Source of the DNA: Methanobacteriota archaeon
Lineage (GTDB): Archaea; Thermoplasmatota; Poseidoniia; Poseidoniales; Poseidoniaceae
DNA: 64,000 nt
Assembly (NCBI GenBank): GCA_004195635.1
Contig: PSPT01000017.1
Coordinates: 15,909 to 79,908 of the forward strand
Direction: 5' to 3'
In this document: piece after piece, positions 1-64,000 of the stretch
Position numbering within the stretch: the stretch's first letter is position 1
Layout of the letters: each line of letters begins with the position of its first letter
Translations under genes and position numbers: made by a program
The notes under the pieces: generated by a model
What the model saw: the letters and a program-made list of their open reading frames with translations, nothing else
The model's database searches: none
What the model was told of the DNA's origin: nothing

Positions 1-287
1 AGTTAGAATTACTATCTAATTAGCAAGTTTTGGTTTTGGTTCGGTAATGTGATTTGCATGAACTTCGCAATTTATCATGCAAAAAGGGGTGTTAAATGAG
101 AGTGAATTATCATATTAGAAAAGTATTTTTTCAATTGAATAATTCACTTAGGTATATACGGTTGCTATTGAAAAGTTCTGCTCTCAATTGATCCAAATTA
201 TTATTTCAAATAATATTTCTAAAAAGGTTATTGCTAATTTGTGATTCTGCCGATGGCATAAAACCGTTTAGACGCCCCGCCCTAAAC

Positions 288-1301
288 ATGCCCGGTGTGT
301 TGGATGTGCCATCTTGCGATGCTTGCGGGCATGATGCAATATTGCATCAAATATACTCAGGGAGAACCTTATGTGGGGAGCATTTAGCCAAATCTGTTCG
401 TAAACGGGTAAGTAAGAGTCTAAGAAAACAACTCGAACTTCCCCGTCAAAAGAAGGAGGATGAAAAAACAACAATATTGGTTGCAATAAGTGGAGGGAAG
501 GACTCTGCAGTTCTTCTTTCATTTATCCATCACTTATTACATAAGAGAAGAGATGTAGTTATTGTCGCAGGAGTTGTTGATGAGGGTATCGATGGTTATC
601 GAAGCCCGAGTATGGATTGCGCTCAGGAATTATGTGATGAGTTAGGAGTAAAACTCGAAAGGGTGTCTTATTCAGAACTCGGTTTTGAGGAAATGGATGT
701 TGTTGTTGAACATCTCCCCAACATACAATCTCGCAATTCTATTGCAAAGGGGATGGCTCCTTGTTCCTTTTGTGGTGTATTTCGCCGCCAAGGAATTATA
801 CATTTGGCAAAGAGAGTTAATGCAAGTGTGGTTGCACTGGGACATAACCTCGATGATATGGCACAAAGTGTATTGATGAATATGCAAAAAGCAGATTTGG
901 ACAGAACTCTAAGGTTGGCCCCCCACACAAGCACTCCTCTTGCGGGAATGACTCCAAGAATAGTCCCCTTGCGTTGGGTTCCTGAGCGTGAAATACACGC
1001 TTATGCGATGTACAAAAACCTCCCCTTTTTCCATGGAGATTGTCCGTATGCCAAAGGTGCATTACGTCAACGTCATCGTGATTTTGTTGCAAGTATGGAA
1101 GAAGATGTCCCTGGCTCAATGCATGGTTTACTTCATTCAGCAGATCGCATAAAAGAATTATATGCGCAAATTCCAAATGAGAACGTTACCGGCATTTCGC
1201 CTATTCGTGAATGTATTCGCTGTGGAAGTATCACCAGTGCGGAAGTATGCAAGGCCTGTGAAATGATGGATTGGGTAAGGGATTCTACGAATCCTCAATA
1301 A
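288..1301 (+). CDS. PP-loop ATPase, tRNA 2-thiolation enzyme (TtuA/NcsA-Ncs6 family)
   Basis: SGGKDS PP-loop, GHNLDD and PCSFCGVFRR motifs. N-terminal CxxC..CxxH and C-terminal CxxC..CxxC zinc fingers. The ORF track starts at TTG 231; the first ATG at 288 (MPGVLDVPSCDACG) is the likelier start. Confidence 0.8.
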   Translation: MPGVLDVPSCDACGHDAILHQIYSGRTLCGEHLAKSVRKRVSKSLRKQLELPRQKKEDEKTTILVAISGGKDSAVLLSFIHHLLHKRRDVVIVAGVVDEGIDGYRSPSMDCAQELCDELGVKLERVSYSELGFEEMDVVVEHLPNIQSRNSIAKGMAPCSFCGVFRRQGIIHLAKRVNASVVALGHNLDDMAQSVLMNMQKADLDRTLRLAPHTSTPLAGMTPRIVPLRWVPEREIHAYAMYKNLPFFHGDCPYAKGALRQRHRDFVASMEEDVPGSMHGLLHSADRIKELYAQIPNENVTGISPIRECIRCGSITSAEVCKACEMMDWVRDSTNPQ

Positions 1302-1311
1302 CCAATAATTA

Positions 1312-1788
1312 TTACAAGAGATTATCAATTATTGCTTCCATATCTTGGCTTCTTCCACAATAATGACACCTTAGTTCAAGAGGCTCAATTGAATGTACTT
1401 TCAATCTATGGGGTAGTGGTTCACGGTCACCCCATGTGGCACAGTTGCTGAAGCAACAACGAGCGACACCGGTGATTTCTAAACCTAAATTCACAACTAA
1501 TTTCTCTGCAACGGAATAGGCGCGAATAATTGAAACGCTTGCTTCAGGTGCTACGAGTGCGACCCTATCTAATTCAGATTGAGTGATTTCTCTATCTTCA
1601 ATCTTTACTACATCCTTTCCACCCATTTTCTTACTTGGGACATTCATGGCTAGTGTAATTGGCGTTGAACGGCGCCCATCTATTCCGAGCATTTTCAATA
1701 CGGTGATTGCACAACCTGCGGGAATATGGTCAATCACGGTACCATTATTGATTGCAGTAACACGGCGCATGTGAGATTCTGTGGACAT
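1312..1788 (-). CDS. pyrI: aspartate carbamoyltransferase regulatory subunit
   Basis: About 158 aa with a VIDHIP motif and C-terminal Cys pairs (zinc domain). The ATG overlaps the pyrB stop (TAATG), the typical pyrBI arrangement. Confidence 0.9.
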   Translation of the reverse strand: MSTESHMRRVTAINNGTVIDHIPAGCAITVLKMLGIDGRRSTPITLAMNVPSKKMGGKDVVKIEDREITQSELDRVALVAPEASVSIIRAYSVAEKLVVNLGLEITGVARCCFSNCATWGDREPLPHRLKVHSIEPLELRCHYCGRSQDMEAIIDNLL

Positions 1789-2738
1789 TAATTTTCACCC
1801 CCATTTGAAGAAATAATTGCAGGCACTTCTACATTTAGTAATCTGCATAATAGCGACATTCTTGCAACAACACCATTGAAAGCTTGTTCAAAGTAGCGTG
1901 CATGTTTTGTATTATCTACATCTGGGCTAATTTCATTAACTCGAGGCAATGGATGCATTACAATCATTCCACCTTTTGCTGGACTTAAGTCTGCAGCACA
2001 TAATTTGAAAATACCAGCAACTCTAGCATATTCATCTTCATCAGGGAATCTTTCTTTTTGAATTCTAGTCATGTAAATTACATCAGCTGAAGGAATAACT
2101 GACCTGAGGTTTTCGGTTTCGGTAATATCTGCTCCATGCTTTTTCAAATCAGAAATAATCTCGTCAGGCATGGATAGGCTTTCCGGACTAACAAACGTGA
2201 GGGTGCAACCAAACCTGACAAGTGCATGTGACAAGGAATGGACGGTACGGCCAAATCTAAGGTCGCCAACTAAAGCAACATTTAGCCCTTCTAGAGTTCC
2301 ATGGGCTTGGCGAATGGTGAATAAATCCAACATGGTTTGAGTTGGGTGGTGGCCAGCCCCATCGCCTCCATTCAAAATTGGGACTCTTGCGGAATCACTT
2401 GCATATTGTGCTGCCCCTTGGCGAGGGTGGCGCATGGCAATTATATCGGTATAGCCATCAACCATTTGGATCATATCAAATAGAGTCTCGCCTTTGACAA
2501 CTGAAGATGTTTTTACATCGCCTAAATTTACAACTTCACCACCAAGTCTCTTCATTGCAGTTTCAAAAGACATCCTTGTACGCGTCGATGGCTCAAAAAA
2601 TAAATTCCCCAATATTTTTCCTTCTAAAAGGGGAAGGTGAGTCTCACCACGCGCAACAGGTAATAGTCGTTCGGCATTATCTAATACCTCAATAATCTCC
2701 TCATTAGTTAGGTCGTCCATCGTGATTAGGCTGGCCAT
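1788..2738 (-). CDS. pyrB: aspartate carbamoyltransferase catalytic subunit
   Basis: STRTR carbamoyl-phosphate motif, HPTQ and HPLPR motifs; 316 aa. Confidence 0.95.
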   Translation of the reverse strand: MASLITMDDLTNEEIIEVLDNAERLLPVARGETHLPLLEGKILGNLFFEPSTRTRMSFETAMKRLGGEVVNLGDVKTSSVVKGETLFDMIQMVDGYTDIIAMRHPRQGAAQYASDSARVPILNGGDGAGHHPTQTMLDLFTIRQAHGTLEGLNVALVGDLRFGRTVHSLSHALVRFGCTLTFVSPESLSMPDEIISDLKKHGADITETENLRSVIPSADVIYMTRIQKERFPDEDEYARVAGIFKLCAADLSPAKGGMIVMHPLPRVNEISPDVDNTKHARYFEQAFNGVVARMSLLCRLLNVEVPAIISSNGGEN

Positions 2739-2845
2739 AATAACTCCTCCTAATGTAATACATGAGCAATTATCCCATTAACTTAACTACATGCGAAAAG
2801 TGAAAAATAATCGTCAAAGAATTTTCAATTAGTGAAGTAGAGGGG

Positions 2846-5386
2846 TTATTTGATGAGTTGAGAGACAATATTGTGATTTGGGTTTAAGTCAGCAGGCCAG
2901 CCTAAATCAACCGGCATATTATCAATTGTTGTAAGCAATCCTGAAAGAAGTAAATGGTTTGCAAAAGGTTGTTTTTTAGGCAGACCTGCTTTTTTCGTCC
3001 ACCGCCGAAGCGACATATTTGCAGGGTGAAAACCGCTCTCGGTTGCAACTTTCAATAATGACCATCCGTTTGAATCCCAGGTGTGAGTTGCTCGACGATG
3101 GTCTTTACAATTAATTGGAATTGGTTGAGTCTTGTGTCGACTAATCCATTCACTTGCTAGTTTTTCTTGGCCTTGCTGAGGTGATTTCCAATCAAAAAGT
3201 GATGCGGAAGATGAAGGAGGGTTTGGTAGGTAGCCCCGGGTGTGCATTTGATGAACTAATTCACGAACAGCAGGGTCATTTTTATCCATTTTTGAAGCAT
3301 CAGTACATTGCTTTGCAGCCGAAAGAGTAAGGTCTTTGTCTAAAAGTAAGAGTGCTTTTGCAACTTTACCCATGACCCAATCATCAGCCTCGTGCTTGTG
3401 AATCCACCATTCTAATTTATTGAGTGCTTCTGAAGATTCCCCCATAATTCGCATACGTGCAACATCTCCAAGCAGTAGTTTTTTCCCAAGTGGGTCATTT
3501 GAATGAATTTTTTCACTCCATGGCTTAAGTTCATTCCAGCGCCTAAGGAGGTCGCGGTTTATTCTTACACTCGGTGAGAGGGAGGCATTAGCGGCGTGCA
3601 TCATATCAAAGTGAATTTCTTCGGGTGATAATACAGTGGCAATCCACCTTAGTGCTACGCCTTCATAACCAATCGTAGGCAGGCGGTCAAGACGTGGGTT
3701 TACTTCGGGGTAATCTCTTTGGGCGAGGGATGCGGCAACTAATATCATCTGAGCCTTAGGGGCATCCTCGCCCCCCCGAAGGGCAAGAAGTGACAATGCT
3801 TGCTCTTCTGCTTCATCCCAATCTCCACTTGCCGCGTTTAGGATCATTCCAGCATGAGTCCTTCTAACGAATTCCATTCCTTTGGGGTCTATTGCCATTA
3901 ACTCATATCTACTAATTGCTTTACTCCAATTACCTTCTGATATTAATTCAGTAAATGGTTTTTGTTTGAGGAATAAATTATCCTCATAGCTCCGCATTTT
4001 TGCACGCTTTTGTCCACGTGCAGCATCCAATATTATTTCATCCAATTTATGCCTCTCAATCCAAGATGGAATCCAAACAAATAAGAATGCAATTTGCCCA
4101 CCTGCGGCCAACATCCAAGTCAACCGTTCCAGCGTTTCCTTTTCAAAGACCCCACAAACACTGTCCTGCCAATTGCCACACTGTTCTCCTTGAGGGAGGA
4201 ATGTAGAATCCCAGAAGGTAATCAATGCCAGCATCAATAGCAGCATTGACTGTCCAGCAAAAGCGGAAAAACAGAAATTTAGAACTTTTGCTTGCTCAGG
4301 CCTGTCTGCCCTTAACAAGCGGGGGTCGGCAATTCTTATTCCTCCCTTGCCAGCAATATCGCCAAGCCCCAAAAATAATATTCTCGCAACTTCATATACG
4401 AAAGCAATCCCAACAATTGCCACATTAAGTAAAAGGAATAGTAATACTGCAGTGACTAGGGGTATTCGAATACCCGATTCGGAAATATTGGAAAATAATT
4501 CAATCGCATAAAAACCAAGAAATCCCCCTTCTTCCATTACGGAAGTTTGGAGGGTATATTCGGGTAATTTGAGGACTTTGTCGGAGTGAACGAATGTCTC
4601 CGGAGAGAAAGTAAGTAATATTATTGAAATCAATGAATTTAGTGCGGTAAATGGCATTGCAACTGCAGTAACATAAACCATCAAGGATAATGTTTGGCGA
4701 CGAATGGAAGGTTTTTTTGGATGAAGGTCGGATGGTTTACCTTGAGATAGTAGTTTGTTTGAACGTATCAACGGGAGCCACGAAGAACCCATGACGCGCC
4801 CATAGGCAATAACTGCAGGCAGGAAAATCAAAAATAATGCCAAAGCGCGCCGCTCACTCAAATCTGTACTTCCTACTGCCAATATTTGGTAAAGCAAAAT
4901 AATGATAGAAATCCACAATGCCCCAAGGAAAATGTACATGGCGTTCCTCGATATTGATGAATCTTGCAAAGTTGCTTTCTTTTCACCTGGCTGCGATAAT
5001 AATTGTGTCCCTAAACTAACAACTGTAGATGCGAGTGCTGGGCCTATGACCATGACCAATCCAAGTGCAACATTTATGGGTGAATAATTATCTTTCAGTC
5101 CAAATATAGCAAATGCCCAATCAAAAACCAGCAATAAAATACCCGTTAGGGCACTAATATAATTCACTACGCCAAAGCGCATCCTCTTGTCTGCAAGCAA
5201 TTCTCTTGCGGAATCTACAGTTTCAGTTACCGTATGCACTTCATAGTGGTTATTCATCCGCTGGAAGGCGACCTGCAGACCTTTTAAATTCCGTGGGACA
5301 AGCCACTTCCACATAAATGCAGCAACTAAAGACGCTATGAAAAGGGGCGCCAAGTCTATCGATTGGAAGCCGTTGGCCATCTCCAT
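2846..5386 (-). CDS. large polytopic membrane protein with helical (TPR-like) C-terminal half, function unknown
   Basis: 846 aa ORF with an ATG start. There are about 10 hydrophobic segments in the first ~430 aa. The C-terminal half is soluble and helix-rich. No catalytic motif recognised. Confidence 0.6.
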   Translation of the reverse strand: MEMANGFQSIDLAPLFIASLVAAFMWKWLVPRNLKGLQVAFQRMNNHYEVHTVTETVDSARELLADKRMRFGVVNYISALTGILLLVFDWAFAIFGLKDNYSPINVALGLVMVIGPALASTVVSLGTQLLSQPGEKKATLQDSSISRNAMYIFLGALWISIIILLYQILAVGSTDLSERRALALFLIFLPAVIAYGRVMGSSWLPLIRSNKLLSQGKPSDLHPKKPSIRRQTLSLMVYVTAVAMPFTALNSLISIILLTFSPETFVHSDKVLKLPEYTLQTSVMEEGGFLGFYAIELFSNISESGIRIPLVTAVLLFLLLNVAIVGIAFVYEVARILFLGLGDIAGKGGIRIADPRLLRADRPEQAKVLNFCFSAFAGQSMLLLMLALITFWDSTFLPQGEQCGNWQDSVCGVFEKETLERLTWMLAAGGQIAFLFVWIPSWIERHKLDEIILDAARGQKRAKMRSYEDNLFLKQKPFTELISEGNWSKAISRYELMAIDPKGMEFVRRTHAGMILNAASGDWDEAEEQALSLLALRGGEDAPKAQMILVAASLAQRDYPEVNPRLDRLPTIGYEGVALRWIATVLSPEEIHFDMMHAANASLSPSVRINRDLLRRWNELKPWSEKIHSNDPLGKKLLLGDVARMRIMGESSEALNKLEWWIHKHEADDWVMGKVAKALLLLDKDLTLSAAKQCTDASKMDKNDPAVRELVHQMHTRGYLPNPPSSSASLFDWKSPQQGQEKLASEWISRHKTQPIPINCKDHRRATHTWDSNGWSLLKVATESGFHPANMSLRRWTKKAGLPKKQPFANHLLLSGLLTTIDNMPVDLGWPADLNPNHNIVSQLIK

Positions 5387-5512
5387 ACTTTCACCCCCTA
5401 TGGAGGCGGCTATGCATTATTCATTCTAAACCCAGCGGCGAATGGCCCCTCTCTCTATCAATCAATTCCATGTATCTCAATCATCAATGCTGAGGAGATT
5501 GCAATTGTTTGG

Positions 5513-6250
5513 TCATAGATCGCCCTCTACCCGTGGGGCAAGGAAGTATGTGACGCTACCTGCGCCATCAGCAAATTCAAATTCAATCTTTAGGGGCTTA
5601 TTTTCATCAAATCGTAGGCGAACGGAATCTACATTTGCCATTATTCTTGCGATTGGAAGGAGGTAGGTTAGACTAAATTGGGAACGGACGGGGCTTGCAC
5701 ATTCAATGCTATTTACTTCATCAGAATTGTATGATACATTGACACTGTCGGTATCGCCTGAAACATGTACAGTGAATAGATTTTCTTCAAGAGACAAATT
5801 GACTAAATCACCGACTTGGCGAGCAGCACGAAGTGCTTGGGAAAGGTCGTTACCTTTCAGGTCAACCATGGCATTAAGCGGCAGGTCTGGGACATTTGGA
5901 GGAGATAAATTGGCAGGGTCAAGTGGGCGAATGACACGGTCAATCTTGCCGAGGTTAATATTCACCTGACCATTTTTATCATAATCCATTTCAACCATCT
6001 CGCCCGATGCCGCAAGGCTAAGTAAGTCTTTCATTTTTGGCAGGTCAAAGCCGAGTGATGAATTCTCAACTTCATATCTTTCAAAAGCAGCAGCATCTAC
6101 ATTCATTTCAATCATTGCAACATGTGATGGATCAACAACGCGGATGTTTAATGCGTCTTCGTTGAAGTCAAATCTTGCTTCTTCAACTACTACGTTTAGT
6201 GTGTCAATTATGGTTCTCATCAAGTCGGAACGTGCGGTGATATTGAGCAT
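5513..6250 (-). CDS. pcn: DNA polymerase sliding clamp PCNA
   Basis: 245 aa with an archaeal PCNA-like N-terminus (ARSDLMRTIIDTLNVVVEEARFDFNEDALNIRVVDPSHVAMIEM) and a two-domain repeat pattern. Confidence 0.9.
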   Translation of the reverse strand: MLNITARSDLMRTIIDTLNVVVEEARFDFNEDALNIRVVDPSHVAMIEMNVDAAAFERYEVENSSLGFDLPKMKDLLSLAASGEMVEMDYDKNGQVNINLGKIDRVIRPLDPANLSPPNVPDLPLNAMVDLKGNDLSQALRAARQVGDLVNLSLEENLFTVHVSGDTDSVNVSYNSDEVNSIECASPVRSQFSLTYLLPIARIMANVDSVRLRFDENKPLKIEFEFADGAGSVTYFLAPRVEGDL

Positions 6251-6660
6251 ATTAGCATCCCTCAGTCACACGGCTCTCAATGAAGGCTCTTATATGATGT
6301 GGATTGAAAAACATGATGAATTGTGTCTGGATGGCGTAGTTTTTTTTCCAACTAGATCGTTTTTTCACTTCAAACATATTAACATCTATCTCTCGACTCT
6401 TAATTAAGAGTGAAATTGTTTAACGAAATGATTTCGTGGAGTAGGGCCTCAGTGCGGCATTTTTCACATATGTGCGAAAATCATTTTTCTACAATAGCGC
6501 AATAGTTTAGACTATTTCTTTCAGGCAGGCTCATCATTATTATTTAAAAAAATGCGTTATCCTTTGGCAATAATTATTTTCAATGCGATTATAATGACGC
6601 CCACGCCGAGGGGCATATTTTTACTAAATAATTGAATTTATGCGATAAGTCAATAATTGA

Positions 6661-8010
6661 ATGCCAGTTGAAGCAAACAAGGGACGGGCGATAATTGTGG
6701 AAATTGGAGAAATAATTGATTGGTTTTTTGGACTTTCAAATCTTCAGCAAGGAATAATATCCTTGATTCTAACCGTGATAATTGCATTTATTGTAAAAAG
6801 ATTAGTTTGGTTGCCACTAGATCGTTTTGCTGACCAAACAGAGTCTGAAGTAGATGATGAAGTAATCGATTCTATTGGCAGCATGACATTTACTGCAGTA
6901 ATTATTGTGGGCATGGTAGTTTCGTTAAACTTTGCATTGAAAGATAATGATGTGATTAGTATTGGCAACAATATTTTATTAATATTTCTCGTTTTGTTTT
7001 TCGCTCGCCAATTCTCGAAATTGACAAGCCTCCTTGCTCCAATATTTTTCTCACAAGCCTCCAAAAAAATTGGAGTTGACCTTGAGGGTGCACAATCCAC
7101 TTCAACAATATTATTGAAAGTAATCATTTGGGCAACTTGTATTTTTCTGTGTTTGGAAATATTTGGGGTGGATATTACCGCGCTACTCGCCTCAATGACA
7201 ATTATTTCCCTTGTTATTGGTATGGCATTACAAGATTCTGCAACGAAAATGATTACCAGTGCTCAACTATTGATTGACCAGCCTTTCAAAGTGGGTGATA
7301 AAATTGAAGTATTGGGTTATACGGGAATAGTAAAGGGCATTGGAATGATGTCTACTAAAATGCAAACTCATAATGGATTGATGGTAATTCTACCTAACCA
7401 AAACATTGCAACTTCGACTATTATTAATTATGCCAAAGGAGGTACTGATGATGCCCCTCGCCGTGTGAACCTTAGAGTTGAAATTGGAGTTGGATATTCA
7501 GAGAACCCTTCGCATGTTAAGCAGGTGATGAAGCGTATTTCTTCTGAATGCCCTTTCATTTCAAAGTCAATTTCTGATGTAAATGTGGCAATAACCTTGC
7601 TTGATGGATCTTCGGTAAATTACCGAATTAGTATGTGGATTGATGATTATGAGGACGAGTGGATTACAAGAGATTGGCTTTTCCATCGCATCTTAACAAC
7701 CTTTGAAGAAGAGAATATTGAGATTCCATTCCCACATCTAAGTGTAATTACTGAAAAGAACTCAGCCCTATCTGTGGCCTCGAAGAAGAAAAAGGATGCA
7801 AGGATTCATGCTGCTCGCCTCAAAGAGGCTACTGAAGTCAAAGACTATTTCTTGCATCGCGAAGAAATGAGGCAAAGGCAAAATGAAATCAATTCAATGC
7901 TCAATTCTAATGATGATGAGCAAGACTCACTATCCAAAGAAGAAATAGAATTATTGCGCAATGAATTATTGGAAATTGATAATTATCTTGCCCATGGCGA
8001 TGATAACTGA
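6661..8010 (+). CDS. mechanosensitive ion channel, MscS family
   Basis: N-terminal TM helices followed by the MscS beta-domain signature QPFKVGDKIEV..G.V..I....T......G..V.LPN. Charged coiled-coil C-terminal extension. Confidence 0.85.
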   Translation: MPVEANKGRAIIVEIGEIIDWFFGLSNLQQGIISLILTVIIAFIVKRLVWLPLDRFADQTESEVDDEVIDSIGSMTFTAVIIVGMVVSLNFALKDNDVISIGNNILLIFLVLFFARQFSKLTSLLAPIFFSQASKKIGVDLEGAQSTSTILLKVIIWATCIFLCLEIFGVDITALLASMTIISLVIGMALQDSATKMITSAQLLIDQPFKVGDKIEVLGYTGIVKGIGMMSTKMQTHNGLMVILPNQNIATSTIINYAKGGTDDAPRRVNLRVEIGVGYSENPSHVKQVMKRISSECPFISKSISDVNVAITLLDGSSVNYRISMWIDDYEDEWITRDWLFHRILTTFEEENIEIPFPHLSVITEKNSALSVASKKKKDARIHAARLKEATEVKDYFLHREEMRQRQNEINSMLNSNDDEQDSLSKEEIELLRNELLEIDNYLAHGDDN

Positions 8011-8187
8011 AATGACATATTCAAATATTGTTTCTTCTTGAGGCTGAGCAATTCTTCATTTGCATATGCAAAGAATGTAAAATCAATCTTCCACCCCAAG
8101 ATTCTTTCTAAGAAGGCGTTAGTTATCCTTCATTCAACCTATTTTGAGGTAGAAATACATAAGACCACTAAACCCACCCGATGTTTG

Positions 8188-9165
8188 ATGATAATCAGCC
8201 AGACTCCTTTGCGAGTCTCATTTTGTGGCGGGGGGAGTGACCTTCCAGCGTATTATCAAAATTCTATTGGAGGGGGCTGTGTAACTTCCCTGTCTTTGGC
8301 AAAGTACATCCATGTGACCGTCAATAAGCGTTTTGAGAATGATATCCGAGTCTCTTATTCAAAGACCGAAATAGTTGATAATTTTGAGGATTTGGAGCAT
8401 GAATTAGTTCGCGAAGCAATGCGAATGACAGGCGTGATAAGGGCAGTGGAAATAACCACAATTGCAGACATCCCTTCTCGAGGGACAGGGCTTGGATCTT
8501 CAAGTGCGGTAACAGTTGGTTTGCTCTCAGCCTTGTATGCTTATTCGGGACAAGATGTATCGCCTCAAGTAATTGCTGAACAGGCTTGTAAAATAGAAAT
8601 AGATATCCTCGGACAAACTATTGGGCGTCAGGACCAATACGGTTGTGCAATTGGCGGGGTAAATCATATTATTTTCAACCCAGATGATTCTGTTGAGATT
8701 GAACCATTATGCCTTTCTGATGATTTGCTTTCCAAGATGGGTGATGAGTTTTCTTTGCTTTATACTGGTAAAACCCGTTCTGCAACTAAAGTTCTCTCTC
8801 GCCAGTCTGCAAATACTGCGGACAATATGACTTCGTTGAACCGGATGGTTGAGCAAGCAAAGGAAGTTAGAGAACACTTGCTCAAAGGTGATTTTTCGAG
8901 AGTTGGTGAATTGTTACACGAGGGTTGGTTATTGAAGAAAGAGTTGGCGAATGGAATTTCTTTGTCAGAAATTGATGAATTATACTCGACGATTCTTTCT
9001 GCCGGCGCCACCGGTGGTAAATTACTCGGCGCCGGTGGCGGCGGTTTCATTCTATTCCACGGTTCTGCGGAAGTTCGGGCGCGGGTTGCTGAAGCACTTC
9101 CTAGTCATCGACTATTAGCGCTTGAAGTTTCAAAAAACCCAGTTTCCATTATCTTTAGAAATTGA
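8188..9165 (+). CDS. GHMP-family sugar kinase (heptose-7-P kinase/fucokinase-like)
   Basis: N-terminal PLRVSFCGGGSD, GHMP motif 2 PSRGTGLGSSSAV, and C-terminal GKLLGAGGGGF. The ATG at 8188 (MIISQTPLRVSF) is preferred over the TTG/alternative start at 8038. Confidence 0.75.
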   Translation: MIISQTPLRVSFCGGGSDLPAYYQNSIGGGCVTSLSLAKYIHVTVNKRFENDIRVSYSKTEIVDNFEDLEHELVREAMRMTGVIRAVEITTIADIPSRGTGLGSSSAVTVGLLSALYAYSGQDVSPQVIAEQACKIEIDILGQTIGRQDQYGCAIGGVNHIIFNPDDSVEIEPLCLSDDLLSKMGDEFSLLYTGKTRSATKVLSRQSANTADNMTSLNRMVEQAKEVREHLLKGDFSRVGELLHEGWLLKKELANGISLSEIDELYSTILSAGATGGKLLGAGGGGFILFHGSAEVRARVAEALPSHRLLALEVSKNPVSIIFRN

Positions 9166-9178
9166 GAGGTGAGGTAAG

Positions 9179-11296
9179 TTGAAGAAAGAATTTCGTTTGT
9201 TGTTGGTAGTGGCATTACTGATATTGGCTACAAAATCTATTGAATTACAAGTTAATTCACAAACCCTTATTGATGATTCTAGTTTTTTTGATTCAAATGG
9301 CTCCGGTAATAACTCCTCTAGCAATGATACAAATAGCCATGGTTGGACAGAATTAACATTCACTGGCCCAATGCAAGCCCAATCAAATTATGATGGGAAT
9401 TTTGCAACTTATATTTGGCAGAATATGGCTTTCCCTTCTCCTTTCTTGGATAATCAGAGTATGAGCCTTGACCAACAAATAGACTCTCAATTTGGAAATG
9501 AAGATGGTAATCTAAGCATTTTTGAGTGGCAATTATTTTCTAATCATTCTGCAAATCAGAGTTTGTTGAGCATCCCTGGCATTCTGTTGGATTCTCAAAT
9601 TATTTCTGTGAATGTAACAATGCAGAATATTACCTTTGAAGGTGCCTTCCCTCATATAATTGGAACTGCAGCGAATTATTCTTGGTATGCATCTGGTAAT
9701 TTTTCTGGATATAGGGCAAACTTACCTCTTGCCCAGTTAAGCGTATCACATTCACCAACTGGAATTATTCACCACCCAGTGACGATTATTCTCAACAGTC
9801 CTGTTGAGTACAGATATTCTCCCCCATCTGTGGAAGTATTTGGCGACCCAAGTAATTTCACAGTTTATTATCCATCCATCTCCTCATATTATGTGGTAAC
9901 TTTTGGAGATAATACACTTCCTTCTTCTCAATTAGTGACGCCCAGTACCTCTCATACGAGTATTGATTGGGTGGAGGAGCAACATTTCGAAGTTTCAACC
10001 TCAGATGCAGGACTCAATCATGGAATTTCATGTGAATGGAATTTTTCTACTCCGACGGGGAGCGTTCAAAAAAGTGGAAAAAATGTTTCCCTTAATCCGA
10101 GTAATATTTCAATTTGGGAAATGGGGCAAACTCTGCAAGTAATTTCCACCTGTAATGATTATCATGGAGAGAGTACTATCATTAACCATTCTTGGGGATT
10201 AGATGGGCAAGCCCCATCGGTAAATTGGTTGAATGCAACCGTTGGTTGTGGTGAAAATGATGATAGTTTTGCTGAAGAAAACATCTTGAATTGTGATTCA
10301 TTAAGTATTCCCGCTGGAACAAGAATAGAGATTTTTGGCAATATTAGTGATGATTTTACCCCCTATCCTCTAGCGATTTGGTCGAGTGATAAGACACCCA
10401 ATTGGTGGCAAGAGGGAAAGCAGATATCAATAATTTTCTATCAAGGCCCGCAATCAAATTCTTTTGACGATCCTGTTGAAGAGCGCTATCTCGCCCGAAA
10501 CACCTCTACTAATGTACTCAATTTTACCGTGAGTGATGATGCCGGTCATGTTTGGCAAAGGACTTGGGATGTGTATTTGTTAGATAATCAACCACCTTCA
10601 GTAAGGCCAAATGTTCTCGCTAATGATATCCCCGTAAGTAGTTCTCACTCTGCGCATGATGGAGATGAAATAAGTATTTCATTGAATGAATCATTTGATG
10701 ATATTTCTGCGATTGGAGATGTTAGGTGGTGGTTTGATTTAGATAGTGAGCCACTAGAGGGAATGCAAAATGTTAGTTGGCAAGAAGCGAGATATTTTTC
10801 ACTTGGTAAATTAAGTGGCGGTTATCATTGGGTAAATATTACCAGTCAAGATGGTTCTGGCAACCAAAATATTGAACCATATCCGTTATTCATTATGGTT
10901 CAACCTATAGCTGAATTGGACCTTCAAATCATTCAAGTCCATCGCGATGAATCCAGTGATTTATCATTATCTCCAAATATGGTTCGTCTTCTCGTTACAA
11001 TTCAAAATAATGGAGGGCAGAGTGGCCCTTTCCAACTTTGTGTGGAAAAACAATGCGTTAACCAAACAGCAGTTGCCGCGACAGCAGAAGATCTCGCCTA
11101 TGGTGCAGACACAACCGTTTTGGTTGCATGGTTTGATGCGAATGATGAATTACATTTTGCTGAGATGGAATCCGGCATATCGATTAATAGAGAATATAGC
11201 GCAGTTGAGAAGTTTGCTATGGGGGCGGTCATTGTAACAATCCTTGTTGGACTTTGGTGGCGTTCAAAAAGTGCAAGTGAAGGAAAAACCAAATAG
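9179..11296 (+). CDS. secreted, C-terminally membrane-anchored surface protein (probable glycoprotein) with CARDB-like membrane-proximal domain
   Basis: TTG start preceded by GAGGTGAGGT. Signal-peptide-like N-terminus (KKEFRLLLVVALLILA). Dozens of N-x-S/T sequons. C-terminal TM (FAMGAVIVTILVGLWW) with a short basic tail. Confidence 0.7.
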   Translation: MKKEFRLLLVVALLILATKSIELQVNSQTLIDDSSFFDSNGSGNNSSSNDTNSHGWTELTFTGPMQAQSNYDGNFATYIWQNMAFPSPFLDNQSMSLDQQIDSQFGNEDGNLSIFEWQLFSNHSANQSLLSIPGILLDSQIISVNVTMQNITFEGAFPHIIGTAANYSWYASGNFSGYRANLPLAQLSVSHSPTGIIHHPVTIILNSPVEYRYSPPSVEVFGDPSNFTVYYPSISSYYVVTFGDNTLPSSQLVTPSTSHTSIDWVEEQHFEVSTSDAGLNHGISCEWNFSTPTGSVQKSGKNVSLNPSNISIWEMGQTLQVISTCNDYHGESTIINHSWGLDGQAPSVNWLNATVGCGENDDSFAEENILNCDSLSIPAGTRIEIFGNISDDFTPYPLAIWSSDKTPNWWQEGKQISIIFYQGPQSNSFDDPVEERYLARNTSTNVLNFTVSDDAGHVWQRTWDVYLLDNQPPSVRPNVLANDIPVSSSHSAHDGDEISISLNESFDDISAIGDVRWWFDLDSEPLEGMQNVSWQEARYFSLGKLSGGYHWVNITSQDGSGNQNIEPYPLFIMVQPIAELDLQIIQVHRDESSDLSLSPNMVRLLVTIQNNGGQSGPFQLCVEKQCVNQTAVAATAEDLAYGADTTVLVAWFDANDELHFAEMESGISINREYSAVEKFAMGAVIVTILVGLWWRSKSASEGKTK

Positions 11297-11398
11297 ACAT
11301 TTTTTCATCAATTTGTAAGCCTTTTCATTGGGTCCTTGAAGCGAAGTGCTGATGAAGTATGAGAGAGGGGATACTCTATTCACAGGGATGAAATTTTA

Positions 11399-11418
11399 CC
11401 TCGCGCGCACACGCGAGG
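11399..11418 (+). other. GC-rich hairpin in helicase leader (CCTCGCG-n6-CGCGAGG)
   Basis: Perfect 7-bp GC stem read directly. It lies 60 nt upstream of the lhr ATG. No T-run follows. Confidence 0.3.
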
Positions 11419-11477
11419 GAAGAACAACAGAAAAGGAGGTGAAAATATCGCAGCAAAAGGACCACTGAAAGGCAACG

Positions 11478-14477
11478 ATGAGTGGGATGAATTATCTCCT
11501 CGTCTACAAGATACAACAAGCCTCGATGAAGTATCTCTGTGCAGGCGAAGACAGATTACTAGTTGCACCAACCGGTGGAGGGAAAACTCAAGCCGCTATT
11601 TTGCCTTTGTTGAACCGCGCTCTGATAGAAGAATGGGAACCTTTGGCTATCCTTTACATCACTCCCTTAAGGGCGTTAAATCGTGATGTTGACCGGAGGC
11701 TGAAAGAAGTGGCCTCTGAAGTTGGATTACGTGTAGATGTACGGCATGGTGATACCACCCCTTATCAAAGACAAAAACAGGTCCGCAAGCCTCCACATTT
11801 ACTGGTCACCACACCTGAAACCTTTCAATTATTGTTCACCGGACATCGGTTGCGTGAAATGATTTCTAAAGTTCGGGCGGTAATCATTGATGAGGTGCAT
11901 GAAGTTATTGGGAGTGAGCGCGGTTGGCAATTATCTATTGGGCTCGCACGCTTGGAAACATTAGTTGGTAGGCCAATTCAACGAATCGGCCTTTCAGCAA
12001 CAGTCGGAAATCCGAAGCAGGTTGCCGATTGGCTTTCACCTCGAAGGATAATTGATGATAAAGAGTACCGCGCCGGCGAGCCAATAATTGTCAGTAATCT
12101 AAGAGGTACCGAATTGTTGGTACAATCGGAATCTCCCATCATTGGGGATGAAGCATTTGCTTTGGAATTAGGCATGTCCAATCGTGCCTATGCAAATCTT
12201 CGTCGCTTGGGAAATATTTTGGCTAAAGAATCACCATGTTTAGTTTTTGTAAACTCAAGAAATACCGCAGAAACCGTTGCTCAAAGAGTTCAAGCATTAG
12301 CCCCAAACCTCAATATTGGGGTTCATCATGGTAGTCTTGCTGCCGAAACAAGACGTGAAATGGAAGATAATTTGCGAGCAGGAGAACTTCATGGTCTTAT
12401 TTGTACTAGTAGTTTAGAATTGGGAATTGATGTTGGAAGCATTCGTCGTATTGTTCAGTTAAAGAGTCCACGCTCCGTTGACAGAATGTTACAACGCGTA
12501 GGTAGGGCCGACCACCGTCTCGGCGGAATCGGTATCGGCGACATCCTCGCTTGGGACGCGGACGATATCGCCGAATCAGCAGCGATAGCAAGAAGGGCAT
12601 TATGTGGTGAAATTGAGGGAATAGAATGGAGAGAAAAACCTCTTGCAGTAGCCGCAAACCAACTGATATTATTAGCACATAGTCACAAATTAGTTTTGAT
12701 AGATGATGCAACGGAAATTATTGCCAAAGCCCCCCAGTTCAAAGGATGGAAACGAGAAGAAACAGTAGAAATCCTCAAAATTTTGGCTGATGGTTGGCTG
12801 CTAAGAGTGGCCGACGATCCAGAGCAAAACCCGTGGTGGGAATGGGGCCGGCTGGCCTGGGAAAAAACGGTTGCATATGCAAAATCAATCGGAATCACCC
12901 TGCCGGAGGAGTTACCTGAAATAGACAAGGAATCACGTTTGCCTGCCAAAAAATATCGTGACTTGAAACCACCAATCCCCCCCGATTTGAAGGGTGGATG
13001 GTTTAGCACAGCCGGAAGGACTCGGCAGTGGGTAATGAGTCATTTATCGATGATTCCTAACCGGCAAAAATATCGTGTAAGAGATGCAGTGACTCGCAAA
13101 AGTTTAGGTTCTGTTGATGAGGCATTCGTACTTTCATTAAATGACTCTGGGGAAGATGAGGATGGCGCAACCCGTCGCTTTGTAATGGCTGGTAGAACTT
13201 GGACGATTATTGATGCCGACCCGGAAAAAGAAGAATTGCTAGTGTCGCCTGTTAGTGACCAAGGAATTGCACCAGTGTGGAGTGGTGAATTGCCACCAAC
13301 CCCTCCTGAAGTAGCACGTGAAATTGGCAGAATTAGGGCAGTTGTTGCTGAAGAATTGGGTTGGATTCCACCCGAATCTGCAGATGTTTTAGACCCGGCT
13401 GGGTTGTTTGCAGATGAGACTTTGGAATTGGACGATTTACCCTTGGACAAGGAGGCGCTAGGGATATTATTCGAATCGGTCCAAGAGCATTTGGAAGCAA
13501 GCGGTGATGTTCCAACCAATCGCCTTCTAACAATTGAAAGTCGCGATGATGCAATCGTATTGAACATTTGTCAAGGTAGTAAAATCAATGAGGCCATAGC
13601 ACATTTATTGCAAGCAATGGCTAGCACCAAGAGTGGAAAATTGGGGCGGATTATTGTTGAGCCAACTCGTATTGCTCTTCAAGCCGGCGGCATCAAACCA
13701 AATGATATCATTGGGTGGCTAAATGAAACGCCGCCGGATGCACTTGAAGCATTACTGGGCATTACGATGCCCAATAGCCGACAGGTTCGTTGGCGCTTCG
13801 CCCAAGTTGCCAAAATATTCGGAATTTTACGAAGTGGAGTTGACCCGCGACGAATCAATATGCATTCACTTGTTCGCAAATATCGTGGCACTGCAGTAAT
13901 GCGTGAAGTTCTTGGTAAATTATTCTTTGAGAGAATGGATGTTGTTGGTGCTGCTGATGTGTTAAGGGCAATCCAATCAGGATTACTCGGTCTCAAAGTT
14001 ACCGCCCCAGGCCCTCTTGGTCTCTCTAATAGGGGTGGCAAGGATTTACTCTTGCCCAATTGGTCGAATGAACAAGTTCGGCAAAGGCTCGAAGGGCGAT
14101 TGATGAATGAAAGGGCAGTATTGGTTTGTTTGGTTTGTAAGAAGGGAAAGAAATTCCGAGTTGCTCGCTTCCCATCTATTGACCCGCGTTGTACTTGTGG
14201 CGGCAGGCTATTGGCTTGTGCTCCAGAGCGTTTACGCTCAGATTTAGAAAAACGAATTTCCTCTCCCGAAGAATCAGATCAAAACCGTATACAACGAAAT
14301 GCTGAAGCGATAAAACGCCGAGGGATGGATGCAATACTATGTTTGATGGCAAGAGGAGTTGGAGGGGCTACAGCAAACCGAATTCTTCGCCAAGTTCAAG
14401 CGGGGAATCGCGATGGTTTGTTAGAAGCGATTCATCATGCTGAAGTTAATTATGCCAGAACGCGAAGGTTCTGGTAA
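11478..14477 (+). CDS. lhr: Lhr-type superfamily-2 DEAD/DEAH-box helicase
   Basis: Motif I APTGGGKT, motif II DEVH, SAT, and an HHGSL..R-type motif (VHHGSLAAETR). About 1000 aa with a C-terminal Cys4 ribbon (CLVCKK..CTCGG). Confidence 0.85.
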   Translation: MSGMNYLLVYKIQQASMKYLCAGEDRLLVAPTGGGKTQAAILPLLNRALIEEWEPLAILYITPLRALNRDVDRRLKEVASEVGLRVDVRHGDTTPYQRQKQVRKPPHLLVTTPETFQLLFTGHRLREMISKVRAVIIDEVHEVIGSERGWQLSIGLARLETLVGRPIQRIGLSATVGNPKQVADWLSPRRIIDDKEYRAGEPIIVSNLRGTELLVQSESPIIGDEAFALELGMSNRAYANLRRLGNILAKESPCLVFVNSRNTAETVAQRVQALAPNLNIGVHHGSLAAETRREMEDNLRAGELHGLICTSSLELGIDVGSIRRIVQLKSPRSVDRMLQRVGRADHRLGGIGIGDILAWDADDIAESAAIARRALCGEIEGIEWREKPLAVAANQLILLAHSHKLVLIDDATEIIAKAPQFKGWKREETVEILKILADGWLLRVADDPEQNPWWEWGRLAWEKTVAYAKSIGITLPEELPEIDKESRLPAKKYRDLKPPIPPDLKGGWFSTAGRTRQWVMSHLSMIPNRQKYRVRDAVTRKSLGSVDEAFVLSLNDSGEDEDGATRRFVMAGRTWTIIDADPEKEELLVSPVSDQGIAPVWSGELPPTPPEVAREIGRIRAVVAEELGWIPPESADVLDPAGLFADETLELDDLPLDKEALGILFESVQEHLEASGDVPTNRLLTIESRDDAIVLNICQGSKINEAIAHLLQAMASTKSGKLGRIIVEPTRIALQAGGIKPNDIIGWLNETPPDALEALLGITMPNSRQVRWRFAQVAKIFGILRSGVDPRRINMHSLVRKYRGTAVMREVLGKLFFERMDVVGAADVLRAIQSGLLGLKVTAPGPLGLSNRGGKDLLLPNWSNEQVRQRLEGRLMNERAVLVCLVCKKGKKFRVARFPSIDPRCTCGGRLLACAPERLRSDLEKRISSPEESDQNRIQRNAEAIKRRGMDAILCLMARGVGGATANRILRQVQAGNRDGLLEAIHHAEVNYARTRRFW

Positions 14478-14515
14478 GGCTAACTTTTACAATTCATTCT
14501 TTGAAAGTCGCAATA

Positions 14516-14536
14516 GTGCTCTATTGAATAGAGTAC
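14516..14536. promoter_or_regulatory. 21-bp palindrome GTGCTCTATT-G-AATAGAGTAC upstream of aldehyde dehydrogenase
   Basis: 10-bp arms with one mismatch, read directly, about 70 nt upstream of ATG 14606. Candidate operator. Confidence 0.3.
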
Positions 14537-14605
14537 TCTTTCATTCAAGCGGACGAAAGGTACCCAGCCGCTGGGTTGAAATGACCTTCGCTTTTGGCTC
14601 ACCAC

Positions 14606-16234
14606 ATGACGCATGTACTTGAGACCGGTCTAGAATTTATGCCAAGCGAAAATCCCGATAATTTGCCAATGGTAAAAGGATATAATATTATCAACGGACA
14701 AATGAAATTAGCAAGTGATGGAGCAACTTTCACCAGTTCTAACCCGGCATTACTCGCCGATTGCTTGGGAGAATTCCCCCTGTCCACTAAGGATGATGTT
14801 CACGCTGCTCTTGATGCGGCCGGCGCTGCTTTCCCGGCATGGTCGGCGACACCTGCGCCAACTCGCGGTCAAATTATTGGAAACATGGGTCGTCTATTGA
14901 TGGAACACAAGGATGCGATTGTTGCTCTTGAAACCCGTGAAATTGGAAAAACTTTGAAGGAAAGTGCTGGCTCAGTACAAGAAGCGATTGATACTTGTTT
15001 ATTTTTCCAATCTGAAGGACGCCGCCTATATGGTCAAACAGTTCACTCAGAATTGCCTAATAAAGAGTTGTTCACCTACCGACGAGCCTTAGGTGTATGT
15101 GGAATAATCAATGCATGTAATTTTCCCGCAGCAGTACCATTTTGGAAGATGATTCCAGCAATAATGTGTGGGAACACCTGTGTTTGGAAATCACCTCAAG
15201 ATGCCCCACTACTCTCATTTGCATTAGCAAGAATCATGCATCAAGCCGGCCTTCCTGATGGTGTAATTAACCTCGTTCACGGCAAAGGAAGTGGAGCAGG
15301 ACAACACCTTGTAGATGCGGTTGATGACGGAAAGATCAACAAAATCAGTTTCACCGGAAGTACTGCAGTTGGGAAAATGATTGGTGAAGTATGCGGGCGT
15401 AACCTCGTAAGTGCAAGCCTTGAATTGGGAGGAAAAAACCCTCTCGTCATTATGCCTTCAGCAAACTTAGAAAATGCTATTGAAGGGGCATATTGGTCTG
15501 GATTTGGTACTGCTGGTCAGCGATGTACTAGCCTCGGCAATCTAATTCTTCACCAGGACATTTATGACGAGTTCGTTGAGAAATTAATGGCAAAGGTAAA
15601 ATCTACTCGTATCGGCGATAGTGCACGTGTCGATGGCGTTCTTTATGGGCCCATGCTATCTGAAAAATATGCAGTAGATTTCCTAAAGGCATTGGAAATG
15701 TGTGAAGCGGATGGAGCAAACAAGTTATTCGGCAACGGCAGAATTACTTCCGACAATAAACCACAAGGATTTGTTGGTGATGCAGAAGCAGGAGTCTATA
15801 TGTGGCCGCATGTATATGCAGGCGTCACTGAAGACATGAAGTGTTTCCATGAGGAAGTCTTTGGTCCTGCAATTACCATTGTGAAGGCTAATGACTTTGA
15901 CCATGCCCTACATTTGGCTAATGCTAGCCCATACGGATTATCAAGTGCAATATACACCAATGACCGCCTTGAAGCGTATCGCTTCAAGTCCGGAATAAAG
16001 GCTGGAATGACCGGAATTAACAATTCTACCACCGGTGCAGAAGCACACTTGCCATTCGGTGGAGTGAAAGGCTCTGGAAATGGAACACGAGAATCTGGAA
16101 TTTGGGTAATTGAAGCCTATTCATATTGGCATGCGGTTAATGACGAATTATCTGGAAAGTTACAACTCGCTCAAATGGATGTTGACGAGATTGAAATGGT
16201 TGAAGCCGAAGTAGACTACTCATCACTAGCTTGA
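14606..16234 (+). CDS. NAD(P)-dependent aldehyde dehydrogenase
   Basis: FTGST.VG, ELGGKNP and the catalytic-Cys region GQRCTS; ~540 aa. ATG 14606 preferred over TTG 14594. Confidence 0.9.
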   Translation: MTHVLETGLEFMPSENPDNLPMVKGYNIINGQMKLASDGATFTSSNPALLADCLGEFPLSTKDDVHAALDAAGAAFPAWSATPAPTRGQIIGNMGRLLMEHKDAIVALETREIGKTLKESAGSVQEAIDTCLFFQSEGRRLYGQTVHSELPNKELFTYRRALGVCGIINACNFPAAVPFWKMIPAIMCGNTCVWKSPQDAPLLSFALARIMHQAGLPDGVINLVHGKGSGAGQHLVDAVDDGKINKISFTGSTAVGKMIGEVCGRNLVSASLELGGKNPLVIMPSANLENAIEGAYWSGFGTAGQRCTSLGNLILHQDIYDEFVEKLMAKVKSTRIGDSARVDGVLYGPMLSEKYAVDFLKALEMCEADGANKLFGNGRITSDNKPQGFVGDAEAGVYMWPHVYAGVTEDMKCFHEEVFGPAITIVKANDFDHALHLANASPYGLSSAIYTNDRLEAYRFKSGIKAGMTGINNSTTGAEAHLPFGGVKGSGNGTRESGIWVIEAYSYWHAVNDELSGKLQLAQMDVDEIEMVEAEVDYSSLA

Positions 16235-16319
16235 GAAAGGCGTAGGCAAATTATCAAAAGCCTAAGCCTTTAGGACAATTTACTGAGGGATTGTTGTGGC
16301 CGAAGCAAGACATCTGCCG

Positions 16320-17153
16320 ATGGAAAGAGGATTTGGAAAAACAGATCGAATTGACAACTGGTGGAAGTCTCCACTGGCTATGGCAATCTACCTTGGGATT
16401 GCAGTTGCATATGCTACTTGGCGTGGATTCATGGAAGCTGATTTCTGGATTTTTGAAGAGTTTGGAAGGTCTGCAGGAAACCAAACTATGGCTATTGAAT
16501 CCAATGGCAGCCATGTTCTTTCACCTCTTTTCTCGCCACTAATTGTTCCTGGCGAAGGCGGCCTTGGTTCTTGGGTTCCTGAGAGTCTTTGGTGGATGAG
16601 TCCTGCCATGTTCATATTGATAATCCCAGCAGGATTCCGTGGCACTTGTTATTATTACCGCAAGGCATACTACCGCTCATTTATGGCCAGCCCTGCTGCA
16701 TGTGCGGTAAGCACACCATTCGGAGATTACAATGGAGAGAGCAAAATATTCCTCTTCCAAAATCTTCACCGCTTTTTCATGTATCTTGCAGTCGCTTATC
16801 TTTTCGTTCTATCCTATGATGTATTAATGTCGGCACAATTCCATGCTGCTGATGGAGCAAATTCATTTGGAGTTTCCATCGGAACTTTGGTTCTACTTCT
16901 CAACGTAATAATGCTTGGAGGATATACACTCGGTTGTCATTCCTTCCGCCATGCAATCGGTGGAATTAGAAACCGTTTCCGCAATGGTGGCGGAGCGGTT
17001 GCTGAAGCATGCTGGAAGGGTTGTACTGGACTGAACAAGAACCACAACAAGTGGGCTATTTTATCTCTATTCTGGGTTATGTTCTCAGATTTTTATGTCT
17101 ATGCCTGCACTGAAGGCTGGTGGACTGATATCGTTCTTTTCGGAGGTCTTTGA
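16320..17153 (+). CDS. succinate dehydrogenase membrane anchor subunit (single large subunit, actinobacterial Sdh1-like type)
   Basis: Polytopic protein of ~277 aa. Its stop abuts the sdhA ATG (TGAATG). Assignment rests on context plus resemblance to the membrane subunit of Sdh1-type operons. ATG 16320 (MERGFGKTD) preferred over GTG 16296. Confidence 0.6.
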   Translation: MERGFGKTDRIDNWWKSPLAMAIYLGIAVAYATWRGFMEADFWIFEEFGRSAGNQTMAIESNGSHVLSPLFSPLIVPGEGGLGSWVPESLWWMSPAMFILIIPAGFRGTCYYYRKAYYRSFMASPAACAVSTPFGDYNGESKIFLFQNLHRFFMYLAVAYLFVLSYDVLMSAQFHAADGANSFGVSIGTLVLLLNVIMLGGYTLGCHSFRHAIGGIRNRFRNGGGAVAEACWKGCTGLNKNHNKWAILSLFWVMFSDFYVYACTEGWWTDIVLFGGL

Positions 17154-18977
17154 ATGAGTGATTACGAGACATACGAGTACGATGTAGTGGTAATTGGTGC
17201 TGGAGGCGCTGGACTTAGAGCAGCGATTGAATCTGCTCGTAGTGGTGCTAAAACCGCAATCATTTGCAAGTCCCTGTTGGGTAAGGCACACACTGTTATG
17301 GCCGAGGGTGGCGCTGCTGCTGCTCTGGGCAATGCTGATGACCGAGATGGTTGGAAAGTACACTTCAAGGATACCATGAAGGGTGGAAAGTACCTCAACA
17401 ATTGGCGTATGGCACAAATCCATGCTCAAGAATCTGCTGACAGAATCCGAGAACTTGAACAATGGGGCGCTGTCTTTGATAGAACTCCAGATGGATTGAT
17501 CAATCAAAGAAATTTCGGTGGCCATACCTATCCTCGTCTGGCACACGTTGCGGATTCCACTGGCTTAGAAATAATTAGAACTTTACAAGAAAAAGGAATC
17601 CATTCCGGCATTGATATCTTCATGGAATATACCGTAAGCCATCTATTACAAGATGATGATGGGACCTGTACTGGCAATGTTTCCTATAATCGAGTCGATG
17701 GTTCAATGCATACTTTTTCAGCAAAATCAACTATTTTGGCTACTGGCGGAATTACTCGATGCTGGGCCGTTTGTTCAGGTTCTTGGGAATATACTGGTGA
17801 TGGACATGCATTGGCCCTAAATGCTGGAGCCGAATTAATCGATATGGAATTCGTACAATTCCACCCAACCGGTATGGTATGGCCTCCAAGTGTTAGAGGG
17901 ATTCTAGTTACAGAGGGTGTTCGAGGCGAAGGAGGAGTTCTACGAAATTCAGAAGGTAAGAGATTCATGTTCGACAATGTTCCTGACATGTTCAAAGGTG
18001 ACCACGCTGAAACAGAAGAAGAAGCTAATGAATGGGTTCGACAAGTCGTCGCTGGAGAAAAGGCCACCGTTAGGCGACCTCCAGAATTACTGACTCGTGA
18101 CGTCGTTGCTAAAGCGATTAACAAAGAGGTTGCTGAAGGGCGTGGTTCTACTCACGGCGGTGCATATCTCGATATTGCAAATCAACGCAGTGCTGAAGAA
18201 ATCATCGCAAAACTACCGAGTATGCATCATCAATTTAGAGAACTTGCTGGAGTTGATATTACCAAGGAGCCAATGGAAGTTGGCCCTACCGCACATTATG
18301 TCATGGGTGGAGTAAGAGTCGATGGTGAATCTCAAGAATCAACGATTGATGGGTTATTCGCTGCTGGTGAAGTTGCAAGTGGTTTGCATGGCGCAAACCG
18401 TCTAGGAGGAAATTCCCTTTCCGACCTTATCGTATTTGGTAAGAGAGCCGGAGAACATGCTGCAAAGCGTTCAAACGACATGAAACAACCAGAAATTGAT
18501 ACAGATCAAGTTGAGCGTGCAATCGAAGCAAATCTAAAACCGTTGAAGAGAGAAAACGGTGAAAACCCTGGCCGTGTTTATGACGACCTACGTGATATGA
18601 TGCAAGCTAAGGTTGGTATCATCAGAACCGAATCCGATTTGCAAACTGCGTTGACCGATTTGGTGGAATTTAGAAGGAGAGTTCAAAACACCAGTTCAGG
18701 CAGTTCGATGACATATAATTCAGGTTGGCATCAAGCATTGGATTTGCAAAACATGGTAGATATTTCATCAGCCTGTACTCTTGCCGCACTAACTCGTACC
18801 GAAAGTCGAGGTGGACATACTCGTGATGATTTCCCTGAGCCAGATACTGGTATGTGGAGTCATACAACAAATGTAGTTTGGAAAGATGGGGCTGAAATCA
18901 AAATCCGTCAGGAAGAATTATCCCAACCCCCTGAAGAATTAGAAGAATTACTTGACCGTTCTAAGAAAGAGGCCTGA
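17154..18977 (+). CDS. sdhA: succinate dehydrogenase/fumarate reductase flavoprotein subunit
   Basis: FAD dinucleotide fold VVVIGAGGAGLRAA. Motifs HPTG, RGEGG, HYVMGG and GANRLGGNSL. Confidence 0.95.
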   Translation: MSDYETYEYDVVVIGAGGAGLRAAIESARSGAKTAIICKSLLGKAHTVMAEGGAAAALGNADDRDGWKVHFKDTMKGGKYLNNWRMAQIHAQESADRIRELEQWGAVFDRTPDGLINQRNFGGHTYPRLAHVADSTGLEIIRTLQEKGIHSGIDIFMEYTVSHLLQDDDGTCTGNVSYNRVDGSMHTFSAKSTILATGGITRCWAVCSGSWEYTGDGHALALNAGAELIDMEFVQFHPTGMVWPPSVRGILVTEGVRGEGGVLRNSEGKRFMFDNVPDMFKGDHAETEEEANEWVRQVVAGEKATVRRPPELLTRDVVAKAINKEVAEGRGSTHGGAYLDIANQRSAEEIIAKLPSMHHQFRELAGVDITKEPMEVGPTAHYVMGGVRVDGESQESTIDGLFAAGEVASGLHGANRLGGNSLSDLIVFGKRAGEHAAKRSNDMKQPEIDTDQVERAIEANLKPLKRENGENPGRVYDDLRDMMQAKVGIIRTESDLQTALTDLVEFRRRVQNTSSGSSMTYNSGWHQALDLQNMVDISSACTLAALTRTESRGGHTRDDFPEPDTGMWSHTTNVVWKDGAEIKIRQEELSQPPEELEELLDRSKKEA

Positions 18978-18979
18978 AT

Positions 18980-19704
18980 ATGACCGACATTAAGATGAAA
19001 ATCTTCAGAGGCGAAGAAGGCGATGGTGAATTAGTTGAATACGATATTGAGTTAGATGAGGGTATGGTTCTTCTTGACTGTATTCACCGTATTCAACACG
19101 AACAAGAACCTGACCTTTCGTGCCGTTGGAATTGTAAAGCGGGTAAGTGTGGTTCATGTAGTGCTGGACTAGAATGAGTGACGTCATAGAAGAAACACCA
19201 GAAGGTGAAGTCATTACTGTGCGCCCTTTTCAGACTTTCCCTCATGTAAAGGATCTTGTTAGTGATGTTTCTTGGAATTATGAGATGGCTAAGGCGGTTG
19301 CCCCTATCAAGGGACCAGAGGAAGGTGATTGGAAATTCAGTCAGTTCGAAGCAAAACGCGCTCAAGAATTTAGAATGTGTATCGAATGTTTTATCTGCCA
19401 AGACACCTGTCACGTACTCAGAGAATACAAAAAATTCGATGTTTTTGGAGGACCGAGAACAATGGTTCGTATGGCTAACTTTGAAATGCATCCAATGGAC
19501 CAAGAAGACCGTATTCCAGAGATTAAAGACGAATTTGGTATCGCTTACTGTAACATAACAAAATGTTGTACTGATGTTTGTCCAGCAGGAATTAACATTA
19601 CCGACAATGCCATCATTCCGCTTAAGGAAAGAGTTGTCGACCGTTATTATGACCCAGTTAAAAAGATTTGGCGGTTGATAACTGGGGAAAAAGTTCGCAA
19701 GTAA
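18980..19704 (+). pseudogene. sdhB: succinate dehydrogenase iron-sulfur subunit, interrupted (two ORFs 18980..19177 and 19174..19704 in different frames)
   Basis: ORF1 carries CKAGKCGSC (C-x4-C-x2-C) and then stops after SAGLE. ORF2 (-1 frame) carries CIECFICQDTC and CNITKCCTDVCP cluster motifs. The fourth 2Fe-2S cysteine, with its ~11-residue spacer, is absent from ORF1. Confidence 0.8.
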
Positions 19705-19712
19705 ATAATACT

Positions 19713-20231
19713 CTATTGCAAGTTTGAGGTATTTCCTTCTAGTATATACAAATCACATTCAATGACTAGTTTCTCTCCTGCATTATTTGGAAATACATCT
19801 ACTGGATTCTTGGTATCAATATGCTGCCATCCCTTTTTTAGGTACCAGTTTAACAATCGTATCCCATGGGGATGTGAATGACCATCTTTAGCAATCAAAA
19901 CTTCAAGACAAACTTTCTCCATGCTAAGTGATTTTGCTCTTTTAACAACTTCCTTGACAATCACATCACCTCTCCCTTGGCCTTGCTTTGTCTGACAAAC
20001 AGTAATCAAACCAGCCATACATTTGTTATTATCTTTAGGATATACTCTTGCTAGCGCACTATTATCAGATAAAAAAATCAATTCGTTATGCTTGAGGTAA
20101 GTCTTGATTTGCTCGTCATTTATTCGAAAGAACCCTTCTTGCCACAAATGCCCTTCTGATGAATAGTATGCACCATTTATCATTTCAGCTATTTCCACAT
20201 GGTTCATAGTGATGACTTCACTATGTTCCAT
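19713..20231 (-). CDS. GNAT-family N-acetyltransferase
   Basis: Acetyl-CoA motif A-like Q.QGQGRG followed by a helix (VIVKEVVKRAK); ~172 aa from ATG 20231 (MEHSEV). The gene looks more AT-rich than its neighbours. Confidence 0.6.
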   Translation of the reverse strand: MEHSEVITMNHVEIAEMINGAYYSSEGHLWQEGFFRINDEQIKTYLKHNELIFLSDNSALARVYPKDNNKCMAGLITVCQTKQGQGRGDVIVKEVVKRAKSLSMEKVCLEVLIAKDGHSHPHGIRLLNWYLKKGWQHIDTKNPVDVFPNNAGEKLVIECDLYILEGNTSNLQ

Positions 20232-20321
20232 GATTCTTTGTAGGGGTTGGCCTTTTTCTATATTTGCTATTGACTGGGGGGGCAATCACAATTAACATTG
20301 GCCATACCGTATTATGAAAAA

Positions 20322-20348
20322 GAAGGAAAAGAAGGAAAAGAAGGAAAA
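20322..20348. repeat. 3 x 9-bp tandem repeat GAAGGAAAA
   Basis: Read directly in the GNAT/MC1 intergenic region. Confidence 0.8.
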
Positions 20349-20682
20349 ACCCTCTGCTTACTCACAAGAGTAGACGATTCAGGTGATTTGTTAGGTGTTG
20401 CATTTTCGAATGTGAATCATAGCATTTTGTAGGGCATTTACAATTAGTCAAAGGGGGTCAAATTGATGAAATGTCAGTATGCTAAGCACTCCTAAAAAAA
20501 TGTTATTATTTGGAAAAATAATCAATAAACCTGTTTAGATAATGCGAACGATGTATTGCGGCCCGATTCAAAATGTACTCTCGGAACGCCGTATGTGGGT
20601 CCATATGTGGCGCAGTATTGCGTTCTGTCGGCGAAAACATTATAACCTCGGTGGGGTGACGGAAAAAATGGAGGAATACCAA

Positions 20683-20946
20683 ATGGGAGAAAAGAAATAC
20701 TTTGTCCTGATGGAAGGTGGAAGTGACACCAGTCAGGTCTTTGCAAGCAAACAACCACGCGGAGCAGCCCTAAAGGCAGCAACCCGCGGACATACCGACA
20801 TACGTCTACGAGAACGTGGCACAAACCGTGTACACGTCTTCACAGGCGAGATCAATATGGTAGACAAGCCAGCCAATGGGCCAGCTTGGTTACCAGACAA
20901 GATCAAGAAAGCAAATGTCAAAAAAGTTGGAATCGAAAGATTGTGA
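20683..20946 (+). CDS. archaeal chromosomal protein MC1
   Basis: About 88 aa. FASKQPRGAALKAATRG...IRLRERGTNRVHVF...P.W.P.K..K..VKK matches the Methanosarcina MC1 pattern. GGAGG lies 8 nt upstream of ATG 20683. Confidence 0.8.
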   Translation: MGEKKYFVLMEGGSDTSQVFASKQPRGAALKAATRGHTDIRLRERGTNRVHVFTGEINMVDKPANGPAWLPDKIKKANVKKVGIERL

Positions 20947-21002
20947 AACTTATTGTTTGCTATCTGCAACACCAGGCATAGCCTGACCCTTAGGGGATTT
21001 AT

Positions 21003-21039
21003 CCGCCTGTGGCCTGCGGGCCTCAGGCGGTTTTTTTTT
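21003..21039 (+). terminator. hairpin (CCGCCTG..CAGGCGG) followed by T9 run
   Basis: Read directly. It lies between the convergent MC1 and RAM-domain genes. Confidence 0.55.
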
Positions 21040-21108
21040 ATTTTAGGCTAAGATGGGAGCCATCTTTCGAAGAACCTCTTGTAGAGAGGGGGTAAAGGAA
21101 GATTCTGA

Positions 21109-21342
21109 TTAGAACTCAGCACCAGCAAGAGTCTTGGTGTCATGAACGCCAGCAACTTGGCGAATATTTTCAACCACTGTTTTTGCAATAGCACCCATAT
21201 TATCAGCTTCAATTTTTGCCAAAATATCATAATCTCCAAAGAGAAGAGTAGCATCAGTAACATTTGGCATTTCTTTGATTTGCGAATATGCTTCAAATTC
21301 CATTCCAGGTTGAACATTGATGAGAACGTAGCCAATTGCCAT
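21109..21342 (-). CDS. stand-alone Lrp/AsnC-type ligand-binding (RAM) domain protein
   Basis: About 77 aa. MAIGYVLINVQPG...V.....LFGDYDILAKIEA.......V.ENIR.V.GV.DT.T is the AsnC_trans_reg pattern without an HTH. The start could also be ATG 21360. Confidence 0.65.
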   Translation of the reverse strand: MAIGYVLINVQPGMEFEAYSQIKEMPNVTDATLLFGDYDILAKIEADNMGAIAKTVVENIRQVAGVHDTKTLAGAEF

Positions 21343-21450
21343 GTGAACCAACCTTTGCATCACGGCTTGGCTTTTGAGGCTTGGGTTCGGATGAGATGTA
21401 GTATTGAGGTATTGCAAAGGCAAAATCACATATTTTCCAAATATTATGGC

Positions 21451-24400
21451 TTACAATAAATCATCAATAATTTCGTCAAGGTCATTTTGAGGCGAGTTTT
21501 GAGCCAGATATTGTGCCTGAAATTGGGCTTCTGATTCTTCACTTACTTCACTTTCGCGACTTTCATCCACTTCAATAGATTCGTCCGGAGAAAATATCTG
21601 CGATATTTCTTCTTCATCTACTTTGGAAGCAATTGGGGGGGTGGCAAGTTGTGCAGTTTGAGAATCAGGAATGGAGTCTTGTATGGGCGGGGGGGCAAGG
21701 GTTGCATCAATTTCTTCGCTATTGGTTTCAATTTGCTCATCGCTTGAAGAATATTCTTCATCGGTGGAAGTCTCATCTTCAAGTTCAATCCATGCCTTAG
21801 TTTGGCTTTCATCTGCATGTTCAATATTGATTGCAGTTTTTCTTTTATTATACCATAATCCAACCGCGAATAGAATGGAAAAGAGAAGTACAAATGAGAG
21901 TACTGTGAACCATTTTCCTGTATCACCATCTCCCTTTGTATCTGTGGGAATCCCTCCCTCTTCGGGTTCAGTAAAAAGTAATTGTACTGGATTATTCATT
22001 GTTGAATTAGCAATATTGCCACTTTCGTCGCGGCATGATGCACTTATTGAAATGGATTCATTTTGATTATAATCTTTTGTTTGATGAATAATATTGATTT
22101 CTCCACTAATGTCTGGTTGACCATTTGCTTGGCTATGCTGGATTCCATTTGAATCTGTGAAAAATATTTCACACCGGACTCCTGCGAGTCCATCTGCATC
22201 TGAGACAATAATGCTCACATCCAATGGCTCTCCCAGCCCAATCTCTTGTTGAGAAAAGATTTCTATTTCAGGAGGGGAATGAGCAATTGATATCGGCAAA
22301 TTCTGACTGATGGAAAGGCCGTCAAGGTCTGTAATTCTTATTCGGATTAATGCTTGGCCACCGGTATAACTATTTCCAACAAGAAGTCTGAATTTCATTA
22401 TTTGACTCGCCGAATCGACTATTGAAGAATTCGCCTCACAACCAATTGGTGGGTTTTCATCCCAAGGTGGAGATTGTAAATCAAGTAATGGCGATTCTGC
22501 CGCCCAACCAGTTTGTTCAATATCAATTCGATATTGGTCAACATCCCTTGTTGACTGAAGATAAATATATAGCGCAGCAGGCTCATTTTTTGTCAGTTCT
22601 TCAATAATTCCGTTTGAATTACATATTTTTATTTCTAGAATACTTGGTAAAGTAAGAATAACTGGAATAATTTCAGTCACCCTATTTGTCGCACCATGAG
22701 CGCCGGAAATAGAAAATTCCACCTGTAGGTTTCCAATTTCCAAGCCCGCTTCTGCAGCGGGCAGTTCAATAAATACCCCATTTGTATTTGCTGGGATGCT
22801 GATTGGTAGGGTGCTTGTAAGCATACCTGGCCAAGAAACCAAAAGGTCTCCAGTGATAGCCGAATTAGGGTCGTCTCCGTCCATTACTGATAACCATACA
22901 TACTCATTTGAACCAGAACTGAATTCAATCGTATTATTTTGACTATTACGGATACTAATCGTGGGTATTGGTGCTAGATCAGCAATTAAAATACTCCTTC
23001 CATTCCGTAATTCTCCATTGGACCACAATTCGAGTTGTGCAGATTGTAAATCGCCGCCAATTGGTAATATCCAAGTTGACCTATAACAATAAACGCCATT
23101 TTCAAATTGACTCTCGTTACTCACTGAGCCGACAACTCCTTTGCTTGCGGCGAATTGTGGCCATTCACTTATTGGGTCATGATCAGCATCAACCGTACAA
23201 GCGCGAATTAGCACTTGGCGTCCACGTAGTAGTCCATTTTGTGGAATATAAGGCAGGTCACTTGTGCCATCCCACTGCGGGCCATCAACAGTTTCAATGT
23301 GTAGTCCATACCAGCGTGGAACCGCATTAACAAATTCAGAAGCATTTTCAAATATTACCGTTAGTGAAGAAAAATTAGTATTATCAATAGCAATGACTGC
23401 GAGGTCTATCATGCCTAAACTAATATTTACTGGTGCATCAAATACTGTCCACCATTGCATTGCAGTATTATGGCTGGTTTGACTCCAAGTCCATTCCGAT
23501 TGATTCAGGCTTGAATTACTCAACCGCCAGCCAATCAACATTTCGCCGACGGAATCATCATCAGTTGATGTGGCAAAGCAAGCAAAAGTATCTCCTCTTT
23601 CAATTTGAGAAGAAGCACACCATCCATCGGTAACGAGAGGAATTTGGTTGATTAGAATATTTAGCGAAATTGCATTATTGTTTTTAATTCGCTCGGGGAA
23701 TCCGCCCTCTGTACTATTTTTCCAGCGTATGTCATATTCAACATAGCCATTTCGAGTAGGAGTTATTGGCAGGTCAATCATTATTCTACTTCCCACTTGG
23801 TCACCAGGGGGCAAAGTGAGGTTTATACTTCCAACTAATATGTTTCCTTGTTTGTCACGAATTTCCATTTTGCCATTTGCAGAGCCGGGTGCAAGGTTTT
23901 CCAAAATAGTCGATATTGTGCCAAGATGGCCTTCAGTCAAAGTACCATTTGCAGATGCAGATTCTATTGAAACATCATGTAACAAATCAGAGTATGCCGC
24001 CATTTTCGGGTCGCCAACTACAACTCCCATCCAAGAAACCATTGTATTCGCTGCATAATAGGATTCGGCCATTGTATATCCTTCTGCGTAGGTTGGTAGA
24101 AGGATTGAAGGATATGAGATTGCAGTTAAGTATGGCTCGTAAACATAACCTTTGGTCGCTGAAGCCCCATCTTCGAGAATATCTGCTACCAGTGATTGAC
24201 CATAGGTTGTGCCAGAGTTGAACGATCTTCCTCCTGTTGAAACTGCTGTTTCGACAATGCTACCATTTATCCATTCCATATGTGGCCGTATTACACGTAG
24301 TGTCACCGTATCAAAATATATTGAACCATTGTGCGTCATTTGATTAAAATCTGCAAATAAACGAACGGTAAATGAAGTGGCATTCTGATGAGGTCGGAAG

Positions 24401-26838
24401 CGAAAGTAATCCTGCTCCCAAGTTTCTGTAAGATGTCTACCGGTGCTAACATTTGTTGATAACAAAGTTCCATTATCAGAATATGCATCAACCTGCATCC
24501 CCCAATTAGCATTAATCCATCCATCTCGTTGAGCATAAGCCCAGACATTCCAAACGTGCCCTCTCAATTCTTCTTCGATCTGGAATACCTGTTCCACAGA
24601 TGCTTGGGCGCTACCGATGCCACTGAATTGCGGACACTGCCACATGATTTCATTCTTGGAGTCTGCGATATCTGAATCTGTAAGAGTGCTGTTCCAAATT
24701 TTCAATTCATCAATCATTCCAGAAAAATATGTGTCACCAGCGCGATTCACTCCAATTTTGTATAGTTCGATATTATCGATTGTATCATTTGAAAGATTTT
24801 CAGTTCTCACTAATTCACCATTTTTGTATAAACTCAGAATGTTGCTCTCACTATATGTAACAGCAAGATGAGTCCATTCACCGGCATCTACAGTTCCAAA
24901 AGAGTAGGTAGAGTTGTGCCAAACTTGCCAATTTCCATTCGCATCGGTCTCAATTTGGAAAGAACTTCCGTCCCCAGCCATATTGTTCACTGCAAAGATG
25001 CTTGAGTGTAGATCTTGAGTTGCATTGTCTGTGTATACCCACAAGGAAACCGAGAAATCACCATTCCAATTATCAACTTCGACTTTGGCATATTCATCCA
25101 CACCATTGAAATTATATGCCCCAATATCGATTCCGCTACTCCAATTTGTTCCAGCCCCTCCTCCATAGATTGTCAGATTTTCACCATTTATCTCATCCGA
25201 GATAGTTGCACCATTTCCATCATCAAAGGACCAGTAATTTATCAATTCATTTTCTTCAACAGAAATTGGCAAAGCTAAAGTTAGATATGAAGATGGAATA
25301 ATTTGCTTAGTAATGTTTGGACCTGCCCAACTTAGGCCAACTCCACCCCATCCACCTTGCTCAAACATCTCCACATTTATTTGATACAATCCAGAAGAGA
25401 GAATTGTCGAGTTCGAAACTTCTTGGTAGGGATGAATTCCTTGATTGTCGATGAATCGTGTACCATTTAGGTCAAAAATCCCACCATCATCTGCTCCAAG
25501 ATAGAATGTCCAATTTCCATCTTCAGGGATTTCAAGTATAGCAGTATAACGTGCCGAAAAGTAATCGGAAAAACGGCTACTATCTAATCCAGACCAAGCA
25601 TTCGTGGTTGTAGGGTGATTGATGGTAGATTCCACTCGAGTATAATCTGCATTTCTGCCCGTGAGGTCTGGCATTAGAGAAGTGTTGAAAGATATTCCAT
25701 CATTATCAAAATATTCAGCAAAAACACCGTTTGTTGTTGCTGCCAATCCACTTGTGCAGGCGCTCTGAGATTGTGACAACACCCCCTCAATTGCAGCATT
25801 GCCATTACGCTTGACAGCAGTTTGACGTGCCCAAGAAAAGTCCTCATCATTAGTAAGAGTGGGATATGAACTGTTCCAATATCTAGAGTCAGTCCCCCAA
25901 GACGAATCGGAGGTGTCAAATCCAGAATTAGGTAGTAAATTTTCATTCCATGCACCATCATTTGAGCCCCATGATGCGTAACCAATTACATTACTTTGGT
26001 TTGTTAAGAAGGTGGAATTTTGGTTGAATGTTACTGGTAAGCCAAGACTTCCATTTAGACTGGTATTTGCTGCATATAAATCATCATTCCAATATTTGTA
26101 TCCCGAACCATTTCGATTTGTGGCGAGGTCAAGTACAAATTGTCCGCGTTGGCCCAAAGATGAATTCGCTTTGTCAATTAGTCCTAGAGCAGTATCAACA
26201 GAATATCCCGTTAATCTAGTTACAAGTGAAAAGCCATATTTGCTTCGTGAAAATGATTCCATTTCCTTGCCAGCAAGGGGTCCATATCCATGTGTAGTCC
26301 ACCAATCATTGCCTACATCGCCATCATATATTCCTCCAATTAAACCTATTTCGCTATCAAATGATGCCTTACCGGCGCCACTTATTCGTAGCGGGACACC
26401 TTTACTGGTGACTAGATAATTTAAATCATTTGAGCGATTTTCACTTCCAATCCATACTGCAAAAGGGTCGGCAAAATAAGTATTGAATTGAGCACGAGAA
26501 ATTGTTTGCCCAGTGGGTGTATCATCCATGTCAAATAATAATACATGTTCTAAGGAAATGTTTCTCGCAATAACAAATGCCCAGCCGATTGTTCTACTTT
26601 CAGCACTTTTGTTATTGATAAGCACTCCAACATCACTATAATCAAGATAATTAGTTTGATTGAATCCATTTGGAAAGGCAATATCTTGGAATGCAATTGG
26701 GGGGTCTTTGGGTGAGGAAAAAGTCCCCATTTCTTTGTTTTCGGCGATGAGTTCACCCATGGGTAGCAAAATGCTGCTTATTAGTAAAATAACGAGGGTG
26801 AGAGAGAGGTTAAAGCGCCCATCAATGCCCTCTCGCAT
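21451..26838 (-). CDS. giant (~1795 aa) membrane-anchored surface protein with PA14 and LamG (concanavalin-like) domains
   Basis: Signal-anchor N-terminus. PA14 pattern (GVFAEYFDNDG...FSARYTAILEIPEDGNWTFYLGADDGG...GLSWAGPN, ~25300-25730). Laminin_G_3 pattern (...FSGMIDELKIWNSTLTDSD, ~24660-25250). C-terminal TM (WFTVLSFVLLFSILFAVGLWY) plus an acidic tail. Confidence 0.85.
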   Translation of the reverse strand: MREGIDGRFNLSLTLVILLISSILLPMGELIAENKEMGTFSSPKDPPIAFQDIAFPNGFNQTNYLDYSDVGVLINNKSAESRTIGWAFVIARNISLEHVLLFDMDDTPTGQTISRAQFNTYFADPFAVWIGSENRSNDLNYLVTSKGVPLRISGAGKASFDSEIGLIGGIYDGDVGNDWWTTHGYGPLAGKEMESFSRSKYGFSLVTRLTGYSVDTALGLIDKANSSLGQRGQFVLDLATNRNGSGYKYWNDDLYAANTSLNGSLGLPVTFNQNSTFLTNQSNVIGYASWGSNDGAWNENLLPNSGFDTSDSSWGTDSRYWNSSYPTLTNDEDFSWARQTAVKRNGNAAIEGVLSQSQSACTSGLAATTNGVFAEYFDNDGISFNTSLMPDLTGRNADYTRVESTINHPTTTNAWSGLDSSRFSDYFSARYTAILEIPEDGNWTFYLGADDGGIFDLNGTRFIDNQGIHPYQEVSNSTILSSGLYQINVEMFEQGGWGGVGLSWAGPNITKQIIPSSYLTLALPISVEENELINYWSFDDGNGATISDEINGENLTIYGGGAGTNWSSGIDIGAYNFNGVDEYAKVEVDNWNGDFSVSLWVYTDNATQDLHSSIFAVNNMAGDGSSFQIETDANGNWQVWHNSTYSFGTVDAGEWTHLAVTYSESNILSLYKNGELVRTENLSNDTIDNIELYKIGVNRAGDTYFSGMIDELKIWNSTLTDSDIADSKNEIMWQCPQFSGIGSAQASVEQVFQIEEELRGHVWNVWAYAQRDGWINANWGMQVDAYSDNGTLLSTNVSTGRHLTETWEQDYFRFRPHQNATSFTVRLFADFNQMTHNGSIYFDTVTLRVIRPHMEWINGSIVETAVSTGGRSFNSGTTYGQSLVADILEDGASATKGYVYEPYLTAISYPSILLPTYAEGYTMAESYYAANTMVSWMGVVVGDPKMAAYSDLLHDVSIESASANGTLTEGHLGTISTILENLAPGSANGKMEIRDKQGNILVGSINLTLPPGDQVGSRIMIDLPITPTRNGYVEYDIRWKNSTEGGFPERIKNNNAISLNILINQIPLVTDGWCASSQIERGDTFACFATSTDDDSVGEMLIGWRLSNSSLNQSEWTWSQTSHNTAMQWWTVFDAPVNISLGMIDLAVIAIDNTNFSSLTVIFENASEFVNAVPRWYGLHIETVDGPQWDGTSDLPYIPQNGLLRGRQVLIRACTVDADHDPISEWPQFAASKGVVGSVSNESQFENGVYCYRSTWILPIGGDLQSAQLELWSNGELRNGRSILIADLAPIPTISIRNSQNNTIEFSSGSNEYVWLSVMDGDDPNSAITGDLLVSWPGMLTSTLPISIPANTNGVFIELPAAEAGLEIGNLQVEFSISGAHGATNRVTEIIPVILTLPSILEIKICNSNGIIEELTKNEPAALYIYLQSTRDVDQYRIDIEQTGWAAESPLLDLQSPPWDENPPIGCEANSSIVDSASQIMKFRLLVGNSYTGGQALIRIRITDLDGLSISQNLPISIAHSPPEIEIFSQQEIGLGEPLDVSIIVSDADGLAGVRCEIFFTDSNGIQHSQANGQPDISGEINIIHQTKDYNQNESISISASCRDESGNIANSTMNNPVQLLFTEPEEGGIPTDTKGDGDTGKWFTVLSFVLLFSILFAVGLWYNKRKTAINIEHADESQTKAWIELEDETSTDEEYSSSDEQIETNSEEIDATLAPPPIQDSIPDSQTAQLATPPIASKVDEEEISQIFSPDESIEVDESRESEVSEESEAQFQAQYLAQNSPQNDLDEIIDDLL

Positions 26839-26969
26839 ACGACTAAGCCTGCACTCATTAGTCAATAGTCTGCCGCAAAAATGTTACTAGTGATTTTTTG
26901 GAAAAAAATAGCAAAACTTGAATGGTAAAGCGGTGATAATATAGCCGACGGCCCCACCTGCGGTAACTA

Positions 26970-27596
26970 ATGGATGTTCTATACTTGTCTCGCGAATGCC
27001 GTCATGGCCGTTTGCTTGTAGTGGGTGGCGACCTGCAAAAGATGTCAGGTGACGCAATTATCGCTCCAGCAAACAACCGATTATCTGGTCGCGAAGGGCT
27101 TGATGCTGAAATTCACAAGGGAGCAGGAGAAGAATTAACAAAAAAGTGTAGGGAAATCTCAGTTGAAAAGAGAAAATCAAACCACCCTCCATGTTTACCA
27201 ACGACAAATGTTGTAACCGAACCCTATGGATTATCTAGCCAATTCAAGTATCTAATTCACGCAGTAGCGCCCGATTGCCGTCGACCAAATCAAGATGAAG
27301 CAAGAAGGGATATGATAAAGGATGTATACAAAAATTTATTCATAACATTAAAGGAATTAAAAGATGTGAAGAAAGTAGTTGCTGCACCTCTGTCAATGGG
27401 TATTTTTTGCTACCCTCACCGTGAAGGTTCTAAAATGACTTTGAATATATTACTCGATTGGCTTGATGGCGAAGAAGATCCAGGTGTTGAAGAATATATT
27501 CTCGTTGTAAAAGAAAAGAACTTGATAAAGAATATGCGTACTGTATATCGAGAAACTGAAGACCAACTCCCTGGTATTGATACAACTAACTCTTGA
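26970..27596 (+). CDS. macro domain protein (ADP-ribose/O-acetyl-ADP-ribose binding or hydrolase)
   Basis: GDLQKMSGDAIIAPANNRLSGREGLDAEIHKGAG and IHAVAP, with a downstream PLSMGIF, fit the macro fold motifs. Confidence 0.75.
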   Translation: MDVLYLSRECRHGRLLVVGGDLQKMSGDAIIAPANNRLSGREGLDAEIHKGAGEELTKKCREISVEKRKSNHPPCLPTTNVVTEPYGLSSQFKYLIHAVAPDCRRPNQDEARRDMIKDVYKNLFITLKELKDVKKVVAAPLSMGIFCYPHREGSKMTLNILLDWLDGEEDPGVEEYILVVKEKNLIKNMRTVYRETEDQLPGIDTTNS

Positions 27597-27605
27597 GGCG
27601 GTTAA

Positions 27606-28451
27606 ATGGTGGCCCTCAACTCCCTTATTTCGGGTTTTATTGCTGAGGGAGATTTCACTCAGGTTATTTGTTTATCCAACAATAGCATAAAGGCAAAGAA
27701 ATTAGCAGAAATTATTCCAAACAAATTACCAATTACCGTGCTAACAAGTCATTTACGGGTTGCTGAACATTGTCATGAAGCCGGAATAAAGTCAACTTTA
27801 CTTGAGGATAATCTTGTTGCTCATGACCTTGGAGTATTGTCCTCTGTTCATGATTTTGTGATACAAGCCATGGGTGAAGGTGGGTTGAGTAAGGATGACC
27901 GCCTTCTTGTAGTTCTACTTGAGCCAGTTGAAGGGATAATTATCATCGAACCAGGTCAATTGGTCTTGAATCGGCTTGCAGCAGTAGCAAATGAACACGG
28001 CGTGGAGTTGGAAGTCCTCACAAAAATTACAGAATTAGCTCGGCGTCTCGGTTCGAGAGGTCGTGAGAACCGGCCAGTGGGGGCATTATTTGCAATCGGT
28101 TCAATACAGCGCCTTAGAGGCAATACTACTGCAATTGTTCTCAATCCTTTCAAGGGCCATTCAGAAGCAAAGCGCACAGTTATGAATCCCGATAATTTAG
28201 AATCATTTGTAGAATTCGCTTGGCTTGACGGAGCGATACTCTTCAACAATAAGGGAATTGCAAGTGATGCAGGAAGATATGTACAAGTTGGAGATAATAT
28301 TCATGCAAAATCAGGTGAAGGCGGAAGGCATCTGGCTGCGAGGGCCATCAGTCAGCAAGCCGACGCAATTGCTATTTGTGTATCCAGCAATGGCACTATT
28401 AGCCTATACTCTAATATTCAATTAACCTCAATTGAAGTGATGTACAACTAA
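27606..28451 (+). CDS. dacZ: diadenylate cyclase, archaeal DacZ-like (c-di-AMP synthase)
   Basis: C-terminal DAC domain motifs DGAILF and GGRHLAARAIS..DAIAICVSSNGTISLY (DGA and RHR-type). About 280 aa with an N-terminal regulatory-type domain, as in DacZ. Confidence 0.65.
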   Translation: MVALNSLISGFIAEGDFTQVICLSNNSIKAKKLAEIIPNKLPITVLTSHLRVAEHCHEAGIKSTLLEDNLVAHDLGVLSSVHDFVIQAMGEGGLSKDDRLLVVLLEPVEGIIIIEPGQLVLNRLAAVANEHGVELEVLTKITELARRLGSRGRENRPVGALFAIGSIQRLRGNTTAIVLNPFKGHSEAKRTVMNPDNLESFVEFAWLDGAILFNNKGIASDAGRYVQVGDNIHAKSGEGGRHLAARAISQQADAIAICVSSNGTISLYSNIQLTSIEVMYN

Positions 28452-28489
28452 TGATTGGTTATTACGACCAACCAAATCTTGATTATTAC

Positions 28490-28820
28490 TTATTCAAGTT
28501 GATTTGTTGGAGGTGCGCCATGAGCGTTTGCTCCAGCCTCTCCATCAATTATCAATAGATATAGGTTGTATAATGGAATTAAAATAAACCACCCTGATTT
28601 TCCGTGGTCATGCATTCGGCGTACTGCGGAACTTAGGGCTGCAGGAACTAGTAATATCAAAGCCATTGAAAGCATTGGTACTCCGGCTGCTCCGGCAATC
28701 ATATCTAGAATATATGACAAAGAATAAGTAAAACCACCAATATTCTGAACGGGATGCTCTGCCATCAAAGGATAACGATCCCTTAAGACAACTTTTCACC
28801 GCATCCATTGGTGACATCAT
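28490..28820 (-). pseudogene. DUF805-family small membrane protein, frameshifted
   Basis: The N-terminal signature F.GRASRSEYWWF is in one frame (ORF 28608..28925). The C-terminal signature VRRMHDHGKSGWF.LIP...G.N..G is in another frame (ORF 28490..28768). The switch is near 28706-28715 at an ATATAT run. Confidence 0.65.
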
Positions 28821-28979
28821 ACTACTCGGCCTACTTCCTTGCACTGTCCCCATGACAGCGGCTTGTGGTGCTGCTTGCATTAGATACTGAGTTTTCTTTT
28901 TGGTATTTAGTGTTGCGGGCGACACTTACAATGAAATATTAGTTTTGAAGAAAATATCTATTTGCCATTTCAATAATTC

Positions 28980-29771
28980 TTACAGACTATATTGTCTGTC
29001 AATTGCTTCTTCCATAGTTATTCGACCCACGGCAACTGCTTTTGCTAGATCGCTCCTCATCCGCCGACTACGGCGTTTCAATTCACGCAATTCGCCGTCA
29101 GCAGGTGAGACGTTTTGTCGCTCAACAACTCTTTTTCCCAGCATCATGGCGATTTTTGTTGCTGCTGCATGGTGATGGTGGCGTGAAATTCCTTGAGAAG
29201 TTCTCCTTTCATCAACGAATTCTATGTGCATTTTTCTCGCTATGCATACATTAGCAATACGATTTCTCAATGTGATTGAACCATCGCCAATTTTCACTTC
29301 AATACGGTCATGTTCAATTGCGGTTGCGATGGCTTTGATGTGATTGGCTACATCATCTACTCTCTCTAACTGTGCCACTCCAATTAGCACGCCATCTGCG
29401 AGCCAAGCAAGCCCAGGTCGGGGGCCAGGGTCAACTCCAAATGTGAGAACTATTATTGGACCAAGGCGCCGATTTACATGCAAAGCCCGCTCTATTGCTA
29501 ACTCAATTTCACCTTCAATTGCCCAAACTCCTCTCCCCTCACTGCATGATTCAACTTCGGCAACAGTGCCAAGCCAAACTGAATCTTCGCATGGTAAAGG
29601 GTCATCTGGGTGTAAGTGAATGCAGGGCAATTTGCGATTGTGAATTTCACGTAACAAACGCCATGCGAGGCGAAAGTCAGCCGTCCTTACAACCAGTGGC
29701 TCCACATTATACCCTACAACTGGCAGACCTTCAATATGTGCATTAACAACAATGCAGATTGGTTTTTTCAA
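28980..29771 (-). CDS. uncharacterised RNase H-fold nuclease-like protein (RuvX/YqgF- or RuvC-like)
   Basis: FGVDPGPRPGLAW (first acidic motif of RuvC/YqgF folds), FVDERRTSQ (DE..T motif) and HHHHAAATKIA (terminal helix motif). Extra ~100 aa N-terminal domain and a basic C-terminal helix. Confidence 0.45.
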   Translation of the reverse strand: MKKPICIVVNAHIEGLPVVGYNVEPLVVRTADFRLAWRLLREIHNRKLPCIHLHPDDPLPCEDSVWLGTVAEVESCSEGRGVWAIEGEIELAIERALHVNRRLGPIIVLTFGVDPGPRPGLAWLADGVLIGVAQLERVDDVANHIKAIATAIEHDRIEVKIGDGSITLRNRIANVCIARKMHIEFVDERRTSQGISRHHHHAAATKIAMMLGKRVVERQNVSPADGELRELKRRSRRMRSDLAKAVAVGRITMEEAIDRQYSL

Positions 29772-29908
29772 CTATTTTTCAAACAATTACTATTAATTCG
29801 AGAGATTGATTTATTTCTAAAAGAGAGTATAGAGTGTTAGAAAAGGTTATAATTTATTCGTATAATCACCGATTTAACTAAGAACGATTGCCCAATATTA
29901 ATGATTCA

Positions 29909-30811
29909 ATGGTAAGCTCTTATGAGCGTGAACTGCGGGCTGTGCTCGCCGGTACTCCTGATGGTGTACGAGCAGTAACTCGTTCTTGTTCACAACTTGA
30001 AAAAGCCAAGGCTATGCAAGTTGTACAACGCCCCTTCTTGGTGGTGCGAGCAGCCGGTTCTGGAATAGAAGGAAGTGGCGATATAGTAGCGCTGCGTGGA
30101 GATTTATGCTTTCCCATAGAAGTCAAAACGACTAAAAATAAGAAACTATATCTTTCAGGTAGGACAAGTGACCAACTAAAGGCATTAGAGAAAGAGGGTG
30201 AAAGGTGTGGACTTTTACCTTTGTATGCTCAACGATTGAAGGGGGTTCGCGGCGATTCGTGGAGAATATTTAAAGTGGATATTGAGAATTTAACTGGACG
30301 ATTAGCGCTGCTAAGTCGGCGGATACCTTCTCTGCCCTTGACATCTGGGGGCCGGCCAATGTTGGACTGGGAGCAAGGGATGCCATTACATAGATTCCTT
30401 GCACTAACTTGCCGACCTTCGGATGAGGCACCTTTGGAGCCATTGTTAGATATCGGTCAAAGAAGCGCTGGTAAAAAATCCGCAAATAACTCATCCGGCC
30501 CTCATTGCAATGAAGCAAAGTCGGATACTGATAGTAAGAATTCAAATCCCACTGGGAATGAATTGTTTGAGAAGGCATTAGCAAGGGCAGATGCGCTAGA
30601 AAAGAAAGCAGTTGCAGAAGAACTTCAATTTGCAGCAAAGATTTCTCAAACTCCTACCACTACAACCATGTCATCTGATGAGTCCTCTCCCTCCCCCTCT
30701 CCCTCCCCCTCTCCCTCCCCTGCTCCTTCACAAGACGGGAATGACCCCTTTTTCAAGTCGGAAAAGGCCCAGCCAAAGGGAAAAAAATGGTTGAATCTAT
30801 TTCAGCAATAA
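29909..30811 (+). CDS. hjc: Holliday junction resolvase Hjc-like (PD-(D/E)xK) with ~150 aa low-complexity C-terminal extension
   Basis: SYERELRAVL ... VVRAAGSG ... GDIVAL ... PIEVKTTK ... LYL matches the Hjc motif order (ERE, AGS, D, E-x-K). The tail contains (SP)n and basic residues. ATG 29909 preferred over TTG 29888. Confidence 0.6.
   Translation: MVSSYERELRAVLAGTPDGVRAVTRSCSQLEKAKAMQVVQRPFLVVRAAGSGIEGSGDIVALRGDLCFPIEVKTTKNKKLYLSGRTSDQLKALEKEGERCGLLPLYAQRLKGVRGDSWRIFKVDIENLTGRLALLSRRIPSLPLTSGGRPMLDWEQGMPLHRFLALTCRPSDEAPLEPLLDIGQRSAGKKSANNSSGPHCNEAKSDTDSKNSNPTGNELFEKALARADALEKKAVAEELQFAAKISQTPTTTTMSSDESSPSPSPSPSPSPAPSQDGNDPFFKSEKAQPKGKKWLNLFQQ
30686..30721 (+). repeat. 3 x 12-bp tandem TCTCCCTCCCCC (Ser-Pro repeat) inside hjc tail
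   Basis: Read directly. Confidence 0.85.
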
Positions 30812-30910
30812 CCCCCCCCTCCCTCGTCCTAATCAGTGTCTTGCTCTCGCTAGAATCAAATGAATTTCAAAAGGACAAGGATTATTTGCTTCGCTCAACT
30901 GCAAGCAAAC

Positions 30911-32098
30911 ATGCGAAAAATACCCTTGCTCATTTGCTTGATGCTTCTAACCGTCTCTCTTTCTGGTTGTTTTGGTGGAGAGGATATTGAAACTTTCGAA
31001 GGTGATGATATTATTTTAGAAGATACAGACGACTGGCCAACATATTATGTATTGACCTCCGGAGACCTTCCTACTTGCCCTGGCCAAAGTAATGAAAATC
31101 TTGGAAGATTGTACTATGTAGAGGCCGATACCAATTTCCAAGCATGCCTGTCTACAGGATGGCAAGTGGTGCAGATTGGTGGTTCAAATGGAAACATTCT
31201 GATGAACCAACCTCCAATTATTGAGGCAAATGTTTGGTTTGCTGATGATGATCTTTTTATGGAGGATGGAGATGGAACCTATTCAGTACTAATGGGTTTA
31301 CATTGGAATGCAACCGACACAGATGGTACAATTGCCCAAATTGGAATAGATTATGATGGGGATTTGGTCATCGACATTCCTCTGACAACCGAATCCGGTG
31401 CCCATTCAACAGAGGACCATACAACCGAATCCGGAGAAGTCTATTCTGGCTTTTTTGCAATTCCATTTGAATCTGGATTGACTTTCCATAGAGGGCAGAC
31501 CCTAACAACTTGCAAATGGTCCATGACCCGTACGATTACTGTGGTGGCTGTTGATGATGATGGTGCGACTTCGTTGGATTATATTACGCGCAACGCAATT
31601 TCCCCGCGCACAGATAGCATGGGGTTTCTATATTATGACGCCTATCGAGCGCAGGAACTTAACTCCGACATACCCGGATTCATTTCCCAATCTGATTATG
31701 ATTGGATAACAGGGGTCAGTCCGAGCACTTGTCCCGCCCCACCTGTATTTTCACTGACATTTGATTCAGGAGCAGTCACCAATGGTGATTCCGATATTTT
31801 GGGAGTTCTTACATTGGTCTCTGGTGCACCAACCAACCTAGATGGCCAAGATGGATGTTCACCAATGATCGTTGGATTAGTTCTTGATACCAGTAGTCAT
31901 GGTCAACCATGCTCAAGTTTTTCCATCCAATTCTCCGGCACAGATCCGGCTAATCCAGTTGCAGGTGACACGTACACTATTTCAGAAGCCGGCGTTGACG
32001 CCTGCAATCCAACCAATCTATGTGATGGAATTTATGTTGATTTTTATCACGATGATGGTAGTGGTGATTCAGTGAGACAACGACTCCATGCACCTTAA
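30911..32098 (+). CDS. secreted lipoprotein, function unknown
   Basis: MRKIPLLICLMLLTVSLSGC is a lipobox-type signal. Acidic, Thr/Asp-rich mature protein. Confidence 0.6.
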   Translation: MRKIPLLICLMLLTVSLSGCFGGEDIETFEGDDIILEDTDDWPTYYVLTSGDLPTCPGQSNENLGRLYYVEADTNFQACLSTGWQVVQIGGSNGNILMNQPPIIEANVWFADDDLFMEDGDGTYSVLMGLHWNATDTDGTIAQIGIDYDGDLVIDIPLTTESGAHSTEDHTTESGEVYSGFFAIPFESGLTFHRGQTLTTCKWSMTRTITVVAVDDDGATSLDYITRNAISPRTDSMGFLYYDAYRAQELNSDIPGFISQSDYDWITGVSPSTCPAPPVFSLTFDSGAVTNGDSDILGVLTLVSGAPTNLDGQDGCSPMIVGLVLDTSSHGQPCSSFSIQFSGTDPANPVAGDTYTISEAGVDACNPTNLCDGIYVDFYHDDGSGDSVRQRLHAP

Positions 32099-32184
32099 TC
32101 AAACTCTAGATCCTATTTTCTGTGAGATTTATTCTGGATAAACTAGAGGGTGGCGAGTGATTAGACCTTGTGCGCCATATCGCT

Positions 32185-33204
32185 TCATGAAGATGCGTTT
32201 GAGTTCCAATTCTCCATCTGATTGATGGCCTCAACCACCCCTACTACGTCACCATCTTCCCACCAGTCTACGGCGACAAAGGTCGGCCTATTGCCCACTT
32301 CCTCCCAGCAATCAATGGTTCTCTGTAGTAACTTGTCATAGTCATTCACATCTTCTGAGCGTTGCGGATCTGATAATCCCAGAGCATTGGACAACCAGTT
32401 ATTCAAGTGCCATACAGGCTGATTGATGTCTCCCCGACCAACATCGCATGACATCTCATCCTCATTACTCTCACCATATGGGGTATCCCAACTATGAGTC
32501 CATGCATGGTGTAACCAGGGGTATTCCGGCTCTTCACTATCATCCCAGAATACAACCAAGGTCTTGTTTGAAAGCACCATCTCTCCAAGAGTGGGCCAAG
32601 GTTCAGAGATTTGGTGAACATACGTCTTTTCAAGTAATCCAGTCTCATTGAACAGGAAATCCAAATGGCTAGAAGGGACATAGTTCTCAAGCAGAATGGT
32701 AACAATCTGAGTCGGGTCGTCATCCATGAAAGACCTAAGTTGTGTTAACCATGCGAAAGCATCGACCTCACTGTAAGTGCAGGGGTGAATAATACCATCA
32801 TTATCACCATGGCAGAAGACTACATCTTCAGGGTCATTTTCTGTATCTGAGGAATGATGGGTATCAAGCATGAAGGCGCGCACACCGCCATTCCATTGTG
32901 CCGAAAGACCAGTTTCATGGTTCGATGCAGGGTAATAAACAGCATCCTCGGTGGTGGCGAAAGAATTGTGGGTTTCAGCAAAAGTGAAGTTGTCGTAGGT
33001 ACGCAAACAGTATTCCACTAGACCCATACATTCCGGTGCATCAGAACCATTGAGTGGGTCGAGACCATGTTCCTCCTCCCATCCATTTGAAAGGCCATCA
33101 TTATCCTCGTCTTCCAATGGGTTGAGGGGGGGTTTCTTAGGCGGCTCGGTACACCCAGCCAAGAGAATCGAGGCAATTACGAGAAAGCAAAATACTCTTC
33201 GCAT
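32185..33204 (-). CDS. lipoprotein with PI-PLC X-domain-like phosphodiesterase fold
   Basis: Signal MRRVFCFLVIASILLAGC. A D-x-D-x-DGL calcium-type motif. Then THNSFAT...QWNGGVRAFMLDTHH, typical of PLC-like phosphodiesterases. Confidence 0.6.
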   Translation of the reverse strand: MRRVFCFLVIASILLAGCTEPPKKPPLNPLEDEDNDGLSNGWEEEHGLDPLNGSDAPECMGLVEYCLRTYDNFTFAETHNSFATTEDAVYYPASNHETGLSAQWNGGVRAFMLDTHHSSDTENDPEDVVFCHGDNDGIIHPCTYSEVDAFAWLTQLRSFMDDDPTQIVTILLENYVPSSHLDFLFNETGLLEKTYVHQISEPWPTLGEMVLSNKTLVVFWDDSEEPEYPWLHHAWTHSWDTPYGESNEDEMSCDVGRGDINQPVWHLNNWLSNALGLSDPQRSEDVNDYDKLLQRTIDCWEEVGNRPTFVAVDWWEDGDVVGVVEAINQMENWNSNASS

Positions 33205-33328
33205 TATTTCTTGCTCAGGGTGTTTGGCTTCAATCTTTGCGCTAGTCATTGCTTTCTCGGCAAAGATATTGGCGTTGTGTACATTTGAATAATTCTTCCC
33301 CGAAACCAATAGAACCGTCTTTCGCAGG

Positions 33329-34792
33329 TTATATGTACGGAATTACCATAATGAATACGATAATAATCAGCATAACAAGGCTACTGCGACTCGATGTTTT
33401 ATTGGTCACTTGCTCAAGTTTTAGCGGGTGTATTTTCCACCAACCGAAGCGGCGGCCAAATCTATCAAATCGTTTTATTATTCCACGAATAGCATCACGG
33501 AAAATGTGCCCCCCATCAAAGGGTAGCATCGGAATTAAATTGAAAAACCCAAGTAGTAAATTTACCCAAACTAACCAAAACATTAGGTGGACGATGAATA
33601 ACATTCCTTCAACACCTAAAATACTTGCAAGCCATCCATCGCCAGCAGCCAGCATTCCTTCCTCAACAGGATTAATTGCAGTGCCCATATTATCAACAGG
33701 TATTGCAATTGTAGTCATTATCTGAATTGGTGTGGCCAAGGCCTTTGCCCCCCAACTCGCATCAACACCCGGTGCAAGAGGTCCAGCAATCCGGTCTATG
33801 CCGGCAGTACCAGATGCAAGTCCAATAACTCCGACGAAGGCGTCACCCGGTTTGATTCCCATCGCCTCAAGCCATTCCTCACTGGCTCCATTGTCCAAAT
33901 AATGTTGATGCTTATCGGTTAATAGAACAGAAATTGTTTCGGTCTCTCCAGAATCATGTTTAACAATTATCATCTCGGTTGAATCTCCAGCCGAAAGTCC
34001 ATCCATTGCAAGAGAAAAATCATCCAAATCTGATACTGTGCTTTGATTAATGCTAATGATTACATCAAATGCTGCTAGTCCGGCCTCATCCGCCCCGCTA
34101 TCTTCGACTATTGCTGATGCATGGAGGCCAGGGTCGGCGGCTACGAATTGTCCAGCCATTCCCGCAATGATAAGAAAACAGAAAATACAAGCGAAGATAT
34201 TTGTGGCAGGGCCTGCGGCAAAAAGTCGCATTCTTTCGCGATTTGGAGCCTTCATCAATTCCTCACCGTCGGGTTCAGCGAAAGCGCCAAGAGGTAAAGG
34301 GCCGAGTGTAAGCATACCAAAAGAGCGAACCCGCATTCCATGAGCTCTTGCTTGCAATCCGTGGCCGAATTCGTGAATCACCAAGGCGACCACAAAAGCG
34401 ATGATGCCCCACCCGAGGGGAATTACCGGATTTAATCCAGGAATGGCAACTAACTCGGCAGCAGAAGGGGGATCAGCAGTAGGTGGATCGAGTATTGAAA
34501 GCACAAATGAAAGTAGTAAAAGGAGAAGCACAAAAAACATCAGCAATATACAAATCCAAAGACTAACTTCACCATAGGCTCGCCAAAAAGCACGTGGTTT
34601 AGCCATTTTTTCAAGAGTTTTTTGGCCATGTTTTGTTCTTAACATTAGGGCGATTCCGAATATTCGTGTTGCATTCCAACGGTCCAATGTCCCATTGTTT
34701 TCCCAGTTTTTTAGAACGAAATACCAGATGATTAGAAAGAAGAAAATCATCTTGCCACTAAGCCAGTCCACCTCCATCCAGTCTGCGACCAT
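33329..34792 (-). CDS. site-2 protease (peptidase M50) with PDZ insert
   Basis: HEFGHGLQA (HExxH) in a TM helix. NLIPMLPFDGGH (LDG motif). A PDZ-like segment lies between them. Confidence 0.85.
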   Translation of the reverse strand: MVADWMEVDWLSGKMIFFFLIIWYFVLKNWENNGTLDRWNATRIFGIALMLRTKHGQKTLEKMAKPRAFWRAYGEVSLWICILLMFFVLLLLLLSFVLSILDPPTADPPSAAELVAIPGLNPVIPLGWGIIAFVVALVIHEFGHGLQARAHGMRVRSFGMLTLGPLPLGAFAEPDGEELMKAPNRERMRLFAAGPATNIFACIFCFLIIAGMAGQFVAADPGLHASAIVEDSGADEAGLAAFDVIISINQSTVSDLDDFSLAMDGLSAGDSTEMIIVKHDSGETETISVLLTDKHQHYLDNGASEEWLEAMGIKPGDAFVGVIGLASGTAGIDRIAGPLAPGVDASWGAKALATPIQIMTTIAIPVDNMGTAINPVEEGMLAAGDGWLASILGVEGMLFIVHLMFWLVWVNLLLGFFNLIPMLPFDGGHIFRDAIRGIIKRFDRFGRRFGWWKIHPLKLEQVTNKTSSRSSLVMLIIIVFIMVIPYI

Positions 34793-34885
34793 GACTCCCA
34801 ACCATCCCTTGCTATCGCCCCTTACTCATCAAACCGCCGACTATTAAACCACTATCTTCATCCACTATTGCCACTCCGCACAATC

Positions 34886-35425
34886 ATGGAGGAGGCTGAG
34901 CGTCATGTACGCGAATGGGCTTTGGAACATTATTCTAAAGAACCACAAGAGGTTATTCTTTGGCATTCTGACAATGAGTTGATAGAGTGCATAGTTCGTT
35001 TTTCGCAATCAATTTCAATTGCAGTTCTTGTTGGTGATGCAGACAATTGGATAGATGAGCAGTTGATGAGCATTCAAGCATCCGAATGGACTCCGGGGGC
35101 CATTCAAGCAAATCGCCGCCCTGATGGCTCGATTCGAATTCGCTTTCAGCGCCGTAGAGTTGATTTTTCAGCAGTCATGAAATCACCACATTCTATTTCT
35201 GCATTAATTGAAGAATGGTTGATGAAAATTAATGGAGGCGGTGTCCGGCCACGAGATCGAACTCGCAGAATTGCAGCCTTAAAGCGAGAAAGTGAGGCAG
35301 TAAGGCGAATGTTTGACCAAGCATCATTATCAAGAATTTCTGAGGATGTGGAAAAAATCTCTACCAAACTGGACGGGATTGAAACTAATCTTGAAGGGCG
35401 CTCTGCAAGCAAAGCAGATGAATAA
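34886..35425 (+). CDS. hypothetical cytoplasmic protein
   Basis: Clean 180 aa ORF from an ATG; no recognised motif. Confidence 0.5.
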   Translation: MEEAERHVREWALEHYSKEPQEVILWHSDNELIECIVRFSQSISIAVLVGDADNWIDEQLMSIQASEWTPGAIQANRRPDGSIRIRFQRRRVDFSAVMKSPHSISALIEEWLMKINGGGVRPRDRTRRIAALKRESEAVRRMFDQASLSRISEDVEKISTKLDGIETNLEGRSASKADE

Positions 35426-35513
35426 TATAGGCCACCTTATTTTCATCTTTTTATTTACTAAGAGGGACAATTTTTCAGTACCTGTTTGTAAAGATATTGC
35501 TTGACTTCGGCAA

Positions 35514-36563
35514 CTATTCTTGCTCTAACAGACCTTCGGCAATTAGTGAGGTCTTTTCTTCCCTAAGTGCTTCTTTTATTTCGGGGGATGAGGCGAGTAT
35601 TATTCCAATGATTGGTTCAAGAATAAATGGCGATGCAAGTAGAACCACAATGCTTGATATTAGACCAACCCAAGCCGAAGAAGGGACATAATCTGTACCG
35701 GGGCCACCTGAGGAAAGGGCTAGTTTAACAGTGCCGAGCCAGGGAATCTCTCCTCCGGCAATACCAACTAACCATTCGCCCCTCACGGCTTCAACTCCGT
35801 AGGTGAAACGGCCATTTTCATCCAGAGTTGGTAGGCCAGCGGCACCAGGAGAGACATCCGAACCTTGGTCAACAGAGCAATGATTATTATCGCCCAAAGT
35901 AATAATCCCAGAGTGTTTTGGATCCCAATCTACTATTTGCAAATAATCACTGATAACTTCACCATGATTGTATATTGAATTACGCTGACAATCGTAAAAG
36001 CCAGTGTTATTGCCATCAAAAACCCATGAAATTGTTTCAACATCTTCCAATGTAGTTCCGGGTACATCCCAAGTCAAAACACATGTGCCAACTCCCCCAT
36101 CAATGTCTACCGATTCAGGGTCCCATGAGGCATCATCAGGGCATTCTCCCGTTTCTCGGTTTAAAGGAGATATTGTATCATGAGGTATTGCGCGTAATAT
36201 TGCACGGTGAATAATAGGTGTTGTTTCAAGTCCATTTTTTTGATAAATTATCACATCGCCGCCCATGCCATGCATTTCATCGGCAAAATGTTGGTTTCCC
36301 GGTTGTGTAGCCTCTGCATAAGTGACGACATATTCAATCCCTAAATTATGAACTAAGATCAAATCTCCGGCATCAATACTGCCAATTTCACCATCCACTT
36401 CATGTATCATTGAATCAGATTCAACTACCACCAATGGCGGCAAGGTTCCGGTGTGAAACCACAGTCCAAGAATGAGTAATCCAATCATGCCTCCGGCTAG
36501 CAAAGCCTCTCTGGTGATTGACCACCCTTGATTTTCTGTACCTCTAGGCACATCTTTTTCCAT
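35514..36563 (-). CDS. signal peptidase I, archaeal/eukaryal S26B (Sec11) type, with large insertion
   Basis: N-terminal TM, VVESDSM (catalytic Ser), GDLILV, IIHRAI (catalytic His), LGDNN. A C-terminal TM is also present. At 349 aa it is longer than typical. Confidence 0.7.
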   Translation of the reverse strand: MEKDVPRGTENQGWSITREALLAGGMIGLLILGLWFHTGTLPPLVVVESDSMIHEVDGEIGSIDAGDLILVHNLGIEYVVTYAEATQPGNQHFADEMHGMGGDVIIYQKNGLETTPIIHRAILRAIPHDTISPLNRETGECPDDASWDPESVDIDGGVGTCVLTWDVPGTTLEDVETISWVFDGNNTGFYDCQRNSIYNHGEVISDYLQIVDWDPKHSGIITLGDNNHCSVDQGSDVSPGAAGLPTLDENGRFTYGVEAVRGEWLVGIAGGEIPWLGTVKLALSSGGPGTDYVPSSAWVGLISSIVVLLASPFILEPIIGIILASSPEIKEALREEKTSLIAEGLLEQE

Positions 36564-36578
36564 TATTGGATTCCCACC

Positions 36579-37007
36579 TTAACGACGCATTTTTTTGAGG
36601 CCGAGGCTATTTAGGTGCTCGTTTAATTTCTCCTTGGCTGAACTACCTAATGTGCGAGCAGCATCTTCTGCTTCACCACGTATTTTTTCAAATTCTGAAC
36701 GTGATTCAATAGTTAACACATCGAGTAAATATGAGCGTTGCCCGATATAGTGAAAGAATTCAGGGCCAATCCAAATTGCAAAACCGCTGGCGATAACCAA
36801 TCCTCCCCAAGAATAACCAGTGTAATCTGCCCATTCTCCATCTTGAAGTAGTAGAATTTGGTATAAGCAAATACTGATTAGAAGCATCAAAGATGCAAAT
36901 GCGGTCGAAAGAATTCTTAAATGATTATCTCGTTTTGCGTCCCACCAATTTGTGAGCCGGCCTGTGGATGAATTTTTCTTTACCATGTCGCCACCGGTTA
37001 ATCGCAT
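36579..37007 (-). CDS. small membrane protein, unknown
   Basis: Three hydrophobic segments. Lies 15 bp downstream of the signal peptidase on the same strand. Confidence 0.5.
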   Translation of the reverse strand: MRLTGGDMVKKNSSTGRLTNWWDAKRDNHLRILSTAFASLMLLISICLYQILLLQDGEWADYTGYSWGGLVIASGFAIWIGPEFFHYIGQRSYLLDVLTIESRSEFEKIRGEAEDAARTLGSSAKEKLNEHLNSLGLKKMRR

Positions 37008-37205
37008 GTGCTTTGGGCTTATCCTTTTTGCGCTTATATTATCCCTGAATTGATTATCATTTTTCGAATTAATGAATTTATTTTTTTTAAATCAATATGG
37101 TTTGTGCCGGCAACTGACCCCTACGGGGTCCTTAACCGATGAGGCATAAGTTCAATAGTAAAAATGTTCAGTTCGGGCCGAGCGACGCTCATTGATGGTG
37201 GCATT

Positions 37206-40200
37206 ATGCGAATTCAAGTCTTCCTAGTATTGCTCTTTGTATCTTCGATATTTGCCCCACTCGCATCTGGGGCAAGCACTGAAACTCAGTTTAATGATGG
37301 TTCAACTTCTTATTCGCGTACCTTTACTGCCAGTGGAACTGCTACTGCAGGTGATATTTCAATTCCATATGGCGCAGAAGTAACTTCAGCAGAATTTAAT
37401 TTACTGGGGGCTCCTTCTTCCTCGTCCTGGGCTAATCTTTCCACAAATGCCGACTTTGGTGGGGCTGGAACCAGTAACTGGATTGGACAACCACCAGGTA
37501 TGCAACAAGGTTATCGAAATGCCCTTGAAATTGAGAACGATGAAGTTCAACTGCAAAGCACTCCAACTTATTTGACTACAACTTTTAACAATGCAAACTC
37601 GGTAAGTAATTTGAATGGGGCAACCCTCAGCACTACAGGGGAATATCTCAGTTCCGCAACTCAAGATTTCAAGGGCGTCACTTCAACACCAACCCCTCAT
37701 CAAATGAAAAATGGGACATGGAGTTATGCTGGGCCAACAGTAAATATTGGCGATGAGCGCCTAGTTCTAATGTGGTCTTCCACTTCAGTATCTCCTGCTC
37801 CCGCTTTCCAGCGCTATAATGCAACAACTGGAGAGTACAATACATCTTATACAATACAATATTCTTCTTGTACTTCGAGTACACTTGCGTATATTTATGA
37901 TATTGAAATTGATGGAAAAGATTTGTGGATAATAGGAAGAAGTAATAGATATCTCTCAAAATGGACAATAAATGGAAATTACTTAACTTGCCAGCAGTAT
38001 TGGATGTTCTCCTCTCCGTATTACCCATCTGGTGTATCTGTAGATCCTGTTACTGATCAATTATTTGTATACTTGTACCAGCAACAATCTCCATCTTACA
38101 ATCATTATTTATGGCAAGTAAATCGTGCCTCTCCTTCTATCGCCAATCAAACTTTCCAATTAGGTAGTCAACAAGACTTTCCCTCTGGTAATCCTGCTGG
38201 ATTAGCAGTTAATGGTTCTCGCGTAACAACAAACATGCAATCCACATCTTACTCTTTTCATCATTATTTTGATTTTACAGGTTCATGGATAACGCATCTT
38301 GGCTCAAAGCAATTTACAAACAAAGGCCATTATGGATTAAGTAATGGAGAAGATGGTGATTTATTGTTTACTTGCCACTATAGCAATTATTGTACCGCTT
38401 CTTCTCGCAAAGTTCTGCGTGTTGGCTCGGGTTTAACCCATACTGCATCCACCGGAAGTAGTAGTTCATCGATTTTGGTTACTGGCCCTACAACTCAATT
38501 ATCTAAGACAATGACTGAAGTTGAAGTGAGTTCCTTAGTCGCCTATACTCCGGGTAATTCAACAATTGAAATTCAATTGAGCGTTGATGGAGGAACAACT
38601 TGGCTAGATGCGGCTTTAGGTCAACCCCTTACATTTGCTCAAGCAGGAAGCCAACTGGTTTGGCGGGCTTGGTTAAATGGAACTACAAGCGAGACTCCAG
38701 TTCTTGATATGGTTACTTTATCCTATATTGCATCATTCCTTAGCAGCGGATATATGTATGTTCGTTCAAGTTTAATTAGCCCTGTAGCGGCAACAGTATG
38801 GTGGAATTCAACAACCCCCGGCGGTTCTAGAATTGATGTTTCTATTCAATATGGCACCAGTTTTTCATTTACTAATTCAGGTCAAACTAAGACGATAACC
38901 GGAAGTAGTGCAAATGTATATTTATATTTCTATTTTTACTCCGGTACAGGAAATGCATATACGCCAACCCTACACGATTTCAATGTTCAATTTTATACCA
39001 GCGCTCCAAAAGATGTTGAATTGAACCTAGGGCTTAGCGGAGGGCAATCAACAACTATTTGGGAGCATTCTGGGACTTTCCTCGGAACTGAAACCGCAAC
39101 ACAATATCCTTCGGGCCCAACTGGGATTAGTATCGCAGATAGGTTTAACGATATTATCCCGAGCACTGGAACTGGGACTATTGATCTATCTGTTGGAATC
39201 ACTTCATCCTCCGCAGGAATAGTTTCAATTGATTCATTTTCAATTACCTATACGATGCAAACTGTTAACTTGGAAATTGATTATAATTCTTCATTAATTT
39301 TGCATGAAAGACAAGAACCATACGAAGTAGTGACTAGACATATTATTGGTGAGTTATCTGCTGAAATAGATGTCGTGAAATTAATATTTAATGCCCAACC
39401 ATTGGGAATGGCACCAATGCTTGAATGGGACACCCACGATTCTCAACCTACTGCAAGTGATCCGGAGAATTGGATTTCAATTGACCCTACATCTTGGATG
39501 AATGAAAGCAATGGTATTCTTGAAGTTCACTGGCGTTTCAAAGTATTGGACGACTTCCCTGAGCAAAGTTATGTACGCTTTACTACAAGTTGTACCGATT
39601 CAGAGGGCCGAACTCCTTCATTCCTTGCAGGTGAAGACCCACTGATTGTCAACCATTCATTTGGAATGGGTTGGATGAATGTGCAAGATAATGATGGATT
39701 GGTGCAATGGCAAGATATTCCCGACAATAATTGGATTGCCGCAGGCGAAACAATACATTTCCAAGGGCAATTATTTTTCCAAAATTCATTTGATGCGCCA
39801 AAGGATAATGCATTTGATATTAGGGTGGCTCAAGGCTCCTTTGTTCATTCATCATGGCGAGACATTTCAAACCAAAATGGGACATTCTTCGTTAGTATCG
39901 ATGTTCCAACTATCGATGTACCTGATGGCGTAACTTATGAGGTTCAATCATATAATGAGAGGGACCCAACGAGAGTAGAAACTCCTGACCATGAGTGGCG
40001 AAGGACCTTTCGGATAGATGCAACTGCTCCCGAGGCAATGGGAAATATTCCTTTGGAGGGTTCTTACGAAGCAGCAACCGATGAGCAGGCAATTAAATTT
40101 CATGTTGCCGATGCAACCGGGTCTCCCACCGAACTAAATCTAAATTATTGGATTGAGGCGGAGCATGATTCAAATAGAAATGGAATTGCTGATGCAGATG

Positions 40201-42224
40201 AATATGTTCAGAAAATGATGTCAAATAATACCGATGCTGCAGATAAATGGTTTTTCACTACTATTGATGATAGCCACAATCCCAATATGGCAAAGGTATC
40301 TTACTATGTATCGGGAACAGATCCGGCAGGTAATCCGCTCAAATATTTGGCTGGAATGACCAATGATGAAGAACCGATTTGGATGCAATATGGGCCAGGG
40401 TTTGGTGCAGATACAGCAACTTACCTCACGAGGAAGGATTCAGATGCAGTGTTTACTGGCCTAGAATGGATTGGGCACTTTGATGATACTGCCATTTATG
40501 CAGGAACAGAACAAACCATCCTCCTCGGCCTATTAGATGCAAATACAGTGATTGATTTCGAGCACATCAGTCTAATTTTTGATTTTGAAGGACCTGACGC
40601 TTCAAAGGACCAGCAATTAATCGCCTTTTCTGGCATAAATAACACATTTTGGTCTGAGAGCGAATACATTACACTATCTCCTTCAAGCCATGTTACGACT
40701 ACAATAAACGAAACCGGAATGCCTTGGATTAAGGTTGCATTTAATTTTAGATTTAGTTGGGATTGGCCAGATGAAGAATGGGGTGATATCGCCTTTGTTT
40801 ACAAGGAAAGAGGTTCTGTTGAAGCAACTCGACTTGAATTTGCAGATAATTCTTTTAGGGTGGAAAATGATTTGGTGTTATCCGCTTCTTCCTTCTTAGT
40901 TTCGGATGTAACTGAACCGAGAGTAGGTCCAATTGCTGATGGTTCAAGAGTAAGGTCAGACGACCGCCTCTCATTTAGCGGTAAAGTAGTATTTGAGGGC
41001 TCAGATACTCCCGCTCCATTGAATGTTGGGATAAAGGTGGATGTCTTTGATGGAGTCAGTATTTGGAGTGACGGAAGCCTTGACGACACGGGTGGTTACA
41101 CAGTGGAAGTTCCACTTTCCGCCGCCACAAGCCTTGCCAGTTCTGAAACTAGAGTTTGTCTCATTTCTATCTCGGGGATTCCGGGGCGAGGTCAAGACAT
41201 GACTGGAAGTTCGGTATCAACTACACTTCGAGTTGTCGTTGACCACACGCCTCCAAGAATCACTCACCGAACCGAACCAATTGATGTGATTGATATTAGT
41301 GATGCAAGTGATTTAACCTCAGTAAATGTAGCATTTACTGGTTCCGAAGATGCCGATTTAACTGGAAGTAAACAATTTGTCAATTGGGTGATGCGCGACC
41401 ACACGAATACTATGACAATTGCTAGCGGTATTACCGAATTGGGTATGCAGCAAGAAGGAATGTTGATCAATTGGACCGGCTCAGTTGATATTACGAATGG
41501 TGGCGTTGTGACTCCTCGTGCAGGAGACCTCGTTGGATTTTGGGTTACTGGATATGATGCAGCAGGAAATTCATTCTTGGAAGTAGGAAATTCAGCAAGT
41601 AATCCAATCGCAGAATTGGCAGAAGCTGATGGCGATTATGAATTGTCTTGGCTGACTCTCGGCGCACAAGTTACTGAATTGTCAATTCTTGATATTTCGG
41701 TTGATGATGATCATATTAGCCCTGGTGCAAGTGTAAAAATTGAAGCAACAATTCAAAATACCGGAGGAAGTACTGCCAGTGCATTTTCAGTAAATTTCTA
41801 TGCAGGAAATAGCCAAAAGGCCTTCCATACCTCAACAATTCAAGGAATTAGTGAGGATGAGACACTAATCATTACAACAACTTGGAATGCAGAAGAAGGG
41901 GTTGACCGTGTGCGAGTTGTCGTAGATGTAGAGAATGTTATCATTGAAGTCAACGAGGAGGATAATTCAGCAGAGCATGGAATTGAAGTGGCTTATGTTT
42001 CAATGATGGGGTGGCTTGATAGTCCACGTGAAGCTCCTCTTGCATGGATATTTGCCTTTGTCTCAATTATTGTATTGATTACTGTATTCACTATTGCTAA
42101 CAAGACTGCCTTGCATAATCATGAAGGCAGTTTACTTGATGATGACTTTGATGATGATGACTTTGAGGAAGATGAGTTTGAGGATTTAGAAGACGATGAT
42201 TACGAAGAAGACGATGATGATTGA
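37206..42224 (+). CDS. giant (~1670 aa) membrane-anchored surface protein with C-terminal CARDB-like domain and poly-acidic tail
   Basis: Signal peptide MRIQVFLVLLFVSSIFAPLASGAS. CARDB pattern (IQNTGGSTASAFSVNFYAG...VVVDVENVIIEVNEEDN). TM (AWIFAFVSIIVLITVFTIA). Tail DDDFDDDDFEEDEFEDLEDDDYEEDDDD. Confidence 0.8.
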   Translation: MRIQVFLVLLFVSSIFAPLASGASTETQFNDGSTSYSRTFTASGTATAGDISIPYGAEVTSAEFNLLGAPSSSSWANLSTNADFGGAGTSNWIGQPPGMQQGYRNALEIENDEVQLQSTPTYLTTTFNNANSVSNLNGATLSTTGEYLSSATQDFKGVTSTPTPHQMKNGTWSYAGPTVNIGDERLVLMWSSTSVSPAPAFQRYNATTGEYNTSYTIQYSSCTSSTLAYIYDIEIDGKDLWIIGRSNRYLSKWTINGNYLTCQQYWMFSSPYYPSGVSVDPVTDQLFVYLYQQQSPSYNHYLWQVNRASPSIANQTFQLGSQQDFPSGNPAGLAVNGSRVTTNMQSTSYSFHHYFDFTGSWITHLGSKQFTNKGHYGLSNGEDGDLLFTCHYSNYCTASSRKVLRVGSGLTHTASTGSSSSSILVTGPTTQLSKTMTEVEVSSLVAYTPGNSTIEIQLSVDGGTTWLDAALGQPLTFAQAGSQLVWRAWLNGTTSETPVLDMVTLSYIASFLSSGYMYVRSSLISPVAATVWWNSTTPGGSRIDVSIQYGTSFSFTNSGQTKTITGSSANVYLYFYFYSGTGNAYTPTLHDFNVQFYTSAPKDVELNLGLSGGQSTTIWEHSGTFLGTETATQYPSGPTGISIADRFNDIIPSTGTGTIDLSVGITSSSAGIVSIDSFSITYTMQTVNLEIDYNSSLILHERQEPYEVVTRHIIGELSAEIDVVKLIFNAQPLGMAPMLEWDTHDSQPTASDPENWISIDPTSWMNESNGILEVHWRFKVLDDFPEQSYVRFTTSCTDSEGRTPSFLAGEDPLIVNHSFGMGWMNVQDNDGLVQWQDIPDNNWIAAGETIHFQGQLFFQNSFDAPKDNAFDIRVAQGSFVHSSWRDISNQNGTFFVSIDVPTIDVPDGVTYEVQSYNERDPTRVETPDHEWRRTFRIDATAPEAMGNIPLEGSYEAATDEQAIKFHVADATGSPTELNLNYWIEAEHDSNRNGIADADEYVQKMMSNNTDAADKWFFTTIDDSHNPNMAKVSYYVSGTDPAGNPLKYLAGMTNDEEPIWMQYGPGFGADTATYLTRKDSDAVFTGLEWIGHFDDTAIYAGTEQTILLGLLDANTVIDFEHISLIFDFEGPDASKDQQLIAFSGINNTFWSESEYITLSPSSHVTTTINETGMPWIKVAFNFRFSWDWPDEEWGDIAFVYKERGSVEATRLEFADNSFRVENDLVLSASSFLVSDVTEPRVGPIADGSRVRSDDRLSFSGKVVFEGSDTPAPLNVGIKVDVFDGVSIWSDGSLDDTGGYTVEVPLSAATSLASSETRVCLISISGIPGRGQDMTGSSVSTTLRVVVDHTPPRITHRTEPIDVIDISDASDLTSVNVAFTGSEDADLTGSKQFVNWVMRDHTNTMTIASGITELGMQQEGMLINWTGSVDITNGGVVTPRAGDLVGFWVTGYDAAGNSFLEVGNSASNPIAELAEADGDYELSWLTLGAQVTELSILDISVDDDHISPGASVKIEATIQNTGGSTASAFSVNFYAGNSQKAFHTSTIQGISEDETLIITTTWNAEEGVDRVRVVVDVENVIIEVNEEDNSAEHGIEVAYVSMMGWLDSPREAPLAWIFAFVSIIVLITVFTIANKTALHNHEGSLLDDDFDDDDFEEDEFEDLEDDDYEEDDDD

Positions 42225-42306
42225 TTCGTAAAATCGCATTTTTTGTTAGGTCCATTGGTACGAATCTCAAAAGTTTCTTTTATTTGGTGTGGGTGTATGG
42301 GCAACC

Positions 42307-42900
42307 ATGTTGGACTTTACTGAGCATAAGGTGAGCCCGGCAATCAATATCCCTGTGGGAGAAGACATACATGTCTTTGACTTTACAACAGAAGAAGGAA
42401 GAATGGCAATTCCTTCTGGTCAATATAGCATAGGTAAGTACGATGAAAACCGAAAAGGTTTGTATGAAATGGCACTGTTTGCAGGTACTAGGTATATTCA
42501 CATGGGAATTGACATCGGTGCCCCTGTCCAGACTGAAGTTTTATCTTGCTTAGATGGTGAAATCTATTCTGCATCAATTCTTGCCGATGCAGGAGACTAT
42601 GGCCATGCAATTATTACCAAACATGAGGTGAATGAGGTGCCTATCTGGATTCTTTATGGTCATCTTTCAAGCGATTCTCTACGCCACATTCATGTTGGAC
42701 AAAAGGTCTCTTCGGGAGAGGTTATTGGTTGGTTAGGTGGGAAATCTGAAAATGGCGGGTGGGAACCGCATCTTCACCTTCAGATAAGTTTGGAAGAACC
42801 TCTTGCTGGAGATATTCCCGGCGTAGTGGCTCTTAGCGAAAGAAAATCTGCGTTGCAAAAATACCCCGACCCGCGTTGCTTACTCGGCGAGTTATACTAA
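42307..42900 (+). CDS. peptidase M23 (LytM-type) family protein, no signal peptide
   Basis: HMGIDIGAP (HxxxD), YGHL, and GWEPHLHLQIS (HxH). Confidence 0.75.
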   Translation: MLDFTEHKVSPAINIPVGEDIHVFDFTTEEGRMAIPSGQYSIGKYDENRKGLYEMALFAGTRYIHMGIDIGAPVQTEVLSCLDGEIYSASILADAGDYGHAIITKHEVNEVPIWILYGHLSSDSLRHIHVGQKVSSGEVIGWLGGKSENGGWEPHLHLQISLEEPLAGDIPGVVALSERKSALQKYPDPRCLLGELY

Positions 42901-42923
42901 CTATTGAGAAAGGGGTTGGCTGA

Positions 42924-45575
42924 ATGGTAGATATTTTTTCAATGATTTTTTACATCATTGGAACTATTTTCTTACTATCACTTGGCTCGGGCTTGCCCGG
43001 TTTGGCTGCAGTTCGTGTCCTCGACCCAACCGCAGATCGCTGGCGCACGGCATTGCTGGCGCCAGCCCTTGGATTATTGCTAATGTACGGATTATTTGGG
43101 TGGTCAGTTATCTTTCTTGGTTTTTATTCAAATCTTGCAATCCTATTCTTAATAATAATAATAAATTTAGTGGCAATTAGAATATTAGAAAAAAAACCAC
43201 AAGGTTTGAGGAGAAATATGAGCAATTGGCAACGTCTTGAAATAGCGATGCAAAGTGATTCAACTTCCGTTCAAAGTGGCGAATTAGACGTCGAATTGGA
43301 AGGCGATACGGAAGACACCTCAGTTGAAAACTCGGACATTTGGACAGATGGATCTGCCGATTTCAGTGGGTTTGGCGAGGATATTTGGTCGGAGGTAGAA
43401 GAGCAAAAGGAAGTACGGCAATCTCGGCCAAATTGGTGGTGGGCTCCGGTTTCTGTTGCGGTATTCATCAGTATTTTGCCACTATTTTTGTTTAAATACC
43501 CGCACGGAGTAGATTGGATCGGCTTTGCGACTCTAACTCATCGTTTTGCTGAAGTTGGACAATTCACTCTACCTTCACCTTCTCAGGGTTATTGGACCTA
43601 CCCTCCGGCTTTTCCTGCAGTTGCCGCATTCTGTGAGCAGAGTTTGGGTATTGGTCCAGATGTTGCAGTTCACATATTAGGACGGATTTCATTATTGGTA
43701 TTATTATTGGGTATTGCAGGAGTAAGCGACAGGTGGGGTAGTGGAGTTCAAACATTGATTGCCATGGGGCTTGCAGCAGGGATATTTGCAAAATCATTTG
43801 ATTCCGGTTGGCCTACTGTCAGTAGTCAGTTGGGGCTTGTCCTCGGTTTGTTGGTTGTTCTTCGCCCAGCGGTCAAGCAAAGAAAAGAACACAATATTGC
43901 CTTTGGAGCCGGTGTTCTTTCAGTTGCGGTAATACACCCGACTGGAGCAATATATCTCGGCACCTTACTTTTTGCAAATCTGTTAATGAGACATTTAAAT
44001 GGAAGGGATGATGAACGTGGCATTGCTGTAGCCGCTATTTCTGGCACTTTACTCGCACTCGCAACTGCTGCGACATTCCTTCTTTTTGCTCCGAGATTAC
44101 TCCAAATGGACATATTTGCTGAGTATGGATGGCAAGGAGGGTGGCCAATGTTGATGTATTCCAGCCCGTTGTTGTTAATCACGATTTGGGCTGGTTGGAA
44201 ATTACGTCAAACCCTTGAAGGCAGTATTCTTATCCTGTGGTTAATGCTACAATGGGCATTAACTCTCATCCACTTATTGGTGGGCTGGACAATACCTGTT
44301 CTCTCTTTATTATCATATACATTGTATTCAATGGGGCTGCATGGTTTTCATGTACCGGCAGCAATATTATGTGGAATGGCTCTTGCAAAGGGCGTAAAAC
44401 TAACTCAATTGCCTAAGAAAATAAGATTATTTGAGGACAATAGTATGTCAAGTGAATCGGCAGGAAATCCGGAAGAAGGACTGGAAGAAGGACTGGAAGA
44501 AGAACCGGAAGAAGGACTGGAAGAAGGACTGGAAGAAGAACCGGAAGAAGAACCGGAAGAACACTCAAGGTTGGAAGATACTTTTAGCGGAATAATTGAT
44601 GATTCATCAGTCGATGAATATACACGTTCATTTGAAATTGTAGAGTCAAAAAGAGCAAGATTTATCGTATTTTCTTTTGCCATATTACTTGTTTCCTGCT
44701 CACAAATTGCAATATTGAATTTATCAAACCACCCAGAACTATTCGCAACTACCGATGGAGACCGAGCAATTGTCGCTGAATTAGCGAATTATGTTGGAGA
44801 AGGTGAGGTTGTATATGTGGAAAATGCTCACTGGGGATATGCATTTGATGCGGATGGAGATATTTTAGTATCCACTCACCCCGTAATTGGATTAATTCAT
44901 TTGCAAGAAAGCATCCAATCCGCAGCAACTACGGCAATTCGACATGGTGACATTGACGCCTTGCGAGATCTCAACATTTCCTATGCTATAACCAGTCCAA
45001 TTGGAGGATTATCTTGGACACTTTCTCCTTCGCCTTGGTGGACAATTGAATTGGAAATTGAGGGGGCGAGATTATGGAAGTTAGCAGATAATTTAATTCC
45101 AGAATCTGAAGGTTGGATATCTTCTCCATCCGAAGAATCTTGTGAAGAATCTCCTAATTGTCAATTGCGCAAAGACCCTTGGGATGAACATAGGCATTGG
45201 GATGACCCCGTCATTCCAGATAAACGCAGTTTCATCAGCGAGGGTGAAATGTCGTGGGAGTCGGAAATCCCTGCAAACCTTCGTGATAGAACAGTATCGT
45301 CTACTGTATTACTTGAAGGGGCAAGCGGAATAGTCGTTAGAGTGACTTTGTCTTCGGGAGATTGGACTAGTAGTCAAGTCGTTGATTTAGATGGTTGGAC
45401 AATGGTAAAAATCCCTTCGGGAACTCCAAATGATGAAAACCTGACAGTAAATATTGAAATAATTTCTAGTTCGGGTGGGTATTGGATAAACCCCCTTGGT
45501 CTTTCGGGAAGGGGCGATAGAATCATAGATAGTGACGGAATATACATTCATTGGCTTGAAGTCCGGCCAAATTAA
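42924..45575 (+). CDS. large polytopic membrane protein, possible GT-C-type glycosyltransferase, with C-terminal extracytoplasmic domain
   Basis: About 13 hydrophobic segments, an acidic first loop, and an internal EEGLEE repeat. It lies immediately upstream of a GT2 gene. The GT-C call is contextual only. Confidence 0.5.
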   Translation: MVDIFSMIFYIIGTIFLLSLGSGLPGLAAVRVLDPTADRWRTALLAPALGLLLMYGLFGWSVIFLGFYSNLAILFLIIIINLVAIRILEKKPQGLRRNMSNWQRLEIAMQSDSTSVQSGELDVELEGDTEDTSVENSDIWTDGSADFSGFGEDIWSEVEEQKEVRQSRPNWWWAPVSVAVFISILPLFLFKYPHGVDWIGFATLTHRFAEVGQFTLPSPSQGYWTYPPAFPAVAAFCEQSLGIGPDVAVHILGRISLLVLLLGIAGVSDRWGSGVQTLIAMGLAAGIFAKSFDSGWPTVSSQLGLVLGLLVVLRPAVKQRKEHNIAFGAGVLSVAVIHPTGAIYLGTLLFANLLMRHLNGRDDERGIAVAAISGTLLALATAATFLLFAPRLLQMDIFAEYGWQGGWPMLMYSSPLLLITIWAGWKLRQTLEGSILILWLMLQWALTLIHLLVGWTIPVLSLLSYTLYSMGLHGFHVPAAILCGMALAKGVKLTQLPKKIRLFEDNSMSSESAGNPEEGLEEGLEEEPEEGLEEGLEEEPEEEPEEHSRLEDTFSGIIDDSSVDEYTRSFEIVESKRARFIVFSFAILLVSCSQIAILNLSNHPELFATTDGDRAIVAELANYVGEGEVVYVENAHWGYAFDADGDILVSTHPVIGLIHLQESIQSAATTAIRHGDIDALRDLNISYAITSPIGGLSWTLSPSPWWTIELEIEGARLWKLADNLIPESEGWISSPSEESCEESPNCQLRKDPWDEHRHWDDPVIPDKRSFISEGEMSWESEIPANLRDRTVSSTVLLEGASGIVVRVTLSSGDWTSSQVVDLDGWTMVKIPSGTPNDENLTVNIEIISSSGGYWINPLGLSGRGDRIIDSDGIYIHWLEVRPN
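44469..44563 (+). repeat. tandem repeat: 2 x 36 bp (CCGGAAGAAGGACTGGAAGAAGGACTGGAAGAAGAA) + 2 x 12 bp
   Basis: Read directly; encodes PEEGLEEGLEEE repeats. Confidence 0.85.
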
Positions 45576-45647
45576 TGGGAAACTAATGAGTTTCTATTGA
45601 GGTATTGTCGGCGATAAGACTTAGTCAAAGCGCCTCTTCTAGCAAAC

Positions 45648-46364
45648 ATGCGAGGGCTCACCATCCTTCTGCCAACTCTTGATGAGGAGGATGCTTTACT
45701 CGGTGTACTCGAAGAAATCCCTGTCGCCACACTCGAGCAACAAGGATGGTTCGTTGAAGTATTGGTTGTCGATGGCGGTAGTGTTGATGGCACAGTCCAA
45801 ATCGCCCAAGATTTTGGCTGCGAGGTAATTCTTCAAACAGCACAATCAGGAAAAGGTGCAGGTATGAGGATGGCTTTTGAGAAATTTATCACCTCGAAGA
45901 ATAGTGCACTTGTAATGATCGATGCAGATGGAACATATTCACCAAAAGATATCCCTCGGCTTCTTGCAAAATTGAAACATTATGATGTGGTGATGGGTTC
46001 ACGCCTTCGGGGTGAAATATCAGAAGGTGCTATGACAAGATTAAATTATATTGGTAATCATTTGTTAACTTGGCTCGCCGTCTCCCTTTATGGAGTTCCA
46101 ATTACAGACCTTTGTACTGGTGCATGGGCATTTAGGCGAGAATCAATTGAACAGATGGATCTAAACTCTATCCGCTTCGAAATAGAAGCAGAAATGTTTG
46201 CTAATTGCTCAAATACAGGCCTACGGATTACTCAAGTTCCAATTCGTTATGACAAACGAATCGGTGAAGCAAAGCTTGGTTCTGTTCGCGATGGGGCAAG
46301 TATTTTCCGCAAATTAATTGTGCGTAAATATTTCCCTTTTCCACATAATGATAATAACACATAG
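45648..46364 (+). CDS. family 2 glycosyltransferase (dolichyl-phosphate hexose synthase-like)
   Basis: ILLPTLDEE, VVDGGSVDGT and MIDADGTY (DxD) motifs; ~238 aa. Confidence 0.85.
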   Translation: MRGLTILLPTLDEEDALLGVLEEIPVATLEQQGWFVEVLVVDGGSVDGTVQIAQDFGCEVILQTAQSGKGAGMRMAFEKFITSKNSALVMIDADGTYSPKDIPRLLAKLKHYDVVMGSRLRGEISEGAMTRLNYIGNHLLTWLAVSLYGVPITDLCTGAWAFRRESIEQMDLNSIRFEIEAEMFANCSNTGLRITQVPIRYDKRIGEAKLGSVRDGASIFRKLIVRKYFPFPHNDNNT

Positions 46365-46382
46365 CGAATCACTCTTGAGCGA

Positions 46383-47558
46383 ATGGCCTCAGCCAAGTTC
46401 ATGAGCGAAAGGATTCCTGTCGCTGTGTTAGGCGCATCCGGCCTTGTCGGTCAGCGCTTTCAACAACGCTTGGTCAACCATCCCTGGTTTCGATTAGCAG
46501 TTGTAGTTGGAAGTGAAGAATCAGCAGGAAAACAACTTTCAGAGTTAGTTTGGCGATTGGACGAAAAGCGGCCAAATCTGCCTAATATCACAGTGATTTC
46601 GGGTGAAATTAGGGGGATAATTAGTCAATTAGAAAAAACGAATATCCAATTGGTTTTTTCAGCCCTTCCAAGTGCTCCAGCAAGTATTATTGAACAACAA
46701 CTTGCAGATGCAGGTTTTCACATTTTTAGTAATGCAAGTGCTCATCGTGAACAACCGGGGATGCCCTTAGTGATTGCCGATTTAAATCCTGAACATTTGA
46801 CCCATTTTGGCAGCCATAAACCAACACTAAAGCATCAATCTTCTGCAGCAAAGATGGATGGAGTGGAAGTTGCAGGTAGCATTGGCTCAATCACTTGCTC
46901 AACTAATTGTACAATCGTACCAATTGCCCTTCCTCTCAAAGCCTTGAGTCAAATCAACAAAATTATCAAGGTGGAAATAAAGACCCAACAGGCATTATCT
47001 GGTGGGGGCTGGAAGTTACTAAGTGACGAGAGTTCAGTTAACGGTAATCCTAATCCATTTATTCCTGGTGAAGAAGAAAAAGTAATATCTGAATTAAAGC
47101 ATTTATTGGGAGTAATAGATGAGCAGGTAATCATTCCTGCAGATATTGAAGTCACAGCAGAATGTGTTAGGGTAGGGGAAAGAGATGGGCATTTAGTTGA
47201 AGTTTCAGTTCATTTTGAGAATGTGATATCAGTAAGTGATGCCGAAAGAGCAATTTCTCAGTGGACTTGTTTTTCAGAAAATAATCTGCCTTCGGCACCG
47301 AAATCAATAATGCAAATCTGTAAAGAAATACCCAATCGAGTTGAACATTTATGGTTGGGGCAAGAAAATAATTTGTCGGAAGAACTGGACCCAAGTAAAG
47401 ATTTACGTGCAGGTATGGCAATAATGGTCGGAGGAATAAATAGTTCTAAAGCAAAAGTAATCAATTTCTTTGCTTTATCGCATAACACAATCAGGGGCGC
47501 AGCAGGAGGTTGTGTATTGTTGGCTGAATTAGTATATTCGCGTGGTTTGATAGTTTAA
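46383..47558 (+). CDS. asd: aspartate-semialdehyde dehydrogenase (archaeal type; malonyl-CoA reductase homologs cannot be excluded)
   Basis: VAVLGASGLVGQR Rossmann motif, active-site STNCT, and C-terminal HNTIRGAAGG. Confidence 0.75.
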   Translation: MASAKFMSERIPVAVLGASGLVGQRFQQRLVNHPWFRLAVVVGSEESAGKQLSELVWRLDEKRPNLPNITVISGEIRGIISQLEKTNIQLVFSALPSAPASIIEQQLADAGFHIFSNASAHREQPGMPLVIADLNPEHLTHFGSHKPTLKHQSSAAKMDGVEVAGSIGSITCSTNCTIVPIALPLKALSQINKIIKVEIKTQQALSGGGWKLLSDESSVNGNPNPFIPGEEEKVISELKHLLGVIDEQVIIPADIEVTAECVRVGERDGHLVEVSVHFENVISVSDAERAISQWTCFSENNLPSAPKSIMQICKEIPNRVEHLWLGQENNLSEELDPSKDLRAGMAIMVGGINSSKAKVINFFALSHNTIRGAAGGCVLLAELVYSRGLIV

Positions 47559-47621
47559 TCTATTGATTATGTAGCCATAGAACTCATAGGTTTGATTGAT
47601 GTCCACCCGCTTGGTGAGAAG

Positions 47622-49139
47622 ATGGGAATCACAGCAGTTCTTCCTAATATGACCATTACTCAACTCACCGATGAAGGCAACCAAAGGTGGCCTGGAGTTT
47701 GGTCCTCTGAGCAAAGCCGAGTATTAATTCTATTATTGTGTAAGCGAAAAGAGCGTAAATTGCTTGAAGTGCATGGGGATATGGTTGATCATGACCATCC
47801 TGTGTTCGGTTTGTTTTATCGTCCGCGAGAAACAGCAGATTTGTTGAAGGAGCAAGGTTTTGACCACCGCACAGCCTCTTTTGAATTAGTTGAAATTGCA
47901 ACATCTGACCTCGGCGCATGGTTACAACATTTGGTTACAAATGACAAATGGGTTCGTAGTATGACAACATTAACTCCAGTACCTACTGGTTATCAAGTTG
48001 GGATGACCAGAGGCTTTGAAAAAATGAACATTCCTTGTTTTAGACATCCTGAGTTATCTCCCCTCGATACATTCCATCTGCCAATGCCACCGCGAAGTAT
48101 TGTCGGTAAGGCATTTGTTAGTATTCCTAGATTAGGGGCAGAAGAATTAGCAAAAAGAAGAGGCTCGGATGCCGTTGTGCGTGATGGCACTGCATCTGTA
48201 TCGGACAAGTATGCAATCGCACAACCAACCTCCGATGGTTCAAGTGAAGGTGCAGTCCCACTTCCACCAGCCAGCCAAAGCAATACTGTTGTTTCATCTC
48301 AACAAACCCAACAAACCTCAACTCCAAAAATTGTGATCCTTAATTTAGGCAAAACGGAGGATGATAGTGCTGATCACTCTCAAGAAAGCGTTCCCCAAGT
48401 TACAATTCAGCCAGATTCAAGAGAATTAGGAATGGATGCGATGTCTTCGGCTCTTTCTGCTCTCGCAAGCGGAGCCGATTCGGTCGACAACGAGGCGAAA
48501 GATAGTGGCCTTGTAGATGTATTCACTCCAGATTTATTAGCCAGCGTCACCCATAGTGCCGGCGGAAATGTAACCGCTCAAACCCCTTCAGCCACTACGG
48601 CAGAAGTAGAAACCTCAACCCCCCTTCCTCCTCCAACTTCTGCCCCCTCGCCTCAGCCCGCTGCTTCTCAACCTGATGATAATGAAGAATTAGTGGAAGA
48701 ATTAGTATTGACATTCCCTGAATTAGATTCCGAGTTCACTGGAAATGGTCCAGGTATTCAGCCAAGCGGCCCCCCTTCCCCTCCAGTATCAAGTCCTCCT
48801 TCTGGTCCTCCTTCTGGTCCTCCAAGCGGCCCTCCTTCTCCTCCAGTAGCAAGTTCTCCTTCTGGTCCTCCTTCTGGTCCTCCAAGCGGCCCTCCTTCTC
48901 CTCCAGTAGCAAGTTCCCCTTCTAGACCTCCATCTGGTCCTCCAAGCGGCCCTCCTTCCCCGCCAATTCCGGCTGGACCTGAGGGAGATTTCCGTGCAAT
49001 TGTCAGTCAATTATTATCTGAAGGGATTCCAGCAAGTGATTTGATGGGCGACGAAAGATTTAGCGCTGTAAGTGAAGTTGCATTAGCAGCAGGAATTGAC
49101 ACATGGAGCATTTTCCTTGAGATTACAGGTGCTGCTTGA
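47622..49139 (+). CDS. cytoplasmic protein with unknown N-terminal domain, long disordered region and proline-rich tandem repeats
   Basis: No signal peptide. PSGPPSGPPSGPPSPPVASS repeated three times. Helical C-terminal ~55 aa. Confidence 0.6.
   Translation: MGITAVLPNMTITQLTDEGNQRWPGVWSSEQSRVLILLLCKRKERKLLEVHGDMVDHDHPVFGLFYRPRETADLLKEQGFDHRTASFELVEIATSDLGAWLQHLVTNDKWVRSMTTLTPVPTGYQVGMTRGFEKMNIPCFRHPELSPLDTFHLPMPPRSIVGKAFVSIPRLGAEELAKRRGSDAVVRDGTASVSDKYAIAQPTSDGSSEGAVPLPPASQSNTVVSSQQTQQTSTPKIVILNLGKTEDDSADHSQESVPQVTIQPDSRELGMDAMSSALSALASGADSVDNEAKDSGLVDVFTPDLLASVTHSAGGNVTAQTPSATTAEVETSTPLPPPTSAPSPQPAASQPDDNEELVEELVLTFPELDSEFTGNGPGIQPSGPPSPPVSSPPSGPPSGPPSGPPSPPVASSPSGPPSGPPSGPPSPPVASSPSRPPSGPPSGPPSPPIPAGPEGDFRAIVSQLLSEGIPASDLMGDERFSAVSEVALAAGIDTWSIFLEITGAA
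48761..48960 (+). repeat. ~3.3 copies of a 60-bp tandem repeat (92-97% identical)
   Basis: Copies at 48781-48840, 48841-48900 and 48901-48960 differ by 2 and 5 nt when compared directly. Confidence 0.9.
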
Positions 49140-49189
49140 GAATCATAAGTTTGAAAGCAGTAGGACATCAGCGATTACATGGTGATAGC

Positions 49190-49462
49190 ATGACTTATTG
49201 TGTTGGCTGCGGACAAGATATGCCTCAAATGATCAAATTTTGCCGTTTTTGTGGTGAACAACAACCTGGTCAACAATTGCTCGCTCGTCTTCAATCTGAA
49301 GCACAGCAAATCCAAACTCAAGCCCCTAATGGAGGGGTTGCAAAAAGTCCTCCCTCTGCAAATGAAACTATGTCAACTCTTGTTCGCCTTGAACAATTAC
49401 GAAAAGAAGCTGATGAGGCTGCTCGCCGCCGAGCCCAATTAGGCGGATACGGTCAGCGCTGA
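49190..49462 (+). CDS. zinc-ribbon domain protein
   Basis: MTYCVGCG..(9)..CRFCG followed by a Q-rich helical tail; 90 aa. Confidence 0.5.
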   Translation: MTYCVGCGQDMPQMIKFCRFCGEQQPGQQLLARLQSEAQQIQTQAPNGGVAKSPPSANETMSTLVRLEQLRKEADEAARRRAQLGGYGQR

Positions 49463-49483
49463 ATACCTTTATTCCATGGGGTG

Positions 49484-50113
49484 ATGATAATGCGCCTACG
49501 TCACTTGGCGATGCGATTGTCACAATTATTGACAATTCAAAATGCCAAACCTAAGTTAGAGCAATATCCCACGGAAGGACAACTAGCCGCCCGATGGCTT
49601 GGACTTCTTGCAATGGATGATTCATTGATTGGGGCTAATGTAGTAGATTTGGGAGCAGGTGCAGGAGTCCTTGGTTTAGGGTGTGCATATCTTGGTGCAA
49701 AATCAGTGACATTAATCGAGGCTGACCCCGAATCTGTAGCGATTGCTGAGGAGAATGCAATTCGAGTAAGAAGCGAAACAAATTGTGAAATAGCGGTTAT
49801 TTGTGAAAAAATCCAGGGGCGATTGCCCGAAGGAATTAAGGTTGATGTAATTATCATGAATCCACCTTGGGGATTCCAAACTAAAGGCGCTGACCGGCCA
49901 ATCATTGAGGCTGCATTTGCATCTTCAGCGAAGGTAATTCATTTGCTTCATAGTAAAAAAGCGACTCATATTGAAGGGATGGCTAATGCTGCAAATTGGC
50001 AAGCCGAAAAGGAATTCAGTTGCATATTTTCATTGCCACCAAGCATGCAACACCACAAGAAAAAATCATCAACAACTCGCTGCCAAGTTTGGAAAATTAC
50101 CCCGAAAAGGTAG
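49484..50113 (+). CDS. class I SAM methyltransferase, METTL5/COG2263-like (N6-adenine, NPPW motif)
   Basis: PKLEQYPT, VVDLGAGAGVLG (motif I), and IIMNPPWG (motif IV). Confidence 0.6.
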   Translation: MIMRLRHLAMRLSQLLTIQNAKPKLEQYPTEGQLAARWLGLLAMDDSLIGANVVDLGAGAGVLGLGCAYLGAKSVTLIEADPESVAIAEENAIRVRSETNCEIAVICEKIQGRLPEGIKVDVIIMNPPWGFQTKGADRPIIEAAFASSAKVIHLLHSKKATHIEGMANAANWQAEKEFSCIFSLPPSMQHHKKKSSTTRCQVWKITPKR

Positions 50114-50211
50114 TGTTAGCGAGTGCAGATTTAAGTTGGCCGGAGATGGTCAAAGGATTGAACAAAGTCGATGTGGCAGGGTGGCCGTGCTATGTGGATA
50201 CGTTCTAGGTG

Positions 50212-51978
50212 TTAGAAAAACCGGAGAATATTTTCGTGATCTTTGGAATTGATGTCAGAGTATAGTAATGCTTGTGTGGGATTTTGAAAAGGGTCTTCTC
50301 CTTTATTTTTTGACAATAGTCTCGCTCGCTTAGAAATTATTTTCCATGCGGTTTTCTCCCCAATTCCAGGAATTGCTTGCAATTGTTTTTGGGTACAAGT
50401 ATTGATGTCAAGATTAGATTCAACTGCAGAAATGCTGCGTTTTCCATGCCCTGTCACAATAATATCACTTTCAGATTCTAGTGGAATCAAATAAGGCACG
50501 CCTATCAAAATGGGGTATGCACCGATTTGACGGCCGAAAGTAATTCCAGATTTACCATGAATAGATGGGTCCTGTAATTCAGGCTCAAGGTGCCGAGGTA
50601 AGCGGAATCTTGTTTCATGGCTCTCCCATGTTACGCGCTTTAATTGTTCTCCAATCGGAAATAATTCCTGCAAGAGCGGCGCATCGATTTCATCTCTCAC
50701 CCAAGTTTTGAAATTTGTGAAATCTTTTTCATCAACAGTTTGAAAACCTTCACCCTCAACCTGACGAATATTTATTCTGCGTAGCCACATCCCTTCCCTT
50801 TTTAAATCTCTAAGGAGTTTTTTATTTAGGTTGTATGACTCACTTGATTCACCGTTTAGACCTGCGATGAAATTCAACCCCGGAAGGAGTTTTGGCAAGC
50901 CTCTATTTCCTCTTTTTCGGCCATATTGATTGATATGTCGGATAGCAACTTTCAGTTGCTCACTTGAACAATTCAACCAATTTTCTTTGTGAACAATTGG
51001 GTCAGCACTTTCAAGTCCAAAAGATAATACTGAACCATCACTTAGTGTATCACAAAGTAGTTTGGTTATTTCAGTCGCAGGCTCAATATTTTCGGCTATT
51101 ATTGATGGGTTGGCGTTATCGGTATGCAAGATATCTAGGCGCTCATCCTCACGCATCCCGTAAAGCAATTTGCCAATTGGCCCGGGGTTAGGAATTGGGT
51201 ATTCCAAATCAATAACTCCTTCGGCCATGTATGTGTAAACATCTGTCATCCCTCCCAATCTAAAGTGTGTGACTCCTGAATTTAATGCCGCATTCACTTC
51301 GGCGAGAATGGAATCTACAGGGCGATCTTTTGGGATACCCTTTTTTGGCTCAATGCAAAATTTACAGCCATTCCTAAACCTCACGCACCCTTGATAAACT
51401 TCCACTTCATAGGTTAATGGCCCATGGAGGTCTTGGTTTTTTGTGACTGCTTTTGATGATGCTCCTGCGATTGCCCATTTTTCCCATTGTTCGGCAGTAC
51501 GACGTTGATGTTTCCAGTTATTTGTGTTGAGAAAGTTATTGAGAGTAGCATCAATATCTTGAACAGTAAGGAATAGGTTTTGCTTTAATGGATTCCAGCC
51601 CTGTTGGCGCCAGCCACGAATCGCCCATCCACCAGCAAGAAATGGGACACTACGTGGATGAGCTGATATGATTTCACGTGCCTCTTTATGCGAAATCGGA
51701 GTGCCTCTAAGATACTTTCCCGGAACAATTGCTCCAGCAATTAGGACAGTTCCAAGCAAGTTATTAATTCCTATTCTATTCAAAATCTCACTTGGGCTAT
51801 CTGACTTTAGGCTATATCTTCTCCATTCATCAATAGTGACATATTCATAAGGAATATTGTGTGATTCAAGAACTCCTGCTACATATCTCACATGAAATCC
51901 AATGTAAGGGGGAACGCCAAATGCCGCTGGTTCATCTTCATATCCATCAAGGAGAAGCCATTTCGCCTCTCCATCCAT
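50212..51978 (-). CDS. radical SAM superfamily enzyme with C-terminal helix-hairpin-helix (COG1031-like)
   Basis: Cys cluster region GCVRFRNGCKFC. C-terminal HhH LQAIPGIGEKTAWKII. About 590 aa. Confidence 0.65.
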   Translation of the reverse strand: MDGEAKWLLLDGYEDEPAAFGVPPYIGFHVRYVAGVLESHNIPYEYVTIDEWRRYSLKSDSPSEILNRIGINNLLGTVLIAGAIVPGKYLRGTPISHKEAREIISAHPRSVPFLAGGWAIRGWRQQGWNPLKQNLFLTVQDIDATLNNFLNTNNWKHQRRTAEQWEKWAIAGASSKAVTKNQDLHGPLTYEVEVYQGCVRFRNGCKFCIEPKKGIPKDRPVDSILAEVNAALNSGVTHFRLGGMTDVYTYMAEGVIDLEYPIPNPGPIGKLLYGMREDERLDILHTDNANPSIIAENIEPATEITKLLCDTLSDGSVLSFGLESADPIVHKENWLNCSSEQLKVAIRHINQYGRKRGNRGLPKLLPGLNFIAGLNGESSESYNLNKKLLRDLKREGMWLRRINIRQVEGEGFQTVDEKDFTNFKTWVRDEIDAPLLQELFPIGEQLKRVTWESHETRFRLPRHLEPELQDPSIHGKSGITFGRQIGAYPILIGVPYLIPLESESDIIVTGHGKRSISAVESNLDINTCTQKQLQAIPGIGEKTAWKIISKRARLLSKNKGEDPFQNPTQALLYSDINSKDHENILRFF

Positions 51979-52001
51979 AAAATGGTCCACCGCCGTTCGA
52001 A

Positions 52002-53483
52002 TTAATCGCCAATTCCTTCTTCGCGGCGCGCACGTTCTTCACGAGATGAACGGCCATCTTCTCCTTCACCTTTACGATTATTGTCGCTTCGATTTTCTCG
52101 GCTACTGTTTTTACCTCGATGTTCATTGCCGCCTCGGTTTCCTCGGCTACTGTCTTTGCCACCGCGAGGTTTGTCAGTTGCGATTTGAACTTTGAGAGTA
52201 CGACCTTCAATTTTGTATGTGTCAAGTTCAGATACTGCTGTCTTTGCATCAGCATCTTTCATTGTAACGAAACCGAATCCCTTAGAGCGTCCAGTAGATC
52301 GGTCTGAAATGACCTTGCAATCAACAACTTCTCCGTGGTTTGCGAATAATGTTTTGAGTCCATCATCGCTCATACTCCAAGGTAAGCCGCCAACATAGAT
52401 TCGAGTTCCAGCCGGGCGGGCTGGGCGGTCACGTCCGCCTTTCTTTCCAGCATCAGCATCGTTTACAGTTAATCTTCGGCCATGGAAATCAGCTTTATGC
52501 ATTGCAGCAATTGCCTTTTCAGAATCTTCTTTTGAATCAAAAGTAACAAAACCGAAACCTCTGTTATTACCGGTATCTTTGTCAACCATTACGATAGCAT
52601 CATTGATTTTACCGTGAACTGCAAATGATTCCTTCAATTGGTCGGTACTTACGCCGCGAGAAATTCCTCCAACGAATAACTTGAATCCTTTGATTTGGGG
52701 GCGCCCTCCTCCTCCAGCTCCACCGCGACGGTCTCCGCCGCCATCGCCAAAGTTCATGAGGCTGACATTTGAGCCATCATTTCTAACATCGGCAGCAATT
52801 AGTGTACTCCTTGCAGCAGGACCCTTGGCAAAATAGTCTTCTGCCGCTTTACCCCAGCGCTTTCCTGGTTTGTTGAGTTTACTTGAACCGCCTTCAACAA
52901 CATCGTATCCAAGGCCATATCCATCAGAAAGCACTCTAAATGCAGTGTGTGAACAAGTTGGGCATTTAACATTCCAGTCATCTTCTTCATTGTTGGGTTG
53001 TAGTGTATCACCACATTGTGGGCAAAGAGCATGGATGACTCCACAACCGTTGTGGTCTCTCATTTCAAGTCGAATGACAGGAGAAACTTGGGATACTTTT
53101 GCTCGAATGATATCTCTGCGTCGAACTCCATCGCGTGCTTCATGCATGTAACGGTTAACGAATTTTGTTACATGAGTTTGACCAACGAGTTGGCTGGGAA
53201 GTAAGTCGCGAAATTCCCTTCCTTCAATTTCAAGAATTGTTGACTCAATCATTGATTCTCGGATTTTCCAAACTTCGGCAATAACGACATCGCCAATCTC
53301 AACTAAGCGTAGCCCTTCTCCAGCGCAAATGACACTTACTTGGTTTTCATCAGAATTGAAGTGAACATGTCCAGTTGTGGTTGAAGTCCAATTGCCATTA
53401 TGGGCAACTACGCCTACACCGGCACTCCAATCGCTTTCAATTGCTACTACTTCGCCAGGAATTACTATACTTGATTCACTCAT
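52002..53483 (-). CDS. csl4: exosome cap protein Csl4 (N-domain + S1 + Zn-ribbon) fused to two RRM domains and an RGG-like tail
   Basis: aa 1-195 are collinear with archaeal Csl4 (VIPGE..., S1-like core, CPQCG...CPTCS ribbon, SDGYGLG). RRM1 (52458..52682) has LFVGGI and RGFGFVTF. RRM2 (52176..52403) has IYVGGL and KGFGFVTM. There is a Gly-rich linker and an R/G/S/E-rich tail. Confidence 0.8.
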   Translation of the reverse strand: MSESSIVIPGEVVAIESDWSAGVGVVAHNGNWTSTTTGHVHFNSDENQVSVICAGEGLRLVEIGDVVIAEVWKIRESMIESTILEIEGREFRDLLPSQLVGQTHVTKFVNRYMHEARDGVRRRDIIRAKVSQVSPVIRLEMRDHNGCGVIHALCPQCGDTLQPNNEEDDWNVKCPTCSHTAFRVLSDGYGLGYDVVEGGSSKLNKPGKRWGKAAEDYFAKGPAARSTLIAADVRNDGSNVSLMNFGDGGGDRRGGAGGGGRPQIKGFKLFVGGISRGVSTDQLKESFAVHGKINDAIVMVDKDTGNNRGFGFVTFDSKEDSEKAIAAMHKADFHGRRLTVNDADAGKKGGRDRPARPAGTRIYVGGLPWSMSDDGLKTLFANHGEVVDCKVISDRSTGRSKGFGFVTMKDADAKTAVSELDTYKIEGRTLKVQIATDKPRGGKDSSRGNRGGNEHRGKNSSRENRSDNNRKGEGEDGRSSREERARREEGIGD

Positions 53484-53725
53484 TCATTAATCACCAAACA
53501 GTTGGGGGGAAAGCCGCATAAGGGCTGGAATACAAACAAGGCGGCAAGCCTCCTACTGTTCAACCCTTCGGTTTATATTTTTATAACGAAATGTATGTTA
53601 TTTTCCTCCTTTAAGAGAAGGTCCAAGGTGAAATTATAGTGGGCATATTATCATAATTTTCTACTGATTGAAGGCTTATAGATACTTGTGGTTGGTGGTG
53701 ATGCAACATATGCCGGAAGGAATAA

Positions 53726-54313
53726 ATGGAAAAGCCCAATACAATGGCTATGGGCGAAATATTTTCTATGGACCATTATTACATTCAAACAAAATTTTTT
53801 AGAATTTTTGGCGGATCTTTTTTGTTCAAGGATATGAATGACCAAGTTGTTGCTTTTTCAAAACAAAAGCGCTTCAAATTAAAGGAAGATATTGTTCTCT
53901 ATTCAGATGAAACATGTACGCAACCATTACTTTCAATAAAAGCAAGAAGCATGATTGATTTGTGGTCAACATACGACATTGTTGATTTAACTACTGGTGA
54001 AAACCTTGGTGCTGCGCGTCGTAAAGGGCTCAAGTCAATTTTCAAAGATACATGGAAAATACTTGATGCTAATGGGAACGAATATGCTGAATTGGTTGAA
54101 GATAGCATTGCAATTGTAAGAAGATTTATCCCATTTATTCCGGCAAAATTTCACTTCAGCATCCAAGGTCAGCAAGATATAATGATGCATCAAAGATTTA
54201 ACCCAATCATACAAAAGACCGATATAATAATACCTCAAGATCATCCATTGGATAGGAGAGTAATTGCGGCTGTCGCTTTACTAAATTCAGCAATTGAAGG
54301 TCGACAAGGTTAA
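53726..54313 (+). CDS. LURP-one-related/Tubby C-terminal-like (DUF567) protein, tentative
   Basis: About 195 aa with an alternating beta-strand pattern (F.I.....F..KDMN.QVVAF..QK.F.LKEDI.LY.D....PLLSIK.R) reminiscent of the LOR/scramblase fold. Weak call. Confidence 0.4.
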   Translation: MEKPNTMAMGEIFSMDHYYIQTKFFRIFGGSFLFKDMNDQVVAFSKQKRFKLKEDIVLYSDETCTQPLLSIKARSMIDLWSTYDIVDLTTGENLGAARRKGLKSIFKDTWKILDANGNEYAELVEDSIAIVRRFIPFIPAKFHFSIQGQQDIMMHQRFNPIIQKTDIIIPQDHPLDRRVIAAVALLNSAIEGRQG

Positions 54314-54471
54314 CTTGTATAGATTTCTTCAGTTTGAAAAGTTGAATGGATGAAAGTTCACCCATTCTCGATTGACAGAATTGTCTTTTTGTACTTACGT
54401 CACTAAGCCTTTTGGAGGCATGACCTTTGCGGTAGATTAGCGAGAAGAATCGGTGCAGGTAGGTATTGATA

Positions 54472-55239
54472 ATGGGTAGTGACAGAGAAAGGGAAGATAT
54501 TGCAATATCCCAACAGTTACTCTTGGCAGGTCAAAAGATGGCAAGAATATGCAACCTTCAAATCCCAGAATTAATCTCTCAAACCGATGTATGCTATGCG
54601 ACGAATCCATTAGATTATGCTGCATCAGCGCATGAACAATATTTGCAAAAATGGGGTGGGCTTGGTGCTCAAACTATTCTTCTCGGCATGAATCCCGGCC
54701 CATGGGGTATGGGTCAAACCGGAGTGCCTTTCGGCGCAACAGGAGTGGTGCAGGATATTTTGGACATTACTAATGCTGAGATAATTCATCCCACAGGCGC
54801 TCATCCAAAAAGACCCGTTTCAGGCCTATCGCTTGAACGGCAAGAGGTAAGCGGCACTCGTCTTTGGAATCTTCTTCTGCAACACTATGGTACATCAGAG
54901 AGGATATTTGAGAATGTATTTGTTTTAAATCACTGCCCACTATTACTTCTCGGTGAGTCGGGGAAAAATTTGACTCCAGATAAATTAGCAGGGGAGGCGA
55001 CGAGAAAAATTCTCAGTACTTGTGACGAACATTTACTCAAAGTAGTGGAAATATTAAAAATCAAAAAAATAATTGGGGTCGGAAAATATGCAGAAAAAAG
55101 AGCAAAGATTGCAATCCCAAATCATGAAAAATTAGGTATTGAAATTGATACCGTTTGGCATCCAAGTCCGGCAAGTCCACTCGCTAACAAAAACGATGGC
55201 ATGGATTGGCGTGCAAATGTGAGTGCAAAACTACCTTAG
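54472..55239 (+). CDS. uracil-DNA glycosylase, family 3 (SMUG1-like)
   Basis: GMNPGPWGMGQTGVPFG (SMUG1 motif 1) and WHPSPASPLAN (motif 2, HPSP). Confidence 0.75.
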   Translation: MGSDREREDIAISQQLLLAGQKMARICNLQIPELISQTDVCYATNPLDYAASAHEQYLQKWGGLGAQTILLGMNPGPWGMGQTGVPFGATGVVQDILDITNAEIIHPTGAHPKRPVSGLSLERQEVSGTRLWNLLLQHYGTSERIFENVFVLNHCPLLLLGESGKNLTPDKLAGEATRKILSTCDEHLLKVVEILKIKKIIGVGKYAEKRAKIAIPNHEKLGIEIDTVWHPSPASPLANKNDGMDWRANVSAKLP

Positions 55240-55259
55240 TTGGCTGGATAATCTCGAAG

Positions 55260-58200
55260 TCACTTCTTTCCACCATGCGAGAAATCTGGTGCGCTAGGAA
55301 CATTTGAGTATACGTTTTCACCTTGAGTTACATACTTTCCTTGGGGCGAATACTCACTTTCAACACCATTGTGGGTTGGGTAGTTTGCTTGTTGCTGCCC
55401 ATACGCAGGTGGATTAGATGCGTACTGATTGCTTGCATATTTTCCTTGAGCAGGACCTATCTGGCCAGTATTCTTTCTGTCTCCTCCGCGCCGGCCCAAT
55501 AAGAGGCCAATCAGTGCAATCAATAGAACTGATAAAGTAAAGATTGCAATGTAAGTTGGGGTGATTTGGGAAAGGCCCTCGGGACCTAAATTAGTTGCAC
55601 TGCCACCAGTACTACCATTTCCTGAATTAGATCCATTACCACCACCCCCGTTAGTATTGTCACCATTTCCAGTATCGATTACTTCAATCACAGAGATTAT
55701 TCCATCTTGACAGGAAGAAACATTTTCTCGGCTAACGCATGCAGTCCATGAGAAGTTGCCAATTTCAAGATATGTGTGAGAAACATTTCCTCCGTTGTAG
55801 GGTGAGCCTTCAATTGTCCAATTTATTGTGTCATTAGTATCAATCGCTTGGGCACTATAGTTCACCATGCCACCTTGTTCAACATGGCCACTTGACGATA
55901 CCGAAGTTTGAAGACTTGCAAATCCAATTTCGGTAGGTGGGCTTGTGCCCTCATCCACTTCATCATCACAATCATCATCAATTCCATTCCATATTTCTTC
56001 GGCGCCAGGGAATACTTCAGCATTTGTGTCATTACAGTCGGCGAAATGATACCAATTATCCAAATCTTCGTCAGGGTCAAAAACCAGTGGGTCGGACATG
56101 TATACATTTACTTCGGCTCCATCGGGTATTCCGTCTCCATCGGTATCAGGATTAGTCCAATTTGTCGTGTAATTATGATATTCAAGATAATCGGTTAACC
56201 CGTCTTCATCATGGTCTGATGTGAGAAAAGCCTCGTCAATAATATCGTTGCAATTTTGGTCTATTCCATCAAGAATCTCAGTAGCATTTGGATATATGCT
56301 CGCATCGGTATCATTACAGTCTTGGAACCAATAGAAACCATCCAAGTCAGTATCTGGGTCATATACAAGTGGGTCGGTACCTAAGACATTCACTTCATCA
56401 CCATCTTCAAGCCCATCAGCATCAGTATCATTATCTTGATAATTTGTTAGATGAGTGTGCCATTCTGCATAATCACTCAACCCATCAGTATCATAATCTG
56501 ACATGTTATAGCCTTCATCGATTACATCATTGCAATTATCATCATAACCATTCAATAATTCAAAGGCGCCAGGCTTGATTTGAGCATTTGAGTCATTACA
56601 GTCTTGGAACCAATAGAAGCCATCAGTATCGGCATCTGGATCATAAACGGTTGGATTTGTGTTGTGGATCTTAACCTCATCGCCATCGGTCAGTCCATCA
56701 TCATCTGAATCATAATCAAGTGGGTTTGTTCCATGTGTATTTACTTCAACACCATCATCAAGCCCATCTAAATCAGAGTCATTCACATTTGGGTCAGTAT
56801 TCCATACCATTACTTCGTCCCAATCACTCAAACCATCATCATCAGAGTCAATATCAAATGGGTCAGTATGCCAAGTGTCAGTCTCATTACTATCCCACAA
56901 ACCATCGCCATCTGAATCGGTTGTAATGGTTGTTCCATGGATAGATAGTGCCCAATGATTCCAAGTTCCGGCATCGCCATTACCCATATCCCTAACTTTG
57001 AGTTGCCATTCACCATCGCTCATTTCATCCCAGTGCAATGTTGAGGTGAATAACCATTCATTCCAATTATTGCCACTGTCGCCATGCTTTTCAATTAATT
57101 TTGATTCAGTTCCATCTGGTGAAACGAGGGTCAAATCCAAATCACCGCGATAATTGTGGTCAGCATCAAAGAGAACTTCAACAGTTTCAACTTTTATGCC
57201 GGCACTTACGTTTAGATATTCTGTGGTCCAAGAAGCACTATTATCGGGGATAGTAGTTCCTACATTTATTTGACCAGAAGTCCAATTGTCTTCTGCACGT
57301 ACATTTGTCCAATTTGCGGCGAGGTTTGTGGCTGCGCCGGCATCAATCATGCCATGGCCATATTCGTGGTTAATTTCAAGACCTGCACCATTTGTTGTCC
57401 AACCGCTATTGCCCGCATCCACTTTATGGGCAGAATTAACCAAAATATGCTGAACATCCCTCCAAGTAAGGTTGGGGTTAGCATCGTAAACCAAGCCAAT
57501 AATTCCACTAACAAGGGGAGTGGCGCTTGATGTGCCACCAAAAGAATTAGTCCAGTCGCCATTAGAATAGCCTCCGCTTCCTTCTATGTCTGTGGTGGTG
57601 ATTCCCGATGCTCCGCCATCGGAAGGAGCGACCACGATTAGATTTGCACCGGGTTCCGAATAATAAGAACGGTCTCCACCATCGTCAACGGCTCCGATGG
57701 CGAGGGTAAAACGGCTATTTGCATATCCGTCATAATTTGAATCATCATTATTACTTCCTCCATTTCCGCCAGCGAATGTAATGATTCCGCCTAAGCCATT
57801 TCGTCCACCATAGGCTTGTTCCTCAAAAGCAGCAAGCATTAATGGCCCCGGTGCTTCTTTGGTATAGCCATTATCATTGGGTCCCCAAGAATTTGAATAG
57901 ATATCCACTGCGCCTTTTTGGTGCAATAAGCCATTGGATTCCATATTGTCATTCATGCTACAGGCAATGAGCAAAATCCCAATTAGGTCAGCATTCATGC
58001 TGGCTCCAGTAACACCGTAGTTGTCATTTCCATATGCTGCAGCAACCCCTGCTGCAGAAGTACCATGCCCATTCCAACTACTTGGGTCTGGGTTGGCATC
58101 ATTTGCACAATAATCATAGTCAAGCGATGATTTGTAATTTGGTGAAAGGTCATCGTGAGTAGTATCAAGTCCATCATCAACTATCGCAATCAGCACACCA

Positions 58201-58868
58201 GAACCATCATAATTATCCCACGCACCGGTAATATTGACGTCTTCACCAGAAGTTCCACCGCCTTGCCCGGTGTTTTGCAAGTGCCATTGATCAGAGAATT
58301 TTGTGTCACTGGGAATTAACCGTGGTGTTCGAATAGTTTCTCTCATTGGGTGAAAAGTTTCAACAAAGGGTAGGTCATCATTAGCAGTGGAAGATAAAAT
58401 GTATTCATCAGATGGGTTATTTACGCCGGCGGCTTTTGAGAGAATGGAATTGGCTTCAGAACCACTTTCAAAACTCATTATCCAAGTGCCAGAAAGAATT
58501 GTACTTTCTAGCGAATGCGCACCTAACTGCTTTGCATAAGGCATTACTTCGGTTCTGCTTTGACAACCTACTTCTGAAAGAACAACTAACCACTTGGCAG
58601 TCGATTCACCAATTTGCGGTTCATCTTCTGCGTTTGCTGCCTCTCGTCTAAATGCAGTTTGGACATGTGGTGAATAAGTGCTTAATCCACATTCATTTTG
58701 GCCGTCTTCAACATTTGAAAAAGAGGAGGGAGAGAGGTTATCCATGTGAATAATATTAGAAATAGATGTTGAGTCATCTTGGAAATTGGAGGCGAATGAA
58801 ATCATCATTGGAGAAAGTAATGAGAGGAGCAGAAATCCGGCCATCGCCACTCCATTCCGGTATTGCAT
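55260..58868 (-). CDS. membrane-anchored subtilisin/kexin-like serine protease (S8) with P-domain, TSP3-type Ca-binding repeats and Cys-rich MopE-like repeats
   Basis: Catalytic triad contexts VDDGLD, HGTSAAGV and GTSSATPLVSG. P-domain pattern DLDLTLVSPDGTES...GEWQLKVRD...W.L.IHG. D-x-D-x-DGL repeats. CND..A.I.PGA.E..NG.D.NCND..DE repeats. C-terminal TM. Confidence 0.9.
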   Translation of the reverse strand: MQYRNGVAMAGFLLLSLLSPMMISFASNFQDDSTSISNIIHMDNLSPSSFSNVEDGQNECGLSTYSPHVQTAFRREAANAEDEPQIGESTAKWLVVLSEVGCQSRTEVMPYAKQLGAHSLESTILSGTWIMSFESGSEANSILSKAAGVNNPSDEYILSSTANDDLPFVETFHPMRETIRTPRLIPSDTKFSDQWHLQNTGQGGGTSGEDVNITGAWDNYDGSGVLIAIVDDGLDTTHDDLSPNYKSSLDYDYCANDANPDPSSWNGHGTSAAGVAAAYGNDNYGVTGASMNADLIGILLIACSMNDNMESNGLLHQKGAVDIYSNSWGPNDNGYTKEAPGPLMLAAFEEQAYGGRNGLGGIITFAGGNGGSNNDDSNYDGYANSRFTLAIGAVDDGGDRSYYSEPGANLIVVAPSDGGASGITTTDIEGSGGYSNGDWTNSFGGTSSATPLVSGIIGLVYDANPNLTWRDVQHILVNSAHKVDAGNSGWTTNGAGLEINHEYGHGMIDAGAATNLAANWTNVRAEDNWTSGQINVGTTIPDNSASWTTEYLNVSAGIKVETVEVLFDADHNYRGDLDLTLVSPDGTESKLIEKHGDSGNNWNEWLFTSTLHWDEMSDGEWQLKVRDMGNGDAGTWNHWALSIHGTTITTDSDGDGLWDSNETDTWHTDPFDIDSDDDGLSDWDEVMVWNTDPNVNDSDLDGLDDGVEVNTHGTNPLDYDSDDDGLTDGDEVKIHNTNPTVYDPDADTDGFYWFQDCNDSNAQIKPGAFELLNGYDDNCNDVIDEGYNMSDYDTDGLSDYAEWHTHLTNYQDNDTDADGLEDGDEVNVLGTDPLVYDPDTDLDGFYWFQDCNDTDASIYPNATEILDGIDQNCNDIIDEAFLTSDHDEDGLTDYLEYHNYTTNWTNPDTDGDGIPDGAEVNVYMSDPLVFDPDEDLDNWYHFADCNDTNAEVFPGAEEIWNGIDDDCDDEVDEGTSPPTEIGFASLQTSVSSSGHVEQGGMVNYSAQAIDTNDTINWTIEGSPYNGGNVSHTYLEIGNFSWTACVSRENVSSCQDGIISVIEVIDTGNGDNTNGGGGNGSNSGNGSTGGSATNLGPEGLSQITPTYIAIFTLSVLLIALIGLLLGRRGGDRKNTGQIGPAQGKYASNQYASNPPAYGQQQANYPTHNGVESEYSPQGKYVTQGENVYSNVPSAPDFSHGGKK
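55960..56660 (-). repeat. ~2.5 copies of a ~279-bp intragenic repeat (Cys-rich metal-binding-like + TSP3 unit)
   Basis: The WFQDCND/HFADCND-encoding segments recur at ~56040, ~56320 and ~56600. Confidence 0.75.
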
Positions 58869-59009
58869 GATAACTTCGCCACAGTGAAAGGCTTTGAGAC
58901 TATGTGCTATTAGTACATACGAAGAATATTCAATTGCTAATTATTATTGACCTCATTAGTTTTTCTTTTCCGTGTTATAGTTGAAATATGGTTACGGGTT
59001 GTGCGAGCC

Positions 59010-60920
59010 ATGCCTGCCGATAATTTACACCAATGGCCGCGACAAGCCACAGACCGTGATTGGAGCGAACCTGTTAATGATGATCCGAGAACTCTATACC
59101 AAATGTTGCAAACAAGTGTAGATTTATTTGGTTCCCAACCATGCTTTGGTGCAATTCCTGCGCCTGATATGCCAAGACAACATACTACTTACAATGAATT
59201 TGGCGAATTGGCCAGTTGTGTTGCACGTTCTTTACGAGATAATGGTATTGGTATCGGCGAGCGCGTGGCAATTATTTGTAATAACTCAATACAATGGGCT
59301 GCTTTAGCCTATGGAGCAAATGCAATTGGCGCTGCCTACACTGCAATGTATACTCACCAGCATGGAAGCGAATGGACATATATTTTGGGAGATAGTACTC
59401 CTAAGATGGTGGTTGTGGAAAATCCCGAGGTGTTGGATAAATTAATAGCAAACATGCCGGCTGAAGCTGAAAAATGGCCGGCAAGTGGAATCCTTCTTCT
59501 CGGTGAAGAAGAAGCAAATGAACTTCCCCCCGAAGGTGTAACTCTTCATCGTTGGGCTACATTCGTCGCAGCCGGTCGAGTGGCAGATGAATTGGCCGAA
59601 ATCGCTGATGACCCGCATGCGCTTTGCACTCTTATTTACACGAGCGGAACAACTGGAAATCCAAAAGGCGTAATCTTGAGTAATTGGAATATTCTTTCAA
59701 ATGTATTGACAGTACAAGGGGTGTTTGAAATATATCCTGGAGATAAGAATGCAGCATTCCTACCATGGGCTCATTCTTTTGGCAGTACTTTTGATTTGCA
59801 CTGGATGTTGAGGACCGGCGTTCACATCAATTTGGTTTCAGACCTAACGAAAATTGCCGACGAATGTATTGAAATTAAACCGGCAGTTCTTCTCGCAGTT
59901 CCGAGAGTTTGGAGTAAATTCTATGATCGCGTGAATAGTCAATTTGCATCTTCTGGAGTTAAGCGAATGCTTTCAGGAAAAGCACGCAAGCACGCCGCCA
60001 AGAGAATCGCCAAATCAGGAGTTCAAGCCGATAGAGTTCCAGCCAAAGGACTCAGAGATAAGTTCTTTGACAAGATTATTTGGAAGAAAGTTAGAGCCAG
60101 ATTCGGCGGAAATATTCGTTTTTGTATGAGTGGGGCAGCAGCACTAAGTCCAGATGTAGCCGAATTTATTCAAATGGTTGGGTTTTCTTGTTATGAAGGA
60201 TATGGATTAACCGAAACTTCACCACTCGTCTCAGCAAATGGCTGGATGGGCCCAGGTCAATCAAAACTCAATACGGTTGGAAAACCAGTAAATGGAGTGA
60301 GGGTAGTCATAGACACAGATGCATGGGATGACCCTGCGAGGCCAGATGAAGGAGAGATTGTCATTTACGGGCCAAATATTATGGGTGGCTATTGGAATTT
60401 GCCTGAAGAAACTGCAAAAGTGATGACCGAGGATGGTGGTTTCCGTTCAGGTGATTTGGGTAAGTTGACACCAGAGGGTTACCTTTCAATTACTGGGCGA
60501 GTGAAGAGCCAATTCAAGTTGGAAAACGGCAAATATGTCAGCCCCTCCCCTCTTGAAGAAAATTTGAAACTTTCACCTTATGCCGAGCAGGCAGTTCTTG
60601 ACGGAAGAAATATGAAAAATACATATTTGATTGTATATCCAAACTTCTATACACTTCGCCCAGCTCTTGCAGCAGCAGGTATCAATGCTTCAAGCGATGA
60701 TGCTGAATTATGTGCTGATCCTGCAGTCAATGCATGGCTGTTAAAAGAATTTCAAACCAACAATATGGTAGCGCCAGTTTGGAAAGGTTATGAGACGGCA
60801 AGGAATATGATTCTTGACCATGAAGAATGGACAACTGACAATGATTTGATGACGCCAAGTTTGAAGGTCAAACTACGCAATCTACTTGTAAAGCATGAAG
60901 ATGCCATCAAGAAACTATAA
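59010..60920 (+). CDS. long-chain acyl-CoA synthetase (AMP-forming)
   Basis: AMP-binding motif LIYTSGTTGNPKGV, then YGLTE, GDLG and KLENGKY; ~636 aa from ATG 59010. Confidence 0.9.
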   Translation: MPADNLHQWPRQATDRDWSEPVNDDPRTLYQMLQTSVDLFGSQPCFGAIPAPDMPRQHTTYNEFGELASCVARSLRDNGIGIGERVAIICNNSIQWAALAYGANAIGAAYTAMYTHQHGSEWTYILGDSTPKMVVVENPEVLDKLIANMPAEAEKWPASGILLLGEEEANELPPEGVTLHRWATFVAAGRVADELAEIADDPHALCTLIYTSGTTGNPKGVILSNWNILSNVLTVQGVFEIYPGDKNAAFLPWAHSFGSTFDLHWMLRTGVHINLVSDLTKIADECIEIKPAVLLAVPRVWSKFYDRVNSQFASSGVKRMLSGKARKHAAKRIAKSGVQADRVPAKGLRDKFFDKIIWKKVRARFGGNIRFCMSGAAALSPDVAEFIQMVGFSCYEGYGLTETSPLVSANGWMGPGQSKLNTVGKPVNGVRVVIDTDAWDDPARPDEGEIVIYGPNIMGGYWNLPEETAKVMTEDGGFRSGDLGKLTPEGYLSITGRVKSQFKLENGKYVSPSPLEENLKLSPYAEQAVLDGRNMKNTYLIVYPNFYTLRPALAAAGINASSDDAELCADPAVNAWLLKEFQTNNMVAPVWKGYETARNMILDHEEWTTDNDLMTPSLKVKLRNLLVKHEDAIKKL

Positions 60921-61041
60921 TCTGATTTGAATAACAGGTTAAATCAAAGGGTGCACCTTTATTACTTGTGTATTGTGATAATTTTGGCATTCCCCACCCA
61001 ATGTCAGAAAGGATTATCTATTGCCTTGGATATTTGCATTT

Positions 61042-61155
61042 ATGGAAAGCGAGTCGTCTGGTCTGCCCGGTTTTGATTTTTGGATGGGAGTGACATCCCT
61101 TTTGTTAGCCGTTTATTACACATATAGACATCAAACAAAAGAACATCAAGGCTGA
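61042..61155 (+). CDS. possible 37-aa single-TM micro-protein (MESESSGLPGFDFWMGVTSLLLAVYYTYRHQTKEHQG)
   Basis: The only coherent ORF in a 386-bp gap. It has one hydrophobic helix. No other support. Confidence 0.2.
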   Translation: MESESSGLPGFDFWMGVTSLLLAVYYTYRHQTKEHQG

Positions 61156-61306
61156 ATTTGAATAGCCAAAAAAAGGCCCCATCGGTCCTGCACGATGTAT
61201 CCTTGGACTATTTCAACAAATTCTAATATCTAGAATTTACGCAGAAAGACATTGAGTAATATGCAATAATTTGAATAATAGATTGCCATAGGCAACTTGA
61301 TTTCCG

Positions 61307-61678
61307 ATGACACATATTGAAAAAGACCTTCATGGCTTAACGCTTGAAGAAGCAAAAGCTGCAATAATTCAGATTATTAAATTCCCTCAAGTGAATAAAA
61401 TCACACTAATTCACGGTTATAATCGAGGAGTTGTACTTCGAAATTATATCTGGACGCAAATGGCCTCGGATCTTCGAGCAATGGGTCTAACAAAACAAAT
61501 TCGCTTTTTTGCAGATGACGTCAAAGGTAGGACGACATTCCTTGTTATTCGTGCTGATAAATCGCAATCGAGAACTGCCAGTATTGGTGACTTAATTGAT
61601 GTAGATGCTTTCCTTTGTCAAATCGATATTGAAGAAGAACTTGCTGAATCTATTGAAGATTCTGCTAATCCGCCATAG
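61307..61678 (+). CDS. Smr (small MutS-related) domain protein
   Basis: DLHGLTLEEA and ITLIHGYNRG fit the Smr LHG / IHG.G motifs; 123 aa with an acidic tail. Confidence 0.5.
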   Translation: MTHIEKDLHGLTLEEAKAAIIQIIKFPQVNKITLIHGYNRGVVLRNYIWTQMASDLRAMGLTKQIRFFADDVKGRTTFLVIRADKSQSRTASIGDLIDVDAFLCQIDIEEELAESIEDSANPP

Positions 61679-61754
61679 CACAAGCAAAAACCGAACAAAC
61701 CCATGACCCACCGTATGGTAAAGTAAACTGAGTGGGCGGTCATTGAACCGAGCA

Positions 61755-63809
61755 TTAATCCTGTTTCTCTGTTTTTGGAGTAAGCGTAAGTTGGAGATCC
61801 TTACTTTGAATTTCAGCGGTTAACTTTTCTATGAATTCACCAATTGGCATACCATTCACCTGCTCATTATTTCTGCCCCGCAGACTAACAGTCTTCTTTT
61901 CCACTTCCTCATCACCAAGAATAACCATATAATTTGGTTGCATCTTTCGGTGAGTTCTTATTTTCTTACCAACCGTCGCATCAGACATATCTGCTTCAAC
62001 CCGAACTCCGGCCTCAACCAATGCAGAAATGACTTCCTGTGCCCACAAATTATGCTTTTCTGAAATTGTTATCACATGAACTTGAGTTGGTGATAACCAT
62101 GTTGGGAATTTGCCGGCAAAGTGTTCAATCAACACACCGCAGAATCTTTCCATACTTCCGAATGGAGCGCGGTGAATCATTACTGGGCGATGAGGTTGAC
62201 CATCCGGTCCAGTATAAGTAAGGTCAAAACGCTCAGGCAGGTTGTAATCAACTTGTACCGTTCCTAATTGCCATTCGCGACCAATAACATCTTTGACAAC
62301 GAAATCAATTTTTGGACCGTAGAAAGCGGCTTCGCCTTCTTCCTCGGTGAAAGGAACTCCAAGACTCAAGGCTGCAGTTCTACAAGCGGCTTCGGCTTTG
62401 TCCCATTTTTCGCCTTCACCAACATACTTGTCCGAATCTGGGTCTCGGAGACCAACGCGGACGCGGTAATCGTCCATCCCAAGGGTTTTGAAAATGATTT
62501 GAACGATTTCTATGCAGCCAAGAACTTCTTTGGCAATTTGTTCTTCAGTTACAAATAAGTGAGCATCGTCTTGAGTAAAACCACGCACCCTAGTCATTCC
62601 TGAAATTTCTCCGGATTGCTCCCAACGATACACAGTACCGAATTCGGCCAACCTAAGGGGGAGGTTGCGGTAGGAACGAGGTTGTGAGTCATAGATTTTG
62701 ATGTGGTGGGGGCAATTCATCGGTTTGAGCAGATAGCCTTCAATATCCCCTGCACTCATTAAGTTTGATAATTCACCACATGAGCAATCTTCATCAGCAA
62801 GTTTTTTCATCAAATCGCGCTCAACAAGTGCCGGATATTGGCTGTCTTGATAGTAAGGAAAGTGGCCTGATTTCCGGTAAAGGTCCAGTTTGCCAATGTG
62901 AGGTGTAAACACTTGATAATAGCCCTGGCGGCGCAATTCAACTAAAATGAAATCCTGTAATTCTTGGCGCACTGCCGCTCCACGCGGGGTCCAAAGAATG
63001 AGGCCTTGACCGACTTCTTCGTCAATGTGGAAAAGTTGTAGATCTTTGCCTAGTTTACGGTGGTCTCGCTTTTTTGCTTCCTCAATGCGTTGTAGAGTTT
63101 CCTTTAGGGCATCCTTACTAGGCTCAACAATTCCGTAAATGCGCATTAACTGCTGACGAGATTGGTCTCCCCTCCAATATGCGGTTGAGATACTTGTCAA
63201 TTTTACATTCATTAATTTGGCAGTGCTGGCTACGTGTGGCCCTAGGCAGAGATCATACCATTCACCTTGCTTGTAGATGGTTGAACCACTGCCATCTTCC
63301 ACCTTATCGCTGATGATTTCCATTTTGTAGGGATTGCTAGCGAATAGGTTTTCAAGTTCCTCATCGCTACATTCGACGCGCTCCACGCTGAGATTCTGTC
63401 GCGCCAGTTGTGACATTTTCTTTTGGATGGTTCGAAGATCAGATTCACCAATTGGTTCCATATCAAAATCGTAATAGAATCCACGCTCAATCGCTGGACC
63501 AATAGTGGGTTTTGCATCTGGATATATTTCCATGACCGCTTGGGCGAGAAGGTGAGCAGCACTATGGCGAAGGATGTGCATACCGGCATCAGAATCAGTT
63601 TTGATTCCATCAACTGAGGCTGAGCAAGTTCCTCCGATATTTTCCAAATCAGCAATAACAAAAGAGAAATCACGTTCTTCACCATTGACAGATGCGGCGA
63701 TACAGCCATGTTTACGACCGTAGATATCATCAACAATTTCTCCAGCAGTAATTTCTTCTGAGTATTGGTTGACAGTGCCGTCTGGTAGTGTAATATCAAT
63801 CATTGACAT
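61755..63809 (-). CDS. thrS: threonyl-tRNA synthetase, bacterial/eukaryal architecture (TGS + N2 editing + class II core + anticodon domain)
   Basis: TGS (IDITLPDG), editing HSAAHLLAQA (HxxxH), and class II motifs (FRNE-like RLAEFGTVYRWEQSG, GFTQDDAH, HRAPFGSMERF). ATG 63809 (MSMIDIT). Confidence 0.95.
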   Translation of the reverse strand: MSMIDITLPDGTVNQYSEEITAGEIVDDIYGRKHGCIAASVNGEERDFSFVIADLENIGGTCSASVDGIKTDSDAGMHILRHSAAHLLAQAVMEIYPDAKPTIGPAIERGFYYDFDMEPIGESDLRTIQKKMSQLARQNLSVERVECSDEELENLFASNPYKMEIISDKVEDGSGSTIYKQGEWYDLCLGPHVASTAKLMNVKLTSISTAYWRGDQSRQQLMRIYGIVEPSKDALKETLQRIEEAKKRDHRKLGKDLQLFHIDEEVGQGLILWTPRGAAVRQELQDFILVELRRQGYYQVFTPHIGKLDLYRKSGHFPYYQDSQYPALVERDLMKKLADEDCSCGELSNLMSAGDIEGYLLKPMNCPHHIKIYDSQPRSYRNLPLRLAEFGTVYRWEQSGEISGMTRVRGFTQDDAHLFVTEEQIAKEVLGCIEIVQIIFKTLGMDDYRVRVGLRDPDSDKYVGEGEKWDKAEAACRTAALSLGVPFTEEEGEAAFYGPKIDFVVKDVIGREWQLGTVQVDYNLPERFDLTYTGPDGQPHRPVMIHRAPFGSMERFCGVLIEHFAGKFPTWLSPTQVHVITISEKHNLWAQEVISALVEAGVRVEADMSDATVGKKIRTHRKMQPNYMVILGDEEVEKKTVSLRGRNNEQVNGMPIGEFIEKLTAEIQSKDLQLTLTPKTEKQD

Positions 63810-63846
63810 ATTTTTTCCCTCTGTTTTTTTGCGAGAAATGAAAGAA

Positions 63847-63873
63847 TTACCCAACCAAAGGTTGGCTGGGTAA
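63847..63873 (-). promoter_or_regulatory. 12-bp-stem hairpin in thrS 5' leader
   Basis: TTACCCAGCCAA-CCT-TTGGTTGGGTAA on the coding strand (one G-U pair), ~40 nt upstream of the thrS ATG. No T-run follows. Confidence 0.35.
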
Positions 63874-63919
63874 TTTACAAAACAAAAAGGGAACGAAACC
63901 AAAGTTAAACTATTAGTTG

Positions 63920-63952
63920 AACCAAAGCCAAACCAAAGCCAAACCAAAGCCT
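63920..63952. repeat. 3 x 11-bp tandem repeat AACCAAAGCCA
   Basis: Read directly, upstream of thrS. Confidence 0.85.
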
Positions 63953-64000
63953 CGAACTTCCAAACTGTCCTGTAATTTCTTTCCCGACATATTGTGGGGG

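Follow-up and report, generated by a model that had tools for sequence, protein, structure and literature searches.

The stretch of DNA analysed here (the window, 64 kb) carries on its minus strand a gene, csl4-RRM, whose 493-aa product (plus stop) begins at an ATG with GGTGA just before it. The plus-strand translation of the same interval was full of stops. The encoded domains are, in order, a Csl4 portion (N-terminal domain, S1 barrel, four-Cys zinc ribbon), a Gly/Arg linker, two RRMs and a low-complexity tail. The initial annotation had reported an ORF here with a set of quoted motifs, and all of them (CPQC...CPTC, DGYGLG, GGGDRRGGAGGGGRP, LFVGGI/RGFGFVTF and IYVGGL/KGFGFVTM) were recovered in the ORF. 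The minus-strand orientation, an extension at aa 196-245, a C-terminal motif at aa ~476-493 and an operon partner are additions to that description. The features of the locus are as follows.

52002..53483, minus strand: csl4-RRM gene (ORF list, Csl4 equivalog match, two RRM_1 matches)
53319..53483, minus strand: Csl4 N-terminal domain, aa ~1-55 (ECR1_N at aa 6-41; aligned to 2BA1_A; pLDDT ~90)
53049..53318, minus strand: S1-like beta-barrel, aa ~56-145 (collinear with A. fulgidus Csl4; strands at 66-140 in the models)
52899..53048, minus strand: zinc-ribbon domain, aa ~146-195, ending in DGYGLG (aligned to the 2BA1_A C-terminus)
52749..52898, minus strand: conserved family-specific extension, aa 196-245 (LN..GKRWG..AE..FAKGPA.R...AD.R.DG)
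52689..52748, minus strand: Gly/Arg-rich disordered linker, aa 246-265 (pLDDT <50; conservation 0.40)
52455..52688, minus strand: RRM1, aa 266-343 (RRM_1 at aa 269-338; RNP2 LFVGGI, RNP1 RGFGFVTF)
52407..52454, minus strand: inter-RRM linker, aa 344-359 (low pLDDT at aa 346-353; 29% mean identity)
52176..52406, minus strand: RRM2, aa 360-436 (second RRM_1 stretch; RNP2 IYVGGL, RNP1 KGFGFVTM)
52059..52175, minus strand: variable R/G/S/E/N-rich low-complexity tail, aa 437-475 (pLDDT ~32)
52005..52058, minus strand: conserved C-terminal motif, aa ~476-493, RSSREERARREEGIGD (predicted short helix at 481-488)
50212..51990, minus strand: radical-SAM protein with a C-terminal helix-hairpin-helix, COG1031/arCOG01359 type (Radical_SAM and HHH matches)
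49481..50113, plus strand: MTS-type methyltransferase, COG2263/K07579 type (MTS/PrmA matches)

Concerning the N-terminal half, the first ~195 aa had been described as collinear with archaeal Csl4, and this was borne out by both profile and structure comparisons. The NCBIfam Csl4 equivalog PRK09521.1 (NF034126) scored 121.2 bits against a cutoff of 90, with the match spanning aa 6-190 and profile positions 2-179 of 180. Two relatives with other architectures also exceeded this cutoff (P0041, 92.8 bits; P0193, 109.3 bits). Among the other profiles proposed for the comparison, RRM_1 scored above its threshold, Pfam ECR1_N fell just below (26.9 bits against 27.0, aa 6-41) and the Pfam S1 model gave no match to the protein at the sequence level; the S1 and N-terminal regions both lie inside the structural match to Csl4. 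Csl4 from A. fulgidus (2BA1_A) was the sole PDB match of the N-terminal half in phmmer (aa 6-192 on 3-177). When the AlphaFold model of aa 1-262 was searched with Foldseek, the top 19 PDB fold matches were all Csl4 chains, with 2BA1_A ranking first (E 1.3e-15, TM 0.68). The N-terminal domain of Csl4 is the ring anchor in solved exosomes, and its V.PG motif was retained, V7, P9 and G10 each being at least 97% conserved among 82 sequences. The zinc ligands C154, C157, C174 and C177 were each conserved to the same degree (at least 97%) in these sequences, and the four-Cys pattern was present in all 85 ORFs passing the motif filter; of the four ligands, only two remain in the P0040 lineage. The closest standalone Csl4s share 31-34% identity with the Csl4 half, A. 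fulgidus Csl4 and the standalone Csl4 P0121 25-28%. This half of the protein is a divergent but complete Csl4.

The C-terminal half contains two RRMs that the initial annotation had called textbook examples, a description that held up at the level of profile, residue and fold. Pfam RRM_1 matched in two stretches (137 bits against a gathering threshold of 20.7, E 1.9e-40). The aromatic residues F270, F310 and F312 of RRM1 and Y363 of RRM2 were at least 97% conserved among the 82 sequences, and Y363, F403 and F405 were invariant in a second alignment (A2). DSSP assigned E-H-E-E-H-E to aa 267-342 and 360-434 of the model (pLDDT ~90), corresponding to the beta-alpha-beta-beta-alpha-beta fold, and in Foldseek the full model matched the tandem RRMs of HuR, Sxl and hnRNP A1. 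RRM1 is common to all three architectures of the family, whereas the P0041 and P0193 types are without RRM2. The best-scoring profile for the RRMs was the bacterial single-RRM Rbp_regulator (NF058537), with both domains below its cutoff of 100 (RRM1, 66.5 bits; RRM2, 91.1 bits); the 148 bits obtained with the whole protein are the sum of the two RRMs. Eukaryotic PABP, ELAV/Hu, hnRNP, SF-CC1 and U2AF profiles were all far under their subfamily cutoffs (PABP, 95.6 against 497; SF-CC1, 111.8 against 231.65). A word-indexed search with RRM1 alone gave no matches, and the same tool, when given the Csl4 half, missed the 96%-identical P0001. P0044, the top non-family match at 182 bits, was considered as a possible eukaryotic RRM donor and rejected, since its score sums ~8 RRMs at 28-32% per repeat.

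The primary structure contains two further conserved elements. One is the 50-aa extension that follows the zinc ribbon and lies past the end of the Csl4 profile. Its blocks are the most conserved of the protein (0.78-0.88 among the 82 sequences), with G207, R209, W210, E215, D232 and R234 invariant. The first half of the extension is modelled as three short helices, and the second half, though conserved, has no confident fold (pLDDT 84-90 for aa 191-226, about 50-63 for aa 229-245). The Gly/Arg linker that follows contains RRGG. The other element is the C-terminal motif RSSRE..A..EEG, with a conservation of 0.81-0.82 among the 82 sequences immediately past a tail whose columns show the lowest values in the protein (0.10-0.23). 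The motif was present in 82 of 85 ORFs, and the one-RRM protein P0193 also carries it (RELNAMLEEG). A role in binding partners is the most likely one for the C-terminal motif and for the extension, above all its residues 229-245. The tail itself had been described as RGG-like; it is indeed rich in R, G, E and S and predicted to be disordered, but with only two RGG triplets and five RG/GR dipeptides in aa 437-475, and as the least conserved region, it fits the RGG-like description only in part.

The gene joins two modules in a metagenome assembly, where a misassembly, a chimeric contig or a frameshift linking csl4 to a separate RRM gene is plausible beforehand. We surveyed related genomes for the fusion, as the initial annotation had suggested. 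A single uninterrupted ORF with both halves was found at all 85 fusion loci fetched, which come from different studies and assemblers and include a 2.06-Mb MG-II chromosome. A scan of GTDB (alignment A2) found relatives in 187 stretches, and the best 80 of the 187 all reach into or through RRM2. Family members are located on ENA contigs of 2.04-2.07 Mb, which carry P0156 and P0158, and on chromosome CM001443.1. The family comprises about 43 protein clusters at 29-96% identity, the closest relative being P0001 (96%), and the junction region is highly conserved in spite of divergence down to 29%. GC3 and codon use are uniform across the Csl4/RRM junction. Some database entries, a few in all, are frameshifted or truncated versions of the gene. 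Because of the 85 independent loci and the uniform composition, misassembly or frameshift, which had been named as what would refute the initial annotation, is excluded, and the chance that the fusion is an artefact is negligible. csl4-RRM is a real, conserved gene. The named members of the family suggest two RRMs in Poseidoniaceae and a CxxC-x17-CxxC finger plus one RRM in Thalassarchaeaceae.

We examined the neighbouring genes. The radical-SAM gene was found downstream of csl4-RRM in about 80 of the 85 loci, starting 11-23 nt past the csl4-RRM stop codon; its assignment to COG1031/arCOG01359 is borrowed from the syntenic gene in Damashek 2021 (PMC9723583). The methyltransferase, whose COG2263/K07579 assignment likewise comes via a table of that study (PMC9723583), immediately precedes csl4-RRM in about 80 of the 85 loci, and in about 80 the three genes are arranged as methyltransferase, csl4-RRM, radical SAM; in the 64-kb window the methyltransferase is inverted and downstream. 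The standalone Csl4 P0121 has the same COG2263 methyltransferase as its upstream neighbour. csl4-RRM thus occupies the ancestral Csl4 locus beside the COG2263 methylase. No Rrp41, Rrp42 or Rrp4 gene lies within the window or its flanks, and no RNase PH gene was detected near csl4-RRM when the window and the loci fetched first were searched by tblastn with three Rrp41 queries (Sso, Pab and one other). Scans of the sequence against Rfam gave no matches, and scans for sigma-70 promoters and terminators found none, the promoter consensus being one that does not apply to archaea.

In order to find out whether these archaea harbour another Csl4, database-wide searches were combined with local synteny. 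A word-indexed search with the Csl4 half returned one standalone Csl4 and missed P0001, and was replaced by an exhaustive HMMER search. In this search, fusion-family members were found at 33-55% identity and standalone Csl4s only at 34% or less, with none above about 34%. Two csl4 copies at one locus were seen in none of the 85 loci. Short matches of 160-280 aa (39-46% identity) were considered as standalone paralogs and turned out to be truncated or frameshifted fragments of the fusion. The Prokka name csl4_1 was likewise set aside as a hint of a second gene, as most genes of that table bear _1/_2 suffixes. csl4-RRM is apparently the only detectable Csl4 of Marine Group II archaea. As for the other exosome components, which the initial annotation had proposed to survey, published tables covering 250 MGII MAGs indicate that they are near-universal: RRP4, RRP41 and RRP42 are present in 137-138 of 158 and 85-86 of 92 genomes, and DnaG in 132 of 158 and 84 of 92, counts comparable to that of alaS (Tully 2019, PMC6336850). 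The supplements of Dombrowski 2020 do not tabulate the Poseidoniales exosome genes. In one MAG, rrp4-rrp41-rrp42, dnaG and the RRM-bearing csl4 occur together, with low but non-zero transcript values (Damashek 2021, PMC9723583).

Taking into account the ancestral Csl4 locus, the lack of any standalone Csl4 paralog in our searches and the near-universal presence of Rrp4, Rrp41, Rrp42 and DnaG in Poseidoniales, csl4-RRM most likely encodes a working cap subunit with an RNA-recruiting arm in cis. It is probably the orthologous, and apparently only, exosome Csl4 of Poseidoniales, with a lineage-specific RNA-binding arm fixed at its C-terminus. Of the two readings offered in the initial annotation, a cap subunit that carries a eukaryote-like module for recruiting RNA and a Csl4 repurposed outside the exosome, we favour the first; we infer that the protein sits on the ring, binds RNA and acts in recruitment. 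We count against the cap-subunit reading the divergence of the Csl4 half, the loss of zinc ligands in P0040, the retention of DnaG and the low transcript values in the MAG.

The second reading holds that the protein has left the exosome and works on its own as an RNA-binding protein or chaperone of several domains (S1, zinc ribbon and RRMs), with a cap made of Rrp4 only. It could draw on the divergence of the Csl4 half, with ECR1_N marginal and Pfam S1 absent, on the Rbp_regulator profile as the best match of the RRMs and on the KEGG/JGI names CIRBP, PABPC or nucleolin, and exosomes without Csl4 are present in Undinarchaeota and Cluster 2 DPANN (PMC7414124). On the other hand, more than 80 species show strong conservation of the ring-anchor motif and of all three Csl4 domains, the ancestral csl4 locus has been kept, and all three architectures pass the Csl4 equivalog cutoff. 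Moreover, DnaG of Sulfolobus requires Csl4 for binding to the exosome (PMC3672285), and DnaG is kept as a core gene. We therefore consider repurposing unlikely. Roles that such a protein might have are cold adaptation or RNA stabilization, as in cyanobacterial Rbp, plant GRP and chloroplast cpRNP.

With csl4-RRM taken as a cap subunit, the following arrangement can be proposed. The Csl4 N-terminal domain would anchor the protein on the phosphorolytic Rrp41-Rrp42 ring, with the S1 barrel forming the lining of the entry pore and the zinc ribbon seated at its rim. The 50-aa extension would lead away from there via the flexible Gly/Arg linker to the two RRMs, or, in Thalassarchaeaceae, to an arm with one RRM plus the CxxC-x17-CxxC finger, and the arm would end in the low-complexity tail followed by the short conserved acidic helix. 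By catching single-stranded RNA, the tethered RRMs may enrich it locally over the pore, and this capture would set the choice of RNAs for 3'-to-5' degradation or A-rich tailing. The arm would thereby take on in cis the part that DnaG plays in trans in other archaea, in parallel with RRM adaptors of eukaryotes such as RBM7/NEXT. As DnaG is retained, the RRMs do not simply replace it. A more elaborate version, which we put forward tentatively, is an 'adaptor-in-cis' exosome of Poseidoniales, in which the RRM arm might decide which transcripts are tailed or degraded, the extension and the RE..A..EEG helix might be new docking elements coupling the cap to DnaG, the ribosome or an RNA-modification enzyme, and the arm might have been rewired differently in the two families.

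The protein could also be a cap subunit whose arm serves another purpose, either as a tether to a particular RNP or pathway (pre-rRNA, ribosome maturation) or as an autoinhibitory or regulatory module acting through the extension and the acidic C-terminal helix. Conservation is higher in the extension and C-terminal motif than in the RRMs, suggesting protein-protein contacts, and residues 229-245 are conserved yet not self-folding. The gene lies in a tight, conserved operon with the genes of the COG2263 RNA-methylase type and the radical-SAM/HhH type, and rRNA is a known client of the exosome, since DnaG enables rRNA tailing in Sulfolobus (PMC4227792). However, the COG2263-csl4 pairing is older than the fusion and thus says little about the arm, the canonical and conserved RNP1/RNP2 aromatics fit generic binding of single-stranded RNA, and the sequence names no partner or specific target. 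An arm of this kind seems unlikely.

The cap-subunit reading can be compared with known systems. Archaeal Csl4 (A. fulgidus AF0206, PDB 2BA1/3M7N; S. solfataricus) agrees with csl4-RRM in its three domains and their order, in the four zinc ligands and in the V.PG motif, and shares the COG2263 methylase neighbour. In contrast, csl4-RRM adds about 300 C-terminal residues (extension, linker, one or two RRMs, tail and motif), and identity to 2BA1_A is only ~25%. The closest counterpart in topology is artificial. [quoted passage not shown] 2014, PMC4227792). The chimera places an RNA-binding domain at the Csl4 C-terminus exactly as in csl4-RRM, with the DnaG domain instead of RRMs, whereas csl4-RRM is natural and has further conserved elements. 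Archaeal DnaG is also an extra RNA-binding module on the cap, attached via Csl4 and favouring poly(A) and rRNA. It is a separate TOPRIM-fold polypeptide, still encoded in Poseidoniales, so the RRM arm comes in addition to it.

Among eukaryotic systems, the RRM domains of Nrd1/Nab3 select RNAs for exosome decay. Bacterial PNPase is an RNase PH-type phosphorolytic ring with RNA-binding domains covalently placed above the pore; these are KH and S1 domains on the catalytic chain, whereas in csl4-RRM the RRMs are on the cap subunit. PNPase was also among the RNase PH matches. RBM7 in NEXT likewise selects RNAs for exosome decay with an RRM. One published paper covers RBM7 (PMC5146272). The eukaryotic RRM adaptors act in trans via the Mtr4 helicase, as proteins separate from the core subunits, and the homology implied with csl4-RRM is that of the generic RRM fold only. 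Small bacterial and plastid RRM proteins (Rbp_regulator, chloroplast cS22/cpRNPs, Gly-rich RNA-binding proteins) gave the highest scores for the individual RRMs, among profiles and PDB entries alike, and combine, as csl4-RRM does, an RRM with Gly/Arg-rich segments. They are without the Csl4 module, and the RRMs of csl4-RRM are under the Rbp_regulator cutoff.

The initial annotation knew of no description of an RRM fused to an exosome cap subunit, and our literature search, which found no published account of a Csl4-RRM fusion, agrees. The gene is already annotated in NCBI and JGI and stands unremarked in one published supplementary table. What is known of the specificity of the archaeal exosome comes from Rrp4 and the loosely attached DnaG. 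Few archaea are as abundant in the surface ocean as Marine Group II, and here one of the commonest planktonic orders of archaea has canonical RRMs hard-wired onto a core subunit of the cap, alongside two other strongly conserved elements. csl4-RRM offers a compact system in which to study the steering of an RNase PH-type machine by an RNA-binding arm, and a natural counterpart to the engineered Csl4 fusion that works in vitro. If true, the adaptor-in-cis exosome would be a natural archaeal experiment in substrate targeting, parallel to the NEXT/TRAMP-type adaptors of eukaryotes. There is also a consequence for annotation. The KEGG and JGI names for family members are CIRBP, PABPC or nucleolin; KEGG-based pipelines appear to label the proteins PABPC or CIRBP, and for this reason Csl4 looks absent from MGII core-gene lists.

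The gene under study and its downstream neighbour lie as follows:

52002..53483, minus strand: csl4-RRM, an ORF of 493 aa in the ORF listing
50212-51990, minus strand: a radical-SAM protein with a C-terminal helix-hairpin-helix (HhH), COG1031/arCOG01359 type, named miaB by Prokka

GGTGA lies directly 5' of the csl4-RRM start ATG at 53483, and the opposite (plus) strand at 52002..53483 is stop-riddled. The initial annotation had recognized Csl4 and two RRMs here, and all of the motifs it cited were found in the 493-aa translation. Its domain assignment was confirmed at several levels. The Csl4 equivalog profile PRK09521.1 (NCBIfam, cutoff 90 bits) gave 121.2 bits, with aa 6-190 aligned to profile positions 2-179 of 180, and Pfam RRM_1 matched twice (E 1.9e-40). 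Pfam ECR1_N fell just short of its cutoff (26.9 versus 27.0 bits), and there was no sequence-level match to Pfam S1. The sole PDB sequence match of the N-terminal half was Csl4 from A. fulgidus (2BA1_A, E 5e-10, aa 6-192 on 3-177). In the AlphaFold model of the whole protein (mean pLDDT 76), the Csl4 and RRM domains were confident and the joins at aa 226-262, 346-353 and 438-479 disordered; structure matches were 2BA1_A and tandem RRMs such as those of HuR, Sxl and hnRNP A1. A second model of aa 1-262 only, built from 41 sequences (mean pLDDT 82), had Csl4 chains (archaeal, fungal, yeast and human) as all of its top 19 PDB matches, ranking above Rrp4 and Rrp40.

We then considered whether a misassembly or frameshift had joined two genes. 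A full-length search returned approximately 43 clusters of like architecture (29-96% identity), some of whose members sit on ENA contigs 2.04 and 2.07 Mb long. A GTDB scan with one genome per species revealed 187 stretches encoding relatives, including one on the 2.06-Mb MG-II chromosome CM001443.1; the best 80 of the 187 reach at least into or through RRM2. Both halves were within one ORF in all 85 fetched fusion loci; L018 is truncated by a contig edge, and L079, an intact 540-aa ORF, fell outside the motif filter. GC3 was 0.28-0.36 in all folded parts of csl4-RRM and 0.30-0.38 in adjacent genes. The single-ORF loci, Mb-scale contigs and even GC3 exclude an artefactual join, in agreement with the initial reading of a genuine fusion.

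Family members are labelled Candidatus Poseidoniales, Poseidoniaceae or Poseidonia sp., or carry the older labels 'Euryarchaeota', 'Methanobacteriota' and 'Thermoplasmatota archaeon'. The closest species representative is SI053_bin59 (96% identity). A Poseidoniales csl4-RRM with the usual synteny also turns up in GTDB species genomes under three unexpected titles, 'Deltaproteobacteria bacterium AH-558-G13', 'Yoonia sp. YZ14D_8.59' and 'Verrucomicrobiales bacterium ARS100' (L012, L016 and L031), probably through mis-binned or mislabelled contigs.

An exhaustive HMMER search with the Csl4 half only, against 1.84 billion representatives, gave fusion-family matches at 100-240 bits (33-55% identity) and ordinary Csl4s of ~190 aa at no more than 87 bits and 34% identity. 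Short matches with 39-46% identity were rejected as standalone Csl4 proteins, being truncated or frameshifted fusion fragments. None of the fetched loci contained two csl4 copies. Exosome ring genes were not found in the window or flanks with an Rrp41 probe identical to 2BR2_B. In the 'MGII Core' list (Tully 2019, PMC6336850, Suppl. Data 10), RRP4, RRP41, RRP42 and dnaG are present in 132-138/158 and 84-86/92 genomes, equal to alaS, and CSL4 is absent. In the same study, 'PABPC' is a core gene of one family (77/~92 genomes and none outside it), as 'CIRBP' is of the MGIIb sheet (143/~158 genomes, again none outside). The JGI name of P0041, a member of our family, is 'cold-inducible RNA-binding protein'. 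Judging from names and counts, both rows are probably Csl4-RRM fusions misnamed by KEGG GhostKOALA. One MGII MAG (Damashek 2021, PMC9723583, suppl. file 4) harbours rrp4-rrp41-rrp42 adjoining SDO1, dnaG, and a ~423-aa 'Csl4' with RRM_1 as best Pfam and non-zero transcript values, located between the COG2263 (methyltransferase, K07579) and COG1031/arCOG01359 (radical-SAM) genes.

The order methyltransferase, csl4-RRM, radical SAM/HhH was observed in ~80 of 85 loci, usually preceded by GT2-asd-orf515. Here, 11-23 nt separate csl4-RRM from the radical-SAM gene, and the two are translationally close-coupled; in the P0040 lineage (L001) the radical-SAM start overlaps the csl4-RRM stop. The GT2-asd-orf515-methyltransferase block, at 45648-50113 in the window, is inverted and follows the radical-SAM gene here and at two other loci; in nearly all others it lies upstream of csl4-RRM in the same orientation. 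A standalone Csl4 locus (L006) lacks the radical-SAM/HhH gene. An MTS-type methyltransferase is also directly upstream of a standalone 186-aa Csl4 from another lineage (P0121). The methyltransferase-csl4 pairing is therefore older than the fusion, whose gene sits at the ancestral csl4 locus. Two nearby ORFs had no Pfam or NCBIfam match: an ORF of 515 aa flanked by asd and the methyltransferase gene (47592-49139, +), syntenic in most loci, and a 195-aa ORF divergent from csl4-RRM (53726-54313, +). The window also contains very large ORFs of 1804 aa (21451-26865, -), 1686 aa (37164-42224, +) and 1202 aa (55260-58868, -). On visual inspection, the last resembles a subtilisin-like protease that has Asp-rich repeat modules of the calcium-binding type and a membrane anchor at its C-terminus.

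Conservation was computed over 82 species-level sequences. It peaked, above the S1 barrel and RRMs, in an extension formed by the 50 residues that follow the zinc ribbon (aa 196-245; 0.78-0.88 per 10-residue block; consensus LN..GKRWG..AE..FAKGPA.R...AD.R.DG). The first half of the extension forms three short helices in the aa 1-262 model (pLDDT 84-90). Residues 229-245 are as conserved but of low confidence, a combination that fits a partner-dependent segment. Conservation was lowest in the R/G/S/E tail (0.10-0.23) and returned to 0.81-0.82 in the C-terminal ~15 residues (RSSREERARREEG), a motif found in 82/85 ORFs and in the one-RRM relative P0193. RRM1 and RRM2, 35% identical to each other, showed mean pairwise identities of 52% and 44%, respectively. 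The family comprises three architectures:

Csl4-extension-RRM-RRM: most loci
Csl4-extension-CxxC-x17-CxxC finger-RRM: P0041/P0195 type, labelled Thalassarchaeaceae
Csl4-extension-RRM with a Lys-rich tail: P0193

Concerning the origin of the RRMs, full-length matches beyond the family were eukaryotic multi-RRM proteins (~30-35% identity over approximately one third of the query). The top match was rejected as a source, as its score merely sums ~8 RRM repeats. The best profile for each RRM was a bacterial single-RRM profile, yet under the cutoff (66.5 and 91.1 against 100), and csl4-RRM approached no cutoff of the eukaryotic RRM subfamily profiles. A full-text literature search, covering few subscription journals, found no description of an RRM-bearing archaeal Csl4, as the initial annotation had supposed for exosome cap subunits, although such absence is not proof.

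It is established that the cap is anchored to Rrp41-Rrp42 through the N-terminal domain of Csl4, that DnaG binds via Csl4, and that RNA preference is determined by the cap together with DnaG (PMC3672285, PMC4227792). Hou et al. (2014) extended Csl4 at its C-terminus with the RNA-binding N-terminal domain of DnaG. This chimera bound poly(A), and exosome reconstituted with it broke down A-rich RNA more quickly than exosome containing plain Csl4, whether the latter included DnaG or not (PMC4227792). The topology of the Poseidoniales protein is identical, with an RNA-binding domain C-terminal to Csl4, although one is engineered and the other natural. On this likeness, we propose that the RRM part may recruit RNA in cis, as an arm above the pore of the S1 barrels; a cap made entirely of Csl4 could carry as many as three such arms per complex. 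We infer that Csl4-RRM assembles into the exosome and binds RNA, and our best guess is that the extension and C-terminal motif dock a partner.

In the P0040 cluster ('Thermoplasmatota archaeon', 2-Mb contigs), two of the four zinc-ribbon Cys residues are replaced by Ser with the architecture otherwise kept. Other archaeal Csl4s (P0199, P0205, P0237 and the P0201 cluster) carry long, disordered N-terminal extensions rich in Arg, Gly, Asp and Glu (e.g. RDGERRDLRE repeats), and a Methanosarcina Csl4 is annotated with an N-terminal extension of ~80 aa (267 aa vs 213 aa). Low-complexity decoration of Csl4 may be recurrent.
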